Assembly: GCA_964509735.1 (NCBI GenBank)
Contig: CAZDYJ010000002.1
Location: 481 to 64,480, forward strand
Source: an uncultured Gammaproteobacteria bacterium
Lineage (GTDB): Bacteria; Patescibacteriota; Patescibacteriia; Patescibacteriales; UBA12465
Direction of reading: 5' to 3'
Length of the DNA: 64,000 nucleotides
Below the pieces are notes generated by a model. The model worked only from the letters and a program-made list of their open reading frames with translations. It ran no database searches and was not told where the DNA came from. Shown here one piece after another: positions 1 through 64,000 of the stretch (position 1 is the stretch's first letter; each line of letters opens with the position of its first letter). The translations under genes and the position numbers were made by a program.

Positions 1-602
1 TAAATTGCTACTCGAATAGCATTATAAACTACTAATAAACTAGTTAAAGCAAAAATAAGAATAATGAAAAAACCAACTTCTTTAATGCGGCGAGTAATGT
101 TGCTAATTTTTTCTAAAACAGTTGAGTTATCAGAAAAGTCACGCGACTCTATAATTGGGCTATCTAAAACTCTTAACTCATTAATGAGTAAATTAGATTC
201 CTCTAAATTACTCGGCGCAATAATTAAACTCGGAGACAAAGGATTTTTACCTAATTCTTTAAGAGCTGTTAAAACTTCTTGATTGTTTTGATATTTCAAA
301 CGAAAATCTTCCAAAGCTTGGGCGCGGGAAATATATGAAACTTCTTTAATTCTTGAATTTGCCTCTAAACTTTCTTTTAAGGCAATGATATCTCTGTCCG
401 GTGTTTCCGCTTTAATGTATAAGCTGATATCAATTTTTTCTCTGATGGCAGAAATTGCACTATCACTTATAACTTGAACTGTGATTAAGGTATTGATAGA
501 AAAAAGAGCTAAAAGCAAAATCGTAATCGTGACTATGCTCAGCCAAGCATTGCGAAAAATATCCTGTAAGCTAAATTTTATAATGCGATATAATGAAAGC
601 AT
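1..602 (-). CDS. ftsX: FtsX-like permease, N-terminal part (gene runs off the left edge of the window)
   Basis: Reverse-complement translation from an ATG at 602 gives MLSLYRIIKFSLQDIFRNAWLSIVTITILLLALF..., with no stop before position 1. It lies immediately downstream of the FtsE-like ABC ATPase gene, in the classic ftsE-ftsX order. It is absent from the ORF track because it is truncated. Confidence 0.6.
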   Translation of the reverse strand, partial: MLSLYRIIKFSLQDIFRNAWLSIVTITILLLALFSINTLITVQVISDSAISAIREKIDISLYIKAETPDRDIIALKESLEANSRIKEVSYISRAQALEDFRLKYQNNQEVLTALKELGKNPLSPSLIIAPSNLEESNLLINELRVLDSPIIESRDFSDNSTVLEKISNITRRIKEVGFFIILIFALTSLLVVYNAIRVAI

Positions 603-626
603 ATCTTAATGATTATATTTAAAAAA

Positions 627-1304
627 TTAAAGAAGATATTTTCCCTTTTCCTTATCACTAACAACTCTTCCTCCGTCCATGGTAACCACTCGACGATTTA
701 AGCGATTAACAATTTCCTTGTTATGAGTAACAAGAACAACAGTTGTGCCGAAACGATTAATTCTTAAAAGTAATTCGATAATTTCATCAGCATTAATAGC
801 GTCTAAATTTCCAGTCGGCTCATCGGCTAAAAGAATTTTTGGCTGATGAACTAAAGCACGAGCTATAGCCGCTCTTTGTCTTTCACCGCCAGATACTTCA
901 TTTGGATAACGACCGCCTTTTCCCTCAAGACCAACAATTTTTAAAACACTAGGTACTATTTTTCTAATTTTTTCTCTTGAACCACCAGAAACTTCTAAAG
1001 CAAAGGAAATATTTTCCTCTAAAGTCTTTTTTGGTAAAAGTTTAAAGTCTTGAAAAATAACGCCAATTTGACGACGCAAAAAAGGCACCTCGCGACGAGA
1101 TAATTTGGTTATATCCCAGTCACCAACTATAACCTTTCCTTCGCCAACTCTTTCCTCGCCAATAAGTAAGCGAACTAAAGTAGTTTTTCCAGCTCCTGAT
1201 TGTCCGACAATAGAAACAAATTCTCCAGCCCGAATAGATAAATTAACTTCATCTAAAATTTTATTCTTGCCGTAAAATTTTGAAGCATTTTGAATGGAAA
1301 TCAT
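627..1304 (-). CDS. ftsE: Cell-division ABC transporter ATP-binding protein FtsE
   Basis: Walker A GQSGAGKTT; ABC signature LSGGERQR; Walker B ILLADEPTGNLD. It sits directly upstream of the ftsX-like ORF. Confidence 0.85.
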   Translation of the reverse strand: MISIQNASKFYGKNKILDEVNLSIRAGEFVSIVGQSGAGKTTLVRLLIGEERVGEGKVIVGDWDITKLSRREVPFLRRQIGVIFQDFKLLPKKTLEENISFALEVSGGSREKIRKIVPSVLKIVGLEGKGGRYPNEVSGGERQRAAIARALVHQPKILLADEPTGNLDAINADEIIELLLRINRFGTTVVLVTHNKEIVNRLNRRVVTMDGGRVVSDKEKGKYLL

Positions 1305-1318
1305 ATAATAAAATTAAC

Positions 1319-3106
1319 TTAGAGATTTAAAAATTTTAATCCGTATCTAACTAATTTTTCATTTTCCGCGTCTCGATCAGCTTTAGTTTTTGAATTTAAA
1401 TTAACAACAATTAAATTTCCCTGTGGGCTTTCTACTTTTGTCATCAAACAATAACCCGCCTCATGCAGATAGCCAGTTTTTGAACCGGTTATTTTATAAG
1501 TATCTTTAACTAATAAATTATTAGTGTTTTTTAAATTATGAACTGACTGAGCGTTAATTGTTGTAAAAGAATAACTTGGTGTCGCACTTACTTTCATAAG
1601 TAAATCATCTTTTAATATTTCTCTGGCTATTATAGCATAGTCAGCCGGAGAACTCACATTATCAGGAGACAAACCAGTTGGCTCAACGAAGCGAGTATTT
1701 TTAGCTCCTAATTTAGTCGCATATTCATTCATGCGTTTAATAAACTCATCACGACTTAAGCCACTATTTCTCACTAAAGTTTCAACAGCATTATTAGCAG
1801 AGGCCATAACCGCGCTATAAAATAAATCACCAATTGTCATTGTGTCCCCTTCTTTAACTCTTAGCCTGGCTGATTCCCATGGTTCGCAATGTTCGTAATT
1901 ATAAGCCTCGTCTTGGTATTTATAAGTCACCACTTTTTTAAAATCTGGTTTTAAATCTAAAAAAACTTTAGCAAAAACTATCTTTGATAAACTAGCAATC
2001 GGCAAAACCTTTTCCGCCTCTTTAGAGAAAACTACACTACCATCTTTTTCGTTAATAATTATAGCGGCGCTAGCAGTTATTTCTGGTTTTAATTCTAAGT
2101 TAACTGCTTGAGCTGGCGCTTGACTTAAAGTATTTAAAGCTTCAACTCGAACATTTATAATTCCCGCCGAAGGAGAAGCTAGTTTTTCAAAAGCAACATA
2201 GTCTAAATCTATTACTCTGTCTGGATGAATTTTTCTATCTGGTCCATAATCATTTACAACCACATCAACAGACTTCCCGTTTGCTAAATTATAGACACGC
2301 AAAGTTGTTCCTTTAGGATAATCCGGTGAAGCCGCAAATAAACCATTTTTATATTTATACCAACTAGCTTTACCGGTACTCATTTTTCCCGGCTCGCTTA
2401 ACAAAATTAATTTTCCAGAAACAGAATTACTTTTAAAAGATAAATATCCTTCTTTAGCATTTTGAGTAGTATCTACCTGTGTCCAGGTTTTAGACGAAGC
2501 GTTAAAAGAAAAAACTTTTTTTAAATCATGATTATCACTTGGATAATAAACTCTTAACTCAAGAGGAAAGGCTGGATCATATAAACCATTCGTTGCAAAA
2601 GAATAACTAAAAACCGGACTTAAAGCTTCTAATTGCCAAGGTAAATTCTCAGCCTTATCTTCTAAATCAATATTTAAAATAGCATTAGCTGTAAATGCTC
2701 TGCTATCTCTTTCTATTTTTAAAGACGACTTATTAACTAAATTATTTAAATTTTTAAGTTCCCCGCTTTTTTCTTCTGACTTAGTATTTTTTTCTAAGCT
2801 AACAGTCGGAGCAGAAGAAATTCTAATTCCGTATAAAGAGCCACCTTCTTTTTTTACAACCCGAAAATATTTTATCTGATCCGGAGAGGGAATTTTTTCT
2901 ATTTTTTGTTCTACTTTAGGGGCTTGAGCAATTCTAATTCCATATAAAGTTCCACCCTCTTGTTTTACAACCCTGAAATATTTTATCTGATCAGCTGAGG
3001 GAATTTTTTCTATTGTCGCGGCTTTAACGGGAAGTGTTTGAAAAAATAAAAAGCCTACTAAGATCAGGCTAAATAATAATTTTTTGTTTAATTTATGTTT
3101 TTGCAT
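1319..3106 (-). CDS. Secreted fusion protein: RlpA-like double-psi beta-barrel domain plus D-Ala-D-Ala carboxypeptidase (peptidase S11/PBP) domain, preceded by two N-terminal tandem repeats
   Basis: Signal peptide MQKHKLNKKLLFSLILVGFLFFQTLPVKA. Two ~38-aa repeats (IEKIPS[AP]DQIKYFRVVK.EGG.LYGIRI). RlpA/DPBB-like stretch GKASWYKYKNGLFAASPDYPKGTTLRVYNLANGKSVDVVVNDYGPD...IDLDYVAFEKL. Penicillin-binding motifs SLSK (SxxK), SAN (SxN) and KTG. Confidence 0.65.
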   Translation of the reverse strand: MQKHKLNKKLLFSLILVGFLFFQTLPVKAATIEKIPSADQIKYFRVVKQEGGTLYGIRIAQAPKVEQKIEKIPSPDQIKYFRVVKKEGGSLYGIRISSAPTVSLEKNTKSEEKSGELKNLNNLVNKSSLKIERDSRAFTANAILNIDLEDKAENLPWQLEALSPVFSYSFATNGLYDPAFPLELRVYYPSDNHDLKKVFSFNASSKTWTQVDTTQNAKEGYLSFKSNSVSGKLILLSEPGKMSTGKASWYKYKNGLFAASPDYPKGTTLRVYNLANGKSVDVVVNDYGPDRKIHPDRVIDLDYVAFEKLASPSAGIINVRVEALNTLSQAPAQAVNLELKPEITASAAIIINEKDGSVVFSKEAEKVLPIASLSKIVFAKVFLDLKPDFKKVVTYKYQDEAYNYEHCEPWESARLRVKEGDTMTIGDLFYSAVMASANNAVETLVRNSGLSRDEFIKRMNEYATKLGAKNTRFVEPTGLSPDNVSSPADYAIIAREILKDDLLMKVSATPSYSFTTINAQSVHNLKNTNNLLVKDTYKITGSKTGYLHEAGYCLMTKVESPQGNLIVVNLNSKTKADRDAENEKLVRYGLKFLNL

Positions 3107-3152
3107 TTTAATTGACTTTATTTTTGTATTGGTTTTATAATTTAAGGGAAAG

Positions 3153-3225
3153 GCCCTCTTAGCTCAATTGGTAGAGCAACGGTATCGTAAATCGTAGGTT
3201 GCCGGTTCAATTCCGGCAGAGGGCT
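3153..3225 (+). tRNA. tRNA-Thr (anticodon CGU)
   Basis: Manual cloverleaf. Acceptor stem GCCCTCT/AGAGGGC. D-arm GCTC-AATTGGTA-GAGC. Anticodon stem ACGGT/ATCGT (one G-U pair) with loop ATCGTAA, giving anticodon CGT. Variable loop AGGTT. T-arm GCCGG-TTCAATT-CCGGC. Discriminator T. CCA is not encoded. Confidence 0.8.
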
Positions 3226-3330
3226 CATATTTTTAAAACTAAACTTATATTTTTAAAACTAAACTCGTATTTTAAACTGGAATCATGTTTTAAGTTAAGC
3301 TCATATTTTAAGATCATTAATCTTCTTAAA
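3226..3330. repeat. Degenerate tandem AT-rich repeats (unit approximately tcatattttaaaactaaac) abutting the tRNA 3' end
   Basis: ctcatatttttaaaactaaac / ttatatttttaaaactaaac / tcgtattttaaactgg / tcatgttttaagttaagc / tcatattttaagatc. The first copy overlaps the last bases of the tRNA. Confidence 0.4.
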
Positions 3331-3397
3331 TTCGCCAGCTTATATTTCAAACATCACTGAGTTAACATTTTAAAAAAACTTCCATTTCTCCATCTTT

Positions 3398-3868
3398 CTA
3401 ATTAAAAAAATAGTTCAACCATTTTTTAATATTCTTTTCATTTTTTAAATCAGTGTTTTTGCTTTCTAAGTCGCTAGTTTTATTAATCGTTTCAATAACA
3501 ACTACGCCCTCGCCTGGTTTTTTCATATTTAAACTTAAACGAGCTTGCTCCTCGGCTGCCTCAGGAGAAGAAAGATAATTTAAAAAGTCCTGAAGCTCAT
3601 TGCTTTCTTTTTCATATTCGGCAATTTTATTTTTCATTTCCGCAATTTCTTTTTCCACCACTAAACGTCGGCTATAAGATTTAGCCAAAGGAAAAAATAA
3701 TAAAATCAAAATACCCAAAGCGATAAGCGCGATGAATTTTTGATTTGAAAAAAGGCGGATAAAAAAATTTTCCGACTCATCTACACCCAAAGGCAAAGAA
3801 CGGGTGCCATGTAGGACATCTTTCTTTTTCATTTTTTTATTATAGCACAATTTTAAAAGACTATTCAA
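3398..3868 (-). CDS. Septum-formation initiator family protein (FtsB/DivIC-like)
   Basis: A single TM helix (FIALIALGILILLFFPL) is followed by a coiled coil (EKEIAEMKNKIAEYEKESNELQD) and the FtsB-like motif ARLSLNMKKPGEGVVVIE. The true start may be an internal Met (MKKKD). Confidence 0.5.
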   Translation of the reverse strand: MNSLLKLCYNKKMKKKDVLHGTRSLPLGVDESENFFIRLFSNQKFIALIALGILILLFFPLAKSYSRRLVVEKEIAEMKNKIAEYEKESNELQDFLNYLSSPEAAEEQARLSLNMKKPGEGVVVIETINKTSDLESKNTDLKNEKNIKKWLNYFFN

Positions 3869-3908
3869 TTTATCTTTGTCTTAAAAAATAATTAAAATGC
3901 TAGATTTT

Positions 3909-5498
3909 TTAGCGCGATTTTGGAGTTACCCAGAACCCCATATATTTTCCAAACATTAAACGAATTTGTGCTTCTAAACAAGGAATAGAACCAAAAACAA
4001 CAATCGTTATTGGAATAGCTACCCAGGAAAGAGTAAGCCATAGCTTTTTAAATGGTTTGTTCTTCGGTTTTCTTGGCATTAGAAAATAAGAGATAACGGC
4101 TGACAAAACTAAACCAATCATGGCGATACTCATCAATCTTTGAGTAATAAAAGGTAAATTACCTGATAAAACAGTAGCATTAAAACGATCACCACCTAAA
4201 AGCATGGGCAGCCAACCAATCACACCAATAATCAAAGCATTTGTCGCCCAAGCATGAAAACCATAAACTTGAATAAAAATGTGTTCTAATATTTTTCCCT
4301 TAGCTAAATTTTTATTTTTCCAGCGCTTACTAGCGTTAAAAATTAAATAAGGAATATTTTCTCCGCCCCAAGCCCAGCGTCTTTGTTGTTTATAAAGATT
4401 TAAAGCTGTTCTCCAAAAACCTTTATCACTGGTTACATCCATAGACACCTTAAAATAAATCGGTTCAACGCGGTAATGACCATCATAATGCATAAAGCAA
4501 TGCCAAAAAATTCTCGAATCTTCAGACACATTTTTTGTCCCCCAAAAACCAATCTCATTTAGAGCTTTAAAAGTCATAGAATGAGAAGAATAGGTAACTA
4601 AACTCTCATGACGAGTCTGCATAATCATTTGCCAGAAAGTATTAGAAGAAGCGGCAATAACTGCAAAAAAAGGTGAGTCCCAGATGTTGTTATGATAAAC
4701 CGGCACCGGCTGATAACTACAGCGATAAGGGTCTTCGACTGTTAAAAATTTATAAGTTAAGGCCCAAAAATAACCAGGATCAACTACTGTATCAATATCA
4801 AAAACGCTAACTAATATTTTATCATAATCTAAATTATGAGCATCAATAACTTCTTTTTTTATTTGAGCGGCACACCAAGCCTGATTAGCTCCCTTGCCTT
4901 TTAATTCACCAGAAATACCATCCGGATGGAAAGTGCTAAAAAAATAACCAAAACGATGAGCGTATCTTTGAGAAATTACTTCCGCCTTTCTTCTTACCTC
5001 AGCTAAGCCCGCTCTTTCCTCATAAGCTAAGCCGATAATCATTTTCTCTGGCGGAAAACCGTCCTTTAAAATAGATTCTAAACATTCAGAAATTATCTCT
5101 TCACTCTCTTGATAATTCGGTAAAATAATTAAATGATAAAGATCTGAGTGTTTAAGATTTTGACGACATAAAGCGGTTTCAGGCATTTTCTTATCAAATG
5201 AAGCTTTTTCTAAATTAAAACACTCTTCCTGCCAGTTAATTCTTGAGCCTTGCTTAAGGCGAAAAAAAGAATTTATTAAAAAAATAGCCAAATAAATAAC
5301 TAAAAGAAGCCAATAAACACTAAAAGCAATGATAATATAAGCTACTAAAGTCGGCTTAAAATATGACCAAACAACTAATAAAACTAGAGTTAAAATAGAA
5401 AAAGCACCTGGTAAAACCTCTAAGAAACGATAAAAACGCCGATCTTTGCCCTCTAAATCGGTCGCTTTGCCTATTTTTAAGTAATTTAATTCACTCAT
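3909..5498 (-). CDS. Membrane-embedded family 2 glycosyltransferase (processive, cellulose/chitin-synthase-like, QxxRW motif)
   Basis: TM helices at both N- and C-termini. DxD-like FDIDTV. QQRRWAWG (Q/RxxRW) processivity motif. Cytoplasmic GT-A-like core. Confidence 0.55.
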   Translation of the reverse strand: MSELNYLKIGKATDLEGKDRRFYRFLEVLPGAFSILTLVLLVVWSYFKPTLVAYIIIAFSVYWLLLVIYLAIFLINSFFRLKQGSRINWQEECFNLEKASFDKKMPETALCRQNLKHSDLYHLIILPNYQESEEIISECLESILKDGFPPEKMIIGLAYEERAGLAEVRRKAEVISQRYAHRFGYFFSTFHPDGISGELKGKGANQAWCAAQIKKEVIDAHNLDYDKILVSVFDIDTVVDPGYFWALTYKFLTVEDPYRCSYQPVPVYHNNIWDSPFFAVIAASSNTFWQMIMQTRHESLVTYSSHSMTFKALNEIGFWGTKNVSEDSRIFWHCFMHYDGHYRVEPIYFKVSMDVTSDKGFWRTALNLYKQQRRWAWGGENIPYLIFNASKRWKNKNLAKGKILEHIFIQVYGFHAWATNALIIGVIGWLPMLLGGDRFNATVLSGNLPFITQRLMSIAMIGLVLSAVISYFLMPRKPKNKPFKKLWLTLSWVAIPITIVVFGSIPCLEAQIRLMFGKYMGFWVTPKSR

Positions 5499-5513
5499 AA
5501 AAGAAATAGTTAT

Positions 5514-6095
5514 CTATATCACGTTCTTTCTTTTTAAAGCAAAAAAGCATTTAGCGCAAGCCTTTACATCAACTAAGGCATCATGGGCATCTTCAAAGTC
5601 AATTGCAAAAAGACATTTATGAAGCTCTGATAAATTAGGCCATTTATAAGTTCCTCGGGCATTTCTTATTTTACAAAAATTAGCCGAGCTTTTCATGGTG
5701 CAAATTTTTTCCATATTCTGCATTTCTTCTAAATCATTTTTAAGTCCTAATCTTAAAAATTCTGAACCAATAATTTTTTCATCGAAATTTATATTATGAG
5801 CCACTAAAGTAGCGGAAGTTTTTAGGTCTTCAGAAAATTTAGCCAAAGCCTCTTCTAAAGGAATGCCTTCAGCCTCGGCTCTTTCCTGGCTAACACGATG
5901 GATTTTAGCGACTTCCTCGGGAATAGTAAAACCATTTGGTTTAATTATAAACGTTTTTGAACCCCAGTGATTTCCCTCAGCGTCAAATAATGACCAAGCA
6001 ATTTGAACTAAACGCGGCCAATTTAAAAAATCATCAAGTGGTGCTTGATAATTTTTTGGCAAGCCAGTAGTTTCTGTGTCAAAAAATAAATACAT
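5514..6095 (-). CDS. DnaQ-like 3'-5' exonuclease (DEDDh family)
   Basis: Exo I FFDTETTGLP; Exo II LVAHNINFDEKII; Exo III HDALVDVKAC. Confidence 0.7.
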   Translation of the reverse strand: MYLFFDTETTGLPKNYQAPLDDFLNWPRLVQIAWSLFDAEGNHWGSKTFIIKPNGFTIPEEVAKIHRVSQERAEAEGIPLEEALAKFSEDLKTSATLVAHNINFDEKIIGSEFLRLGLKNDLEEMQNMEKICTMKSSANFCKIRNARGTYKWPNLSELHKCLFAIDFEDAHDALVDVKACAKCFFALKRKNVI

Positions 6096-6101
6096 AATAA
6101 T

Positions 6102-8189
6102 TTAATTATCAAAAGAAACTTCCTCACCTTCAGACAGCTTTTTTTCTCCTGCTCCAGAAGAAGAATTGCTAAACTGATTATTGCTTTGGTTATCTTTAGG
6201 GTTATTAAAAGTTTTTGTATTACTCGGACGCCCCTTAAAATCAACCGGTGATAAATTTTTTAAATCTGACAGAGATATCCAAGGACCTTCATCATTTTTT
6301 TCCAAACTAGCATCATTTCCGCCAAGATATTCTTTTTCTTTAATAATCGTGTTTAATTCCTGTTGTTTCTGAGTTTTTCTTTGCTCTTGTTCTAAACGTT
6401 TTTCCTCTCTTTTTTTACTTAAACAATCTTTGCAGAAAACCGGCCTAATACCATCTGGCACAAAAACAGTTCGCGTTATTTGTCCGCAAGAAGAGCACTG
6501 TGTTTCGTGTCCAGATTTTTCTTCAGAAAAAGATGGGGTTTTTATTTTAGGAGCCGGACTTTCTTGTCTTATCTGACTTTCTTGTCTTACCTGTCTTTTT
6601 TGTCTTAGCGGGTTTTCTTGTCTTACCTGTCTTTCTTGACCTCCTTGACTTTCTTTTTCTGTCCGATTTACTTGGTTTACTTGGCTTCCTTGGCTTATCT
6701 GGTTATCTGCGGAAAAACTATTTACAGGTTTCTGGTTATATTCTTCTTTAGAAAAATTATTAGGCTGCCTTTCTTGATATTCTTCTTTTTTGGTAAAAGA
6801 ATTTACTTTATTATAAGGAGCTGTCGGCCTAAAACCCTCTTGTTTATAATTTTTAGTAGAAACATTATTAGCAATAAAAGTTGTTTCTCTTTGTGTTAGA
6901 ACTTCATCATCGTCTGCATTTTCATGCCATTTCATAATTCTTTCTTCAACTGAATTTTTTTCACTAGCATACTGCTCTCTAGAATAATCAACTACCTGAC
7001 TAACATTATCAGTTTTTTCGTCTTCACGTAAAGGTGCCAAACCTTTAGCGGAAAATGGAGCAGAAGAAATACCGTCAATCATTAACTTTAAATACATTTC
7101 GTACTTAGGTAAATTAACAATATCTTCTTCGGTAAAAGTCGGAGTAAATTCTTTAACTAATTCCTCTGCGTCAGCAGCCCCAACGCGAAACACAACCATA
7201 GTGCCAACGTTACCAAAAACAGCTGGCTTAACTTTTTCGCTAAGCTGCTCTATGTATTGATGAGCTAGAATTAAATTTAATCGGTACTTTCTGGCTTCTG
7301 ATAAAATATTAGCAAAGGAGTCGGTCGAGAAATTTTGAAACTCATCGATATATAAATAAAAATCTTTTCTATCTTTTTCTAAAATATCAACTCGACTCAT
7401 AGCCGCTAACTGAATTTTAGTAATCATCATCGCTCCTAACAATGCCGAATTATCCTCACCAATTCTACCCTTAGAAAGATTCATGATTAAAATTTTACCA
7501 CTATCCATTACTTCGCGAAGGTCAATCGAAGATTTAACTTGACCAATAATATTACGCATTAAGGAACTTGATAAAAATTGTCCTACCTTATTTTGAATCG
7601 GTGAAACAGCCTCAGAAGCAAATTTATCAGCATAACCAGCAAACTCTTTCTCCCAAAAAGCTTTAACAACTGGGTCTTTAATATTAGCTACCACTCTTTT
7701 GCGATAATTTTTATCAGACAACATTCTAACCACGCCTAAAATAGTTGATCCGGGAAAATCAAGAATAGCTAAAATAGCATTACGTAAAATATATTCCAAA
7801 CGAGGCCCCCAAGAATCAGCCCAAAGTTTTTGAAAAACCCCAATTAAACCAGAAGCGACTAAATGTCTTAAATGTGGTTCAACTTGTTCAACAATATTAA
7901 AAGCAATCGGATAGTCCATATCCGAAGGATTAAAATAAATAACATCTTTTATTCTCTCGGTAGGAACGTATTCAATAATTTTCTCAGCTAAGTCGCCATG
8001 AGGGTCAACAACGGCCACGCCATAACCAGCTCTAATATCGTTTACAATCATGTTTTCTAAAACCGTGGACTTACCCATACCGGTTTTTCCAATCAGATAC
8101 ATATGACGACGTCTATCGTCGGTTTTTATGCCGAAACGACGAGCTTCATTACGAAAAGTTGTTTGTGCAAAGACAGCAATCTCTCCCAT
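6102..8189 (-). CDS. P-loop NTPase of the TraD/VirD4/HerA-FtsK (AAA_10-like) superfamily, with a long low-complexity C-terminal tail containing a CxxC...CxxC zinc ribbon
   Basis: Walker A LIGKTGMGKST followed by VVDPHGDL. Walker B-like YLYIDEFQNF. The C-terminal ~260 aa are Q/E/K/S/N-rich with RQVRQE-type repeats. Zinc ribbon CSSCGQITRTVFVPDGIRPVFCKDC. Confidence 0.45.
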   Translation of the reverse strand: MGEIAVFAQTTFRNEARRFGIKTDDRRRHMYLIGKTGMGKSTVLENMIVNDIRAGYGVAVVDPHGDLAEKIIEYVPTERIKDVIYFNPSDMDYPIAFNIVEQVEPHLRHLVASGLIGVFQKLWADSWGPRLEYILRNAILAILDFPGSTILGVVRMLSDKNYRKRVVANIKDPVVKAFWEKEFAGYADKFASEAVSPIQNKVGQFLSSSLMRNIIGQVKSSIDLREVMDSGKILIMNLSKGRIGEDNSALLGAMMITKIQLAAMSRVDILEKDRKDFYLYIDEFQNFSTDSFANILSEARKYRLNLILAHQYIEQLSEKVKPAVFGNVGTMVVFRVGAADAEELVKEFTPTFTEEDIVNLPKYEMYLKLMIDGISSAPFSAKGLAPLREDEKTDNVSQVVDYSREQYASEKNSVEERIMKWHENADDDEVLTQRETTFIANNVSTKNYKQEGFRPTAPYNKVNSFTKKEEYQERQPNNFSKEEYNQKPVNSFSADNQISQGSQVNQVNRTEKESQGGQERQVRQENPLRQKRQVRQESQIRQESPAPKIKTPSFSEEKSGHETQCSSCGQITRTVFVPDGIRPVFCKDCLSKKREEKRLEQEQRKTQKQQELNTIIKEKEYLGGNDASLEKNDEGPWISLSDLKNLSPVDFKGRPSNTKTFNNPKDNQSNNQFSNSSSGAGEKKLSEGEEVSFDN
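6560..6700. repeat. In-frame tandem nucleotide repeats (unit ~ttcttgtcttacctgtct) inside the ATPase tail
   Basis: Repeated cttgtcttatctgactttcttgtcttacctgtcttttttgtcttagc...ttcttgtcttacctgtctttcttgacc, encoding QERQVRQENPLRQKRQVRQESQIRQE. Confidence 0.5.
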
Positions 8190-8209
8190 GTTTTTAAAAA
8201 TTAATAAGC

Positions 8210-8617
8210 TTATCTAAAATTATTTCTCTGCTCGACTATTTGATTAACTTGGTCCTGATAAACGCTAATCGTATCTTGCAGATAATCAAAAACAAAGTTA
8301 AAAGATAAAAAGCCAAGAATAACTATTAAAATAAAAAATGTCCATTTAATAGCCGCAAAAATTCGACGCATTTTTACATACCTTTGAACGTAAGAGCTTA
8401 GTTTTTTTATTTCCAGGCTTAATTCTAAATTCTGTTTTTGTAAATTCAAAATCTCCCGAGATATAGCTAATATTTTTTCAGGATTTTTCTTTTCTTCATC
8501 GTTCCTTTTTTGAGAAGAATTTTCTATCGAAGATAATAAAAAATCCGCTGAAGATGTTTTTGTTTTTTTCAAATCTTCTTTTTTTTGAAAAATTTCAGCC
8601 TCTTTTTTATCTTTCAT
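8210..8617 (-). CDS. Hypothetical coiled-coil protein with a C-terminal TM anchor
   Basis: ORF with a Lys/Glu-rich coiled-coil N-terminal half and the hydrophobic segment IFAAIKWTFFILIVILGFLSF. No recognisable catalytic motif. Confidence 0.35.
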   Translation of the reverse strand: MKDKKEAEIFQKKEDLKKTKTSSADFLLSSIENSSQKRNDEEKKNPEKILAISREILNLQKQNLELSLEIKKLSSYVQRYVKMRRIFAAIKWTFFILIVILGFLSFNFVFDYLQDTISVYQDQVNQIVEQRNNFR

Positions 8618-8638
8618 ATTCTTAAAATTATAAAACCA

Positions 8639-9358
8639 TTAATCACCTCTTAATTCGCATAAATCAACATAAGCCGAGGCAATTTTTACAAACTCCTGCA
8701 TTTCCTCTCTGGTAAAAGCTTTTTTACCGCCAAATTTAGGGTCGACTAAATTAGTATCCGACTTAAAAAATTGCAAATACCATTTACTTGCTCCTTTTAT
8801 AAATTCTCCCATGGCTTTAAAATCGGACTTTTCTAGTAAACCTGGTACAACTGTAGTTCTAAACTCATAAGGGAGTCCACTTGATTTTATAATTTTAACA
8901 CTTTTCTTTAAATTATTAAAGCTTGTCTTTACTCCGACCACCTCTTCGTATTTTTCTAAAGAGGCTTTTATATCCATAGCAATATAATCGATTAATTTTT
9001 CATCGATTAATTCTTGAAGCATTTTTGGATTTGTTCCATTAGAATCTAACTTTACCTTATAACCAATTTTTTTTATCTGCCTAATAAAGTCAGGTAAGTC
9101 GGCGTGCAAAGTTGGTTCTCCACCAGTTATAACCACTCCTTCTAATTTGCCGAAACGTTCTTTTAAGAATAAAAGAAGGTCTTCGTCTTTAAGACCAAGA
9201 CCTTCTTTATTTTCCACGCCCGCACCCTGATTGGGCCAGACAAGCAAAGGGTTATAGCAAAAGTGGCAACGAAAATTACAACCGGAAGTAAATATAATTG
9301 CTGCCAAATGGTCGGGATAATCAATTAAGCTAAGTTTTTCTAAGCCACCAATAATCAT
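8639..9358 (-). CDS. nrdG: Anaerobic ribonucleoside-triphosphate reductase activating protein (radical SAM activase)
   Basis: N-terminal radical SAM cluster motif SGCNFRCHFCYNP (CxxxCxxC). It sits immediately downstream of nrdD in an nrdR-nrdD-nrdG arrangement. Confidence 0.65.
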   Translation of the reverse strand: MIIGGLEKLSLIDYPDHLAAIIFTSGCNFRCHFCYNPLLVWPNQGAGVENKEGLGLKDEDLLLFLKERFGKLEGVVITGGEPTLHADLPDFIRQIKKIGYKVKLDSNGTNPKMLQELIDEKLIDYIAMDIKASLEKYEEVVGVKTSFNNLKKSVKIIKSSGLPYEFRTTVVPGLLEKSDFKAMGEFIKGASKWYLQFFKSDTNLVDPKFGGKKAFTREEMQEFVKIASAYVDLCELRGD

Positions 9359-9394
9359 AAATATCTGCCGCTAAACGACCACTATTTCAAACTA

Positions 9395-9532
9395 ACAATT
9401 TTTAATTTCAAAAGTTTTTCTGTCCTGATATTCTGAAGCCTTGCCAGGATTATAATTTTTTACTGGAGTTAACCAGCCAACAACGCGGCTGTAAACAATG
9501 CATTCCTGTCTTTGAATTTTTACTGGGCTCAT
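9395..9532 (-). CDS. Stand-alone 45-aa ORF carrying the NrdD C-terminal glycyl-radical motif (split nrdD C-terminal fragment)
   Basis: Not in the ORF track because it is under 60 aa. Reverse-complement translation: MSPVKIQRQECIVYSRVVGWLTPVKNYNPGKASEYQDRKTFEIKNC*. The RVVG[W/Y]L.PV.N.N.GK..E...R..F pattern matches the class III RNR glycyl-radical loop. It lies between nrdD and nrdG. Confidence 0.4.
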
Positions 9533-9655
9533 ATATTTTTTGTAAATAAATAGATTTTTAATTGATATAAAAATTATTTTTTAAGTCAAATTAAAGTCTA
9601 TCTAAATTAATTATAAAACAAAATTATTTAAAATACAAACAAGGCAAAAATACCT

Positions 9656-11740
9656 TTATTCCCCTTGGTTAGCCTCTCTTATTTCAGTAACATCAGAATA
9701 ACCAATCTCCTCATCACATTTCGGACAGAACTTATGCTCTCCTGATAAATAGCCGTGCTTAGGGCAAATTGAGAAAGTTGGGGTTATGGTAAAATAAGGC
9801 AAACGATAATTATTAACAATTTTTTGCACTAATTTTTTAGCAGTTTCTCCGTTAGGTAATTTTTCACCGATATAACCGTGTAAAACTGTGCCGCCGGTAT
9901 ATTTTGTTTGCAAGTCGTCTTGTAAATCAAGGGCACTAAAAATATCGTTAGTGTGACTGACGTGAAGATGAGTTGAGTTTGTGTAATATGGGTTTGCTCC
10001 AGCAGTTTTTACCGCTTCAGTATTAGCACAAATAATTCCTGGGTATAGTTGTTGATCTTTCTTAGCAAAACGATAGGTACAACCTTCTCCTGGAGTAGCT
10101 TCTAAGTTATAAAGATTATTGGTTTCATTTTGAAAGTCCATCAATTTCTCACGCATGAAATCAAGAATTTCACCAGCAAAAGCTTTTCCTTCCGGACTAG
10201 CAATATCTTTGCCCATTAAATTTAAAGCTGCCTCATTCATTCCGTTTATCCCAATGGTTGAAAAATGATTTTGCCAATAAGTGCCGAATCTTTCACGTAT
10301 ATCACTCAAATAATACATCGAATAAGGGTAAAGTCTGTCTTCGGTAAACTTTTCTACTATTTTTCTTTTAATTTCTAAACTGTCTTTAGCTAAGTCCATT
10401 AACTCAACTAATTTTTCTTTAAATTCTTCTTTTGATTTTGAAAGATAACCTAGACGAGGTAGGTTAATTGTTACCACGCCAAGTGAACCAGTTAAAGGAT
10501 TAGCACCAAATAAACCGCCACCACGCTTTCTAAGTTCACGATTATCAAGTCTTAAACGACAACACATAGAACGAGCATCATCGCGATTCATGTCAGAGTT
10601 AACAAAATTAGAAAAGTAAGGAATACCATATTTAGCGGTCATCTCCCAGGCTGGTTTTAAACATTCTCTGTCCCAGTCAAAATCTTTATCAACATTATAG
10701 GTTGGGATAGGAAAGCCAAAAACACGACCAGTTGAATCTCCTTCAAGCATAACTTCCGCAAAAGCCTGATTAAACATATCCATTTCTGCCTGAAAGTCTT
10801 TATATTTTTCAGTTTTTAAATCTCCGCCAATAATAACATTTTCCTCGCCAATCATAGGTGATGGTACAACGTCTAAAGTAATATTAGTAAATGGTGTTTG
10901 AAAGCCAACACGAGTAGGAACATTAATATTAAACATAAACTCCTGCAAACCTTGTTTAACATCTTTATAGCTTAATTTATCATAACGAATAAATGGGGCT
11001 AAATAAGTATCGAAATTAGCAAAAGCTTGGGCCCCAGCGGCTTCGCCTTGCATAGTGTAGAAAAAATTAACAATTTGACCCAAAGCACTGCGAAAATGTT
11101 TTGGTGGTTTACTTTGAACTTTCTCGCTAACACCAGAAAAACCTTTAATAAGTAAGTCTTTTAAGTCCCAGCCACAACAATAAGGAGCTAGTAAGCCTAA
11201 ATCATGGATATGAAAATCGCCATTTACATGAGCATTTCTAATATTTTCTGGGTATAATTTATTTAACCAATAACGAGCTGAGATAGCAGAGGCGATATAG
11301 TTATTTAAACCTTGAACTGAGAAGCTCATGTTACTGTTTTCGTTAAGACGCCAGTCAGCTCTACCTAAATAATCTTCCATTAATTTTTCTTCAACTGTAT
11401 TCTGGTTTATGTCGCGTAGCTGACGGTGCTGGTCGCGATAAATAATAAAATTTTTAGCAATTTTAATTAATTTATTTTCAATTAAAACTTCTTCAACAAT
11501 ATCTTGAATTTCTTCAACAGCAGGAATACTATTTTTATGAAATTTAGCGTTAATTTTTAAAACAACCTGAGCGGTTAATTTGTCGGCTAAAACCTTATCA
11601 TCTAAATCAACCGATAAAGCGGACTTATAAATAGCATTAGAGATTTTTTCCGGATTAAAATCAACGATTTCTCCCGATCTCTTTCTTAATTTAGAAATAG
11701 TTTCAACACTTCCTGTGTTTGACTGGTTTTTTTCAGGCAT
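9656..11740 (-). CDS. nrdD: Anaerobic (class III) ribonucleoside-triphosphate reductase, large ORF ending after the Zn ribbon
   Basis: N-terminal ATP-cone-like segment. Conserved SMCCRLRL block. Gly-rich RKRGGGLFGANPLTGSLGVVTINLPR. C-terminal Zn ribbon CPKHG...CPKC. It is flanked by nrdR upstream and nrdG downstream. The large ORF stops 14 aa after the ribbon, without the RVxGY glycyl-radical loop. Confidence 0.8.
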   Translation of the reverse strand: MPEKNQSNTGSVETISKLRKRSGEIVDFNPEKISNAIYKSALSVDLDDKVLADKLTAQVVLKINAKFHKNSIPAVEEIQDIVEEVLIENKLIKIAKNFIIYRDQHRQLRDINQNTVEEKLMEDYLGRADWRLNENSNMSFSVQGLNNYIASAISARYWLNKLYPENIRNAHVNGDFHIHDLGLLAPYCCGWDLKDLLIKGFSGVSEKVQSKPPKHFRSALGQIVNFFYTMQGEAAGAQAFANFDTYLAPFIRYDKLSYKDVKQGLQEFMFNINVPTRVGFQTPFTNITLDVVPSPMIGEENVIIGGDLKTEKYKDFQAEMDMFNQAFAEVMLEGDSTGRVFGFPIPTYNVDKDFDWDRECLKPAWEMTAKYGIPYFSNFVNSDMNRDDARSMCCRLRLDNRELRKRGGGLFGANPLTGSLGVVTINLPRLGYLSKSKEEFKEKLVELMDLAKDSLEIKRKIVEKFTEDRLYPYSMYYLSDIRERFGTYWQNHFSTIGINGMNEAALNLMGKDIASPEGKAFAGEILDFMREKLMDFQNETNNLYNLEATPGEGCTYRFAKKDQQLYPGIICANTEAVKTAGANPYYTNSTHLHVSHTNDIFSALDLQDDLQTKYTGGTVLHGYIGEKLPNGETAKKLVQKIVNNYRLPYFTITPTFSICPKHGYLSGEHKFCPKCDEEIGYSDVTEIREANQGE

Positions 11741-11744
11741 AGTT

Positions 11745-12212
11745 TTAATTCTTATCTTTCTTATCTTTTATAAGTTTATTTAATTCTTTTTTAAATTCAC
11801 TAGCGTCTTTAAATGATTCGTAAACTGAGGCGTATCTGATATAGGCTATTTGATCTATTTTCTTTAAATTCTTCATGACCGCTAAGCCGATTTGTTTTGA
11901 AGTTATTTCATTTTTCTTTAATCTCTGCAAATCTCTTTCAATGGCGTGAATTAGGCGTTTAAATCTATCTTCGGTAATTGGTCTTTTTTCACAAGATTTT
12001 TTTAAACCACCAACTAACTTTTCCCGGCTATAAGCCTCTCTTCGTCCATCTCTTTTTACAATAATTAACTCAAGTAGTTCAATTTCCTCATAAGTCGAGA
12101 AACGAAAACTGCATTTTAAACATTCACGACGCCTGCGAATAGATAAGCCATCAGAAGCAACACGCGAGTCAACGACTTTTGTGTCGTCAAAATAGCAAAT
12201 CGGGCATTTCAT
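11745..12212 (-). CDS. nrdR: Transcriptional repressor NrdR
   Basis: MKCPICYFDDTKVVDSR...CLKC zinc ribbon followed by an ATP-cone; the N-terminal signature is typical of NrdR. It is immediately upstream of nrdD. Confidence 0.85.
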   Translation of the reverse strand: MKCPICYFDDTKVVDSRVASDGLSIRRRRECLKCSFRFSTYEEIELLELIIVKRDGRREAYSREKLVGGLKKSCEKRPITEDRFKRLIHAIERDLQRLKKNEITSKQIGLAVMKNLKKIDQIAYIRYASVYESFKDASEFKKELNKLIKDKKDKN

Positions 12213-12273
12213 AGTTTTTAAAATTAGAAAAATAAGGGAAAAACCTACATTTTGTGGACTTTTTATACTTTAA

Positions 12274-12289
12274 CCACTAAATATTGTGT
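12274..12289. promoter_or_regulatory. Candidate NrdR box (operator) upstream of nrdR
   Basis: cCACtAaATATTGTGT matches the published palindromic NrdR-box consensus acaCwAtATaTwGtgt at 14 of 16 positions. It lies about 60 bp upstream of the nrdR start. Confidence 0.35.
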
Positions 12290-12485
12290 CCTAATGATAT
12301 TTTAGCAAATTTTAAAAGCTTGGTCAATTCAGCTAATTTTAATGAAAATTTGCTAAAGAGTTGAAGTTATCCACAGTTAAATTTTATTTATTGTGAAATT
12401 GTATTAAAAACCTACCTCCTAATCTCGCACTCCCACTTCGCGATTTACCAAGAAATATTCATACGGGGCTTCTTGGTTATATAAA

Positions 12486-12517
12486 AAAGAAGTGCTGATT
12501 CCGTAGCACTTCTTTTT
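12486..12517 (-). terminator. Rho-independent terminator downstream of the AAA-ATPase gene (palindromic, possibly bidirectional)
   Basis: aaagaagtgct-gattccgt-agcacttcttt hairpin (11-bp stem) flanked by A/T runs on both sides. Confidence 0.55.
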
Positions 12518-12597
12518 ATAATTTCTCAATGTCTAACGTAGTCTGAATTATTTTATAATTATAGCTTTTTATTTAATTAAGGGCAAGTGGTTTATTA

Positions 12598-13872
12598 TCA
12601 AATACTTTGTTTATCACTATTTAAATTAACAAAAGCTAAAAGAGCTGCCGGAATAAAATAAATGCCTTTTTCGTGTTTTAAAACATTCTTAGTAATAATA
12701 ATTTTTTGATTAACATTACTATATCGCTCAACAAAATTTTTCATAATAACTGGCACACTTATTTTGTTACGATACTTTACCTCGCACAACATTAACTGAT
12801 TATTTTTAGATTCAATAACAAAATCAATCTCCGCCCCGCCATTAGTGCGATAAAAATGAATATATTCTTTATCGTATTGTCTAAGCAAGGTATTATAAAT
12901 AAAATTTTCCATGATAGCACCCTGCTCATTTTCCCCTATATTAAAAGAGCGTAAAAGATAGTTGCGTATTCCGATATCTAAAATATAAATCTTTGGCATT
13001 TTAGAAATTTCTGAGCGAATATTTTTAAAGTATGGCGTCACTAGATCAATGATATATGTTCCGCTTAATATTTCTAAATATTTTTTTAAAGTATTGATTG
13101 AAATATTGGCAGTACTAGAAAGTTCTTGATTGTTTACTAGTTGTCCAACTTGCCCAGCTAAAATTTTAATTAAACTATTAAAACCTGTGACATTTTCTAC
13201 ATTTAATTGGTTAATAATATCTTTGTTAATATAGGTCTTGATAATAGATTTTAAAACTTCTTCTTTTTCTGTGATGCCCTGAGTAGTTAAAACCTCTGGA
13301 TAAGCACCATAAGATAAATAGCTGTTTAAACTTAAATCTAACTTTGCTTTAAATGTTTGGAAAAATAATTCAAGCTCTTTGAAATTTTTAAGCTCATAAT
13401 TTTTCGTCTTAATTCCTTCGCTAAAATCAAAATACTCTTTAAAGTTAATCCTGCTGACATTAAAATGGATGGCCCTGCCGGTTAAAAATTCTGAATTTTT
13501 ATTTATCTCAAGCGAACTTGAACCACTAACAATTAACTGAATTTTATCTTTATGTTTGTCAAAAATATTTTTTAATAATAAACCAGCCTCATCTAAAACC
13601 TGAAATTCATCAATCATTAGATAAATAAAATTATTTGGAAAATTAAAATACTGTTTTAAGTATAGTTCTAAGGTAGCTAAACTTTTAAGAATTGGCTTGT
13701 TATCAGCGTCGTCGGCAAATAAATAAACCACCTTCTTGCCGTCTAGTTCCAAATCCTTCTTAATTTCTTTAAGAAGATAGGTCTTCCCGACTTGTCTAGC
13801 ACCTTTAATAATTAATATTTTTTCTTTCCCGAGCCAGGGCTTAATTTTGTCTAATATTTCTCTTTTAATCAT
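12598..13872 (-). CDS. AAA-family ATPase (DUF4143-type, ATP-binding protein)
   Basis: Walker A GARQVGKTYLL; Walker B YLMIDEFQ. The C-terminal region is typical of the DUF4143 'ATPase' family that is widespread as isolated genes in small-genome bacteria and archaea. Confidence 0.6.
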   Translation of the reverse strand: MIKREILDKIKPWLGKEKILIIKGARQVGKTYLLKEIKKDLELDGKKVVYLFADDADNKPILKSLATLELYLKQYFNFPNNFIYLMIDEFQVLDEAGLLLKNIFDKHKDKIQLIVSGSSSLEINKNSEFLTGRAIHFNVSRINFKEYFDFSEGIKTKNYELKNFKELELFFQTFKAKLDLSLNSYLSYGAYPEVLTTQGITEKEEVLKSIIKTYINKDIINQLNVENVTGFNSLIKILAGQVGQLVNNQELSSTANISINTLKKYLEILSGTYIIDLVTPYFKNIRSEISKMPKIYILDIGIRNYLLRSFNIGENEQGAIMENFIYNTLLRQYDKEYIHFYRTNGGAEIDFVIESKNNQLMLCEVKYRNKISVPVIMKNFVERYSNVNQKIIITKNVLKHEKGIYFIPAALLAFVNLNSDKQSI

Positions 13873-13905
13873 ACATTTAAATTTATACTAGAATTATATC
13901 ACATC

Positions 13906-13975
13906 ATTGATAAAAAAACAATAGAAAACTATCAGAGCATTGATAGAAAAACAATAGAAAACTATCAATCATATA
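13906..13975. repeat. Two ~28-bp direct repeats (ttgata[a/g]aaaaacaatagaaaactatca) in the upstream region of the AAA-ATPase gene
   Basis: ttgataaaaaaacaatagaaaactatcag ... ttgatagaaaaacaatagaaaactatcaa, followed by two copies of tagattaaagtttga at 14020-14075. Confidence 0.45.
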
Positions 13976-14081
13976 GAAAATATGAGTCTTGCTAGCTAAA
14001 ATTCGACTAAAAACAAAGTCAACTTAGATTAAAGTTTGACCAAAAGCAAAATCTAATTTAGATTAAAGTTTGAACAAAACA

Positions 14082-14111
14082 AAAGTCTGACTTTCATTTT
14101 AGTCAGACTTT
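14082..14111 (-). terminator. Rho-independent terminator downstream of ftsZ
   Basis: Perfect 11-bp stem aaagtctgact / agtcagacttt with loop ttcatttt; a T-rich tract follows on the minus strand. Confidence 0.55.
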
Positions 14112-14163
14112 ATAAATTTATTCAAATTTTTTATTTAATATTAGACAATTTTCCTAACTAGCT

Positions 14164-15396
14164 CTAGCCCATCTTTTTCCTAAGAAAAGTTGGAATACTT
14201 AAATCGTCATCTTCGTCCTCTATAATTTGCGGTTTTTGCACATTCTCTGCCTTCTTTTCAATTACTGGTTTAAGAGGAGCGTTTTTAAATATCGAACCAA
14301 ATTTATTAGCATTCTTTGATTCTTCAAAATTCTTTAAATCATCTTTCTTCTCTTCTTTTTTTCTCTCCATTTCTGCCTCCTTCTCTAAAATAAAAGGATT
14401 TGGAGTATATGATTTAACTGGCTCTGATTGCTGGTTTCGTCCATTTCCGTCAAAACCGGTCGCTACAACAGTAATTTTTATCTGATCTTTCATCTTCTCA
14501 TCAATAACAGCGCCAAATATAATTTTCGCATCTTCGTCAGCTGCTGAAGTTATAACTTTAGCCGCCTCGCTAACTTCGGTCATAGATAGGTCTGGACCGC
14601 CTGTGATAGTAAATACAATGCCCCGAGCGCCATCTATAGACATGTCTAATAAATTTGAGTTAATAGCGTCCTTAGCCGCTTCTATAGCCTTATTTTCACC
14701 GCTAGCCATACCAATACCCATTAAAGCCGAGCCGGCGTTAGACATAACCGCTTTTACATCAGCAAAGTCGGCGTTGATAATACCTGGAACAGTAATAATT
14801 TCGGCAATTCCTTGAACACCTTGACGCAAAACATCGTCAGCGGTTTTAAAAGCTTCAAGTAAGGGTAGTTTTTTATCAATAACCTGAAGTAATTTGTCGT
14901 TAGAAATAGTGATTATTGTGTCAACTTTATCAGATAAGTCCGCAAAGGCTCGGTCAGCGATATTTTTTCTTTGTCCGCCTTCGAAAATAAATGGTTTAGT
15001 GACAACAGCTACTGTTAAAGCCCCGGATTCCTTAGCTAATTGAGCAACTATAGGAGATGCCCCTGAACCAGTTCCTCCGCCTAGTCCACAAGTAACAAAA
15101 ACCATATCACAGTCCTTTAAAGATTCTTTTATTTCGTTCTGTGATTCCTCGGCAGCTGCTTTTCCGAGTTCTGGATTCATTCCAGCACCAAGTCCTTTAG
15201 TAACCGTTTTGCCAATATGAATTTTTTCATTTGCCTTGTTGTAATGTAAAGCCTGAACATCGGTATTTATTGCTAAAAAGCTAACGCCTTTAATACCGCT
15301 AGCAATCATTCGGTTAATAGCGCTACCGCCACCGCCACCAACGCCGATAACTTTTATTTTTGCAAATGTTTCAATTTCTGGTTTTACTTCAGCCAT
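14164..15396 (-). CDS. ftsZ: Cell division GTPase FtsZ
   Basis: GVGGGGGSAINRM and the tubulin signature GLGGGTGSGASPIVAQ; acidic/basic C-terminal tail. Confidence 0.9.
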   Translation of the reverse strand: MAEVKPEIETFAKIKVIGVGGGGGSAINRMIASGIKGVSFLAINTDVQALHYNKANEKIHIGKTVTKGLGAGMNPELGKAAAEESQNEIKESLKDCDMVFVTCGLGGGTGSGASPIVAQLAKESGALTVAVVTKPFIFEGGQRKNIADRAFADLSDKVDTIITISNDKLLQVIDKKLPLLEAFKTADDVLRQGVQGIAEIITVPGIINADFADVKAVMSNAGSALMGIGMASGENKAIEAAKDAINSNLLDMSIDGARGIVFTITGGPDLSMTEVSEAAKVITSAADEDAKIIFGAVIDEKMKDQIKITVVATGFDGNGRNQQSEPVKSYTPNPFILEKEAEMERKKEEKKDDLKNFEESKNANKFGSIFKNAPLKPVIEKKAENVQKPQIIEDEDDDLSIPTFLRKKMG

Positions 15397-15425
15397 ATAT
15401 CAATTTATTTAAATTATTTAAAATC

Positions 15426-16706
15426 TTATTTTGGCATTATCTTATTAAACAAGCCTTTAGCCTTATCCATTAAGCCACTTAATTTCTGACCCAAGCCTGG
15501 ACCTGAATTATAATTTTCCGCATCTTCATTGCTTCCCCAAATAACTAAACCTAAAGCAGTTAAAAATTCAGGATTTTTAACCTTATCAATTACAACATTA
15601 ATATTTTTAGCCACGCCTAAAGCAGCAGGTAGTCGTAAATGCATTTTTGCAGCATCAACAACATCTTCTAAACAAGCACCACCGCCCACAAAAATAACTC
15701 CAGCTGGCAACATTCCTGAGCGGTCTATTTTTTTAAATTCATTATCAATTTTATCAAAAATTTCCTCTACACGAGCATTAATAATTTCCGCTAAGTATTT
15801 AGGGGATACGGTTGAGATATCATCATTTACTTCCTCTTCTTTAACTAAGCGACTAATATCTATTTCATCTTTTTCATTTAAATCACCAGGAATAGCTCGT
15901 CCATACTCGCATTTAATTCTTTCCGCTAAATTAATCGGAGCTCTTAAACCAATAGCGATATCTGAAGTAATGTGTTCAGCGCCAATAGGCAAAACGGCGG
16001 TGTGAATTAAATTTCTTTCCTCGTAAACAGCCAAAGAACTAGTCGATGACCCAAGGTTAACTAAAGCAACTCCTAATTCTTTTTGTTTCGGACTAAGAAC
16101 AGCTTCAGCTGCTGCTAAAGGAGAGATTACCAAATCCTCAATCTCTAAACCAGTTCGGTAAATTGCTTTGGTTAAATTTTTTATCTGAGTGCTTAAGCCT
16201 TGAACAATTAAAACTTCAACTTCTAATCTAATGCCGTTCATGCCAATCGGGTCTTTTATATCAGCCTGATTATCAACGGCAAATTTAATCGGGATAACAT
16301 GTAAAATTTCATAATTTACCGGCACAGCTAAAGCTCTCGCCGCTTCAATCGCTCGGTTAACATCATTTTCATTAATTTCTCCATCACTTCTACCAACAGC
16401 AACAACGCCTTTGGATTTTTCACATTTAATATGAGGGTCATTAATACTTACCCAAACACGGGAAATAGGTACGCCAACTAATCTCTCAGCCTTTTCCAAG
16501 ACTTCGGAGATAGAAGAAGTAGCCTCTTCAATACTATTTACTATTCCACGACTAACGCCGGCAGTTGGTCCAGAAACCGCGCCAATAATTTGCAGCTCTT
16601 CACCGGCAGGACCGGCAATTTTCTGAGCTACAACTAAACGAATGGCGGTTGAGCCAACATCTAAACCAGCAATAATGTTATCTTTCATAAAATTATGGAT
16701 AACCAA
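15426..16706 (-). CDS. ftsA: Cell division protein FtsA (actin-like ATPase)
   Basis: IAGLDVGSTAIRLVV phosphate-1 motif, actin-fold segments, and position immediately upstream of ftsZ. Confidence 0.85.
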   Translation of the reverse strand: MVIHNFMKDNIIAGLDVGSTAIRLVVAQKIAGPAGEELQIIGAVSGPTAGVSRGIVNSIEEATSSISEVLEKAERLVGVPISRVWVSINDPHIKCEKSKGVVAVGRSDGEINENDVNRAIEAARALAVPVNYEILHVIPIKFAVDNQADIKDPIGMNGIRLEVEVLIVQGLSTQIKNLTKAIYRTGLEIEDLVISPLAAAEAVLSPKQKELGVALVNLGSSTSSLAVYEERNLIHTAVLPIGAEHITSDIAIGLRAPINLAERIKCEYGRAIPGDLNEKDEIDISRLVKEEEVNDDISTVSPKYLAEIINARVEEIFDKIDNEFKKIDRSGMLPAGVIFVGGGACLEDVVDAAKMHLRLPAALGVAKNINVVIDKVKNPEFLTALGLVIWGSNEDAENYNSGPGLGQKLSGLMDKAKGLFNKIMPK

Positions 16707-16762
16707 AAAAAAGCAAAAATCAAAAAATGATTATATTTTTATTATACAAGATTTATAAACTT

Positions 16763-17584
16763 TTAACAATAAGCACCAAGACACAAATACCAACTCAAAA
16801 TAGTCTCTCCAAAAAATAAAGCAATAAGTGTTCCAATTACTAAAAAAGGGCCTAATGCTAAGCGAGATTTAAAGCCTTTTTTACGTCGCCAAATTAAAAA
16901 TAAAGCAAAAATAGAGCCTATTAAATAGGTAATAAATAATGCCAGAAGTAAAATTTGCCAGTTAGCTAAATATGTTCCGATAAATAAGGCTATCCAAATA
17001 TCTCCCTCTCCGACGCCTTTTTTTCTGGTAACGATATATTGAAATAAAAAGAAAAAAGAACCAATGGCCATGGCTATAATAAGGGGCCAAAAGCTTAAAC
17101 CTAAAAATAAACTAAGAATAAAAACTAAGATTGTCGCCGGCCAGAGAAGAAGCATGGGCACTTCTTGCCAGCGCGCATCGTAGACGAAGATAATTATCAA
17201 AGAGCAAATAAAAATCCAATCTCTTAAAACAAATAAAAAGTTATTAGTCGAAATACTTAAGCCAATATTAAAAATAAAATCTACAAAAGAATAATCTAAA
17301 GGAAGATTAAAGGCTTTAAAAAAGGAAAAACTTAGTAGAAGTCCGGTCGCCAACTCAACTGCTGGATATTGCCAAGAAATATTTTTTTTACAATATCGAC
17401 ATTTAGCTTTTAAAATTAAGTAGGAAAAAAGAGGAATATTATCATACCAATTTATTTGCTTCCGACAATTAGGACAATACGACCGTCCCCAAATATTTTC
17501 TCTTTGACGCAAGCGCCAAATAAGGCAATTTAAAAAACTGCCAAAAATTAAAGCTATTAAAAAAACCATTATAAATAGAGTCAT
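16763..17584 (-). CDS. Prepilin peptidase (type IV leader peptidase, A24 family)
   Basis: N-terminal tetracysteine CPNC...CRYC; polytopic membrane protein; second catalytic Asp in VGEGDIW (GxGD-like). Confidence 0.7.
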   Translation of the reverse strand: MTLFIMVFLIALIFGSFLNCLIWRLRQRENIWGRSYCPNCRKQINWYDNIPLFSYLILKAKCRYCKKNISWQYPAVELATGLLLSFSFFKAFNLPLDYSFVDFIFNIGLSISTNNFLFVLRDWIFICSLIIIFVYDARWQEVPMLLLWPATILVFILSLFLGLSFWPLIIAMAIGSFFFLFQYIVTRKKGVGEGDIWIALFIGTYLANWQILLLALFITYLIGSIFALFLIWRRKKGFKSRLALGPFLVIGTLIALFFGETILSWYLCLGAYC

Positions 17585-17596
17585 ATAAACGATTAA

Positions 17597-20062
17597 TTAT
17601 TCAGTCAATAAAGAATTATTATTTTCACCTTCCTCAACAAAGCCTAGTCGCAGAGCCTCATTTTTCCATTTTTCAGCCTCTTTATAATTTCCAAGCTCTT
17701 CGTATAAATAAGAATAAAGAAGCGGCCAAGTATAATCATTTGGACTTAAACGAAAACCGTTTCCAATTTCAATTAAAGCTTTTTCATAATCGCCTTGTAT
17801 ATAGTACAAATCGGAAATGCTCTTAAAAATTAAAAAATCCATTGGATTATAAGAATAAGCTGTTCGGTAATAATGTTCTGCTTTTTCAAAATCACCTATC
17901 ATAATATAAGTTTCTGCTAAATAAATGTTTATATCATGGTAAAAACTTCTGGCAATTTTTCTGTGTCCTTCGTTCATATTTTCATCAGCCAAATTAGGAA
18001 GACCAGACAAAGCATTCATAAAAAAGTCTATCGCTTTGTCATATTCTTTTTTTGATGAATAGAATTTTCCCATCTCAATATTTATTTTTGGCCAGTTTTT
18101 AACTTTTTCCAAAATTTCTAGAAAATATTTTTCTGCCACTTCTTTATTTCCAAAAGCATTTTCTATTTTAGCTTTTAATAAAATATTATTAAAACCCTTC
18201 TCTCTTAAATCTTGATTAGCAATTAACAAATTTTCCGCAATAAAAAATTCACTAACTTTTTCCGACTTATAAGGATGTAGAGGGATCAAAGCTTCGCTAT
18301 AAATTCTTGCTTGATCTGATCGCCAAACTGGATTAAGCGGCAATTCTCTTGAATAATCTAAAAGCACCGCCATTTTTGCATAATCATAACTATGAAAAGA
18401 CGTCATTGCTTCTGCTAAATAAAAATCAGAAAAAATTGGCGTTAAAGCACGATAAATTAAAAAAACTGACAATAAAATTGAAAAAATGATTAAAAAAATT
18501 CTTAAGAAAAATTTATTTGCAAAACTTTTTATTTTCTCACTGCTATTTTTAAAAATGTTTATTTTTTCAGAAGAGTTACCATTAATTAATTCGTAAAAAT
18601 TAATAGCTGCAAGTATTGCTAAAAAAGAGAAAAAATAAAATTCTCCGGAGGGAATAGAAAAGCCAAAAAGCAAAGAAAATAGATAAGCTATAACACCTAA
18701 AGAAAGGGCTGTTTTCAAATCTCGAGCAAAAAAATACTGCTTTTTATTTTTACTTAAACTGAAAAAATAAAAATATAAACAGAAAAAAGCAATAAAAGCT
18801 ACAATACCACCAGACATTAAAATATCTAAAAATAAATTATGAACTCTATCCGGTGATTGATTTACGTCACTATGAGTACCCCAGTCAGCTTGATAATGAC
18901 TTAAATATTCATCTTTTAAATTCTCTTGTCCATAACCAAAAATTGGTTTTTGAGATATTGACTTAACAGCTGAGCCATAAAAATCAACTCTAGCACTTGA
19001 GCTCCCACTACTAAAATTTAAAGCCTGACTAATTCTTCCTGGTAGTATTTTTTCCATAATTAATAAAGAAGAAAAAGAAAGCATCACTAAAAAAATTGCT
19101 AATAATATTTTTTTCTTTTTATTAATCTGACTATTAAACAAAATTTTAAGCAAAAAAATAAAAGCAATAAAAATAAAAGCCAACCAAGCGGCTCGACTAG
19201 CGCTTAAAAGTATGCCCAATAAAATAATCAAACTAGCCAGGGAATAAAAAATTCTAAATAATCCTGGAGAAGATTTGAAAATTAAAATAATTGCTAAAGG
19301 AAGCGATAAGAGAAGCCAGGAGGCAAAGAAATTCGGCTGACCGAGAGTTGAAAAAGCTCTTCCGGTTAAAGATGCTGGCTCAGACCAATAATAAAAATCT
19401 ATTCCTAAAAACTGACAAACCCCATAAAGAGCTGATAAAAAAGCCGAGAAAACAATAGCAAAAATATAAATCCTTAAATGTTTATAAAAATTATTTTTAT
19501 TATTAAAAAATAAAGATTTATCCTCTTGATTTAAATTATCTGAAACATCTTTATTATTTTCCAAAATAAAATGAAAAAGATTAAAGCTGAATAATAAAAA
19601 CCACAAAAAATATAATAAATAACTTTGATAACCCTGTTGCCTATCTATAGTTCCAAAAAAAGACAAGGAAATATTATCAGAAAACAAAACACTTAAACCA
19701 AAAAGAAAAATAAAAATAAAAGGAAATAAATAATATTTTCTAAAAATTATTTTAAAATTTTTCCAAAAGATTGACGGTTTTAATATTTCCCTCCAGACAG
19801 TAAAAAAGGTAATTAAAATAATTAAAACTCTTAAAATACTTATTTTATGAAGGTCAAAAATATGAACAGTTAGAAAAAAGGAGGCAAAAGATAGGGGAAT
19901 TATAAATAAAGAAAAGGCTAACAAAAAAATAATCAGCTTGTTTAAGACAATCTGATAAGAAAAATTATTTATCAAAACAGCCCCCTCGGACTTCTTTTTT
20001 AAGGGTTTTAATATGTTTATCATATTTAAATTATAGCAAAATTTTGAAAGCAAATAAAGCAA
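17597..20062 (-). CDS. Polytopic membrane protein with an O-antigen-ligase (Wzy_C)-like domain fused to C-terminal TPR repeats
   Basis: At least 10 predicted TM helices with a Wzy_C-like core (...SASRAAWLAFIFIAF...). The C-terminal ~280 aa are soluble with TPR-like repeats (YDKAIDFFMNAL, FEKAEHYYRTAY, YKEAEKWKNEAL). Confidence 0.5.
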   Translation of the reverse strand: MLYLLSKFCYNLNMINILKPLKKKSEGAVLINNFSYQIVLNKLIIFLLAFSLFIIPLSFASFFLTVHIFDLHKISILRVLIILITFFTVWREILKPSIFWKNFKIIFRKYYLFPFIFIFLFGLSVLFSDNISLSFFGTIDRQQGYQSYLLYFLWFLLFSFNLFHFILENNKDVSDNLNQEDKSLFFNNKNNFYKHLRIYIFAIVFSAFLSALYGVCQFLGIDFYYWSEPASLTGRAFSTLGQPNFFASWLLLSLPLAIILIFKSSPGLFRIFYSLASLIILLGILLSASRAAWLAFIFIAFIFLLKILFNSQINKKKKILLAIFLVMLSFSSLLIMEKILPGRISQALNFSSGSSSARVDFYGSAVKSISQKPIFGYGQENLKDEYLSHYQADWGTHSDVNQSPDRVHNLFLDILMSGGIVAFIAFFCLYFYFFSLSKNKKQYFFARDLKTALSLGVIAYLFSLLFGFSIPSGEFYFFSFLAILAAINFYELINGNSSEKINIFKNSSEKIKSFANKFFLRIFLIIFSILLSVFLIYRALTPIFSDFYLAEAMTSFHSYDYAKMAVLLDYSRELPLNPVWRSDQARIYSEALIPLHPYKSEKVSEFFIAENLLIANQDLREKGFNNILLKAKIENAFGNKEVAEKYFLEILEKVKNWPKINIEMGKFYSSKKEYDKAIDFFMNALSGLPNLADENMNEGHRKIARSFYHDINIYLAETYIMIGDFEKAEHYYRTAYSYNPMDFLIFKSISDLYYIQGDYEKALIEIGNGFRLSPNDYTWPLLYSYLYEELGNYKEAEKWKNEALRLGFVEEGENNNSLLTE

Positions 20063-20128
20063 ATTACAAATGCCAAATTTCTTTCAATATTTAATAATGG
20101 AAACATTTAAGATTATTTACCTTTAACA

Positions 20129-20153
20129 AAAAACCCTTTTTCAAGGGTTTTTT
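20129..20153 (-). terminator. Rho-independent terminator downstream of secF
   Basis: aaaaaccctt-tttc-aagggttttt hairpin, T-rich on the minus strand. Confidence 0.5.
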
Positions 20154-20178
20154 ATGAAGCGTAAAAAAATAAAAATTA

Positions 20179-21096
20179 CTATTCCTTTATTTGTCTTTTA
20201 GATCGAGAAATATTATCCCAGATAACTAAAGCTGAACTAGCTACAAAAATAGAGCTATAAGTTCCAATTGCTACACCAATAACTAAGGCCAAGGAAAAAT
20301 CTTTAATTGTTTCTCCGCCAAAGAAATAAATAGCTAAAAGGGCAAGTATTGTAGAAAAAGAAGTGCTTAAAGATCTGCCCAAAGTCTGATTTAAACTAGT
20401 ATTAACGGTATCCGCAAAAGTTTCTTTACTTTTTGGCAAATTATCCCTAACGCGATCGAACACAACGATTGTATCATTTATACTATAACCGAGAATTGTT
20501 AAAATTGCGGCAATAAAAGGGGTGTTTACCTCAACTCCATAAAAATAACCTAAAGCAGAAAAAACACCTAAAGTAATTAAAACATCGTGAACTAAAGCAA
20601 TAATCGAAGAAACGCCATATTTCCAAGAAGCAACCGGCAAGGAAACTTTTCTAAAAGAAAAGGATATAAAAATAATAATAACTACTAAAGCAATTAGAGA
20701 AGCATTAAAAGATTTACTTTTTAACTCTTTTCCAATTGAAGGCCCAACGGCGTCAAACTGAAGCTCTTTTAAAGAAGCTTCGTCATTATCAGACACCATT
20801 TCTCTTAAACCAGCTAAAACCGCTTCATGTGCCTCTTCGGAATTTTCTTTAAAACGTAGAATAAATGAATCTTCTGTTGGCTGAATGATTAAGTTATTAA
20901 GCTGGGCATCTTTTAAGCTTTCTTGAATTTCGATAATACTAGGATTATAGTTTTCAAACTGAACTTCTAATAAACTGCCACCTTTAAAATCGATACCGAA
21001 ATTTAAACCCCAAAAAGAAAGGGCAAAAATTGAAGCAGCAACTAATAAAGCGGAAAAGCTTAAATAAATTTTTCTATTTTTTATAATTTTTAGCAT
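20179..21096 (-). CDS. secF: Protein translocase subunit SecF
   Basis: N-terminal TM followed by GIDFKGGSLLEV, and a six-TM SecF architecture. It is immediately downstream of secD. Confidence 0.85.
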   Translation of the reverse strand: MLKIIKNRKIYLSFSALLVAASIFALSFWGLNFGIDFKGGSLLEVQFENYNPSIIEIQESLKDAQLNNLIIQPTEDSFILRFKENSEEAHEAVLAGLREMVSDNDEASLKELQFDAVGPSIGKELKSKSFNASLIALVVIIIFISFSFRKVSLPVASWKYGVSSIIALVHDVLITLGVFSALGYFYGVEVNTPFIAAILTILGYSINDTIVVFDRVRDNLPKSKETFADTVNTSLNQTLGRSLSTSFSTILALLAIYFFGGETIKDFSLALVIGVAIGTYSSIFVASSALVIWDNISRSKRQIKE

Positions 21097-21130
21097 ATGA
21101 TTGCTTGTGATTCTCGAATTAATAACTAAA

Positions 21131-22855
21131 TTATTCTTTTGATTTCTTATTAGCTACACCTAATAACCATTTATTATTATCTAAATAATTTCCCGAAGTT
21201 AGAGTCATTAAAACCCTTGTTATAACGATAGAACTAAATAAGGAAACGATTATACCGATAAATAAAGTTGTTCCAAAACCTTGAATAGTTGAGGTTCCAA
21301 AAAACATCAAAATTAAACAAGTTAAAATAGTAGAAAAATTTCCATCTCTAATTGATGGCCAGGCTTTTCTAAAACCATCATCAATTGACTGCTTAACGGT
21401 TTTTCCTTCTTTTAATTCTTCCTTAACACGAGAGAAAATTAAAATATTAGCATCAACGGCCATTCCTAAAGACAAAATAAATCCAGCAATACCTGCGACT
21501 GTTAGGGTTAAAGGTTGTAGAGCATAGAAAAATAATATTAAACCAGCTACTCCAAATAAAACCGCTAAAGAGGCGTTAAAAATCTTTAACTCGTTAAAGA
21601 TATAAAATATCAAAGCAATTATTAAGACAATTAAAATAAGGGCTAGCCAAACAGGCAGAGCTTTAAAAATAGCTAAAACAGTCAAACCATAAACGGCTAA
21701 AGAAAAGATTGATAATAAGCCTGGCAATCTATAAACTATTATAAGAAAAATGGAGATAAGAATTAAACCAATTAAGCCAGCTGATAAACTTTTTTGAATT
21801 GACTCTGTGCCTAAACTAGCCTCAACTGTTTTTTGAGCTATAAGAGAAATAGGCACCGGTAAAGCTCCAGAATTTAAACGTTTTACTAAAGTTTTTACTT
21901 CATCCAAACTAAAGCTTCCAGAAATAGAGGCCTGTCCACCAGTAATTTTTTCATTTACATTAGGAATGCTAATTGGATAACCATCTAAAAATATAGCCAA
22001 AGGACGTCCAATATTTCTAGCTGTTATTTCTTCAAACATTTTTGCCCCCTCATCATTAAATTCCAAAGAAACCTCAGGAGAGCCGTCATTAGGATTAAAT
22101 TGAACAGATGAACGTTTTAAATATTTACCAGTTAAACCAGTGCTAATCCATGAGTTCAGAAATTCTTCTTCGCTTAAAGAATCGTCTGTTATCATGTCAG
22201 AAGGAATTTCAAAATTACTCAAATCAATTTCTGCCTGACCTTCTTCTAAAACTATTTCATTTATATTTTCTTCAGAACTGGTTGTGGAGCTAGTTGTGGA
22301 GCTAGCTTGAGATTCAATTTGACGAGCTAATTCAGTTTCTATCTGCTTTTTAAAAGCTTCTTCGTCAAAAGAAGTGTTGGCATTAGGATTTTGTTCTTTA
22401 AATTCCAAAATAGGAGTTTCACCTATCATATCGATTGCCTCCTGAACATCTTTTACTCCAGCTAGTTCGGCGATTACTCTATATTCTCCGGATGCTGTTT
22501 TATTAGCTTGCACAAGCGGCTCGCTAACGCCAAACATATTAACTCGACGTTCAACAACGTCACGAACGGATTCTAAAGCATTACTTCTGTCAGCTTCGTC
22601 GATACCGCTCATATCAGCTTCATAAACTAAGTGAGCTCCACCTTGCAAATCAAGACCTAGAGTAAAATCTAAAGCCTTAGTTGTTGGCAATATAATAATA
22701 TCATTTGTTTTTGTCGCCAAAAAACGAGAAAAATTATTATAAGACTCACCGGCTACAACAATTCCGACAGTTAAAAACAAAAAGATAACGGCCGAAAAAA
22801 CCCACCAATTACGGCCTCTGGCCGACAATTTCGAAAACTTTTGATTCAAAGACAT
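21131..22855 (-). CDS. secD: Protein translocase subunit SecD
   Basis: LGLDLQGGAHLVYEAD motif, large periplasmic domain, C-terminal six-TM bundle. Confidence 0.85.
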   Translation of the reverse strand: MSLNQKFSKLSARGRNWWVFSAVIFLFLTVGIVVAGESYNNFSRFLATKTNDIIILPTTKALDFTLGLDLQGGAHLVYEADMSGIDEADRSNALESVRDVVERRVNMFGVSEPLVQANKTASGEYRVIAELAGVKDVQEAIDMIGETPILEFKEQNPNANTSFDEEAFKKQIETELARQIESQASSTTSSTTSSEENINEIVLEEGQAEIDLSNFEIPSDMITDDSLSEEEFLNSWISTGLTGKYLKRSSVQFNPNDGSPEVSLEFNDEGAKMFEEITARNIGRPLAIFLDGYPISIPNVNEKITGGQASISGSFSLDEVKTLVKRLNSGALPVPISLIAQKTVEASLGTESIQKSLSAGLIGLILISIFLIIVYRLPGLLSIFSLAVYGLTVLAIFKALPVWLALILIVLIIALIFYIFNELKIFNASLAVLFGVAGLILFFYALQPLTLTVAGIAGFILSLGMAVDANILIFSRVKEELKEGKTVKQSIDDGFRKAWPSIRDGNFSTILTCLILMFFGTSTIQGFGTTLFIGIIVSLFSSIVITRVLMTLTSGNYLDNNKWLLGVANKKSKE

Positions 22856-22961
22856 ATAAATTTTTATTCTTTATTTTCAAGCTTTAACTATCTTAGAATA
22901 AATAGACTTAAAAATCAAGTCTTAATAAAAATTCTCAAAATAATTAAAACTATTTTTTAAT

Positions 22962-22990
22962 TTATTCAAACTTTACAAAAACTAATATTT
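22962..22990 (+). promoter_or_regulatory. Candidate sigma70-type promoter for clpP
   Basis: TTTACA - 17 nt - TATATT, about 45 bp upstream of the clpP ATG, in the divergent secD/clpP intergenic region. Confidence 0.35.
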
Positions 22991-23034
22991 GTTTTATATT
23001 TAAAGCAAATAATAAATTTAAATCAACAAAATAT

Positions 23035-23613
23035 ATGCCTTTAATACCAACGGTTATAGAAAAAGATGGTCAATCGGAAAGAGCTTATGATATTTATTCT
23101 CGTCTTTTAAAAGATAGAATAATTTTCTTAGGTGAAGCTATAAACGATCATGTTGCCAATATAATTATTGCTCAACTTCTCTTTTTAGATGCTGAAAACA
23201 AAGATCAAGATATTAAATTCTATATAAATTCCCCTGGCGGCTCTGTTAGCGCTGGACTGGCAATATATGACACTATGCGTTATATAAAATCTAATGTTTC
23301 AACTATTTGTGTCGGCATGGCTGCCTCAATGGCTTCAGTTTTATTAGCCGCTGGTGAACCAGGAAAAAGATTTATATTACCAAATAGCGAAGTAATGATT
23401 CATCAGGTTATGGGCGGAGCAGAGGGGCAAGCCTCAGATATTAAAATTCATGCTGAGCATATTTTAAAAACCAAAGAAAAATTAAACAAAATACTAGCTC
23501 TTCATACCGGGAAAAAAGTTGCTGAAGTTGAAAAAGACAGTGATAGAGATAATTACATGGACGCAGAAAAAGCTAAAGCTTATGGACTAGTTGATAAAGT
23601 AATAGGCAAATAA
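23035..23613 (+). CDS. clpP: ATP-dependent Clp protease proteolytic subunit
   Basis: Catalytic Ser in GMAASMAS, His in MIHQ, Asp in DRD; full-length ClpP-like sequence. Confidence 0.9.
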
Positions 23614-23642
23614 TTTAGTCACAGGACCTCACATAACAAAAA

Positions 23643-23672
23643 AAACATCGCTATTTAAACGATGTTTTTTTA
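23643..23672 (+). terminator. Rho-independent terminator after clpP (palindromic; may also terminate the converging minus-strand surface-protein array)
   Basis: aacatcg-ctatttaaa-cgatgtt hairpin followed by a T7 run. Confidence 0.55.
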
Positions 23673-23688
23673 TTTTTCCCTAGTGTTT

Positions 23689-24696
23689 TTATTTTTTAAA
23701 AGTAAAAGAATTTAACATTAAATTGAATATATTTTTATAAGCAAGTCTTTCGGAATTAATTGGTATATAAGATAGAGCATAAATATTTTCCCGACTTTCT
23801 TCTGTAATATAGAAATTTAAACCATCGGCACTTTTTATCGCCTCAAAATCACTTTTTACAATCAAACGATCAAGGCTGACGCTCTCATCTTTAAACATGT
23901 TTTCGTACCAAGAAACGATTCCTGATTTATTGTCATTTTTCATAACCGAAACCTGAAAATAAGATGAATCTGCCGCTTCTAAAACAAAGGTATTATCATT
24001 TAACTGATTAGTTAACCAGGCCACAGGATATAAAAAATTGAAAGAATAGGCCTGATTACGATAAAAAACAAGATTTGAATTGTCTTCTATTCTACCGACT
24101 CCGGCTGGATTATAAGAATTTAAAATTTCCTGCAAATCATTATACCCATCCCCATCGCTATCTTGATTATCTTTGGATGTGCCAAGAATAATCTCCTCTT
24201 CGTCGTATAAACCGTCTCCATCACTATCTAAAAGAGGTGCGTCGTCTACCTCGTCTACCTCGGGCCCACTTACCTCAACTGCTTCAATTAAAACAGTGTC
24301 ATTGTTGTCATTTAAATCAAGAACTGGAGCAGGTTCGGTAGATGAGGCTTGTAATTCCGCTTCCGATTTTTTTATTTCATTTTCAGGTTTTATTTCAATC
24401 TTATTTTTATTGGCTACTGGAGAAATAGTGTATATATAAGCAAAATAAACAATAGCCGCTATAACAATAAAACCAAAGAACATAATTAAAACTCCCACTA
24501 TTTTAAATTTCTTTTTTTCCGCAACATGGCTCTGCAAGCTAACTTTTCCAGCTGCTAAAGGATTAGAAACTGTGCCTAATATTTTTTCTTGATTAGGCAT
24601 ATTATGAACTATCAAATCACGTTCAATTTGATCAGAAATATCTTTCTCATTTATTTTTTCCTCTTTTTCTGTTTTTTTGTTCTTGGAAGAAAACAT
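23689..24696 (-). CDS. Single-pass membrane protein with extracellular thrombospondin-type-3-like Asp-rich calcium-binding repeats
   Basis: TM helix VGVLIMFFGFIVIAAIVYFAYIY. DSDGDGLYDEEEI...DSDGDGYNDLQEI (DxDxDGxxDxxE). Ends with the SYNPAGVGR motif shared with the 251-aa paralog. Confidence 0.5.
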   Translation of the reverse strand: MFSSKNKKTEKEEKINEKDISDQIERDLIVHNMPNQEKILGTVSNPLAAGKVSLQSHVAEKKKFKIVGVLIMFFGFIVIAAIVYFAYIYTISPVANKNKIEIKPENEIKKSEAELQASSTEPAPVLDLNDNNDTVLIEAVEVSGPEVDEVDDAPLLDSDGDGLYDEEEIILGTSKDNQDSDGDGYNDLQEILNSYNPAGVGRIEDNSNLVFYRNQAYSFNFLYPVAWLTNQLNDNTFVLEAADSSYFQVSVMKNDNKSGIVSWYENMFKDESVSLDRLIVKSDFEAIKSADGLNFYITEESRENIYALSYIPINSERLAYKNIFNLMLNSFTFKK

Positions 24697-24705
24697 ATTT
24701 TTACT

Positions 24706-24897
24706 TTAAATAAAAAATAAAACGGCTATAATAATTAAAACAAAAATTAAAAATCCTAAAACCAGCCATTTTTGAAAATGGCCGGTTTCTGTTTTTGGCA
24801 TAGTATGTAAATCTAAAGACAGTTTTGCCGTTTCTTTTTTTTCAAAAAGATTTATACGGTGACGTGAGCTCTCTTTTTGTCCATCCTTTTCAGTCAT
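24706..24897 (-). CDS. Small membrane protein (63 aa), hypothetical
   Basis: C-terminal TM WLVLGFLIFVLIIIAVLFFI; sits between the two TSP3-repeat paralogs in the same orientation. Confidence 0.3.
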   Translation of the reverse strand: MTEKDGQKESSRHRINLFEKKETAKLSLDLHTMPKTETGHFQKWLVLGFLIFVLIIIAVLFFI

Positions 24898-24919
24898 ATT
24901 TTATATTGTCTAAAAAATT

Positions 24920-25675
24920 TTAGATTTCTAAACGACCTTCGCCGACAGGATTATAACCGTTTTTAACTTCCTCCCCGTCACTATATCCATCGCCGTCGGT
25001 ATCAGTAATAAGAGGATCGCTTTTATAAATCATCACTTCTTCATAATCACTTAAGCCGTCTCCATCAGTGTCTACTTTTAAAGGATCGGTTTTATAAGTC
25101 ATTATTTCTTCATAGTCTGTTAAGCCGTCTCCGTCTGAGTCTGAATTATAAGGATCTGTGCCGTATCTATAAATTTCATCATAATCCGATAAACCATCTT
25201 TATCTGAGTCTAATTGACTTAAGTCAACGCTTGGCACCTCCTCTTTTTCTTCTTCCTTTTCCTCTACCGTTGGCGTAACAAAAGAATCATCTTTTTCCTC
25301 AACAACAGGCACGTTTTGATTGTTTTCTGGAATTTGATTAATTATAGGTTCATTATTTTCTGGTTTTGGAGCAAGAAATTTACTATAAGCTAAATAAGCA
25401 CCTAAAATCAAAATAGCACCAACGACAGCAAAAATAGCAATTTTTAACCATTTTCCGCCACCTCTGCCTTCTTCCGGTTCTTCGTAAATAACTTTTTGTC
25501 CTGCTTGCAGAGAATTTGTTTCTAAACTTGAATTAGAAGGGTTAGAAGTTAAGCCAACTCTTCTTGTTTCAATTTGTGAAGATTGTTGTCCTCCAGTCGC
25601 ATTATCAGTGTCGGCAAAAATATCGTCGACTTTAGCGTTTTGAGGATTTTGTGCTCCAGTTAAATCATTAAACAT
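24920..25675 (-). CDS. Single-pass membrane protein with three tandem thrombospondin-type-3-like calcium-binding repeats (paralog of 23689-24696)
   Basis: [21 protein letters not shown]. Three ~22-aa repeats [11 protein letters not shown][IV]M.YK[TS]DPL, encoded by ~66-nt tandem DNA repeats at about 24960-25210. Ends with GYNPVGEGR. Confidence 0.5.
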
Positions 25676-25766
25676 ATTTTTATTTTCTTTTAAACTTAAG
25701 AAAAAATCTCAAGCCTTGTTAACTTATCTATATTATAAATCATTTGAAGTATTTTTCCAAATGTAT

Positions 25767-26057
25767 TTATTTTCTTGCTTCCATTAAATTCTCAGCTACT
25801 GGATCCAAAACTATTTCCGAATCGTTGTTTATTATTTTATAAATCAAATTACCATCTGAATCGCGAAAAGCTTGAGCTTTAATTTCTTGATCTAAACCAA
25901 GCTCATTTTTTTGTTCAGCGCTTAAAAACTCCACCTTAAAATCATTTTTTTCTTGAGTCTCGATGTCTTTATTGCGATTAAAGAATAACAAAAAAACCAA
26001 TAAAGCAATTAATAAAGCGACCAAGCTGCCGAGAATGATTATTTTTTTTCTATCCAT
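25767..26057 (-). CDS. Small N-terminally anchored protein (96 aa), hypothetical
   Basis: TM IIILGSLVALLIALLVFLLFF followed by a short soluble domain; in the same operon-like array. Confidence 0.3.
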   Translation of the reverse strand: MDRKKIIILGSLVALLIALLVFLLFFNRNKDIETQEKNDFKVEFLSAEQKNELGLDQEIKAQAFRDSDGNLIYKIINNDSEIVLDPVAENLMEARK

Positions 26058-26126
26058 ATACTTGTTTTAAATTTATTATCTTTAACAAAAAAATGATAAT
26101 TTTTTATAAATAAATATTTAACAAAA

Positions 26127-29100
26127 TTATTCCAAACGCTGCATAAGATCTTCGCCACCACCACCTCCACTGTTTCCCTCAATCTCTTTAACAACAGAAC
26201 CCCCACCTCCGCCGCCGCCACTACTAGAAGGACTGCTGCTTACAACACACACACCATTATAATTCATTGTTCCGTTTATAACTTTGCTGCCAATAGTTTT
26301 ACAAGAATCTCCAAAATATCTAACTATAAAATCAGTTCCCACACATTCATATCTATAACGATCACACCAATTAGTTGTTAGCCAGTTGTCTGTGCAATTA
26401 CCAGGAATTCTTGATGATCTTAAATCATCTTTGTCTCGACAACTATCCCCTGTGGCCACACCAATTCTTTTTAAATCTTTAAACCCAATTGGGCATTTTA
26501 TTTGATTTGTTTTGTGAGTATTATCACTTGATGTATATTTCGTGTTGTCTACGCAAATAGGATTATCTATTTGAATAAATGTACAGTTAGCTAAAGGGTT
26601 TGTTGGGTTAGAAAAAGAATCTGATAAACATATTTTTTTAGGATAGGTGTTGTTTATTTGACTACTTGTAAACCGATAGCTTTTTGTAGATACACCCTTG
26701 TAATACTCGTATGTTACTCCGGCTAAAGTTGCATCTCCTTCAAGAAATTGTATGTCTTTAACAATTTCCTCAACTACCCAACTTTTCTTTTCACATTTAT
26801 TGCTAGTGCATTTATAACCTAAGTCGCATTGTCCATCGGCTGTGCAATAACTTGGGTCAGCCTTACAGTCTCTGATAGCAAAATCACAAATAAAGCCTAT
26901 ATCACAGTCTCTGTCAGAAAAACAGGCTGTGTCATCTCCTTCGCCAGCATTAATACCACAGTCAACAGGACAAGTAGCTCTTCTTTCTTTAGCTGTCTGA
27001 CAAAAACCATCTCCACAAAAACCGCCACCATCAAGAGGATATTTAAAGACACAATAATTTCCAGAGGATATTTCAAATGGAGTCTTATCCCCTACGTTTG
27101 TATTACAAGCATACTGACGGTTAATAGAGCTGTTGTCTAAAGCATGGGCCGCCACACCATCTAATCCGTCACAATCTTCATAGCCATCATTATATAAACC
27201 CCCGCGTCCTTCAGAGTTAGGCGCCTGCTTAATGCCATCACCACAATAACTATTTATTCTCAAGCTAAATTCTTTCTGTGACTTTGCTCCAAAAGGAGAG
27301 GTAGCTGACACCTTAACATTAAAATATGATCCAGCCTGATTGCCAGGAAAAGATTTTGGATATCCGCTTATATAAAAACTATTTTGAGAAAGTTCAGCAC
27401 TGCCTAAATCTAAGCTAAAATCAGAGCTCGGCAAACCTTCTAAACGATAAGTAGTTTTTTGATCTAAATAAGAATCTGGGCCGACCAAACAATTATAAAA
27501 ATACTTATAACTACCCGACGAATTAATTCTCGCTGATAAAGGACAGGAAAAATTTAAAGGTGGTTTAGGTGATAAAAAATCCACATAAAATACTTTATTA
27601 AACCATTTATTATTTCTGTCTCTAACTCTTATATCAAAGCCAATTCTAACATCGTTAGAGAACTCTCCATTAGGATAATTTGCGGGATTAATAGTTCCGG
27701 TATAACTAACTTTATAGCGATTATTACCGGATGGAACTGGTTTTCCATCCCCTTCTCTTACAAAAAATGATCCAACTTCTGGTCCGGAAATTTTTTGTAC
27801 TACATAGTCGGAAGCACTGGGATTAGGGGATAAATTTTCTCCTGAAAAATAAAAACTATAATAAAAAGGAGTTCCTTCTTTAAGGGTGTGAATAGAATTT
27901 TCTGCTTCAATAAAAACGCCAGGCTCCTCTATTTTAATACTAAATGTTTCTTCAATGGCGCCACCGCGACCATCACTGACAATTAAATTAAAGTTATAGT
28001 TATTATTTGAGGGAGTTATTGGAGTTGAGGCGGCATAAACTTTTTTTTCAAATTTATTACTAGTATCAATTAAAACTGGTGCAGCACTCCAGCCAAGCCA
28101 TTTAGAAGCATCACCAGTTGATATTTCCCATTCTAAAGGATCGTTGTTTTCATCAAAAACCCTAATATAGCCATTTAAAGCTCTCCCAGCTTGAGCACTT
28201 AAATAATAGTCGACTACAATAGGGGAAATATTAGCACCGCTTCCACCTCCGGTTGTAAAATTAGTTAAACAAGCCGAACCACTATAATCACCGGGATTAA
28301 ATTCATATCCAAAATCATAACTTTCTAAAGAGGAGCATAAATTGTAACTCGAACCCTCTGAATTAGAAGCATAAACCATAACATAGCTGTTATCTGGTAA
28401 TGGCAAAGATTGTGGACCTGGATCATTTACAAAGCGTCGACTAATTTCATCCCAGCAAGTAATTTTATCAAAACCTGGGCAATAACCAAGTCTATTTATA
28501 GGATCAACATAATTTGGAGAAACGGCCAATTCACTTAAAAAATTCTGAGACCAACTAGGCCAGACAGACACGCTTTTGTTTGCCAAATAAGTTCCAGCTG
28601 TTAAACGAGGATAGTAACCAGTTTTCTGGCGATAATTAGCTAAAGCTTCTTTCATTTCCTCTAAACGTCCGATTCTTTTAGTATCTCTTATAATCATTGC
28701 TTTATGACTGTCACAAAAAAATCCACTCGGACAATCACTGTCAATTAGACAATTTTTTTTATTTAATAAAACACATGATCCCGTGCTGTTTCCTGAGGTT
28801 GAACAAATTTGATCATTAGAACAATCACTATCGTTTTGACAAGAAAAAGATGACACAGAGCAGGAATAAGAAGCATCCGAAAACTCTCCTTTACTTAAAT
28901 TATCATTAAACTTCCAACGAGAAATTATTTGTCCTAAAATATCAACTGTTTTTTCTGATGGCTCCTGGCTATAAGAAATAACATATATATTTGTAAACAC
29001 ATCTTTGCTGTCACTGACATTAGCAGCATTTACATAAACAGTTCGTCCATCTCTTATCGCTTCATAGCCATCAACCGTTAGAGCTTGTGGTGATCCAGCA

Positions 29101-29300
29101 AAGCCCTGACTTCTGTACCAAGAGGCGATGCTGTAATGATTGGGATTAGGAACAACTCGAACCGCAATAGCATCAGCTGAATCAGAAAAAGGATTTGAGT
29201 TTTCTTGAGCCTCGGCTGGATAAAAAACCAAAGCGGCTAAAAAAACAAAAGCAGATACTAAAATAAAACGACGAATGTTCATATTTTTTTCATTTTTCAT
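26127..29300 (-). CDS. Giant secreted Cys-rich protein (1057 aa) with Ig-like domains and a C-terminal poly-Gly tail
   Basis: Signal peptide MKNEKNMNIRRFILVSAFVFLAALVFYPAEA. Numerous Cys clusters (CSVSSFSCQNDSDCSNDQICS...; CGDGFCQTAKERRATCPVDCG). Cadherin/Ig-like segment LNGYIRVFDENNDPLEWEISTGD. C-terminus SSGGGGGGGSVVKEIEGNSGGGGGEDLMQRLE. Confidence 0.55.
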   Translation of the reverse strand: MKNEKNMNIRRFILVSAFVFLAALVFYPAEAQENSNPFSDSADAIAVRVVPNPNHYSIASWYRSQGFAGSPQALTVDGYEAIRDGRTVYVNAANVSDSKDVFTNIYVISYSQEPSEKTVDILGQIISRWKFNDNLSKGEFSDASYSCSVSSFSCQNDSDCSNDQICSTSGNSTGSCVLLNKKNCLIDSDCPSGFFCDSHKAMIIRDTKRIGRLEEMKEALANYRQKTGYYPRLTAGTYLANKSVSVWPSWSQNFLSELAVSPNYVDPINRLGYCPGFDKITCWDEISRRFVNDPGPQSLPLPDNSYVMVYASNSEGSSYNLCSSLESYDFGYEFNPGDYSGSACLTNFTTGGGSGANISPIVVDYYLSAQAGRALNGYIRVFDENNDPLEWEISTGDASKWLGWSAAPVLIDTSNKFEKKVYAASTPITPSNNNYNFNLIVSDGRGGAIEETFSIKIEEPGVFIEAENSIHTLKEGTPFYYSFYFSGENLSPNPSASDYVVQKISGPEVGSFFVREGDGKPVPSGNNRYKVSYTGTINPANYPNGEFSNDVRIGFDIRVRDRNNKWFNKVFYVDFLSPKPPLNFSCPLSARINSSGSYKYFYNCLVGPDSYLDQKTTYRLEGLPSSDFSLDLGSAELSQNSFYISGYPKSFPGNQAGSYFNVKVSATSPFGAKSQKEFSLRINSYCGDGIKQAPNSEGRGGLYNDGYEDCDGLDGVAAHALDNSSINRQYACNTNVGDKTPFEISSGNYCVFKYPLDGGGFCGDGFCQTAKERRATCPVDCGINAGEGDDTACFSDRDCDIGFICDFAIRDCKADPSYCTADGQCDLGYKCTSNKCEKKSWVVEEIVKDIQFLEGDATLAGVTYEYYKGVSTKSYRFTSSQINNTYPKKICLSDSFSNPTNPLANCTFIQIDNPICVDNTKYTSSDNTHKTNQIKCPIGFKDLKRIGVATGDSCRDKDDLRSSRIPGNCTDNWLTTNWCDRYRYECVGTDFIVRYFGDSCKTIGSKVINGTMNYNGVCVVSSSPSSSGGGGGGGSVVKEIEGNSGGGGGEDLMQRLE

Positions 29301-29328
29301 AAAATCAAAGCTATGGAAAATATATTTT

Positions 29329-32300
29329 TTAATCTCCTAAGGGAATAAAAAGCAATTCTTCTGACTTAGAACTTTCATTACCAGAACCATCAATTGCTGA
29401 TATGGCTATATAATTACCAGAAAAAGAAAACTCAGAAGCAGAAAATACAAGATTATTTAAAGCTTCACCACTTTTTTTAACTGGAGAGTCAAAAGATTTT
29501 CCATAAAGACCCGGTCTTAATCCGATGTAAATTCGGTAAAAAGAAGTGTCGTCATTATTTTCTTGCCAGCTAATACGAACTGAGTTTTCTCCAACAGGAT
29601 TAGCCTCTAAATTTTGTGGAACACTTGGAGCTGTTTTGTCAGTAGGCATGGCTATTTTTTCGTTAGCAGCTGGACTTTCGGCTTTGTTAACTGAAACAAC
29701 GCCAATTCTAAAAGCATAATTAAAGCCATTATCTAAACCAGATACAATAGCCGAACAGCTATAGATATTATTATTTAAACTACATATATCAGTATTGTTG
29801 GCCTTAATTTCTCTAAAAGATATTTCACTTTTGCCCGCACGAATATAATATATTTTGTAAGCATCAACTTGATCAGCATTTGACTCCCAAGAAATTTTCA
29901 CCTGACCACTGGTTTTTAAATCCAAGGCTTCAATTATCCTTCCTGAAGATGGTAATTTTTCTCTAAAGAAATATGATTCTTTTAAAACATTCCAAATACA
30001 TATTCCATCAGGCACACCATCACCATTTCTATCATCTCCACAACGATCATTTACATTATTGCAAGAAGCGGGGCGATCAGAGCTGCAAATCAAGTTATTA
30101 TTCCTACCAATAATCACCGGTTCATTTAAAACAGCTGGTAAATCATCGTATGTTCCGCTGGTTCCAGCATCGCGACAATAATAAAAGCTATAATTAAAAT
30201 TACCGCAATCACTTTCTCCAATTGTACAATTATTTACACTATCGTACCAAGGAGACCATAGGCCATCACGACTAATCGCTGGCCAAGGATTGTTACATAT
30301 AAATACAAAAATGTCAGCGTTTTTATTAAAGTTATTGCCAGCCGAATAGTAATTACAACAATTTTCTTCACAAATATCATTAGAACAAGAACAGGTCGCG
30401 TCGCTATTACAAGTTGACCCTGGAGTGTTAGCGATAAAACGAGACATATCTATAGAAGCGTTTATTTTTGTTTTACCATCAGTTATACCTTTTTGAGCTG
30501 AAACAAAATATTGATTTAAAGGTAAGCCGTTTAATCTTTCTCCTTTGGCGATTGTTTCATCAGCAATAGTAAACTTATAATCCCAAAAATAGCCACCAAC
30601 TGGACGCAAGGATTGTCCGTCACTGCTTAAAGCAAAGGCGCTCCAGACTTTATCCTTATCAGCTTTTGAATCAAAACTACCTGAACCAGGAATATCTTTT
30701 TCTTCAGACTCCAAGGCGTTGTCAGTAGTTTTAAATAAATAGGAAATAGGCTTAACATCGATATTCGAAATAGCACATATGCCAGACATGGCACTTTGAG
30801 AAGAAAGGGTTGAAAATTTAATTATTTCAGAATTTTTAAAACTCTTTTCATTAAATTTAATATTCTCAGCTTCTAAAAATCCGCTTGGGATAGAAGCATC
30901 GGGATAACCACGACCATTAAAACCAACTCCTTTAAGACTTAGTATACCTGTTTGACTATTTAAATTTTCATCACCTAAAACTAATAAATAGTAATTAGTA
31001 GATGGTGATAAAATAGTATTTGATAAAAAATTAACAGTACTGGCTTCGGCCGTATTTTCTAAAAATGCTTTACCAGGAATCATACAATAAAGTTTGTCCT
31101 CACTTGGTTTTTCAGCTAATGCCCTATTACTTAGAGATGGTGAGAATAAAGAGGCAATTTTTCTAACTGAAACTCTAAAGAAATTTTCTATTCTGGCAAA
31201 GAAATTATTATTATAAGCTATAGCGTCTTTTAAAGACTCAGCTGAAGCTACAAAAGAGCCGTTTGGACAAATCCCATCCCCAAAAGATCTTTCCTCAATT
31301 AGAACAATATTATTGTCTAAGGACGATTGATCCATTAACTGATTAAAGCTAAATTTTAAAATAGCATTACGACAAACATTATCTGATAAATGGGCTGGAA
31401 AACTCGAAACGATTGTTGGTCTTGTTTCACAACAAGTATCATTACCACAACCAACTAGTTCTGGTGAGCCACATTGCTCATCGGTTTCACAACCACAACA
31501 TAAACCTCTTTCTGCTCCAGCACAATTTCCGCGATCAGCGATACAAGATAAATTCGGATTAATATTTTGACATGAATCAAAAGCTCCCGGAGTAGTTACC
31601 GGCTGACAACAACAAGTTCCACAATCACCTGAAGTAGCTGAGCCAAGAACCCCTCCCTCTGCCATACAAGAAAATCCTGGAGCACTACACAAAGAAGTGT
31701 CACAAACATAGGGGTCTTTAATGCCAAAATAACCACTTACAGAACAAGATAATCCAACGCCACTTATAGGATTAGCACAGGCTGATTCACATTCCTTAAT
31801 ACCTTTATAGTTTCCTGTTTTTAGTTTAGTTTCAGAAGCACAAAGCTTTTCTTCTTCCTTACAATCATAATAAGCACAGTAACCTTGGTTTTCTGGATTG
31901 CCATCATTTATAACTTCTCCTAAGGTACACTTTGACTCCTTGGCATCAAAGCAGCAACGACCACTGGCTTCAGCTGAACAAGCGTCAAACCCTTCTAAGG
32001 CTGAGCATGGATCACTTAAAGCACATTCGGTTTCACATTTTTCTAAACTTAAATAACTACCTGTTTTAACAGGATAACTAGAAGCACAAACATTTGATTC
32101 AGTAGCGGAACAATTATAATAAGCGCAATAACCAAAGTCCTCACTTAAAGGATTATCGCTTATTAAATTGCCTTTTCCACCTCGACAAATCCCTGAGGCA
32201 GAGTCTAAACAACAAACATTAGCATGTTCAAGACAAGCCTCTGGGCTCAAACTAGCACAATCAGTACAATATCCATTTGGAAAACTAGAATCATTAACTT

Positions 32301-35196
32301 CACAAAATTGACCACTGGTTCCTGAACAATTACAAGCAGCATCTCTTTCAAGGGCAGTATCTCCAGCAGCCGCACAACCACTACAACGACCTAAACCACT
32401 ATCATCGTTTGTAGTATCACTACCACAAGTTCCTCCGCATTGTAATTGAACAACTTCGCCGTCTTTGTTTTGAAAAGAGCAGCAATCCCGAGCACTCTGC
32501 CCAACGGTACAACAACAATCACAGCTAGCGCTTTTTGTGGAAACACAACGGCCTACCGAAGAATCACTCTCAGACTCACAAATGGACCCACTAGGACATA
32601 ATTTATTTGAAATACAGCGACCAAAACCATTTATATTTTCACATTTCAAACCGTAGTCGCAGCTAGAACAAGTTGAAGTTGGATTATAGCATTTATCTCC
32701 CACACCTCTTATAAATCCTTCTGGGCAAGATGATGTTAAATTTATTTCCAAACGTCCATTTTCATTACAATATAATTTAGTAGATAAAGCCTGTCCATTT
32801 AACTCATATTCGAAAGATTGATCTAAATCACAATTTTGCTCTTGTTCGTTTTCTAAGTTTTGTAAACATTTATCAAGGTTTGTGTTATAAGTACAATTAT
32901 TTTCTCCAATTCTACAACCAGCTACACTTGAACAATCATAACTACAATTGACACCAAATATTTTATCTCCACCAGCATAAGGAGAACATATACCAGAAGC
33001 ATTTGGACAGGCACCAACATTACAAAATCCGTAATATTTAGATAATCCGGCACAGCTATCTGCTTCTGTCTCTGGATTAGAAAAAGCGGTACTAAAACTC
33101 CATTCATAAACAGAGCTCGGTACGTCAACATAACATTTATCAAGTGTATTAACACACATTCCTTTTTTAAAAGTGCCAGCCGGACAACAAACCTGAGACC
33201 CACAATCAGAATTAGAAATACAAGCCCCAACTGAGAAATTTAAATCATTACCATAAACACCGTTTTTAAATATTCTAACAGGACCAGTAATTGAATTTTC
33301 CGGCACAGAAGTTTCCACCTTATCAGCCCGACCATCTTTCTTAACTATAGCTGACACATTATCAGAACCATTGAATTTAATTGAGACCTCGCTAGAAGGG
33401 GCACCAAAATATTCACCCCAAATAGCAACCTTAGTTAAGGTTGGTCCGCGAATAGGATCTATTTTACACAAACTTGTTTTTAAATCTATATTTTGATCAA
33501 AAGTAAAGGCTTTGGGATTTAAATTATCAGTGCTAACAGTTTTATCTCCTAATTCAATTTTTATAACATAGTCGGAAGGATTTAAATCTTTAGGAACTTT
33601 AACCATTATCTGATTATCTTTCCAAACAGAATTTAAACAAACTTCTGGAAAATCATAAGAAGCTTCAATGTCTCCAAAAAAAACTTTTCTATTACCCTTT
33701 GCTCCTCCAAAACCAGATCCATAAATAGTTACGTATTGACCAGTGTTTCCAGAGCTTGGAGAAAACGAAGAAATAAAAGCCCCTTCATTAGGTTCTTTTT
33801 CTTTTACAAATGTTAAAAAATTACTTTTCTCCAAACTACCATTTAAGGTTGCCTGGACAAAACTTCCTGACTCACCAGCTCGAATATTTGGAGTAGCTGA
33901 CAAACCTTGTAAGCCTTTGGGGTCACTAAAATCAGAAACAAGGCCTCTAACATTAGTTTGATAATTTCCAAAATAAGCCTCGCCTGAGAAAAGATTAACA
34001 CCGGAATAAGAAACCTCCGAACTTAACTGTCCTCTTATTGGATCAATTTCGCATAAACCAGGACGAACAATACTATTGGAACGAAAATCTGGAATAATTG
34101 GGCCATAGTCATTATTGGTTGTGTCAAAAAGAGAATCGGCGGCAACAACTTTTATAGGACCAGTCGCTGCGCCAGCTGGAATAGCGATAATTATCTGATC
34201 ACTTCTCCAGAAACTAATACAGTCTGGATTTATAATGTTTGGCCTATCAGCTTCTTTTTCAGTGCCACTTCCTAAAAAAATAACCTTACTCTTATCAGCA
34301 TCATAAGATCCAAAATTTCGTCCAGTAATAGTTAGAAAATTTCCCGTCGCTCCATTGGGAGCACTTAAGTTGCAAGTATCACTACAATCTGCGTCCGTTT
34401 TACAACTTTTATTCTGTTCATTCTGACAAAAACCGCCCGCTGGACTAATATCAATTATAACGGGAGACCCTATACAGGTACAAGAATCGGGACTACAAGT
34501 TAAATAGGCGCCACATAAAGCATCATCAGCCTGACAAGTAGAGCCGCTTGAAGATCTATTACAAGAATCACCAGCCTGACCCAAGGGGCGACATAAACAG
34601 CTGTTGTCACAGTAATTTCCCTCGCCACAAATTTGATCAGTAGCTTGGCAACCAGGCAAAGCACTACCATCACAACTAACAGGGCCACAACCAGCTCCAT
34701 AACAACCACTACAATCAGAGCCTATACAAGCGCCAAAAGATCCATTGTTCCAAACCATGTATCCTCCACAACCACAAGCTTGAGTATCTCCGCTATTGTA
34801 TCCCCAATTATCACCGCTTATTACGCCGCTAATTCTATTAATTAAAAAGCTGGCAATTCCCCAAGAGGCTAAAATTATAACTAAGCCAATAACTCCAGCA
34901 ACTAGTATTTTTTTAGCTTCGGAAACTTTTTCTTCATTTCCGCCTGAGGTCATCCATTTAAAACCGCCATAAAGAATTATGCCCACCGCTAATATACCTA
35001 AAAACCCTAAGGCAAAATTTATTATTCTTCCCGCCGTTTCCCTTGGGTCGCTATTTGTTTCGCCAAGTGATCCGTCTAAACCACTGGCCACCTGGTCAAT
35101 CCCGTAGTCTTGAGCAAAGGCTATGCGAAAAAATAAAATACCTCCCAATAAAAGCAGGAAAGAAGTTATCTTAAAAAATTTTTTTCTGTTTATCAT
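29329..35196 (-). CDS. Giant surface protein (1955 aa): TrbC/VirB2-pilin-like N-terminal double-TM module + IPT/TIG-like domains + extensive Cys-rich region + C-terminal fibronectin-III-like domains
   Basis: N-terminal signal (…AFAQD) then two hydrophobic helices separated by KWMTSGGNEEK (IINFALGFLGILAVGIILYGGF / VAGVIGLVIILASWGIASFLINRI). Three IPT/TIG-like segments (LTITGRNFGS; VTIYGSGFGG; VAIWGEYFGA). Over 150 Cys in patterned clusters. C-terminal FN3-like SVPQNLEANPVGENSVRISWQENNDDTSFYRIYIG. Confidence 0.6.
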   Translation of the reverse strand: MINRKKFFKITSFLLLLGGILFFRIAFAQDYGIDQVASGLDGSLGETNSDPRETAGRIINFALGFLGILAVGIILYGGFKWMTSGGNEEKVSEAKKILVAGVIGLVIILASWGIASFLINRISGVISGDNWGYNSGDTQACGCGGYMVWNNGSFGACIGSDCSGCYGAGCGPVSCDGSALPGCQATDQICGEGNYCDNSCLCRPLGQAGDSCNRSSSGSTCQADDALCGAYLTCSPDSCTCIGSPVIIDISPAGGFCQNEQNKSCKTDADCSDTCNLSAPNGATGNFLTITGRNFGSYDADKSKVIFLGSGTEKEADRPNIINPDCISFWRSDQIIIAIPAGAATGPIKVVAADSLFDTTNNDYGPIIPDFRSNSIVRPGLCEIDPIRGQLSSEVSYSGVNLFSGEAYFGNYQTNVRGLVSDFSDPKGLQGLSATPNIRAGESGSFVQATLNGSLEKSNFLTFVKEKEPNEGAFISSFSPSSGNTGQYVTIYGSGFGGAKGNRKVFFGDIEASYDFPEVCLNSVWKDNQIMVKVPKDLNPSDYVIKIELGDKTVSTDNLNPKAFTFDQNIDLKTSLCKIDPIRGPTLTKVAIWGEYFGAPSSEVSIKFNGSDNVSAIVKKDGRADKVETSVPENSITGPVRIFKNGVYGNDLNFSVGACISNSDCGSQVCCPAGTFKKGMCVNTLDKCYVDVPSSVYEWSFSTAFSNPETEADSCAGLSKYYGFCNVGACPNASGICSPYAGGDKIFGVNCSYDCSSVAGCRIGENNCTYNTNLDKCLQNLENEQEQNCDLDQSFEYELNGQALSTKLYCNENGRLEINLTSSCPEGFIRGVGDKCYNPTSTCSSCDYGLKCENINGFGRCISNKLCPSGSICESESDSSVGRCVSTKSASCDCCCTVGQSARDCCSFQNKDGEVVQLQCGGTCGSDTTNDDSGLGRCSGCAAAGDTALERDAACNCSGTSGQFCEVNDSSFPNGYCTDCASLSPEACLEHANVCCLDSASGICRGGKGNLISDNPLSEDFGYCAYYNCSATESNVCASSYPVKTGSYLSLEKCETECALSDPCSALEGFDACSAEASGRCCFDAKESKCTLGEVINDGNPENQGYCAYYDCKEEEKLCASETKLKTGNYKGIKECESACANPISGVGLSCSVSGYFGIKDPYVCDTSLCSAPGFSCMAEGGVLGSATSGDCGTCCCQPVTTPGAFDSCQNINPNLSCIADRGNCAGAERGLCCGCETDEQCGSPELVGCGNDTCCETRPTIVSSFPAHLSDNVCRNAILKFSFNQLMDQSSLDNNIVLIEERSFGDGICPNGSFVASAESLKDAIAYNNNFFARIENFFRVSVRKIASLFSPSLSNRALAEKPSEDKLYCMIPGKAFLENTAEASTVNFLSNTILSPSTNYYLLVLGDENLNSQTGILSLKGVGFNGRGYPDASIPSGFLEAENIKFNEKSFKNSEIIKFSTLSSQSAMSGICAISNIDVKPISYLFKTTDNALESEEKDIPGSGSFDSKADKDKVWSAFALSSDGQSLRPVGGYFWDYKFTIADETIAKGERLNGLPLNQYFVSAQKGITDGKTKINASIDMSRFIANTPGSTCNSDATCSCSNDICEENCCNYYSAGNNFNKNADIFVFICNNPWPAISRDGLWSPWYDSVNNCTIGESDCGNFNYSFYYCRDAGTSGTYDDLPAVLNEPVIIGRNNNLICSSDRPASCNNVNDRCGDDRNGDGVPDGICIWNVLKESYFFREKLPSSGRIIEALDLKTSGQVKISWESNADQVDAYKIYYIRAGKSEISFREIKANNTDICSLNNNIYSCSAIVSGLDNGFNYAFRIGVVSVNKAESPAANEKIAMPTDKTAPSVPQNLEANPVGENSVRISWQENNDDTSFYRIYIGLRPGLYGKSFDSPVKKSGEALNNLVFSASEFSFSGNYIAISAIDGSGNESSKSEELLFIPLGD

Positions 35197-35235
35197 TTTT
35201 TTAAACCTATATTTCGGTTTTAATTTTATATAAAA

Positions 35236-37938
35236 TTATAAACGACAATTACCCGATGAGTCTAATTCTGTTGTCGATTCTCCAAAACAACAAGAGCCGT
35301 CAACTTCAGAACAGCCAGGACCGATGCTTGGTTTGAAACAATTTTGATAAATATCTCTAACCCCGGAGCCTACTTGAGCATAAAAAGTCATTGATTCAGG
35401 AAGTGGAGTATGTCCAATAGTTGCAATTGTCATATCTGGTTCTCCGTCAAAAGGTTCAATATCTTTATTTTCGCTATTTATCCAATAACCAAAAGCGGCC
35501 GGAGCAGAACTTCTTAAGTTAATAAATTTATGATTATAAACATTACTACCCGCCCTTATATCGGTACTGCCGCTAATTAATGTGCTGTTTAGCATTAAAG
35601 TATTAAAATAAACATCAATTGGACTAGCTGGCTCTACCTCACTTGAGCCTTGTCCTGGTCCAATGTATGTTATTCTTGGTGGGTCTAAATTTATTTTATC
35701 GCTAACAAAAAATGACCATGAATAATTATCACCGTTTTCTATTGAAGGGTTATTTTCATTATAAAAACTAAGTGGACCTTGGGAACTGGTATTTCTATTT
35801 CCATCAAGAGAATTAGTTGCGGCGTCTATTATACCATCAAGATTAGCTATATTAGCTGACGGATAATTTTTTCCCTCTAAATTTTGACAAACATTATAAC
35901 CTAAAGGTACTGACGAGCATGAATTAAAGGGACTTAAAGCTGCACAGTCATTATTATTTGAGCAAGTTTTTAAATTTGCTGCCTGTAGCTCAACTTTTAA
36001 ATTACTGTTAGCCGGCAAACAATAAATTTTATCCCCACAAGCATTAACTCCACATTCCTCGTTAGATAAAAATTCTACAGTGCGATAACGATTAGAAACC
36101 ATGAAACGACCATTTACATAATCTCCCACGCAAATAGAATTATCACACTTAAAAGATTTACAATCGGAATTAGCGGAACATGATGATCCAGAAGGCAAGG
36201 AATCACTTCTAAAATTAACAACTCTTATAAAATTAGAGACTTCGTCAGCACTACCAGAAACGGTTAAAGGATTAATTGGTTCGTTAAAATTTATTTGAAT
36301 CGCAGAATTTCGAGGACGATCTGGTTTGTCTTTTACTTCACTTAAGTCTATTTTATTAAGCCCACCAGTAAATGGTTTTATGGATAAAGAGCTTGGATTA
36401 CTAGCACTTAAAACAATACTATTACCAGAAATTCCTGCCACTCTTGATTTTAATTTTATTAATGAGCCGTTAGAATTTTCCAATTCAATATCAGGATGAC
36501 CACTTAAAACTGCCTTGATATTAAAAGCTTGGCTTTCTAGGTTTGAAGGAGAAAGAGAATTACAGTTTTCCAAAACAGCAATATTATTATTCCCTGAAAC
36601 AGAAGAAAAAGTATAAACCATTGAGTTAACTCTTAAGGTATCGGCTAAACGCTCTGGTTTAATTTTTATTTCCCAAATATTTCCTGATTCACGAGTTTCA
36701 GTTTTAAATTTTAATTTATAATCGGCAAAGAACACTTCATTATTAGAATTGAAATCAGCAATTCCTAAGAGACTATTATTTAAACCATTAAATAGCTGAG
36801 CCTTGTTGGTATTGTCAGATGGAATAGATATTTTAAAAATGCTTATTTGCCCCGTATAATTATCAAAAGAAACTTCTGGGCCAGAAGGACTAATTGATAA
36901 AACTTCTGCTTTAGAATAAATTTCTGGGCAAGCATTTACTTTTATCTCAGCAATAGCTGAAACGGGAGAAACTGATTCTCCATAAAGATCTTTCTCGTTG
37001 TCCTGTCTAGGAACTATTTTATCTTGCAAAACAATTGGTGGTTCAAGATCTAAAACATTGCTAATTGTAAAAGTTACTTCTAAATAATTACTACTACAAG
37101 AACTAAACATTGAAACGCCGCCAGTTTTTTTTATTCTGTCAGTAAACCGAACGGAATAAGGGGTGTGCCCCGTGCTTGAACCCAAATAACTAAGTGGTGA
37201 TAGTACTAAAGTTTTTTTATCATTAGGAACAGAAACAAGCACATCACTGACATTAGAATTAACTGCTGGGCAAGAGCCGCCAGCACAAGCATCACCTAAA
37301 TCATTTTTAAATATTCTAATATTTTCTGGGTTTAACTTATTACAAGTATTGTTATCACAAGCACATGACAAACCAGCATCACTTATACAAACAGAGCTTA
37401 AATCAATTTCCTCTTTAAAAGTTATCATTATTGAAGTGTTTCGAGGAACGTCTTTTTGTCCGTCTTCAGGATAAATACTTTCAACCGAACAAGCTCCTAA
37501 GGCGCCAATCCCAGGATTATAAAAACCACTTGGAGTACTTTGCCATTGACTTGTTCCACCAGCGCCAGTTAAAGTATCTCTTACTCGATTGATGATAAAA
37601 GTTGTTATCCCCCAAGAAGCTAAAATAATTATTAAACCAATAACAGCATTTTTTAATATTTTCTTAGCTACTGATATTTTTTCTTCATTACCCCCTGAAG
37701 TCATCCATAAAAATCCAGCATAGATAACCAAAAGAACAGCTATAACGCCTAGGAAGCTTAGGGCTAATTGAATAAAGCGTCCAGCTACAACTCTTATGTC
37801 ATCAGTTGCAACTAGCGATCCATCGAGTCCCGACTCAACTTCAGTTAAACCAAAGTCTTGAGCAAAAGCAAAATTAACCAAGAAAAACAAGGTTAAAAAA
37901 CTAAAAGCCAAGACAAAGAATCTTATTTTTTTATTCAT
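35236..37938 (-). CDS. Giant surface protein (900 aa) sharing the same pilin-like N-terminal double-TM module, followed by Ig-like and Cys-rich domains
   Basis: The first ~125 aa are ~65% identical to the 1955-aa protein (MTSGGNEEK loop, two TM helices, AFAQDFGL signal-peptidase site). Bacterial Ig-like segments (SIYPEDGQKDVPRNTSIMITF; ITYIGPGQGSSEVEPASPIDVYF). Cys-rich C-terminal region. Confidence 0.6.
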   Translation of the reverse strand: MNKKIRFFVLAFSFLTLFFLVNFAFAQDFGLTEVESGLDGSLVATDDIRVVAGRFIQLALSFLGVIAVLLVIYAGFLWMTSGGNEEKISVAKKILKNAVIGLIIILASWGITTFIINRVRDTLTGAGGTSQWQSTPSGFYNPGIGALGACSVESIYPEDGQKDVPRNTSIMITFKEEIDLSSVCISDAGLSCACDNNTCNKLNPENIRIFKNDLGDACAGGSCPAVNSNVSDVLVSVPNDKKTLVLSPLSYLGSSTGHTPYSVRFTDRIKKTGGVSMFSSCSSNYLEVTFTISNVLDLEPPIVLQDKIVPRQDNEKDLYGESVSPVSAIAEIKVNACPEIYSKAEVLSISPSGPEVSFDNYTGQISIFKISIPSDNTNKAQLFNGLNNSLLGIADFNSNNEVFFADYKLKFKTETRESGNIWEIKIKPERLADTLRVNSMVYTFSSVSGNNNIAVLENCNSLSPSNLESQAFNIKAVLSGHPDIELENSNGSLIKLKSRVAGISGNSIVLSASNPSSLSIKPFTGGLNKIDLSEVKDKPDRPRNSAIQINFNEPINPLTVSGSADEVSNFIRVVNFRSDSLPSGSSCSANSDCKSFKCDNSICVGDYVNGRFMVSNRYRTVEFLSNEECGVNACGDKIYCLPANSNLKVELQAANLKTCSNNNDCAALSPFNSCSSVPLGYNVCQNLEGKNYPSANIANLDGIIDAATNSLDGNRNTSSQGPLSFYNENNPSIENGDNYSWSFFVSDKINLDPPRITYIGPGQGSSEVEPASPIDVYFNTLMLNSTLISGSTDIRAGSNVYNHKFINLRSSAPAAFGYWINSENKDIEPFDGEPDMTIATIGHTPLPESMTFYAQVGSGVRDIYQNCFKPSIGPGCSEVDGSCCFGESTTELDSSGNCRL

Positions 37939-38043
37939 CCAAGTAAAATTAAAAATTTTTAAATTTACACCTTACGTGATATAATTTAACTACCTAAATA
38001 ATAACACAAATAAGAAAAAAATAAAAATAATATTTCCCTAAAA

Positions 38044-39513
38044 ATGACTATTGAGAGAATCATAAAAAAATTTCTAGAAAATCACCCCGAAGCTGACACA
38101 TCTGTTTTACAGAAAGCCTTTGAATATGCCAGAGACGCCCATAAAGAACAAGTTCGAAAAAGTGGCGAACCCTACATAACTCATCCTCTGCACACAGCTT
38201 ATTTATTAACAGAAATTAAAGCTGACTTATCAACCGTTGCTGCCGGACTTCTTCATGATGTGCCAGAGGACACTGAAAAAACAATCGAAGACGTTGAAAA
38301 AGAATTTGGTTCAGAAATAGCTGGTTTAGTAAAAGGCATTACTAAATTAGGAAAAATCAAATACCGCGGTATTGAAAGGTACAAAGAAAATCTAAAAAAA
38401 ATGTTTCTAGCCATGACTAGTGACTTGAGAGTTATTTTTATAAAATTTTGTGATCGCCTTAATAATTTAAGAACCATAGAAAGCTTGCCCGAGGAAAAGC
38501 AAAAACGCATTGCTCAAGAAACTTTAGAAATATTTGTGCCAGTTGCCGGTCTTTTAGGTATTAGTCGTCTTAAGTGGCAAATGGAAGATATTTGTTTTAA
38601 AATTCTTTATCCAGAAAAATTTCACGAGCTTGAATATGAGTACGAAGTTGAAAAAAAAGTTGAAAGAAATCAATTCTTTAGAAAGGTAAAAAGCATCTTA
38701 ACTCCTAAACTTGAGGAAGCAGAAATAGAATATGAGGTTGAAATGCGTTTTAAGCATTTATATAGTATTTATAAAAAAATGCAAGAAAAAAATCGTAAAT
38801 TCGATGAGATTTATGATGTTTTTGCTATGCGTATTATTGTGCCAAATGTTAATGATTGTTATAAAACTTTAGGAATAATCCACACTCTTTGGAAGCCAAA
38901 CCCAAGTAGATTTAAGGATTATATTGCTGTTCCAAAACCAAACGGCTACAAATCTCTTCATACCACAATTTACGGACCAGAAGGAAAAGCTACTGAATTT
39001 CAAATTAGAACCAAAGAAATGCATGAAGAAAGTATTTATGGCTTAGCTGCTCATTGGTACTACAAACACATGGACCATGGCGGTGAATATAATGCACCGG
39101 CCTGGGTAAAGGAAATAGTTGAAGTTCAAAAAGAAGTAACAAGCACCGATGAGTTGGTAAAAAAAGTAAAGCTTGATATTTTTCAAGACAGAATTTTTGT
39201 TTTTTCACCAAAAGGAGATGTTTTTGAATTGCCAGAAAAATCGACACCAATAGATTTCGCTTATGCGGTTCACTCAAATATTGGCAATAAAGCAGCTAGT
39301 GTTTTAATAAACGATAAATTAGGAAAACTTGACCAAGAACTTCGAAATGGTGACATGGTAAAAATAATAACCGAAAAAAATCGCGAACACCCCAATTCCG
39401 ATTGGTTAAAATTTGTAAAAACAAGAAGAGCTAAAGAAAGAATTAAACAATTCTCTAAAAAATCATCCCTTCTTAACATAAAAAGATTTATTCCAGGAAT
39501 GAAAGATAAATAA
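38044..39513 (+). CDS. Short bifunctional RelA/SpoT-homologue (HD hydrolase + (p)ppGpp synthetase + TGS; no ACT/RRM domain)
   Basis: HD motif HDVPED. Synthetase motifs YKSLHTTIYGPEGKATEFQIRT and AAHWYYK. TGS-like stretch FSPKGDVFELPEKSTPIDFAYAVHSNIG...GDMVKIIT. The protein ends about 30 aa later. Confidence 0.8.
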   Translation: MTIERIIKKFLENHPEADTSVLQKAFEYARDAHKEQVRKSGEPYITHPLHTAYLLTEIKADLSTVAAGLLHDVPEDTEKTIEDVEKEFGSEIAGLVKGITKLGKIKYRGIERYKENLKKMFLAMTSDLRVIFIKFCDRLNNLRTIESLPEEKQKRIAQETLEIFVPVAGLLGISRLKWQMEDICFKILYPEKFHELEYEYEVEKKVERNQFFRKVKSILTPKLEEAEIEYEVEMRFKHLYSIYKKMQEKNRKFDEIYDVFAMRIIVPNVNDCYKTLGIIHTLWKPNPSRFKDYIAVPKPNGYKSLHTTIYGPEGKATEFQIRTKEMHEESIYGLAAHWYYKHMDHGGEYNAPAWVKEIVEVQKEVTSTDELVKKVKLDIFQDRIFVFSPKGDVFELPEKSTPIDFAYAVHSNIGNKAASVLINDKLGKLDQELRNGDMVKIITEKNREHPNSDWLKFVKTRRAKERIKQFSKKSSLLNIKRFIPGMKDK

Positions 39514-39550
39514 TAATTAGCCAAAAGTTTTTTATCTATTTAAAACACAA

Positions 39551-39580
39551 AAACACCTTGTTTTAAAACAAGGTGTTTTT
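39551..39580. terminator. Bidirectional rho-independent terminator between the RSH gene (+) and rpsU (-)
   Basis: Perfect 14-bp palindrome aaacaccttgtttt/aaaacaaggtgttt with T-runs on both strands. Confidence 0.6.
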
Positions 39581-39591
39581 AAGTAAAAATA

Positions 39592-39831
39592 CTATCTTCC
39601 AGCTCTCATAGTACCTTCAGGCAATTTACCAATTTTACGCAAAAATTCATTCTTCTTTTGAAGATCTAAGCCGATTAAAGCTTTTTTCTTCTGCGCTTGC
39701 TTGGTGGTTTTTGATTGAAGATGCTTTTTGGAGCGAGCTTTCTCGAGTCTCTTGCTATTTTTCAAACCACGTTTAAACTTACGCAAAAAACCTTCAAAAC
39801 TTTCTCCTGGTTTTCTTTTAAAATCCGCCAT
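39592..39831 (-). CDS. rpsU: 30S ribosomal protein S21 (bS21)-like
   Basis: Small basic protein with a FEGFLRKFKRGLKNSKRLEKARSKKHLQSKTTKQAQKKKAL pattern resembling bS21 (E.FE.ALRRFKR....G.L.E.R.R..Y.KPT..RK). Confidence 0.5.
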   Translation of the reverse strand: MADFKRKPGESFEGFLRKFKRGLKNSKRLEKARSKKHLQSKTTKQAQKKKALIGLDLQKKNEFLRKIGKLPEGTMRAGR

Positions 39832-41233
39832 ATAATCCCGCCTCCTTTCTAATATTAATTTTTTTCTCTACTATTTTATTCATTTTTAACAACCTTTCTT
39901 TTATTTTTTTATAAATTATCGTTTCTTGAGCACCAGAATCCATATCTCTTAACAAAACTGTACCGTCCATTATCTCTTTTTTACCTAATATTAAACTTGT
40001 TCTAGCTCTCATAGCTAAAGCGTCATCAAGTTGAATTTTTAAACTATCGGAAGTTAAAGACTGTCTAACCTTAAAACCAGCCTCTCGTAATTCTTCAAAA
40101 AGTTTAATTGATTTAATCTTAGCTTGATCGCCTAACTGAGCGATAAATATAATATCATCTTCTAATTTATTAATCAAGGCGTTTTTATCCTTTATTTTTG
40201 ATAGAATTCTTTCAAGTCCCAAGGCTAAGCCGATGGCCGGAGTTTCTGGACCACCAAAACCTTCAATAAATTTATCATAACGACCACCAGCCGCTAATGA
40301 ATTCTTGCCAGAAACATTCCCTTCTTCGTTAATTGGCCAAAACTCAAATACAGTATCATTGTAATAACTTAAACCACGGACTAAATATGGATTAAAGTTA
40401 TAATTAACCCCTATTTCATCTAATGTTTCTAATATTTTAGTAAAATATTCCCTGCTTTCAGAAGAAAGAAAATCGGCTATTTGAGGAGCTTCTTCTCTTA
40501 GTTTAACACATTCTTCTTCTTTGCAGTCTAACATTGCTAAACAATTTTTACTTAAAGCATTTTTACAACAAGTACAAAGCTTGGTTTTCTTGCCTCTTTC
40601 TTTAAAAAAAGCAGCTAATTTAGAAGCATATTCCTTACGACAGAGTTGATCTCCTAAGCTATTAATTTGAATTTGAACATTAATTCCTAAATCTTTTAAA
40701 AAATTAACAATTGAAGTTAGAAATAAAGCTTCAGAAATAGCCTTCTTTTCTCCAATTATTTCAAAATTGGCTTGTGTAAATTCTCGATAATGACCTGATT
40801 GAAGTTTTTCTTTTCTAAAAACTGGTCCCATGGAAAAAAGTCTTTGTGGTAGACCACTTTCAATTAAATTATTTTCTATAAAAGCCCTAACTATTCCTTG
40901 GGTCATTTCTGGTCTTAAAACCTGTTTTTCACCTTTATCACCATCTACGAAAAAAAAGTCTTTATCATTATTGCTTCTATTTGATTTTTTAAATAAGTCA
41001 AAATTTTCAATCACAGGAACCTTTATCTCTTTAAAGCTGTATAAATTAGCAAATTCACTTATTTTAGCGGATATTAAGCCAAAAATAAGACCCTCTTGTC
41101 CACAAAAATCTTTTACCCCCATCACGCGAGATGGAATTTTTTCTGACTTTGAACTTCTTTTTTCTGCTTTCTTTTCGGGCTTAGAAGTTTGTTTATTTAT
41201 TTTAGCAATTTTTTCTTTTTTTTGTTTAGGCAT
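39818..41233 (-). CDS. hisS: Histidine--tRNA ligase with a Lys-rich N-terminal extension
   Basis: Class II motif 2 FRKEKLQSGHYREFTQANFEIIG. HisRS-specific AAGGRYDKFIEGFGG. C-terminal anticodon-binding domain. The first ~45 aa are a K-rich low-complexity extension. Confidence 0.85.
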   Translation of the reverse strand: MPKQKKEKIAKINKQTSKPEKKAEKRSSKSEKIPSRVMGVKDFCGQEGLIFGLISAKISEFANLYSFKEIKVPVIENFDLFKKSNRSNNDKDFFFVDGDKGEKQVLRPEMTQGIVRAFIENNLIESGLPQRLFSMGPVFRKEKLQSGHYREFTQANFEIIGEKKAISEALFLTSIVNFLKDLGINVQIQINSLGDQLCRKEYASKLAAFFKERGKKTKLCTCCKNALSKNCLAMLDCKEEECVKLREEAPQIADFLSSESREYFTKILETLDEIGVNYNFNPYLVRGLSYYNDTVFEFWPINEEGNVSGKNSLAAGGRYDKFIEGFGGPETPAIGLALGLERILSKIKDKNALINKLEDDIIFIAQLGDQAKIKSIKLFEELREAGFKVRQSLTSDSLKIQLDDALAMRARTSLILGKKEIMDGTVLLRDMDSGAQETIIYKKIKERLLKMNKIVEKKINIRKEAGLYGGF

Positions 41234-41241
41234 ATTTTTTA

Positions 41242-41808
41242 TTATTCATAAATTGGCCAATAATTGTTATCAAAAAAAGTTACTCGAGACAAAGGCCAAC
41301 CTCGAAAAAGTACCTTTCCGGTTATAAAATTTTTATTTACAGAACCAAAGCTTCTTGAATCCTTAGACGCACCCCTATTATCCCCTAAAACAAAATATTC
41401 ATCCGGTCCAACTATTATTCTCTCAGTATTATCATTATAATTTCTTAAAGATTCATCTAAATAATCTTCAGATAAAATCATACCATCAGGATTTTCGCTG
41501 TTAAATATAGTAATTTTTCCATCTCTAATTTGCAATTCTTCTCCGGGAAGAGCAATAACTCTTTTAATAAAGTATTCTTGAGGATTTCTGGGATAACGGA
41601 AAACTATAACCTGACCTCTTACAGGAGGATTGAAGCGAAAAGACAATTCATCTATTATTAAATATTCATTATCATGAAAATTAGGCTCCATGGATGCCCC
41701 TTTTACATAAAAAGGTTGAATAAGGTAATAGCGAACCGGAATAATAATGGCTGCTGAAATAGCCGCCACCTTAACTATCTCCCAAACAAAAAGTAAAAAC
41801 TTTTTCAT
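41242..41808 (-). CDS. lepB: Signal peptidase I
   Basis: N-terminal TM. Catalytic Ser in GASMEPN. Box D/E VIALPGEEL and GDNRGASKDSRSFG. Confidence 0.8.
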   Translation of the reverse strand: MKKFLLFVWEIVKVAAISAAIIIPVRYYLIQPFYVKGASMEPNFHDNEYLIIDELSFRFNPPVRGQVIVFRYPRNPQEYFIKRVIALPGEELQIRDGKITIFNSENPDGMILSEDYLDESLRNYNDNTERIIVGPDEYFVLGDNRGASKDSRSFGSVNKNFITGKVLFRGWPLSRVTFFDNNYWPIYE

Positions 41809-41913
41809 ATTTTATGAAAAATTAATGAAAAATTAATAAAATTTTATTAAAAATTCAATTCAAAGTATAACAGAAAAATTAAATAAAATCAAATCGCCTT
41901 TATTGGCTTATAT

Positions 41914-43005
41914 TTAACAAATAAACATAGCATCGCCATAACTAAAAAACCTATACCTCTCTTTTATTGCCTCCTGATAGGCTTTTTTTATCTTTTTTTC
42001 GCCCGCTAAAGCACTAACTAAAAGAAGAAGGGTTGATTTAGGCAAATGAAAATTAGTAATTAAAGCTTCTGTAAAAGTAAATTTAAAACCAGGATAAATA
42101 AAAATATCCGTCCAAAAAGAAAAATCTTTATTGTTTTTTAAATCGAGATGATTATTTTTTATTTTTTGAGCCAGAGACTCAATTGCCCGACAAGCTGTTG
42201 TGCCAACAGCTATAATACGTTTATTTTCTTTTTTTGCTTGTAAAATTTTATCTAAATTATTTTTTTCGATACTTACAAATTCTTTATGCATTTTATGACT
42301 TAGCATATTTTCCTCTCGAACAGGGGCAAATGTTCCCAGTCCAACATGCAAAGTAACATAAGAAATATTAATTCCTTTTTTTTCAATTTTTTTAAGCAAA
42401 TCTTTACTAAAATGGAGACCAGCCGTGGGAGCGGCAACCGATCCACTCTTTTTTCTTGAAGCAAAAACTGTTTGATAATTTTTTTTATCAGACATATTCA
42501 TTTCGCGACCTCTCTTAATATAAGGTGGCAAAGGAACCTGACCTATTTCATCAATAATTTTTAACAATTCCTTTCCTTTCTTATTAAATTCCACAAAATA
42601 AAGACCATCCTCTTTCTTTTCTAAAATTTCTGCCTCTAAACCGCTAGAAAAATCGATTTTTAAGCCAATTTTAACCCGACCACGAATCATCACTTCCCAT
42701 ATTTCCCCTTTTTTATTCTGATTATTTTTGATTTGATGTAAAAAAACATCTAGTAGTCCGCCGCTTAATTTCTTTTGACCAATTAATTTAGCCGGGATAA
42801 CGTAAGAGTTGTTTAAAACCAAAAGATCTCCTGGTTTTAAGTAATTTATTATATCAGAAAAATTAAGATGATTAATTAATGAATTATTTTTTTGCAAAAT
42901 TAACAGTCGGCAGGTCTCCCTTTTGGCAACAGGATTTTGAGCAATTAATTCTTTCGGCAAATCATAATCAAAATCGGAAGACAATATACTTTTAACTTTT
43001 TTCAT
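41914..43005 (-). CDS. queA: tRNA preQ1(34) S-adenosylmethionine ribosyltransferase-isomerase
   Basis: FDYDLPKELIAQNPVAKRETCRLLIL N-terminal signature and conserved QueA blocks throughout (...VAAPTAGLHF...). Confidence 0.85.
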   Translation of the reverse strand: MKKVKSILSSDFDYDLPKELIAQNPVAKRETCRLLILQKNNSLINHLNFSDIINYLKPGDLLVLNNSYVIPAKLIGQKKLSGGLLDVFLHQIKNNQNKKGEIWEVMIRGRVKIGLKIDFSSGLEAEILEKKEDGLYFVEFNKKGKELLKIIDEIGQVPLPPYIKRGREMNMSDKKNYQTVFASRKKSGSVAAPTAGLHFSKDLLKKIEKKGINISYVTLHVGLGTFAPVREENMLSHKMHKEFVSIEKNNLDKILQAKKENKRIIAVGTTACRAIESLAQKIKNNHLDLKNNKDFSFWTDIFIYPGFKFTFTEALITNFHLPKSTLLLLVSALAGEKKIKKAYQEAIKERYRFFSYGDAMFIC

Positions 43006-43011
43006 AAAAAA

Positions 43012-45120
43012 CTAAAGAGGTAGGGAAAGATAAAAAATAGAACCACTATTTTTTCCTCTTTCAAACCACAAAACCCCGTTATGAGCTTCGATTATTTTTC
43101 TCGCAATAAAAAGATTTAAACCAAAACCTTCAGGGGATAAAGAAAAAGCCTGCTTACCTCTAAAAAATTTCTTAGCAATATTATTAAGACTTTCATCTTC
43201 TATGCCCATACCCTTATCTTTGACTGAAAAAACTAAATTTTCCTTACCTGATAAATATTTTTTTTCAATATTTAATTCTATTTCTCCTTCTTCAAAAGAG
43301 TACTTAACAGCGTTTGAAAAAATTATATGCAAAGCTTTTATTATTTTTTCTTTATCAACTTCAAATATAAAATTTTCATCAAAAATATCTTTTTTAATTT
43401 TTAATTTTTTATCTCTAATATTTTTTTCTTCTAATAAAAATACTGGCTCGGTTATTTCGTCAAAAAAGACTTTACTTTTTTTTAAAGAAAATCCAGTATT
43501 TTCCATTTCTAAAACCAGTAAAAGTTGATCTAAATAACTATCAATAGTTAAAACTCCCTGATAAGCTTCTTTAAGAGAATTGTCTTTATCTTTTTTATTT
43601 AAACTGTTATCACGGCAAAGTTCTAAATTAAAACGAATAGATGAAAGAGGGGTTCTGAATTGATGAGAAATTACAGAAATTAAACGAGACTTTTCTTTGT
43701 CTACTTTTTTTAAAGACTCATAAATAGAGTTATTATTAATAAGTAAGCTAATTTGCCAAATAACATGTTTAATTAAAGTAAAATCTTCTTGTTTAAAATA
43801 ATCATTGGAAAGCTTATTGGTAAAAGCATAAAATCCCAACAAACGATCTTCAAACATTATAGGTGATAACAAAGATATCCCAGATTTTTCCATTTCTAAA
43901 ATAATTTTTTCTCGAGAAATCATTTTTTCATCAATAGTTCCAAAATCGGCCAAAAGTTCGTCTTTATCTAAAATCTCCTTAGGATAATGTTCAAAATATT
44001 GAACAAATAAAGACTTTTTATCAATCTTATTAATTAAAACACCCTCTCCACCAAAATGATATTTAAGAAATTCTCCTTGATCGCTTATAATAAATACGGC
44101 ACTTCCAGACACTTTTAACATATCCGAAACAATAGATTCAATGGCGGTTAAAGATTTTTTCAAATCAAGACCAGATGATCTTATTTCGTGATTAATATCT
44201 GAGGCAATTTCAGAAAAGCGGTATTTTTTTTGAAACAATATTTTATCACTTAAGTCAGCAATCGCTTCTTTTATTCTTTCAAAGGCGATTACAATCATAA
44301 TTGAAGGAATTATGTAAAGCCATGGCTCTCTCATTCCTAATAAATGTGACATTAGATAACTAAGTGAAGCGTAGACACCAATAACAACAACTAATAGAAA
44401 TGAAAATACGGCACTCAAACGCAAAACATAACGAACGTCTAATAATCTATATTTTATAATAGCGTAAAAAATACAAACAAAAAGAATAACCGGGCTAAAA
44501 TTCATTAAACGAAAAATAAAAAGAGGAACCTGGTTTTGCATGGATAAATTAAAAACCGCTAATAAAGAAAAAGTTAAAAATCCAATTAAAACATATTTTA
44601 TTTGCATTCTCCCAACACCGCTTTCCTTTTTATATTGAATAAACTGATTAATAATTCCACTAAAAACATTAGCAATTAAAATAAAAGAATAAATTGGAAA
44701 AATTACCCCTTCCGAGAAAAAAACTCCACTTTTTCCTATACCCACATTATAAATAAGTAAATCACTGAAAGAAAAAAATGAGACAATAAAAGTTGGCAAA
44801 AAAAACAAAGGAATAAGCTTATTGAATTTCTTATTTTCTTTAGGAAAGTTAAAAAGAAAAACAAAAGACAAAAAGACAACAAAAGCTCCAATCAAGAAAT
44901 CCAGTCTTAAAAGGACATTGGCAAGTAATATTGAGGAAACTAAATTTTCCAAAAAACTAATCATTATCCAAACCGCTCCCGAAGTAGAAAAAAGAAAAAA
45001 AGAAACATTGGTTATATTTTTCTTTTTCTTTAAAACCAAATAACCCAACAAGATAAGCAAAATTGAAATCGTTGAAGCTATAATAATAAACAAATTTATC
45101 ATATTTTTATTTTTTTTCAT
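43012..45120 (-). CDS. Sensor histidine kinase with an N-terminal multi-TM sensor domain (orphan; no adjacent response regulator)
   Basis: About 7 N-terminal TM helices. H-box VISHQFRTPLSSI. N-box NAVKYS. G1 DKGMGI, G2 GFGLNLF. Confidence 0.7.
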   Translation of the reverse strand: MKKNKNMINLFIIIASTISILLILLGYLVLKKKKNITNVSFFLFSTSGAVWIMISFLENLVSSILLANVLLRLDFLIGAFVVFLSFVFLFNFPKENKKFNKLIPLFFLPTFIVSFFSFSDLLIYNVGIGKSGVFFSEGVIFPIYSFILIANVFSGIINQFIQYKKESGVGRMQIKYVLIGFLTFSLLAVFNLSMQNQVPLFIFRLMNFSPVILFVCIFYAIIKYRLLDVRYVLRLSAVFSFLLVVVIGVYASLSYLMSHLLGMREPWLYIIPSIMIVIAFERIKEAIADLSDKILFQKKYRFSEIASDINHEIRSSGLDLKKSLTAIESIVSDMLKVSGSAVFIISDQGEFLKYHFGGEGVLINKIDKKSLFVQYFEHYPKEILDKDELLADFGTIDEKMISREKIILEMEKSGISLLSPIMFEDRLLGFYAFTNKLSNDYFKQEDFTLIKHVIWQISLLINNNSIYESLKKVDKEKSRLISVISHQFRTPLSSIRFNLELCRDNSLNKKDKDNSLKEAYQGVLTIDSYLDQLLLVLEMENTGFSLKKSKVFFDEITEPVFLLEEKNIRDKKLKIKKDIFDENFIFEVDKEKIIKALHIIFSNAVKYSFEEGEIELNIEKKYLSGKENLVFSVKDKGMGIEDESLNNIAKKFFRGKQAFSLSPEGFGLNLFIARKIIEAHNGVLWFERGKNSGSIFYLSLPL

Positions 45121-45130
45121 TATAACATAA

Positions 45131-45158
45131 AAAAGCCCGCTTTTAAAACGGGCTTTTA
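45131..45158 (-). terminator. Rho-independent terminator downstream of the radical-SAM-like gene
   Basis: aaagcccg-cttttaaaa-cgggcttt hairpin; T-run on the minus strand. Confidence 0.5.
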
Positions 45159-45169
45159 GCTAAACAAAA

Positions 45170-46141
45170 TTAAATAAATTCTTTAAAAAATTCTTCCTGA
45201 CAAGAACATTTTATATTATTCAAAAATATTCTTGTTTGTCTAAACTTTTCAACGATTTCATAAGATTCCCGCGAACAAAGGTCGCAGTTTTTAGCAATAG
45301 CAATTGGTGGAGGTTCATCGCTGAAACCACCAACTGACAATGGCCAAGAGTTTTTAAGCACCTCTTCGATTATAAGCATAACTGTCCACAAATAAGGCGG
45401 TCTAAACTGTCCAGATAAATAATCTTTTTCCAGTTCCGTTCCTTCTTGGACAAAGGCGCTTGATAAGAAAATTTCTGAAACACCTTTAGACAAAACATAG
45501 TTTATGCTTTTTAAAACATCGAAATAAGCTTCTTTTTCAGATAAATTTTTCGGTTTTAAAAAAATATAAACGGCTGATTTTATCTCAAAATGAGAAAGTA
45601 ATAATAATGTCTTTTCAAAAACATCTTTTGATAAAGATTTTTTTATTACTTTATTGCGAATAAAATCATCTTGACTTTCAAGTCCGATAGCAACAAACAC
45701 CTTTAAATTAAAGGAGTTATTTTTAATCATTTCTAACTTTTCTTCATTTATATATTCACAGCGTGACTCTACAAGTAAAGTTTTTATCTCACTTATACCG
45801 TTTAAACGCTTGAGAACATATTCTTGAAATCTTAATGGTATTTCTTTATTATTTAAAAAGCTACCACCATTAAAAATAAACACTTCGCTAACTCCTTTTT
45901 TTAGAGCGTCTTTTAAAGAGCTATCAAAAAGAAACTTAAACAAGAAAAAGGGATAAAGAATTCCTAAGCTATATTTTTTTGTAGCTTTATGAAATCCACA
46001 CATAGCGCATCCGCCACTTTTTTTCTGATATTCGCAACCAGAGCCTGGCAAAGACAAGATTAAGCGTTTAATTGTTTTTCCTTGTGACAAAGAAAAAACA
46101 GTTCTAATTTCATAAAAATCAATTTTTGACACCAAACTCAT
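45170..46141 (-). CDS. Radical-SAM-like TIM-barrel protein with a non-canonical CX8CX2C cluster motif
   Basis: LPGSGCEYQKKSGGCAMCGF, in place of the canonical CX3CX2C. A second Cys cluster near the C-terminus (NCDLCSRE...CSCQEE). No confident family assignment possible from sequence alone. Confidence 0.35.
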   Translation of the reverse strand: MSLVSKIDFYEIRTVFSLSQGKTIKRLILSLPGSGCEYQKKSGGCAMCGFHKATKKYSLGILYPFFLFKFLFDSSLKDALKKGVSEVFIFNGGSFLNNKEIPLRFQEYVLKRLNGISEIKTLLVESRCEYINEEKLEMIKNNSFNLKVFVAIGLESQDDFIRNKVIKKSLSKDVFEKTLLLLSHFEIKSAVYIFLKPKNLSEKEAYFDVLKSINYVLSKGVSEIFLSSAFVQEGTELEKDYLSGQFRPPYLWTVMLIIEEVLKNSWPLSVGGFSDEPPPIAIAKNCDLCSRESYEIVEKFRQTRIFLNNIKCSCQEEFFKEFI

Positions 46142-46142
46142 T

Positions 46143-46865
46143 TCAACCTCCTTTTTTAATTTTCCAAAGCAAGTTAGCTATTATTTTACGTAAAGGCCAG
46201 CCATAAAATGGGTTTTTTAAAAAAATCAAAACTCCATAATTTAAACTAGCTGGGTCAGGGAAATAATTAGGCAAAACCCCTAATATTTCATAACCCTCGC
46301 TTTCATAAACGCTCAACTCATAATCTCTGCGACGACCATTACGCCTCAAATTAATATATTCTTCGGCAGATATTTCAGGATAACGCTTTTTATAAGCAGC
46401 AAACCCTGGCAATCTGGAGCCAATAAATCCCCCCTTTATATTATCTTCGATGGCAATTAATAAACCAAAGAAAATCATTCTATTACCAAGTTTTTTACCG
46501 TTCATAGAATTGTGCACCGAAAGGTTTACGCCATAAATATATTCCCCAGAATATTTGTGACTTTTTTTAATGAAACCATTGTCAGTTATCTCTGACCAAT
46601 TAAACTTTTCATTTTTTAAATCATCAATATATTCTATGGAAACATAGGCTGCTACGCAGCCGTCTATCAAGGCAATAACATTTCCCTTGGGAAAAGTATT
46701 AATCCTTGCCTCGATTTGTTCCTTTGAAGCCGCAGCACCCTCGCCCCAAACTTTTTTTTCCAGCTCAATTATTTGAGAAATATCACTTATCTCCGCGGAA
46801 CGGAAAATAAACCCTCCCCACTTTCGAACCGGAGCACGCCCGAGTTTCTTCTCTTTTTTTCTCAT
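46143..46865 (-). CDS. GNAT-like acetyltransferase-fold protein (hypothetical)
   Basis: Weak GNAT motif A-like IYGVNLSVHNSMNGKKLGNRMI; 1-bp spacing from the upstream radical-SAM-like gene suggests translational coupling. Confidence 0.3.
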   Translation of the reverse strand: MRKKEKKLGRAPVRKWGGFIFRSAEISDISQIIELEKKVWGEGAAASKEQIEARINTFPKGNVIALIDGCVAAYVSIEYIDDLKNEKFNWSEITDNGFIKKSHKYSGEYIYGVNLSVHNSMNGKKLGNRMIFFGLLIAIEDNIKGGFIGSRLPGFAAYKKRYPEISAEEYINLRRNGRRRDYELSVYESEGYEILGVLPNYFPDPASLNYGVLIFLKNPFYGWPLRKIIANLLWKIKKGG

Positions 46866-46897
46866 CTTTTTATTTTTTTAATTGTTAAAGAACTAAT

Positions 46898-46936
46898 TTA
46901 TTTCTATCTTTCTATTTTCATTTCTATCTTTCTATT
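46898..46936. repeat. Direct 19-bp repeat (atttctatctttctatttt x2) overlapping the ruvB stop
   Basis: Seen directly: tattttcatttctatctttctattttaatt. Confidence 0.4.
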
Positions 46937-47931
46937 TTAATTTTTAAGTGCTTAAATCCTTCTTCCGTTAAAATTCTGCCTCGTGGCGATCTATCTAAAA
47001 ATCCTAACTGCATTAAATATGGTTCGTAAACATTTAAAATGGTATCGAGCTCTTCACCACTAGCAGCTGCTAAAGTGTTTAAACCAACTGGACCACCTTT
47101 AAATTTATTAGCAATTATTTGCATAATATGACGATCAACTGCATCAAGTCCGATGGCATCAATTTCAAGCATGGAAAAAGCTTCTAAGCAAATTTGCTTA
47201 TTAATTTTACCATCTCCTTTAACCTCGCAATAATCTCGCACTCTCTTTAATAATCTGTTAGCCACTCGAGGTGTTTTGCGACTACGTTCGGAAATGGCTC
47301 TAGCTGATTCGCTATCAATTTCCACTTTAAGTATTTTAGCGCTCCTTAAAACTATTTTTTCTAAATCATCATTTTCGTAAAAATTTAAATGATGCATTAT
47401 GCCAAAACGATCTCTTAAAGGGGCTGATAATAAACTTGCTAAAGTTGTGGCACCAATAATCGTAAAGTGAGGCAAGTCGAGTCTTAAGGTTCTAGCAGTA
47501 GGGCCTTTGCCCATCACAATATCTAAAGCAAAATCTTCCATGGCTGGATAAAGTATTTCCTCAACTGTCTTGTTTAAACGATGAATTTCATCAATAAATA
47601 AAATATCCCCTTCTTCTAAATTACTTAAAATAGCAGCTAAATCACCGCTTTTTTCAATCGCTGGCCCAGAAGTAACTCTAATATTAGCCCCTATTTCATT
47701 GGCTATAACATGGGCTAAAGTAGTCTTCCCTAAACCCGGAGCGCCATAAAGTAAAACATGCTCAATCGATTCCTTTCTTTTTTTAGCCGCTTCAATACTA
47801 ATAGCTAAATTCTTTTTAACTCTTTCCTGTCCGACGTATTCTGTAAGACGTTTAGGCCTTAGAGAAACATCAAAAACCTCATCGTCATCATTTTCAACCG
47901 GACTAATTATTCTTTCCTTATCATTTATCAT
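46924..47931 (-). CDS. ruvB: Holliday junction branch-migration helicase RuvB
   Basis: [19 protein letters not shown]...[14 protein letters not shown], Walker [11 protein letters not shown], sensor and winged-helix regions. No ruvA adjacent. Confidence 0.9.
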
Positions 47932-47940
47932 ATTAATAGA

Positions 47941-50901
47941 TTAATTTTCTCTAAACTCACAAATTGAATTAAAGTCACAAAAAGCACAAAGTGGTGATGG
48001 TTTAGCTATAAAAAGACCTTTTTTTATTTCCGAAATTTCTTTAATAATTTCTTCTTTTAGCTTATCGATTTCTTTGTCCTTAGCTTGAAAAGAAATTTTT
48101 TCTCCGTTCTCTAAAAAATAATAACTAAGCTTGGAAACTTTTTCTTGCAAAAACTCCTCTAAAAAAAGTTGATATAAAATTAACTGTTTCTTATCTTTAA
48201 ACTCTATTTTGTCCTTTGGATTGCCTGTTTTATAGTCAATAACTTCCAAGCTTCCATCCTCTAAACGATCAACTCTATCAATAGCGCCTTTAATAATATC
48301 ACCTTTGATTTTAAACGAAAATCTTTTTTCTAAGAAAAGAATTTCTGGATTATTTGATTCATTATAATTGATAAAAAACTTTTCTAAAGCTTCTTGTCCT
48401 TTTTTTCTATAAGAAGCTCTTTCGTCCTTACTTTTATAGCCATCGTTTTGCCAAAACTCATCATATAAATCCATTAGTCTTTTTTGGCTAAAAATTTCAG
48501 TTGCTTCTTTTTTAGGAATAGGAAAAAGCTCTCCCTGGGCTCGTCTTTTCTCGCTTAAGGCAGGTAAAAGATAATTATACAAAACATTATGCATGACTCG
48601 ACCAAAAATCAAAGACGCTTTATCAGAAGAAGCAGGAATTTTTAATATAAAAGCAAATTTATACTGCAGGGGACAATTACTAAAAGCAGCTAATTGAGAA
48701 AAAGAAAATTTATCAGGTAAAGGATATTTAAAATCTTCTCTTGGTAAATCTAAGTTACCTAAATCTCGAGAATTATGAAAATGTAAATCTCTTAAAAACT
48801 CATTCTTTTCACTTAAAGCTATTTCTGGTTCAATAATATTTTTTAAACCCAGTTCGTTTATAAAGCGTGATGGTTTTTTTTCTCTAGCTCCACCATAATC
48901 TTTAGCGCCGGTAATAAATAGCTTATCTTTAGCTCTCGTAACAGCAACATAAAACAATCTTCTCTCTTCCTCAAGGTGAAAATCTCCACCTTCAGCTATT
49001 TTTTCTTTTACCAAATCATCAGGGATTGATATTTTTTCTCCTCTATTTATAGTAGGAAATTTTTTATCAACTAAATTTACTATAAAAACATATTTAAACT
49101 CCAAACCCTTGGAGCCATGGACGGTCATAATTTTTACACAATCATTATCAGCAAAATCAAGCTTTAGGGATCCGCTTTCTCCGGCTTCTAACTCTAAGTT
49201 AATAGCTAATAAAAAATCTTTTAATTTCAAATCAGCTTCACTTTCTTCTAATTTTTTTATTTTTTGATAAAACTGATTAAGATAAGAAAAAATTTCTAAA
49301 TCTTTATCAAAATCATAACTCTTAAGCAGTCCTGAATCATAAGCAAAACGTAAAAATATTCGACTGGGACTAGAAGATGAGACTAGGGCGGAATGCTCTT
49401 TTATAAGTTTCAATAAATTTTCAATATTCTTAACACTCTCACCACTTAAATCAGGAATTTTTTGATAATTCTCTAAAGCTTCGTATAAGGACCAAGCTTT
49501 ACGAGCAGCTATTTTATTAATAGTTATTAAATCGAGATGAGAAACCCTAAAAGTTTCCATGTTTAAAACTCTAAATAAAGCCGCTGATTCGTGATAATTA
49601 TCTAAAAGACGGAAATAAGCTAAAACATCTAAAATAATCGGTTTATAATAAAGACCGCGCCAAGACATGAACTGATTTGGTACTGATTGTCTGTTTAATT
49701 CTTTTACATAAGTCTCGGCAGTATCATTGGCTCTTACTAAAATAGCAAAGTCAGAATAAGAAACATTTCCCTCGCCTTCTAAAAAAAGTTGTTTTATTTT
49801 TTCAGAAACAAAAGAAAGTTCTTCTTCTTGATTTTTAAAATTATAAAAATTAATGGCTTCGACTGAAGGTTTTTTAAAATCCTTATTTAAAGCAGTAAGT
49901 CTTTTATTTATTTTAAGTTTATATTCTAAAGTATTAGGATTATTATATTGAATAAGTTCATAAGCTCTATCAAGAATTTCCTGGCGAGAACGGTAATTTT
50001 CGTTTAAAACAATTTCTTTAGCTTTAGGAAAGTCGTCTTTAAACTGTAAAATATTAGATAAACTGGCTCCGCGGAATTTATAAATAGCCTGATTATCATC
50101 GCCGACAACTGTTAAATTATTTTTTGGCTCAGTTAACAATTTAACTAATTCATATTGTGCTAAATTAGTATCCTGAAATTCATCAACCATGACATAAGAA
50201 AATTTATTTCGATAATACTTTAAAATATTTGGTCTTTCTTTTAAAAGCTTTAAAAGATAAACAATTAAATCACCAAAATCCAAAAAGTTATTTTCTAAAA
50301 GTAAACTATTATAAGTTTTAAAAGCTTTAGCAAGTTCTTCAATTCTATTTATTTCTTGCTCATCTATATCCTCGTTTTTGTCTTTTTTAATTTTATCAAC
50401 ATAATCAAGATATTCTGAGACAGAAATATTTTCGTCTTTCAGCCTCGAAAAATGTCTAATAAGCTCGGAAATAAACTTGCTAGGATTACCAAGTGGACGA
50501 TAGTAGTCAAGATCAAAAAAATCAAGATTTTTCTTAATTAAAACCCATTGCTCTGTTTGAGTTAAAAGTTTGAAAGAAGGATTAAGGCCTATTTCCAGTC
50601 CATAATCACGCAATATTTTTTCTCCAAAACTATGAAAGGTGCTTATCCAGTTATCAACATAGCCATAAGGCAGTATCGTATCCGCTCTTTCCTCTAATTC
50701 ACTGGCCGCCTTTTCAGTAAAAGTTAAAAGTAAAATAGATTCTGAAGAAATATTTTTTTCTAAAATTAAATAAGCTAACCTATTAATTAAAACTGTTGTT
50801 TTTCCAGTGCCTGCTCCAGCCACAATTAAAAGCGGCCCCTTGTCATGACAGACAGCGTTTTTTTGTTCTTTATTTAATTTTTTTAAAAAATCTACTGACA
50901 T
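47941..50901 (-). CDS. UvrD/PcrA-family helicase fused to a C-terminal Cas4/AddB-like PD-(D/E)XK nuclease domain with Fe-S cysteines
   Basis: Walker A AGAGTGKTTVL; motif II VMVDEFQDTN. C-terminal nuclease core DRVDRLEDGSLEVIDYKTG with Cys ligands SNCP ... CAFCDFNSIC. Confidence 0.75.
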   Translation of the reverse strand: MSVDFLKKLNKEQKNAVCHDKGPLLIVAGAGTGKTTVLINRLAYLILEKNISSESILLLTFTEKAASELEERADTILPYGYVDNWISTFHSFGEKILRDYGLEIGLNPSFKLLTQTEQWVLIKKNLDFFDLDYYRPLGNPSKFISELIRHFSRLKDENISVSEYLDYVDKIKKDKNEDIDEQEINRIEELAKAFKTYNSLLLENNFLDFGDLIVYLLKLLKERPNILKYYRNKFSYVMVDEFQDTNLAQYELVKLLTEPKNNLTVVGDDNQAIYKFRGASLSNILQFKDDFPKAKEIVLNENYRSRQEILDRAYELIQYNNPNTLEYKLKINKRLTALNKDFKKPSVEAINFYNFKNQEEELSFVSEKIKQLFLEGEGNVSYSDFAILVRANDTAETYVKELNRQSVPNQFMSWRGLYYKPIILDVLAYFRLLDNYHESAALFRVLNMETFRVSHLDLITINKIAARKAWSLYEALENYQKIPDLSGESVKNIENLLKLIKEHSALVSSSSPSRIFLRFAYDSGLLKSYDFDKDLEIFSYLNQFYQKIKKLEESEADLKLKDFLLAINLELEAGESGSLKLDFADNDCVKIMTVHGSKGLEFKYVFIVNLVDKKFPTINRGEKISIPDDLVKEKIAEGGDFHLEEERRLFYVAVTRAKDKLFITGAKDYGGAREKKPSRFINELGLKNIIEPEIALSEKNEFLRDLHFHNSRDLGNLDLPREDFKYPLPDKFSFSQLAAFSNCPLQYKFAFILKIPASSDKASLIFGRVMHNVLYNYLLPALSEKRRAQGELFPIPKKEATEIFSQKRLMDLYDEFWQNDGYKSKDERASYRKKGQEALEKFFINYNESNNPEILFLEKRFSFKIKGDIIKGAIDRVDRLEDGSLEVIDYKTGNPKDKIEFKDKKQLILYQLFLEEFLQEKVSKLSYYFLENGEKISFQAKDKEIDKLKEEIIKEISEIKKGLFIAKPSPLCAFCDFNSICEFREN

Positions 50902-50909
50902 GTTTAAAA

Positions 50910-52175
50910 TTAAAATTTTAAAATTTTTCTAAAATTATCTTCTTTTACTTTGCCAATTAAAGCTAAATTAAGAGCTTCATTAACAAATATTTTGGATGCT
51001 AAACGTTTTAAATCAACAGCTTTTATTTTATCGATTTCGGCTAAAAATTCTTTTGGACTAGTTAATTTTTCCTTAAAAATTGCCTGATGCCCATACCAGT
51101 TAGCAACATCGTCACTTGCTTCAAGTCTTAAGGCTAAGCGTCCGCGAAAAATATCTTTAGCTTTTTTAAGCTCCTCCTCTGAAACTAGATCTTCTCCAAG
51201 ATTTTTATATTCTTGTAAAATTATTGAAATAGCCTCGCTTACCTTATCTATTGGAACGCCAGCTTGAGTAGTTAAATAACCAGAATCACTATGAAATTCT
51301 GTTAAAGTTTTTACATAATAAGCTAAACCGCTTCTTTCTCTTAATTTAATAAATAAACGAGAGCTCATAGCCCCGCCTAAAATAATAGATAAAAGTTTTG
51401 TTTTTATCTCTAAAGGATGACCTGAGGGAAAAGTTCTTACCCCTAAAGATAGAGCTACTTGATCAACGTTTTTATAAACTGCTTTAATAGCTGGTTTTTT
51501 TTGATTTTCTACAACTTTTTCTTTATTTTTCCAGGAATTATTTTTAAACTTAAGCAATATACTCTCTGCTAATTTAATATCGCTATCGCTAAATTTTCCA
51601 GCTAAAACTAAAGACAAACTATTTAAACCATACTGGCTTTCAAAATAATTAATAAAATCTTCTCTTTTGAAAGATTTAATAGTTTCTTTTGTTCCAATAG
51701 TGTCCCAGCCAGCTGGCGTATCGCCATATAAACAACTTTCAAACACATCTTCAACATGCATCAAAGGATTATCTTCATACATATTTAACTCTTCAATAAT
51801 AACCCCTTTTTCTCTTTCAATTTCTTCTTCGCTAAAAATAGAATTAAGCAACATGTCGCCTAAAATCTTAAAAGCTGATTTAAACTTTAAGGAAGAAACT
51901 TTAACGTAGTAACCGGTATATTCTTTAGATGTAAAAGCGTTAAATTCACTACCTAGAGAATCGAGTTCTCCAGAGATAGTAGCTGTGTCTGGTCTATTTT
52001 TAGTCCCTTTAAAGAACATGTGTTCTAAAAAGTGAGAAATTCCGCTATTTTTTCTATTTTCATATCTAGAACCAGTTTTAAACATGAAAAGAATAGTGGC
52101 TGTTTTTGTTTCAGGCATTAAAATGGTATATAAAGGTGTTTTTTGGGAAATTTTTTTAATTTTATATTTATTCAT
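50910..52175 (-). CDS. M16-family zinc metallopeptidase (pitrilysin/insulinase-like)
   Basis: Inverted zincin motif HFLEH plus a downstream Glu; two-domain M16 architecture. Confidence 0.75.
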   Translation of the reverse strand: MNKYKIKKISQKTPLYTILMPETKTATILFMFKTGSRYENRKNSGISHFLEHMFFKGTKNRPDTATISGELDSLGSEFNAFTSKEYTGYYVKVSSLKFKSAFKILGDMLLNSIFSEEEIEREKGVIIEELNMYEDNPLMHVEDVFESCLYGDTPAGWDTIGTKETIKSFKREDFINYFESQYGLNSLSLVLAGKFSDSDIKLAESILLKFKNNSWKNKEKVVENQKKPAIKAVYKNVDQVALSLGVRTFPSGHPLEIKTKLLSIILGGAMSSRLFIKLRERSGLAYYVKTLTEFHSDSGYLTTQAGVPIDKVSEAISIILQEYKNLGEDLVSEEELKKAKDIFRGRLALRLEASDDVANWYGHQAIFKEKLTSPKEFLAEIDKIKAVDLKRLASKIFVNEALNLALIGKVKEDNFRKILKF

Positions 52176-52315
52176 AATATTGCTTAAATTTAATAATAAA
52201 ACCTGTTTTATTAAATATTAATAAAACTCTTTTTTTAATTTATCATAAATATGCTATAATTGAAAGCAAGAACAATAATTAATTCTATTTTTAAGCAAGT
52301 CTTAAAAGAAAAAAT

Positions 52316-53050
52316 ATGGCTTATAAAATAAAGGATAATAATATAATCCTAACTGACAATAAAATAATTGGTCGTGAAAAAAAATACGAAATAACTAGGG
52401 TCAAAGATTTGCCCGAAGAAGAGAAGCCTCGAGAAAAACTTCTAAAAGAAGGAGTAACTTCTTTAAGCTCGACTGAATTATTAGCCCTTATTTTAGGCGT
52501 AGGCACAAAAAAGGAGGAAGTTTTCTCTATGTCGAGTAGGATTTTAAGAGAATATGGAGAAAAAGGCATAGCTTATCAAAAAGACCCAAAAATAATAGAA
52601 AAAGATCTAAATGTGCCAATTGCTAAAGCCTGCCAATTGGTCGCTTGTTTTGAATTAGGTCGTCGTTTCTATCAAAAAAAGCCTGGAGCAAATATTAGCA
52701 TAAGAACTGCTAAACAAGCCTTTGAGCACTTAAAAGACATGGGCAAGTTAAACAAAGAACAATTTCGCGGTTTATACCTTAATACTCATTATCAACTGGT
52801 TCATGATGAAATAATTTCTATTGGCACACTTGACTCCTCTTTAGTTGCTCCTCGAGAAGTTTTTAGACCGGCTTTAGAATATTCAGCCGCAGCTATTATA
52901 ATTGCCCATAATCATCCATCTGGAGTTTTAAAAGCTACCAAAGCCGACGTAGAAGCAACAGAAAAATTAATTGAAGCAGGAAAAATATTGGGCATAGAGG
53001 TTTTAGATCACCTCTTAATTGGTCAGGATAAATTTATCAGTCTTATTTAA
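52316..53050 (+). CDS. radC: RadC-like JAB/MPN-domain protein
   Basis: N-terminal HhH-like LSSTELLALILGVG; JAMM motif AHNHPSG; conserved SxxD downstream (TKADVEAT). Confidence 0.75.
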   Translation: MAYKIKDNNIILTDNKIIGREKKYEITRVKDLPEEEKPREKLLKEGVTSLSSTELLALILGVGTKKEEVFSMSSRILREYGEKGIAYQKDPKIIEKDLNVPIAKACQLVACFELGRRFYQKKPGANISIRTAKQAFEHLKDMGKLNKEQFRGLYLNTHYQLVHDEIISIGTLDSSLVAPREVFRPALEYSAAAIIIAHNHPSGVLKATKADVEATEKLIEAGKILGIEVLDHLLIGQDKFISLI

Positions 53051-53056
53051 AAATTT

Positions 53057-53323
53057 GTGGCAATAAAAAAATACAAAATTAATAAAAAAACCCCACTACT
53101 TATAAAAGATGAGGCGAGTGTTATATTTCACGTGAAAAAAAAGGATTATTTTGGAACAATGGCGACGATATTAAGCTTAATCAAAGAAAGCCTAAAAAAA
53201 GACAATTATAAAAATATTTCTGAAATAGAAAAAACTCTTAAAAATTTGGAAAGGGATTTAGTTTTTTTACAAGAAAATTTTGAAATCAATAAAAAGCTAA
53301 ATAAGACCAAGGACAAAAAATAA
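53057..53323 (+). CDS. Small Lys-rich hypothetical protein (88 aa)
   Basis: ORF only; no motif recognised; overlaps the convergent O-antigen-ligase gene by 27 nt. Confidence 0.25.
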   Translation: MAIKKYKINKKTPLLIKDEASVIFHVKKKDYFGTMATILSLIKESLKKDNYKNISEIEKTLKNLERDLVFLQENFEINKKLNKTKDKK

Positions 53324-54607
53324 AAATATAAAACCAAATGGCAAGCTAATTATCCAATGATCAAAAAACATTATAAAAAACAGAGCAAGTATTAGTGGCC
53401 AAAAAAATTCTGAGCGCTCACTACTTCTAGCCAAGGGGATTAAAATCATAACTGAAAAAACTAAAACAAATATACCACCCTCCGCCCAAATTAATAAAAA
53501 AGAATTATGAACCGGTTGGTATTCCCAATCGGCTTTTTTTATTCCATTATTTCTTTCTTCATTTTTAAAATAGGAAATATAATTTCCCAAACCAGCCCCA
53601 AACAACCAATTATCTTTAAGAACTACACGAGCTTCATCTATTTGAGTTTGTCTTTCAATTAATGATTTTTCCTCCAACCTACCTTTAGCCGTTAGTCTTC
53701 CTGAAAAAATATCTTGAAAAGAAAAAAATATAACCGAAGATAATATTAATGAAAAAATAGATAAAATAAGCAATCTACTTAAAGCACTTTTATTTTTCTT
53801 AAAAATTATTGTAAAAAATAGAGCGACTAAAGAAACTCCGAAGGCCAGCCAGGCTGAACGGGAAAAAGTAAAAATCAAAGCCAGTAATCCGGAAAAATAA
53901 AAAATAAAAAGAAAAATTGATTCAAAAATTTCAAAACGAGTATTAATTATTTTTTTTCTTATTAAAAAATATAGGGATAAAATTAAAGCAATTGCTAAAA
54001 TACCACCAAAAATATTAGGATGGTCAAAGCCACCATAAGCTCTTAGCCAGCGCCCAGAAAATGTTTCAACAACTGAAGATCCTAAAACCTCGGCATTATG
54101 CTCAGCTAAACCTAGATATTTAAAAGCAAAAGTTTTTTGAGTTAAAAACTGATAAAGTCCTAGACAAACATGTAAAAAAATAGATGATAAAAAAATTATC
54201 ACTGTCTTGCTTTTAGAAATTATGGATTCTTTATAAGGCTGGGGTTTAAAAGATTCTTTTAAAAAATAAAGCAGGGCAACTCCAAAAAGAAAAATAATAA
54301 ATCGATAAAAGCTCAAGCTCTTATCAAGGGCAAAAAAGAAAGAAAGAAAAGAAAAGAGTCCAACACCGGAAATAAGTAGCCATAAAAATGGAACACGGTC
54401 ATTGCCTTCATTTTTTCTTATTTTATAAAACAAAAAAGACATCACTAAAACAAAAAGGGGTAAATGGCAAAGATAAAGACTTATTTCATTAAAATTATCA
54501 ACAGCCGGTCTTAAAATATATTTTATTTGCCAGGGAAGCAAAAAGACAAATAAATAAAAAGAGTAACCTATTATTTTATAAAACAATTGCTCGGATTTTT
54601 TCTTCAT
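53297..54607 (-). CDS. O-antigen ligase (Wzy_C)-family polytopic membrane protein
   Basis: At least 10 TM helices, a Wzy_C-like core (FSRSAWLAFGVSLVALF) and a periplasmic loop between late helices. Confidence 0.5.
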   Translation of the reverse strand: MKKKSEQLFYKIIGYSFYLFVFLLPWQIKYILRPAVDNFNEISLYLCHLPLFVLVMSFLFYKIRKNEGNDRVPFLWLLISGVGLFSFLSFFFALDKSLSFYRFIIFLFGVALLYFLKESFKPQPYKESIISKSKTVIIFLSSIFLHVCLGLYQFLTQKTFAFKYLGLAEHNAEVLGSSVVETFSGRWLRAYGGFDHPNIFGGILAIALILSLYFLIRKKIINTRFEIFESIFLFIFYFSGLLALIFTFSRSAWLAFGVSLVALFFTIIFKKNKSALSRLLILSIFSLILSSVIFFSFQDIFSGRLTAKGRLEEKSLIERQTQIDEARVVLKDNWLFGAGLGNYISYFKNEERNNGIKKADWEYQPVHNSFLLIWAEGGIFVLVFSVMILIPLARSSERSEFFWPLILALFFIMFFDHWIISLPFGFIFLFFVLGLI

Positions 54608-55463
54608 ATTTTTTTCTAATTTCTATTCTCTTATCACTAAGATAAAATTTTAATATATCGTCTCTTATTACTACACCATCTCTAAAATTATTACCTAAAG
54701 CCGCCTTCTTTAGTTCGGGGGGCATAATTTTCTTTTGCCAATTAGCTAAAAAGCTGTCTAAAAGATTTAATAATTTACTTTTTTTGTTTTTAAACAGGTT
54801 TGATGTGTTAGGCTTATTTAATTTTTCGCTAATATTATCTCTATCGAATATAATTTCTAAGCCTCTTTCCCAAAAATCAAAATAAGGGTCGCCTTCGGGT
54901 AGTTTTAATATTTCAAAATTTAAATTATTTTCACTTAAATAAAAACTTAAACAAATTTTATCTCTTTTATTTTTTTTATTAGGACGGCTATTTAGAATTT
55001 TAGCCAATCCAGTGCAAAAAAATCTACTTATCCACAATCTATTTGACGAAGAAACTATAAAAAAATCTATATCTCCGCCATCTTTTAAATTATACGAACC
55101 AATTGAGTTAACCAGGGCAATCATTTTCACAAAAGGCAGGATAGAAAAAAACTTCGCAAATCGACTAGCAATTTTTAATTTTCGCTGAGCATAATTATAA
55201 CGTTTTCTTCTAATTGATAAGATATTTTCTCGACCAAATAAAAAATAAAAACCATTTTTCTCTGAAATTAAATCCTTTTCAGTTAATTGATTTAAAATTT
55301 TCAGCAATTTCGAAAAAGAGATGTTTGTGTATTTTTTTAATTCGAAAAGACAAGGTGGGTAATCAAATAAATCTAAAAAAACTAAAATATTTAAAACAAT
55401 TTTATCGGAGGTGTCTTGAAAAATATCAAGCCTTATATCTTTTTGCGAAATATTTTCTGACAT
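54576..55463 (-). CDS. Hypothetical protein with a possible Pol-beta-type nucleotidyltransferase motif
   Basis: GSYNLKDGGDIDFFIV resembles GS-x(5-9)-DxD of minimal nucleotidyltransferases; the rest is unassigned. It overlaps the downstream ligase gene by 32 nt. Confidence 0.3.
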   Translation of the reverse strand: MSENISQKDIRLDIFQDTSDKIVLNILVFLDLFDYPPCLFELKKYTNISFSKLLKILNQLTEKDLISEKNGFYFLFGRENILSIRRKRYNYAQRKLKIASRFAKFFSILPFVKMIALVNSIGSYNLKDGGDIDFFIVSSSNRLWISRFFCTGLAKILNSRPNKKNKRDKICLSFYLSENNLNFEILKLPEGDPYFDFWERGLEIIFDRDNISEKLNKPNTSNLFKNKKSKLLNLLDSFLANWQKKIMPPELKKAALGNNFRDGVVIRDDILKFYLSDKRIEIRKKYEEKIRAIVL

Positions 55464-55474
55464 TTACTTAAAAA

Positions 55475-56608
55475 TTAATCATTTTTTGGTCTATCAATTT
55501 CTAAAACTTCAATCTCACTTTTACCGTCGGTAATTTTAGTTATATCTTTATCAATTTTTTTAAACTCTTTATAAGCACTATTATAATGATTAACTGTTGT
55601 TGACATTGACATGCCTAACTTTTTCATAAACTCATCATAACTAGCGATATGTTTGCCAAGCTTTTCAATATTTTGTCTTATTTCCTTGGCTTTTTCTTCA
55701 ATTTGCATGGCCTTTAAGCCTTGGAGAACTGTTTGTAAATATGCTAAAAATGAGGTTGGAGAAACAATAATAACTTTTTTATCTCTAAAAGCATACTCGA
55801 TTAAATCTCGAGTATTAACTTTTACAGCTCCCACTTTATTAATTAATAAATCATAATAAATAGCTTCGGAAGGAATAAACATAAAAGCAAATTCCATGGT
55901 TCCTCTATCTGGCAAAACATATTTAGCTGTTTCATCAATACGATTTTTTAAATCTTTTTTAAATTCTTGTTCAAATTTTTCTCTACTTTCCTGGTCGCTA
56001 GCGTTTAAAATTCTTTCATAATTTTCTAAAGAAAATTTAGCATCAACCGGAATAACTTTATCCTTTACAAAAACAACTGCGTCAACAATTAAATCTTTAC
56101 CAGTTTTTTCATCCTTGCCTAACTTATATTGCATTTCATAAGATTTCGGCGGTAAAACATTTTTTAAAGTTTCTTCCAAAAAATATTCTCCCAAAACACC
56201 ACGCTGTTTAGGGTTTTTCAAAATATCTTGTAGGTTTTGTAACTGGGAAGAAAAATTAACAACCTGTCGATTTGTCTCATCAAGCTTGGCAAGTTTTTCG
56301 GTCACATCAGAAATTAATTTAGCTGATTGACCGCTAATACTTTGGACCGTTTTAATAGTTTGACCAAATTGTTCTTGGTTGGAGCGGTGAGTTTCTGATA
56401 ATTTTCTATCTAATTCTTGTCGTAATTCATTATTCTGTGCAACTAATTGGTTTAATTTTTCTGATTGCTGAATTAAGCGCTCAGACATAGAATCAAATTT
56501 ATCACCAGAACCAGAATTAGACTGTTTTTGGCGCAATAAAATAAAAATTACAGCCGCGAGACCAATTAAAAGAAGAATGGCTAAAATTATTACTAAAAGA
56601 TTATCCAT
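55475..56608 (-). CDS. rmuC: DNA recombination protein RmuC
   Basis: N-terminal TM, long coiled coil, and the conserved RmuC core (VIPVDAKFSLENYER...FMFIPSEAIY). Confidence 0.75.
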   Translation of the reverse strand: MDNLLVIILAILLLIGLAAVIFILLRQKQSNSGSGDKFDSMSERLIQQSEKLNQLVAQNNELRQELDRKLSETHRSNQEQFGQTIKTVQSISGQSAKLISDVTEKLAKLDETNRQVVNFSSQLQNLQDILKNPKQRGVLGEYFLEETLKNVLPPKSYEMQYKLGKDEKTGKDLIVDAVVFVKDKVIPVDAKFSLENYERILNASDQESREKFEQEFKKDLKNRIDETAKYVLPDRGTMEFAFMFIPSEAIYYDLLINKVGAVKVNTRDLIEYAFRDKKVIIVSPTSFLAYLQTVLQGLKAMQIEEKAKEIRQNIEKLGKHIASYDEFMKKLGMSMSTTVNHYNSAYKEFKKIDKDITKITDGKSEIEVLEIDRPKND

Positions 56609-56612
56609 GTTA

Positions 56613-57056
56613 TTAGTTTTTATTCTTTAATAAATCTCGAATTTCCACTAAAAGCTCCTGGTCTTTAGTTAAAGGTTTTGGTTTTTCCTCGGCCTCTTTT
56701 TTTTCTTCTTCAATAATTAATTTATTCTTTAGTCTGGTCATCATTTTAATAGCCAAGAATATAGAAATAGCAATAACTAAGAAATCAAAAATGTTTTGCA
56801 GAAAAATACCGATATTCATCGTCACAGCTGCCTTTATAATTTCCCCTGCTTCATTAATTTTCTCTGGACGTAAAATCCATTTCCAAATAGTAAAATCGAC
56901 GCCACTGGAAATTGCTCCAATAAGCGGCATAACAATATCTGCTACTAAAGATGAAACTATTTTTCCAAAAGCACCGCCAATTATAACGGCCACTGCTAAA
57001 TCAATAACATTTCCTTTAACAGCAAAGTTACGAAATTCTTGCCAATATTTTTTCAT
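56613..57056 (-). CDS. mscL: Large-conductance mechanosensitive channel
   Basis: FRNFAVKGNVIDLAVAVIIGGAFGKIV signature; two TM helices; about 147 aa. Confidence 0.85.
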   Translation of the reverse strand: MKKYWQEFRNFAVKGNVIDLAVAVIIGGAFGKIVSSLVADIVMPLIGAISSGVDFTIWKWILRPEKINEAGEIIKAAVTMNIGIFLQNIFDFLVIAISIFLAIKMMTRLKNKLIIEEEKKEAEEKPKPLTKDQELLVEIRDLLKNKN

Positions 57057-57068
57057 ATAATTCGTAAA

Positions 57069-57092
57069 TAAAACCGACTTAAGTCGGTTTTA
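57069..57092 (-). terminator. Rho-independent terminator downstream of gyrA
   Basis: aaaaccgactt/aagtcggtttt palindrome followed by a T-run on the minus strand. Confidence 0.5.
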
Positions 57093-57096
57093 AAAA

Positions 57097-59646
57097 TTAA
57101 ACCCAAGTTACGCCGGCGACTCTATCGTCATCTGCCTTAAAGCGCATAATTCTTACGCCTTGAGTATCACGGCCTAAAACACTAACTGATTTAAAAGGAG
57201 TTCTAATGACTTGCCCCTTCTCTGAAATAATAATTATATCCCTGTCTTCCATTGATTCAGCATTAACTAAAAATGCATCGGTTATTTCTCCTGTTTTGTC
57301 AGTTACTTTAGCAGTTTTAATTCCGCTTCCACCGCGACCCTGAACTTTATAAGAATTAAAATCAGTTCTCTTGCCAAAACCTCTGGCCATAATAGTAAGT
57401 ATTTGATAATTTCTTTTTCTCTCTTTATCAGTTTTAGCAACACCCATACCAATTACTTCGTCTTTGCCGTGTAAACGAATACCAATAACACCAGCCGCTC
57501 CTCTGCCCATGTCACGAACATCTTCTTCTTTAAAGCGAATGGCTTGGCCCTTGGAACTTACAAGTTGAATATGATCACTGCCAGAAGTCGGCTTTACCCA
57601 AGCTAGCTTATCATTTTCTTTTATTTTAATCGCGATTAACCCGTTTCTTCTTACATTTTTAAAAGCTTCAAGTTCAACTTTTTTCACTAGTCCCTTAGCT
57701 GTTGCAAAAAATAAGTATTTACTAAAAATAGCTTTTTCAAGAGGTAAGACAGAGGAAATCTGTTCACCGCTAAGTAGTTGTAAAAAGTTAACTACCGGAG
57801 TGCCTTTAGCGATTCTGGAGCTTTGGGGAATTTCATAAACTTTTAACTGAAAAGCACGTCCTTTAGTAGTAAAGAATAAAACATCATTATGAGTCTGAGA
57901 GCTAAACATAAACTCAACCATATCCTCTTCTTTGGTGGTTAAGCCAACTACACCTTTGCCACCTCTGGCCTGAACTTTAAAAGTATCTGGCTCAAGACGT
58001 TTTATATAACCATCTCTTGTCATCATAACAACAGTTTCTTCGTTTGGCACCAAGTCTTCAAAGTTAAAATCTTTAATACCATGAGGAACAACATCGGTTC
58101 GGCGCTCATCGCCATATTTATCAACTAAAACTTGTAGCTCATCTTTAACAATTGATCTAATTTTAGTAACTGATTTCAAAATAGCTTCAAGTTCTTTTAT
58201 AAGTTGTAATTTTTCTTTTAATTCGTCATCTATTTTTTTCTGCTCTAAGTTAGCTAAGCTTTGTAAACGCATTTCCAAAATAGCGACTGCTTGTTTTTCG
58301 GAAAGTTTAAACTTTTTAATTAAATTAACTTTAGCTATTTCTTTGTCTTTTGAAGCTTTAATGGTTTTTATAACTTCATCAATATTCTTTAAAGCAATCA
58401 TTAAGCCTTCTAAAATATGAGCTCTATCTTTAGCTTTGTTTAAATCAAATTGAGTGCGACGTTTAATAACTTCTTCTCGGTGTTTAATGTACTCCTCTAA
58501 AATCATTTTCAAAGTTAAAACGCGAGGTTGAATTCCATCAACCAGTGCTAACATATTAAAATGAAAAGTAGTTTGGAGATTTGTATTTTTATACAAACTA
58601 TTTAAAATCTTTTTTGGATAAGAATCTTTTTTAAGTTCAATAACTACACGAACACCGTCTTTATCAGACTCGTCACGCAAGGCTTTTATGCCTTCAATCT
58701 TCTTTTCTTTTACTAAGTCGGCGATTTTTTCCACTAAATCAGCTTTATTAACTTGGTATGGAATTTCTCTAATTATAATTCTAAAGCTGCCATTTTTTTC
58801 TTCTTCTATATCAGCTTTACCACGTAAAACAACCCCGCCACGACCAGTTGCATAAGCAGTTAAAATATCTTTTTTATCATAAATTATGCCGCCAGTTGGA
58901 AAATCAGGACCTTTAACAAATTCTGCCAAATCTTCAACGCTGGCCTCAGGATTTTCGATTAAATGATTTATAGCAGAAGCTAATTCTCTTAGATTATGAG
59001 GCGGAATATTTGTTGCCATACCAACCGCTATACCCATCGTGCCGTTTAATAATAAATTAGGGAGTTTAGCTGGTAAAACGCGAGGTTCTTTGTGGCTGCC
59101 GTCAAAGTTAGGAATAAAATCAACCGTATTCTTTTCAATATCATAAAGCATCTCCTCAGAAATAGCTGCTAATTTTGCTTCGGTATAACGCATCGCCGCC
59201 GCATTATCTCCGTCCATAGAACCAAAGTTTCCCTGTCCGCGAACAAGCGGATAACGCATAGAGAAATCCTGGGCCATACGAACCATGGAGTTATAAACAG
59301 CACTATCGCCATGTGGATGATATTTACCTAAAACTTCACCGACAACAGTGGCGGATTTACGAAATTTTACATTAGCTCTTAAACCAATACTCCACATCGC
59401 GTATAAAATACGACGATGAACAGGTTTTAAACCATCTCGAACATCAGGTAAAGCACGAGAAACAATAACACTCATCGCATAGTCTAAATATGATTTAGAC
59501 ATTTCGTCGACTATTGGCTGTTCTTCAATTAAACCATATTCTGTTCGAACGCGAACATTTCCAGAAGCAGAAATTAACTCTTCTTTTTCTTTAATGGTTT
59601 CATCTTTCTCCTTGTTCTCCTCGACAGGATTTTCTTTTTTAGACAT
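57097..59646 (-). CDS. gyrA: DNA gyrase subunit A
   Basis: Signature block starting at [28 protein letters not shown]. Active-site Tyr in [11 protein letters not shown]. GyrA-box QARGGKGV in the C-terminal beta-pinwheel, which favours GyrA over ParC. Confidence 0.9.
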
Positions 59647-59683
59647 AAAACTTTTATTTTCTTTTCTTGACTCTGATTAAAAA

Positions 59684-60133
59684 TTAATAAACTGGAACAG
59701 TTATGCCCTCGCAGTTAGGAGGAATAACACAGGGCCTCGCTTCGCCTATCGTCGGCATACAATTTATATAAGGCGGACAATTGGAATTATTTTGAGCTGG
59801 TAAGACATTACTTTCTTCTTCAGGTAAAGAGCTTTCTTCTTTAGCTGGCTGATTTATATTTTCATTTTCAGGTAAAGCAGTTTCTTTATTTTTTTCTATC
59901 TCATTTTCAGCGATAGTTTCTATTTTTTTTGCCTCCGAATTAACTTTGTCAAAAAAATCGGAAAAATCCTGTTTAAGATTGTCTATTTCTTCTGTTTCTC
60001 GTAAAGACGCTTCTTCTTGAATTCTTTGCAACTCACTTTTCATGTTAAAAACCCAAACAAGCAATACAAGCAAAGCAACACTTAGAACTAAAACCCAGAG
60101 AAGGAAAAGTTTTTTACGATTTTCAGCTTCCAT
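59684..60133 (-). CDS. Hypothetical signal-anchored protein with a Cys/Pro-rich C-terminus
   Basis: TM LFLLWVLVLSVALLVLLVWVF; coiled coil; C-terminal CPPYINCMPTIGEARPCVIPPNCEG. Confidence 0.3.
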   Translation of the reverse strand: MEAENRKKLFLLWVLVLSVALLVLLVWVFNMKSELQRIQEEASLRETEEIDNLKQDFSDFFDKVNSEAKKIETIAENEIEKNKETALPENENINQPAKEESSLPEEESNVLPAQNNSNCPPYINCMPTIGEARPCVIPPNCEGITVPVY

Positions 60134-60143
60134 ATTTTTATGT

Positions 60144-60746
60144 TTATTCTTTTATTGAATCTAAATTAACGTCATATAGAATCTGCTCAGCAATTAGACG
60201 ATAAGAAATAAGTTCTTCAGGGCTAAACCAAATAGGAATTTCTCGCTCAGCATCTTCTACTGGGTCAGAACAATGGATAAGATTTCTAACCGCTCGGCCG
60301 TCGAGATTAGCTAATTCATAAGAGTCTAAAGTATAATCCCCGCGTATAGTGCCAGCTTCAGAACTTAAAGGTTCAGTTGAGCCAACAATTTTTTTAACAA
60401 TTCCAACCGCCTGATTACCTTCAAAAATCATAGGCACAATCGGCCCACAAGTCATAAAACTAACTAAAGCACGAATAATATCTTTTCCGTATTCTATAGC
60501 CTCTTTTTCTATTGGCATACCAAGATTTTCTCTTTCTTTTATGGTCTGTTCGCCTTTTTTGATAAACCAAGCATCATCTTTAGAATAATGACTCCAAAGC
60601 TGTTCTTCTGTGGCCATAGTAAACTTTAAAGCTACTAATTTTAAACCGGTTTTTTCTAAACGTTTAATACTTTCACCAATAAGTCCGCGTTGGACAGCGT
60701 CTGGCTTTAAAATAACAAGAGTTCTTTCTTTCTTCGGATTTAACAT
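60144..60746 (-). CDS. ndk: Nucleoside diphosphate kinase (long form with a ~40-aa insertion)
   Basis: ERTLVILKPDAVQRGLIGE; active-site His in NLIHCSDPVEDAEREIPIWF; about 200 aa versus a typical ~140. Confidence 0.8.
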   Translation of the reverse strand: MLNPKKERTLVILKPDAVQRGLIGESIKRLEKTGLKLVALKFTMATEEQLWSHYSKDDAWFIKKGEQTIKERENLGMPIEKEAIEYGKDIIRALVSFMTCGPIVPMIFEGNQAVGIVKKIVGSTEPLSSEAGTIRGDYTLDSYELANLDGRAVRNLIHCSDPVEDAEREIPIWFSPEELISYRLIAEQILYDVNLDSIKE

Positions 60747-60767
60747 AAATTTTATAATCTTATAATA

Positions 60768-61412
60768 TTAATAACTTAAAATAACTAACTCCATATCTTC
60801 TTGAGGTAAATCTTTTTTAGAGATTTTTAATTTTTCCTCATAAGTAGGCTTTATACCAATTTCTTTTATAAATTTTTCTAGAGGCTCTAAATCAAATTTT
60901 AAACCCTCCACTTGATAGTGCATAGGGATAACTATTCTCGGTTCAATTTGAGAAATGACTTCAACCGCTTTTTTAGCATCAAGGGTATATTTTCCGCCCA
61001 CTGGAACAATTAAAATATCAGTGCCGGATAATTTTTCTAACTGATCGTTATCGAGAGAGTGAGCTAAATCACCTAAATGACTAATAGAGATATCATCTAT
61101 TTCAATTCTATAAATAGTATTATGCCCTCTATCAGCTCCTTTATTCTCATCATGAAAAGAATCAATTCCTTGAATTAAAACATCTTTACAATCATATTCT
61201 CCAGGAGAGTTTATAATAAAAGGAGTGCCTCTTAAAGCGCCAGTATTATTATGGTCGTGATGGTTATGAGAAACGGTAATTATATCAGCTTCAAAATTAG
61301 GAACTTTTAAACCAGTTTCTTTATCAAAAGGATCAGTTACTAAAGTAATTCCGTCCGTTCCCTGCTTGTCCTGAATTTTAAAACAGGAATGTCCTTGCCA
61401 AGTAATAATCAT
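60768..61412 (-). CDS. Metallo-beta-lactamase-fold metal-dependent hydrolase
   Basis: HxHxDH motif SHNHHDH, plus downstream His/Asp ligands (HLGD..., MHY). Confidence 0.65.
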   Translation of the reverse strand: MIITWQGHSCFKIQDKQGTDGITLVTDPFDKETGLKVPNFEADIITVSHNHHDHNNTGALRGTPFIINSPGEYDCKDVLIQGIDSFHDENKGADRGHNTIYRIEIDDISISHLGDLAHSLDNDQLEKLSGTDILIVPVGGKYTLDAKKAVEVISQIEPRIVIPMHYQVEGLKFDLEPLEKFIKEIGIKPTYEEKLKISKKDLPQEDMELVILSY

Positions 61413-61625
61413 AAAATTTTACAAAAAAACAATAAAAATAGGCCTTAAAACCTATCCTAATTATAGCAAAGCCAAGTTCAAAGGTCAACCAGAAAAATAT
61501 AAGCAAAATAAGATAAATACTTCTTGAAAAAGAAAAAAGAGCGAATAAAAAAAGTTCACTCTTTTAATGATTAAAAGAAAAAAGAGCGGCCCTAAAGCAC
61601 GCTCTTGTAAAAAATTGTCAGTTAT

Positions 61626-62591
61626 TTACCTGCCGAATAAAATTAAATTATCCGGCTCAATGGAAACCGTATTTTCACCATTTTTTTTGTCGGCAAAAAT
61701 CGGCTTCCTTTTTTGGTCATTAATCATAAGCAGTAGCACGGCTTGGACTGGCATGTTTTTCTCGTTCAAATATTGAACAGGAATAACATTCCAACCCACT
61801 CGTAAATCAAGTTTCATCATTCCATTTGCCGGAATAACTTTGCCTTGATTTTCATAAGCGACGATTAAAAAGTCGATAGGAAGATAATTTCTAACAACTT
61901 TCTGAATCTGCACTCCTGAAGAAACTTCCCTTAAGTCATTATCAGTGATCCGTAAGGTGTCTTGACCTTCAACCACAATCTTACTTATAACCGACCACTT
62001 ATGAAGGCGACCGGTTGATAAGGAGTCTGGTTCTGGATCGTAATATACTGGAAATGTGTATACTCCAGTCCCTAATGTAATAGACTTGGCGGAAGCTTGT
62101 TCCGCCTCAAGTGCCATACCTTTAAAAGGATAGGCTAAAGCTAAAACCCTTACAGATGACTCGTTTTTTGCAACGAGTGTTGTTTCGCTCCAAAAGTCCT
62201 GATCACCCTTTGACTGATTTGAATAATCGGTTTGAGCGGGAGAAAAACTCTCCTTAACTTTCTCGGGCTCTTTCTCGGCCTTTTGAAGTTTGGCGGGTGT
62301 GTTGTCTTCAAGCTCAAAATTTCTAAGAGCCATGCGACCTTTTGAAGTTTGGCGTTTTGCTATTCCCAAGGGAACATGCTTAAAGCCATCATAGCGACCG
62401 AGTTTAAACTCAGCCAAGCCATCAGCTGGCAAAAAATGAACATAAGCCGAACTTTTTGGGTTTATCACGACTTCCTCATGTCCATTTAAGGACATAATAG
62501 TTGCCTTGCTGTCGGTTGAGTTTAAAACTCTAACTTGAGCAAAGGAAACCACGGTAAGTGTTGTTAAAAAAATTAATAGCAGGTTTTTCAT
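61626..62591 (-). CDS. Secreted hypothetical protein
   Basis: Signal peptide MKNLLLIFLTTLTVVSFAQ; no recognisable domain; start overlaps the stop of the upstream acidic-repeat gene (co-transcription likely). Confidence 0.35.
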   Translation of the reverse strand: MKNLLLIFLTTLTVVSFAQVRVLNSTDSKATIMSLNGHEEVVINPKSSAYVHFLPADGLAEFKLGRYDGFKHVPLGIAKRQTSKGRMALRNFELEDNTPAKLQKAEKEPEKVKESFSPAQTDYSNQSKGDQDFWSETTLVAKNESSVRVLALAYPFKGMALEAEQASAKSITLGTGVYTFPVYYDPEPDSLSTGRLHKWSVISKIVVEGQDTLRITDNDLREVSSGVQIQKVVRNYLPIDFLIVAYENQGKVIPANGMMKLDLRVGWNVIPVQYLNEKNMPVQAVLLLMINDQKRKPIFADKKNGENTVSIEPDNLILFGR

Positions 62592-63094
62592 TTCTGTTTC
62601 CTCCTATTTTTTTTAACATCGACACCAACAGCCTTTTGGTCGGCGTAATACTTTTTCTCATAGCCTTTTTGGTTTTTTGGCCTTTTAGTTGCAGCTTTTG
62701 CCTGACTATAGTTCGATTCTTTCATGGCTTTTTTAGCTTTAAGTTTATAATAAAGCCTGGTCCTTTGAAACCAATTGAAGTTCGAGTCGTTTCGATTAGG
62801 TTGATTATTTTTCCAGTTCCTTTGAGCCTTCTTCGTTAAAGAAGTTGGCTGCCAAGGTGAATGAAAACGGTCGTTTCCGACTCTGTCTTTTCGGCCATCT
62901 TTATCGACTTCGGCTTCAAAATTGAAGTCGCCTTCGAGGTCAAAATCAACTTCAAAATCTTCTTCAAAATCGAAGTCGTCTTCGAAGTCAAATTCGCTTG
63001 TAAGCTCAGCTTCAACCTCAGTCTCAACCGCCAAGGCGGGAAACTTTAGGCTAAAAATAGCTAAAAATAGCAAAAAAATTAGCAAATTTTTCAT
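62588..63094 (-). CDS. Secreted protein with acidic (D/E)F(D/E) repeats and a basic C-terminal tail
   Basis: Signal peptide MKNLLIFLLFLAIFSLKFPALA. FDFEDDFDFEEDFEVDFDLEGDFNFEAE encoded by tandem ~12-nt DNA repeats at about 62880-63010. Lys/Arg-rich C-terminus. Confidence 0.35.
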   Translation of the reverse strand: MKNLLIFLLFLAIFSLKFPALAVETEVEAELTSEFDFEDDFDFEEDFEVDFDLEGDFNFEAEVDKDGRKDRVGNDRFHSPWQPTSLTKKAQRNWKNNQPNRNDSNFNWFQRTRLYYKLKAKKAMKESNYSQAKAATKRPKNQKGYEKKYYADQKAVGVDVKKNRRKQK

Positions 63095-63256
63095 GATATA
63101 GGGCCTCCTTCGCCCTTTCTTTTTATTATTTATTTATTAATGTTCTGGTTATTATGATAACTGACTCTGTATTATATCATAGAATGATAAAAAAGTCAAC
63201 CTTTTTAAAGAAAAAATACCTAGACCTAAGCTTTTCAAATTTTCTACCAAAATAGT

Positions 63257-64000
63257 TTAAAAATAGAAAAATATATCACCGCTAATATCAGTTCTTAGAG
63301 TTTCTATGTTCATATATTCTAAGAGCTCGAGAGTCTCCTGGCTGGGATGATTAAAGCGATTATTTTCACCTACTAAAATAACACAAGTTTTAGGTGAAAC
63401 CATTTTTAAAAAATCTTCTGAATTAGAAGTTTTAGAACCGTGATGCGAAGCTTTAAAAACATCAGCTCGTAAATTAAAATTAGTCTTAAGTAAAGCGTTC
63501 TCCACTTCAAGCTCATTATCTCCAGAAAATAAAAATGTTTGCCCCTTGCAGCTAAGCTTTTGAATTAAAGAATTGTTTCCGCAATCAGAAACACCTAAAG
63601 AATTTGGATCAAGGATGAATAAAGAACAATCTTTTTCAAAATTTAAATTAGTTTCCCCAGAAAAAGGATAAATATTTTTTGCCCCTACAGAAAATTTTGA
63701 TTTAGCAAAATAATTAGCCGCTGTTTCTAAAAACAAAGAAATAGTTATTCTCTTAGGACTATCTTTAGAATAAAAAATATTGGCAACGGAGTAACGTTTT
63801 ACAAGCTCAACTAAACCAACCGAGTGATCATCATGATAATGACTTAAAAAAATAAAATCTAGTTGCCGAGAAAAATAAGGAAGCTCTTTTCCGAGTTTTT
63901 GTAAAACATAATTATCTGGACCACCATCAATTAAAATATTTTCTCCGCTAGGCAGACGAATTAAAATCGCATCACCTTGGCCAACATCAAAAAATATGAC
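63257..64000 (-). CDS. ComEC/Rec2-like metallo-beta-lactamase domain protein (gene continues beyond the right edge)
   Basis: The track ORF starts at a TTG, but the frame stays open upstream to position 64000. Translation: ...FDVGQGDAILIRLPSGENILIDGGP...LSHYHDDHSVGLVELV...ASHHGSKTS...HPSQETLELL, the ComEC C-terminal MBL signature. Confidence 0.55.
   Translation of the reverse strand, partial: VIFFDVGQGDAILIRLPSGENILIDGGPDNYVLQKLGKELPYFSRQLDFIFLSHYHDDHSVGLVELVKRYSVANIFYSKDSPKRITISLFLETAANYFAKSKFSVGAKNIYPFSGETNLNFEKDCSLFILDPNSLGVSDCGNNSLIQKLSCKGQTFLFSGDNELEVENALLKTNFNLRADVFKASHHGSKTSNSEDFLKMVSPKTCVILVGENNRFNHPSQETLELLEYMNIETLRTDISGDIFFYF

Follow-up and report, generated by a model that had tools for sequence, protein, structure and literature searches.

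Two adjacent genes, which we call A and B, in the 64-kb stretch of DNA that we analyzed (the window), from a candidate-phyla-radiation (CPR) bacterium, probably encode modular VirB2-type pilins, in which a PF18895 pilin unit is joined through a flexible linker to a very large, disulfide-rich ectodomain. The pilin-type membrane hairpin most likely displays these adhesive or envelope ectodomains at the cell surface. Gene A (35,236..37,938, minus strand; 900 aa from the open reading frame list and its translation) is laid out as signal peptide, VirB2-like pilin module, flexible linker and Ig-like ectodomain, and a Pfam scan of its product returned T4SS_pilin (37.2 bits, cut-off 26.6) and Big_5 (53.4 bits). 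The Sec-type signal peptide spans residues 1-26 (37,861..37,938, minus strand); it coincides with a hydrophobic stretch at residues 3-27 and a helix modeled by AF2 at residues 2-24. An A-x-A motif ahead of a conserved Q-D-F-G, an arrangement common to stand-alone pilins, places the predicted cleavage site between AFA and QD.

The mature pilin module of A (residues 27-125; 37,564..37,860, minus strand) makes up, together with the signal peptide, residues 1-125, encoded at 37,564-37,938. It consists of an acidic outside tail, a first helix, the loop WMTSGGNEEK and a second helix; AF2 places the helices at residues 48-79 and 85-123 with a 5-residue loop between them, and the isolated module, when modeled alone, is again a helical hairpin (pLDDT 84). 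The region has three hydrophobic stretches, an N-terminal tail with a net charge of -5, and an inter-helix loop with a charge of +2 in A and 0 in B. The hairpin is followed by a Gly/Ser/Thr-rich linker (residues 124-139; 37,522..37,569, minus strand), which is disordered in the AF2 model (pLDDT <50) and flanked by two confident regions, and then by the ectodomain, or payload (35,239..37,521, minus strand), which contains 26 Cys residues and is modeled as a series of beta-sandwich domains.

Gene B (29,329..35,196, minus strand; 1955 aa) begins with a signal peptide and pilin module of its own (residues 1-128; 34,813..35,196, minus strand), identified by a T4SS_pilin score of 42.6 bits and by BLASTP against A, and continues into a different Cys-rich payload. 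A sequence-only reading had described the start of A as a second copy of the B module, with about 65% identity, identical spacing and no obvious similarity downstream. The open reading frame at 35,236..37,938 opens exactly with the peptide quoted in that reading. BLASTP with compositional adjustment aligned residues 24-125 of A with 26-128 of B in one significant segment (E=7e-36), in which 64 of 103 positions are identical (62%) with one gap, so the estimate was right within about 3 points; every other segment had an E-value of at least 0.77. Exactly two copies of the module were recovered in a six-frame phmmer scan of the window.

The same reading had warned that the similarity might reflect generic signal-peptide and transmembrane composition. 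We observed a Smith-Waterman score of 310 for the mature modules, compared with 30.6 ± 5.7 for whole-sequence shuffles (z=49) and 38 ± 8.7 for shuffles inside each topological segment (z=31). The similarity survives both the compositional correction and the shuffles, and the z-score in the composition-preserving shuffle indicates homology rather than signal-peptide and membrane-helix composition. The hydrophobic, low-complexity character of the region is the sole point in favor of a chance or compositional likeness between two signal-peptide-plus-transmembrane regions, a prospect that we regard as negligible given these statistics, the match of both modules to a curated Pfam model, and polar motifs common to A and B (QD(F/Y)G, SGLDGSL, WMTSGGNEEK and AKKIL). 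At the DNA level the two module copies are old (63% nucleotide identity; pS 0.78, with synonymous sites saturated; pN 0.25).

The description of the module as pilin-like was well founded, as each copy exceeds the curated gathering threshold of PF18895 T4SS_pilin (26.6 bits) and covers its 71-position model from position 3 (A) or 7 (B) up to the last position. The alignment with 21 stand-alone Patescibacteria pilins of 100-150 aa runs end to end, through the QDFG...DPR tail as well as the WMTxGG loop, and both copies have the layout of that family: a signal peptide, a short outside tail, and two hydrophobic helices around the WMTxGG loop. Per-site conservation is correlated between fused and stand-alone modules (Spearman 0.71, p=1e-15), the invariant G, W, M, T, G, A and G sites coincide in the two groups, and the fused modules are even less variable than the stand-alone pilins. 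From these data, we conclude that the module is not new and belongs to an existing Pfam family, PF18895.

Similarity to the classical VirB2 family is weaker. The A module scored 20.1 bits (E=7e-4) against PF04956 (TrbC/VirB2), below the cut-off of 27.9 bits, and B had no PF04956 match at E<=0.01 in the Pfam scan; a weak precomputed PF04956 match is present on some A and B orthologues, and there was a sub-threshold match to NF045849, a Mycoplasma ICE "pilin-like conjugal transfer protein". A search of the module profile against all PDB sequences gave no match, and hence no solved VirB2 or TraA pilin. Foldseek comparison of the isolated hairpin model with the PDB returned generic hairpins only (best E=0.41); this fold is too simple to discriminate.

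Stand-alone Patescibacteria pilins of PF18895, such as those in the arrays of Southlakia epibionticum and Nanosynbacter lyticus, consist of the same full-length domain as the A and B modules (40-66% identity), with a signal peptide, an acidic G...DPR tail, a helix, a WMTxGGNE loop and a second helix. They differ in being 95-220 aa long and ending 0-60 residues past helix 2, whereas A and B run on for 775 and 1,827 residues. They also often occur in arrays of 2-11 genes, often near virB4 (PMC12102498), whereas A and B lie in a housekeeping neighborhood without T4SS assembly genes. VirB2/TrbC/TraA proteins of Gram-negative T4SSs (PF04956) resemble A and B in their long signal peptide, two hydrophobic helices, short basic loop and, on the predicted topology of A and B, outward termini, but the PF04956 score is below the cut-off and neither the profile search nor Foldseek gave a match to solved pilins. 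Classical conjugative pilins are small, and some are cyclized head to tail; at 900 and 1955 aa, with a module of 125-128 residues, A and B are not small pilin-only proteins, and a payload at the C-terminus would rule out such cyclization.

The proposal of a modular family, in which one anchor carries divergent payloads, was borne out by a catalogue of the closest relatives. An exhaustive HMMER search identified 30,158 representative proteins (clusters) that match the module, and we classified the best 150 of these: 59 have one N-terminal module followed by a payload of 150-3,693 aa, 62 carry several modules in tandem and the other 29 are stand-alone pilins. The payloads of the 59 single-module proteins form about 12 clusters, and the payload domains include TIG, Big_5, fn3, PKD and CBM. 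A module-only search of a word-indexed protein database had returned short pilins only (93-219 aa); we discarded that length distribution in favor of the exhaustive HMMER search because it missed the window's own protein. We also considered whether the tandem proteins are read-through artefacts of pilin arrays, and rejected this for the proteins inspected because their internal repeats are without signal peptides and start codons. Stand-alone pilins are encoded in the same lineage, as we found one PF18895 pilin on the same 911-kb contig as an A-B pair and an array of five on a related Falkowbacteria contig.

The payload of A was modeled by AF2 with a mean pLDDT of 83.5 and is almost all beta. 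The best Foldseek match of the A model in the PDB was the S-layer protein SbsC (4uj6; E=7e-9, probability 1.0), at TM-scores of 0.11-0.13 and about 10% identity, followed by cadherin, NCAM and L,D-transpeptidase Ig-like (BIg) domains. As low TM-scores are expected for flexible multi-domain chains, the SbsC match backs an Ig-like chain but not a specific function, and on the strength of this model we describe the A payload as a predicted chain of Ig-like domains. Many Cys columns are invariant in the alignment of the A ectodomain. The B payload contains TIG, Big_5 and two fn3-like domains by Pfam, and has 124 Cys residues. Given the TIG, Big_5, fn3, PKD and CBM domains of the payloads and the beta-sandwich chain modeled for A, the term adhesin-like, which the sequence-only reading had offered alongside that of a variable surface antigen, is reasonable.

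Downstream of B lies gene C (26,127..29,300, minus strand; 1057 aa), which encodes a secreted, Cys-rich protein that begins with a signal peptide only; neither Pfam nor the six-frame phmmer scan of the window found a pilin module in it. Gene C starts 28 bp past the end of B, and the three genes are spaced by 28-39 bp on one strand. A large third gene also follows B in other genomes, but it is variable (1036 aa at locus L003; 1663 aa with a Beta_helix domain at L001). Further downstream on the same strand are a 96-aa open reading frame and two TSP3-repeat proteins (23,689..26,057, minus strand; Pfam TSP3_bac); TSP3 repeats are bacterial and calcium-binding, and TSP3 genes are also present downstream at L003. 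Terminator-like hairpins were found on the minus strand at 24,789-24,758 and 23,671-23,639, with none of similar strength between A, B and C. A promoter scan gave no excess of sites (57, compared with 49.7 ± 7.8 in shuffles).

Divergent from A is a RelA/SpoT gene (38,044..39,513, plus strand; Pfam), which is present with the same set of upstream housekeeping genes at L001 and L003 and marks a conserved chromosomal position of the A-B pair. A Pfam scan of 46 open reading frames in the window, among them 45 of the 50 of at least 100 aa, found no virB3, virB4, virB6 or virB8; the sole T4SS-like gene was one for a coupling-protein-like ATPase at 6,102-8,189, 27 kb away. There was likewise no T4SS assembly gene within 10 kb of the A-B pair at L001 or L003. 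The locus thus gives no genomic support for a tie between A and B and a secretion machine.

The A-B pair is widely conserved. A relative of A is encoded in 264 GTDB species genomes. The best 120 database matches of A are 747-921 aa long (119 of them 870-921 aa), with 48-61% identity and nearly all covering 97-100% of the query, and the best 120 matches of B are 1638-2318 aa long with 40-61% identity, most of them covering nearly the whole query. A is followed directly by a module-bearing B at 71 of 78 distinct loci in Falkowbacteria-like genomes. Together with the conserved flanking genes, this shows that in this lineage A and B form a chromosomal operon that is fixed in place and passed on vertically, and not a variable gene family.

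We propose the following model for how A and B would work. After Sec export and signal-peptide cleavage between AFA and QD, the two hydrophobic helices would insert as a hairpin with the short K-rich loop (WMTSGGNEEK..AKK) in the cytoplasm and with the acidic N-terminal tail and the C-terminus both facing outward. This predicted topology draws on the charge distribution and on the known topology of VirB2 and TraA. Since the payload comes after helix 2, whose C-terminal side would face out, it would be displayed on the surface, where its fold and domain content suggest that it acts as an adhesive or envelope-building fiber. In the F pilus both termini of the pilin are on the outside and the loop between its helices lines the lumen (PMC5018250), so a C-terminal payload fits a membrane anchor and a filament subunit alike. 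We lean toward the pilin unit staying in the membrane as an anchor; that it is at least occasionally incorporated into a T4SS-type filament, with the payload outside, is possible but appears to us the less probable fate. At 775 and 1,827 residues, the payloads are too large for every subunit of a five-start helical filament to carry one.

A stronger version of the filament fate is that A and B are true filament subunits, extracted by the patescibacterial VirB4-type machinery into a pilus composed mostly of stand-alone pilins and placed as adhesins at its tip or sparsely along its shaft; they would then be to T4SSs what modular type IV pilins are to type IV pili. All constraints specific to the family are retained in the fused modules, those on the outside tail and loop among them. 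Genomes from the lineage of A and B also encode stand-alone PF18895 pilins, VirB2-type pilins have outward-pointing termini when assembled into a filament, and a flexible linker follows helix 2. There is also a precedent for the design. The modular type IV pilins PilB and PilC of Streptococcus sanguinis likewise join a small pilin "carrier" at the N-terminus through a short flexible linker to a bulky adhesive "effector", and such proteins occur in many architectures, CPR genomes included (PMC8179133). Type IV pilins nevertheless form an unrelated pilin superfamily with a different assembly machine; their class III signal is cut by a prepilin peptidase and they contain only one hydrophobic helix, at the N-terminus, in contrast to the Sec-type signal and two-helix hairpin of A and B. 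No type IV pilin family appeared in the Pfam results for A and B, whose sequences instead contain the A-x-A site and two helices, so we do not place A and B among the type IV pilins (IPR012902), although they may work in a similar way.

The filament hypothesis would also supply an adhesin where the survey of Patescibacteria T4SSs found none like PrgB (PMC12102498). PrgB-type adhesins resemble A and B as large surface adhesins that could supply contact in a monoderm T4SS, but we detected no sequence similarity between them. PrgB is attached to the wall by sortase rather than being part of a pilin fusion, whereas A and B are without a recognizable C-terminal sorting signal. Against the filament hypothesis are the absence of T4SS assembly genes near A and B in the window and at the related loci examined, the very large payloads, the lack of a structural match to solved pilins by Foldseek, and the fact that no patescibacterial VirB2 pilus has been visualized in the literature that we searched. 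We therefore consider it a tentative alternative.

Of similarly limited likelihood is that the hairpin is an exapted anchor that has lost its secretion link, and that A, B and C, together with the TSP3 proteins, form an S-layer-like coat, namely the regular layer observed at the surface of CPR cells. The identity of the best PDB match, the Big_5 domains, the vertical inheritance of an operon set among housekeeping genes, the close spacing of A, B and C on one strand and the calcium-binding proteins further downstream are all consistent with a coat. However, a plain anchor would need no conserved tail and loop in common with stand-alone pilins. SbsC of Geobacillus stearothermophilus shares with the A model an elongated chain of beta-sandwich domains, at the low TM-scores given above, but it lacks a membrane hairpin and uses an N-terminal domain to bind the wall; conversely, the Pfam scan of A, B and C detected no SLH domain or other family that binds the cell wall.

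We next consider the likeness of the A and B hairpins to each other. Module identity between A and B is higher within a genome than across genomes by 10-11 points, in 97-99% of genomes. GC-driven amino-acid composition was rejected as the cause, as the excess persists in GC-matched comparisons and after removal of recently converted pairs (p=7e-12). At two loci (L063 and L066), A and B have stretches that are 80-98% identical in nucleotide sequence and end exactly at the module-payload junction, from which we infer that the likeness stems in part from gene conversion confined to the module. The unusual likeness of the hairpins within genomes hints at physical contact between them or with a shared partner; gene conversion alone, without physical interaction, could also be the source of the excess. 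A bolder reading, which we hold to be quite unlikely, is that A and B co-assemble, perhaps with stand-alone or tandem "polypilin" proteins, into an unrecognized surface organelle built from VirB2-type hairpins and independent of conjugation. If this is true, the organelle could take the form of a filament, a sheath or a membrane raft bearing Ig-like fibers, and it would give the T4SS-like system of Patescibacteria the device for host contact that it seems to lack.

The conversion tracts stop at the linker junction, indicating that module and payload behave as separate units. This behavior, and the disordered linker exactly at the junction, would fit cleavage of the payload after export, which would release a giant protein in soluble form and leave a mature pilin of the stand-alone type; TrbC likewise loses C-terminal residues. 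Such cleavage is improbable, as the linker has no conserved cleavage motif and variable alignment columns, the operon contains no dedicated protease gene, and these genomes already encode stand-alone pilins.

The variable surface-antigen family suggested by the sequence-only reading, which would mean a constant anchor and payloads that diversify fast to evade hosts or phages, did not hold up. Many payload types exist at the family level, the length of B varies between species from about 1,500 to 2,330 aa, and published Patescibacteria pilin arrays are variable in sequence (PMC12102498). But the window holds only two copies of the module at a fixed syntenic position, many Cys residues are invariant, and the payloads are orthologous across 66 other species (A, 49% identity and 98% coverage; B, 45% and 96%), at identities not much lower than the 58-60% of the module. 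This makes antigenic diversification very unlikely for A and B.

We judge the discovery value of these findings to be moderate: the domain is in Pfam, modular pilins are established for type IV pili, and automatic annotation already labels orthologues as pilins or Ig-like proteins (NCBI names for some of them read "pilin", "TrbC/VirB2 family protein", "Ig-like domain-containing protein" and "IPT/TIG domain-containing protein"). Our literature search found no paper that discusses a VirB2-type pilin domain carrying a giant ectodomain, or modular or giant pilins of this type, although absence from that search does not prove that the architecture has never been described. Patescibacteria rely on host-cell contact. 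VirB2-like pilins are widespread among them, and in the same survey "no adhesins such as PrgB were detected" (PMC12102498); in the one species in which this has been tested, the T4SS-like system and its VirB2-like pilins proved essential (PMC10633639, PMC12857230). Complete VirB2-like pilins fused to 800-3,700 residues of Ig-like, TIG, PKD or CBM domains are concrete candidates for host contact. As fused and tandem forms outnumber plain pilins among the 150 closest representatives, a census of small pilins alone captures the family only in part. The conserved A-B pair, whose payloads we predict to be surface-exposed, provides a defined target for proteomics, cryo-ET labeling and genetics.

The peptide quoted in the sequence-only reading is the exact N-terminus of A, a 900-aa ORF on the minus strand (35236..37938) whose module-bearing residues 1-125 occupy positions 37564-37938. 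The 1955-aa ORF B (29329..35196) lies 39 bp downstream on the same strand. The N-terminal module of these proteins is a known domain, the pilin-like PF18895 (T4SS_pilin), which the two N-termini match at 37.2 and 42.6 bits (curated cut-off 26.6) and up to the model's final position. Sub-threshold matches were observed to PF04956 (TrbC/VirB2) in A and to NCBIfam NF045849 (a Mycoplasma ICE pilin-like conjugal transfer protein) in both A and B. When aligned, the module corresponds to an entire stand-alone PF18895 pilin (100-150 aa), and in both a signal peptide that ends in A-x-A precedes an acidic tail containing G...DPR, after which the loop WMTxGGNE-K..AKK joins helix 1 to helix 2. Stand-alone pilins end 0-60 residues past helix 2, whereas A and B run on into a large payload. 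Per-site conservation in 142 fused modules correlated with that in 118 stand-alone pilins (rho=0.71, p=1e-15), and the invariant positions are identical in the two groups. The AlphaFold2 model of A (mean pLDDT 83.5) contains helices at residues 48-79 and 85-123 with a loop of five residues between them, and residues 124-139 form a disordered linker that leads into a confident beta-rich ectodomain; modeled by itself, the module forms the same hairpin (pLDDT 84). As no solved structure significantly matched this hairpin, by fold or by sequence profile, its kinship to classical VirB2 rests on the Pfam assignment and published context.

Using BLASTP with compositional adjustment, we found that residues 24-125 of A align with residues 26-128 of B at 64/103 identical positions (62%, one gap, E=7e-36), with no further significant segment between the two proteins. 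The mature modules gave a Smith-Waterman score of 310, compared to 31+/-6 for whole-sequence shuffles and 38+/-9 for shuffles within each topological segment (z=31). The similarity thus survives compositional correction and is not confined to generic signal-peptide and membrane-segment composition, the outcome named beforehand as counting against it, and we confirm the earlier observation that A carries a second copy of the module. A six-frame phmmer search of the window recovered no third copy. Judged by their DNA, the two are old, with 63% nucleotide identity, saturated synonymous differences (pS 0.78) and pN 0.25, demonstrating that their likeness is maintained by purifying selection and does not reflect recent duplication.

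Among modules from related genomes, 128 of 142 had as their nearest neighbor a module of their own type (A or B) from a different genome and none (0/142) had one of the opposite type from a different genome, so the A/B duplication is old. Within a genome, A-B module identity averaged 66%, compared to 55% across genomes; it was higher within than across in 99% of genomes and increased with genome relatedness. Such behavior would not be expected had the modules evolved independently since an old duplication. The excess amounts to 10 points after GC matching and removal of obviously converted pairs (p=7e-12), and is small for the window's own modules (61.6% within the genome vs 57.0% across). Recent gene conversion was evident at the A/B junction regions of two related loci, L063 (about 9971-13000) and L066 (about 9950-13000), where A and B share 80-98% nucleotide identity over the mature module and about 40% exactly from the module-payload junction. 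Identity also drops sharply at the signal peptide, confining the tract to the mature module, and the two modules of L063 share a 68-nt exact match. Recurrent conversion could account for the overall pattern, as could selection for compatible hairpins, singly or together.

The payloads contain the Pfam domains Big_5 in A and TIG, Big_5 and fn3 in B, and we found no enzyme domains in them. Searched against the PDB, the A model matched the S-layer protein SbsC best (4uj6, E=7e-9), followed by cadherins, NCAM and Ig-like domains of L,D-transpeptidases, with the low TM-scores expected for flexible chains. The mature N-tail of the module has a net charge of -5, and lysines abound in the inter-helix loop, whose net charge is +2 in A and 0 in B. 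By analogy with VirB2/TraA pilins, the loop would be cytoplasmic and the C-terminal payload extracellular; the payload cysteines (26 in A, many of them invariant, and 124 in B) are consistent with an extracellular payload.

An exhaustive HMMER search of representative proteins returned 30,158 module matches at E<=1e-3 and 7,212 at E<=1e-10. The best 150 of these, a sample skewed to close relatives of the query and to multi-module proteins, whose scores are summed over modules, comprised 59 proteins in which a single N-terminal module precedes a payload of 150-3,693 residues, 62 with tandem modules (2-10 or more) and 29 plain pilins. The 59 single-module payloads formed about 12 clusters (A type 26, B type 12, a 2,400-3,400-aa type 6), with TIG, Big_5, CBM_4_9, PKD and DUF4215 domains in other payloads, so the proposal of a conserved anchor with divergent payloads is correct at the family level. 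The tandem proteins (P0241, P0245, P0264 and 59 other representatives) carry 2 to >10 PF18895 hairpins per polypeptide, for example 4 modules in 427 aa, or, in the 1775-aa P0264, 10 modules by HMM and 16 matched stretches by phmmer. The absence of signal peptides from their internal repeats makes these proteins look like true "polypilins" and not fused gene calls; we found no account of them. Stand-alone pilin genes also occur, as an array of five on a Falkowbacteria contig (L086, 8073-10393) that adjoins a solute-binding protein and glycosyltransferases and has no virB4 within 10 kb, and singly beside nusA (L084) on a 911-kb contig shared with an A/B pair.

Within this family, A is a tight orthologous group. 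Its best 120 database matches were 48-61% identical, nearly all covering 97-100% of the query, and 119 of them were 870-921 aa long with PF18895 and PF13205; B behaved similarly (best 120 matches 1638-2318 aa, 40-61% identical). Across GTDB, scanned at one genome per species, 264 genomes carried a relative of A, many with records titled Candidatus Falkowbacteria or Patescibacteria. The locus is Patescibacteria-specific; the titles borne by many of its MAG records, "uncultured Gammaproteobacteria bacterium" (e.g. L004, L005, L007, L008) and, in one case, "Bacillota bacterium", look like placeholder or wrong taxonomy labels. We analyzed 82 loci (80 from the species scan and two from contig look-ups) representing 78 distinct places, as four of the loci cover one and the same stretch of an 809-kb assembly. 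A second module-bearing giant gene (1,500-2,330 aa where complete) directly follows A in 71 of these. Of the other seven, four come from more divergent genomes in which no B adjoins A, and three are truncated at a contig end or broken by a frameshift. In L070, L071, L072 and L075, the most divergent relatives (41-43% identity), A lies in a different neighborhood and is followed by a ~360-aa protein, not B, showing that the pairing is not universal. Compared with 66 species, the payload of the window's A showed 49% identity over 98% coverage and that of its B 45% identity over 96% coverage, and the modules were 58-60% identical. The conserved flanks include a divergent RelA/SpoT, HisRS, signal peptidase, QueA, RuvB and a UvrD-type helicase-nuclease, with a third large secreted protein and TSP3-repeat proteins downstream. 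We conclude that the A-B locus is an envelope operon that is inherited vertically and does not form a variable antigen family; the sequence-only reading stands as to a modular family with adhesin-like payloads and was wrong as to antigenic variation.

The operon encodes a third giant protein, C (1057 aa, minus strand, 26127..29300), whose ORF begins 28 bp beyond B. C bears a signal peptide but no pilin module, is rich in Cys, shows a weak Dickkopf-like match, and contains Gly-rich runs (GGGGGGG, GGGGG) close to its C-terminus; no payload homologous to C was found among module-bearing representatives. The gene at this position differs by genome (1036 aa in locus L003; 1663 aa with Beta_helix in locus L001). 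Downstream of the giant genes, two minus-strand proteins with bacterial thrombospondin type 3 (calcium-binding) repeats (23689-25675) are followed by strong terminator-like hairpins (24789-24758 and 23671-23639), and L003 likewise has a TSP3 protein downstream.

We found no T4SS assembly genes in the window apart from its sole T4SS-related gene, which is surrounded by housekeeping genes and encodes a 695-aa coupling-protein-like ATPase (6102-8189, minus strand; TrwB_AAD_bind, TraG-D_C, weak TraD and CedD matches) with a C-terminal CxxC-x17-CxxC treble-clef zinc finger; adjacent to it is an ORF of 135 aa (8210-8617) that matched no family. A PilD-type prepilin peptidase gene (16763-17584, minus strand), flanked by ftsA and by the gene for an 821-aa TPR-repeat protein resembling O-antigen ligases (17597-20062, minus strand), indicates that the genome encodes type IV pilus machinery in addition to, and distinct from, the VirB2-type module. 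Three genes away from QueA, a 323-aa radical SAM protein (45170-46141, minus strand) has as its best NCBIfam match the archaeosine biosynthesis protein RaSEA (158 bits, under the 212-bit cut-off), which is unexpected for a bacterial genome.

An earlier survey reported VirB2-like pilins (PF18895 or PF04956) from 1,948 patescibacterial assemblies, noted arrays comprising 2-11 genes and found no PrgB-like adhesin (PMC12102498), and the pilin array and T4SS are essential in Southlakia epibionticum (PMC10633639; PMC12857230). Modular pilins are known for type IV pili, CPR genome examples included (PMC8179133), and our literature search found no description of VirB2-type pilins fused to large ectodomains. 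The architecture described here builds on a known domain, with a VirB2-type pilin serving as carrier of giant Ig-like ectodomains in a fixed, co-evolving tandem pair. The payloads would be displayed at the surface via the pilin-type membrane hairpin, which is the most likely mechanism, and putative incorporation of the pilin module into a filament is possible.
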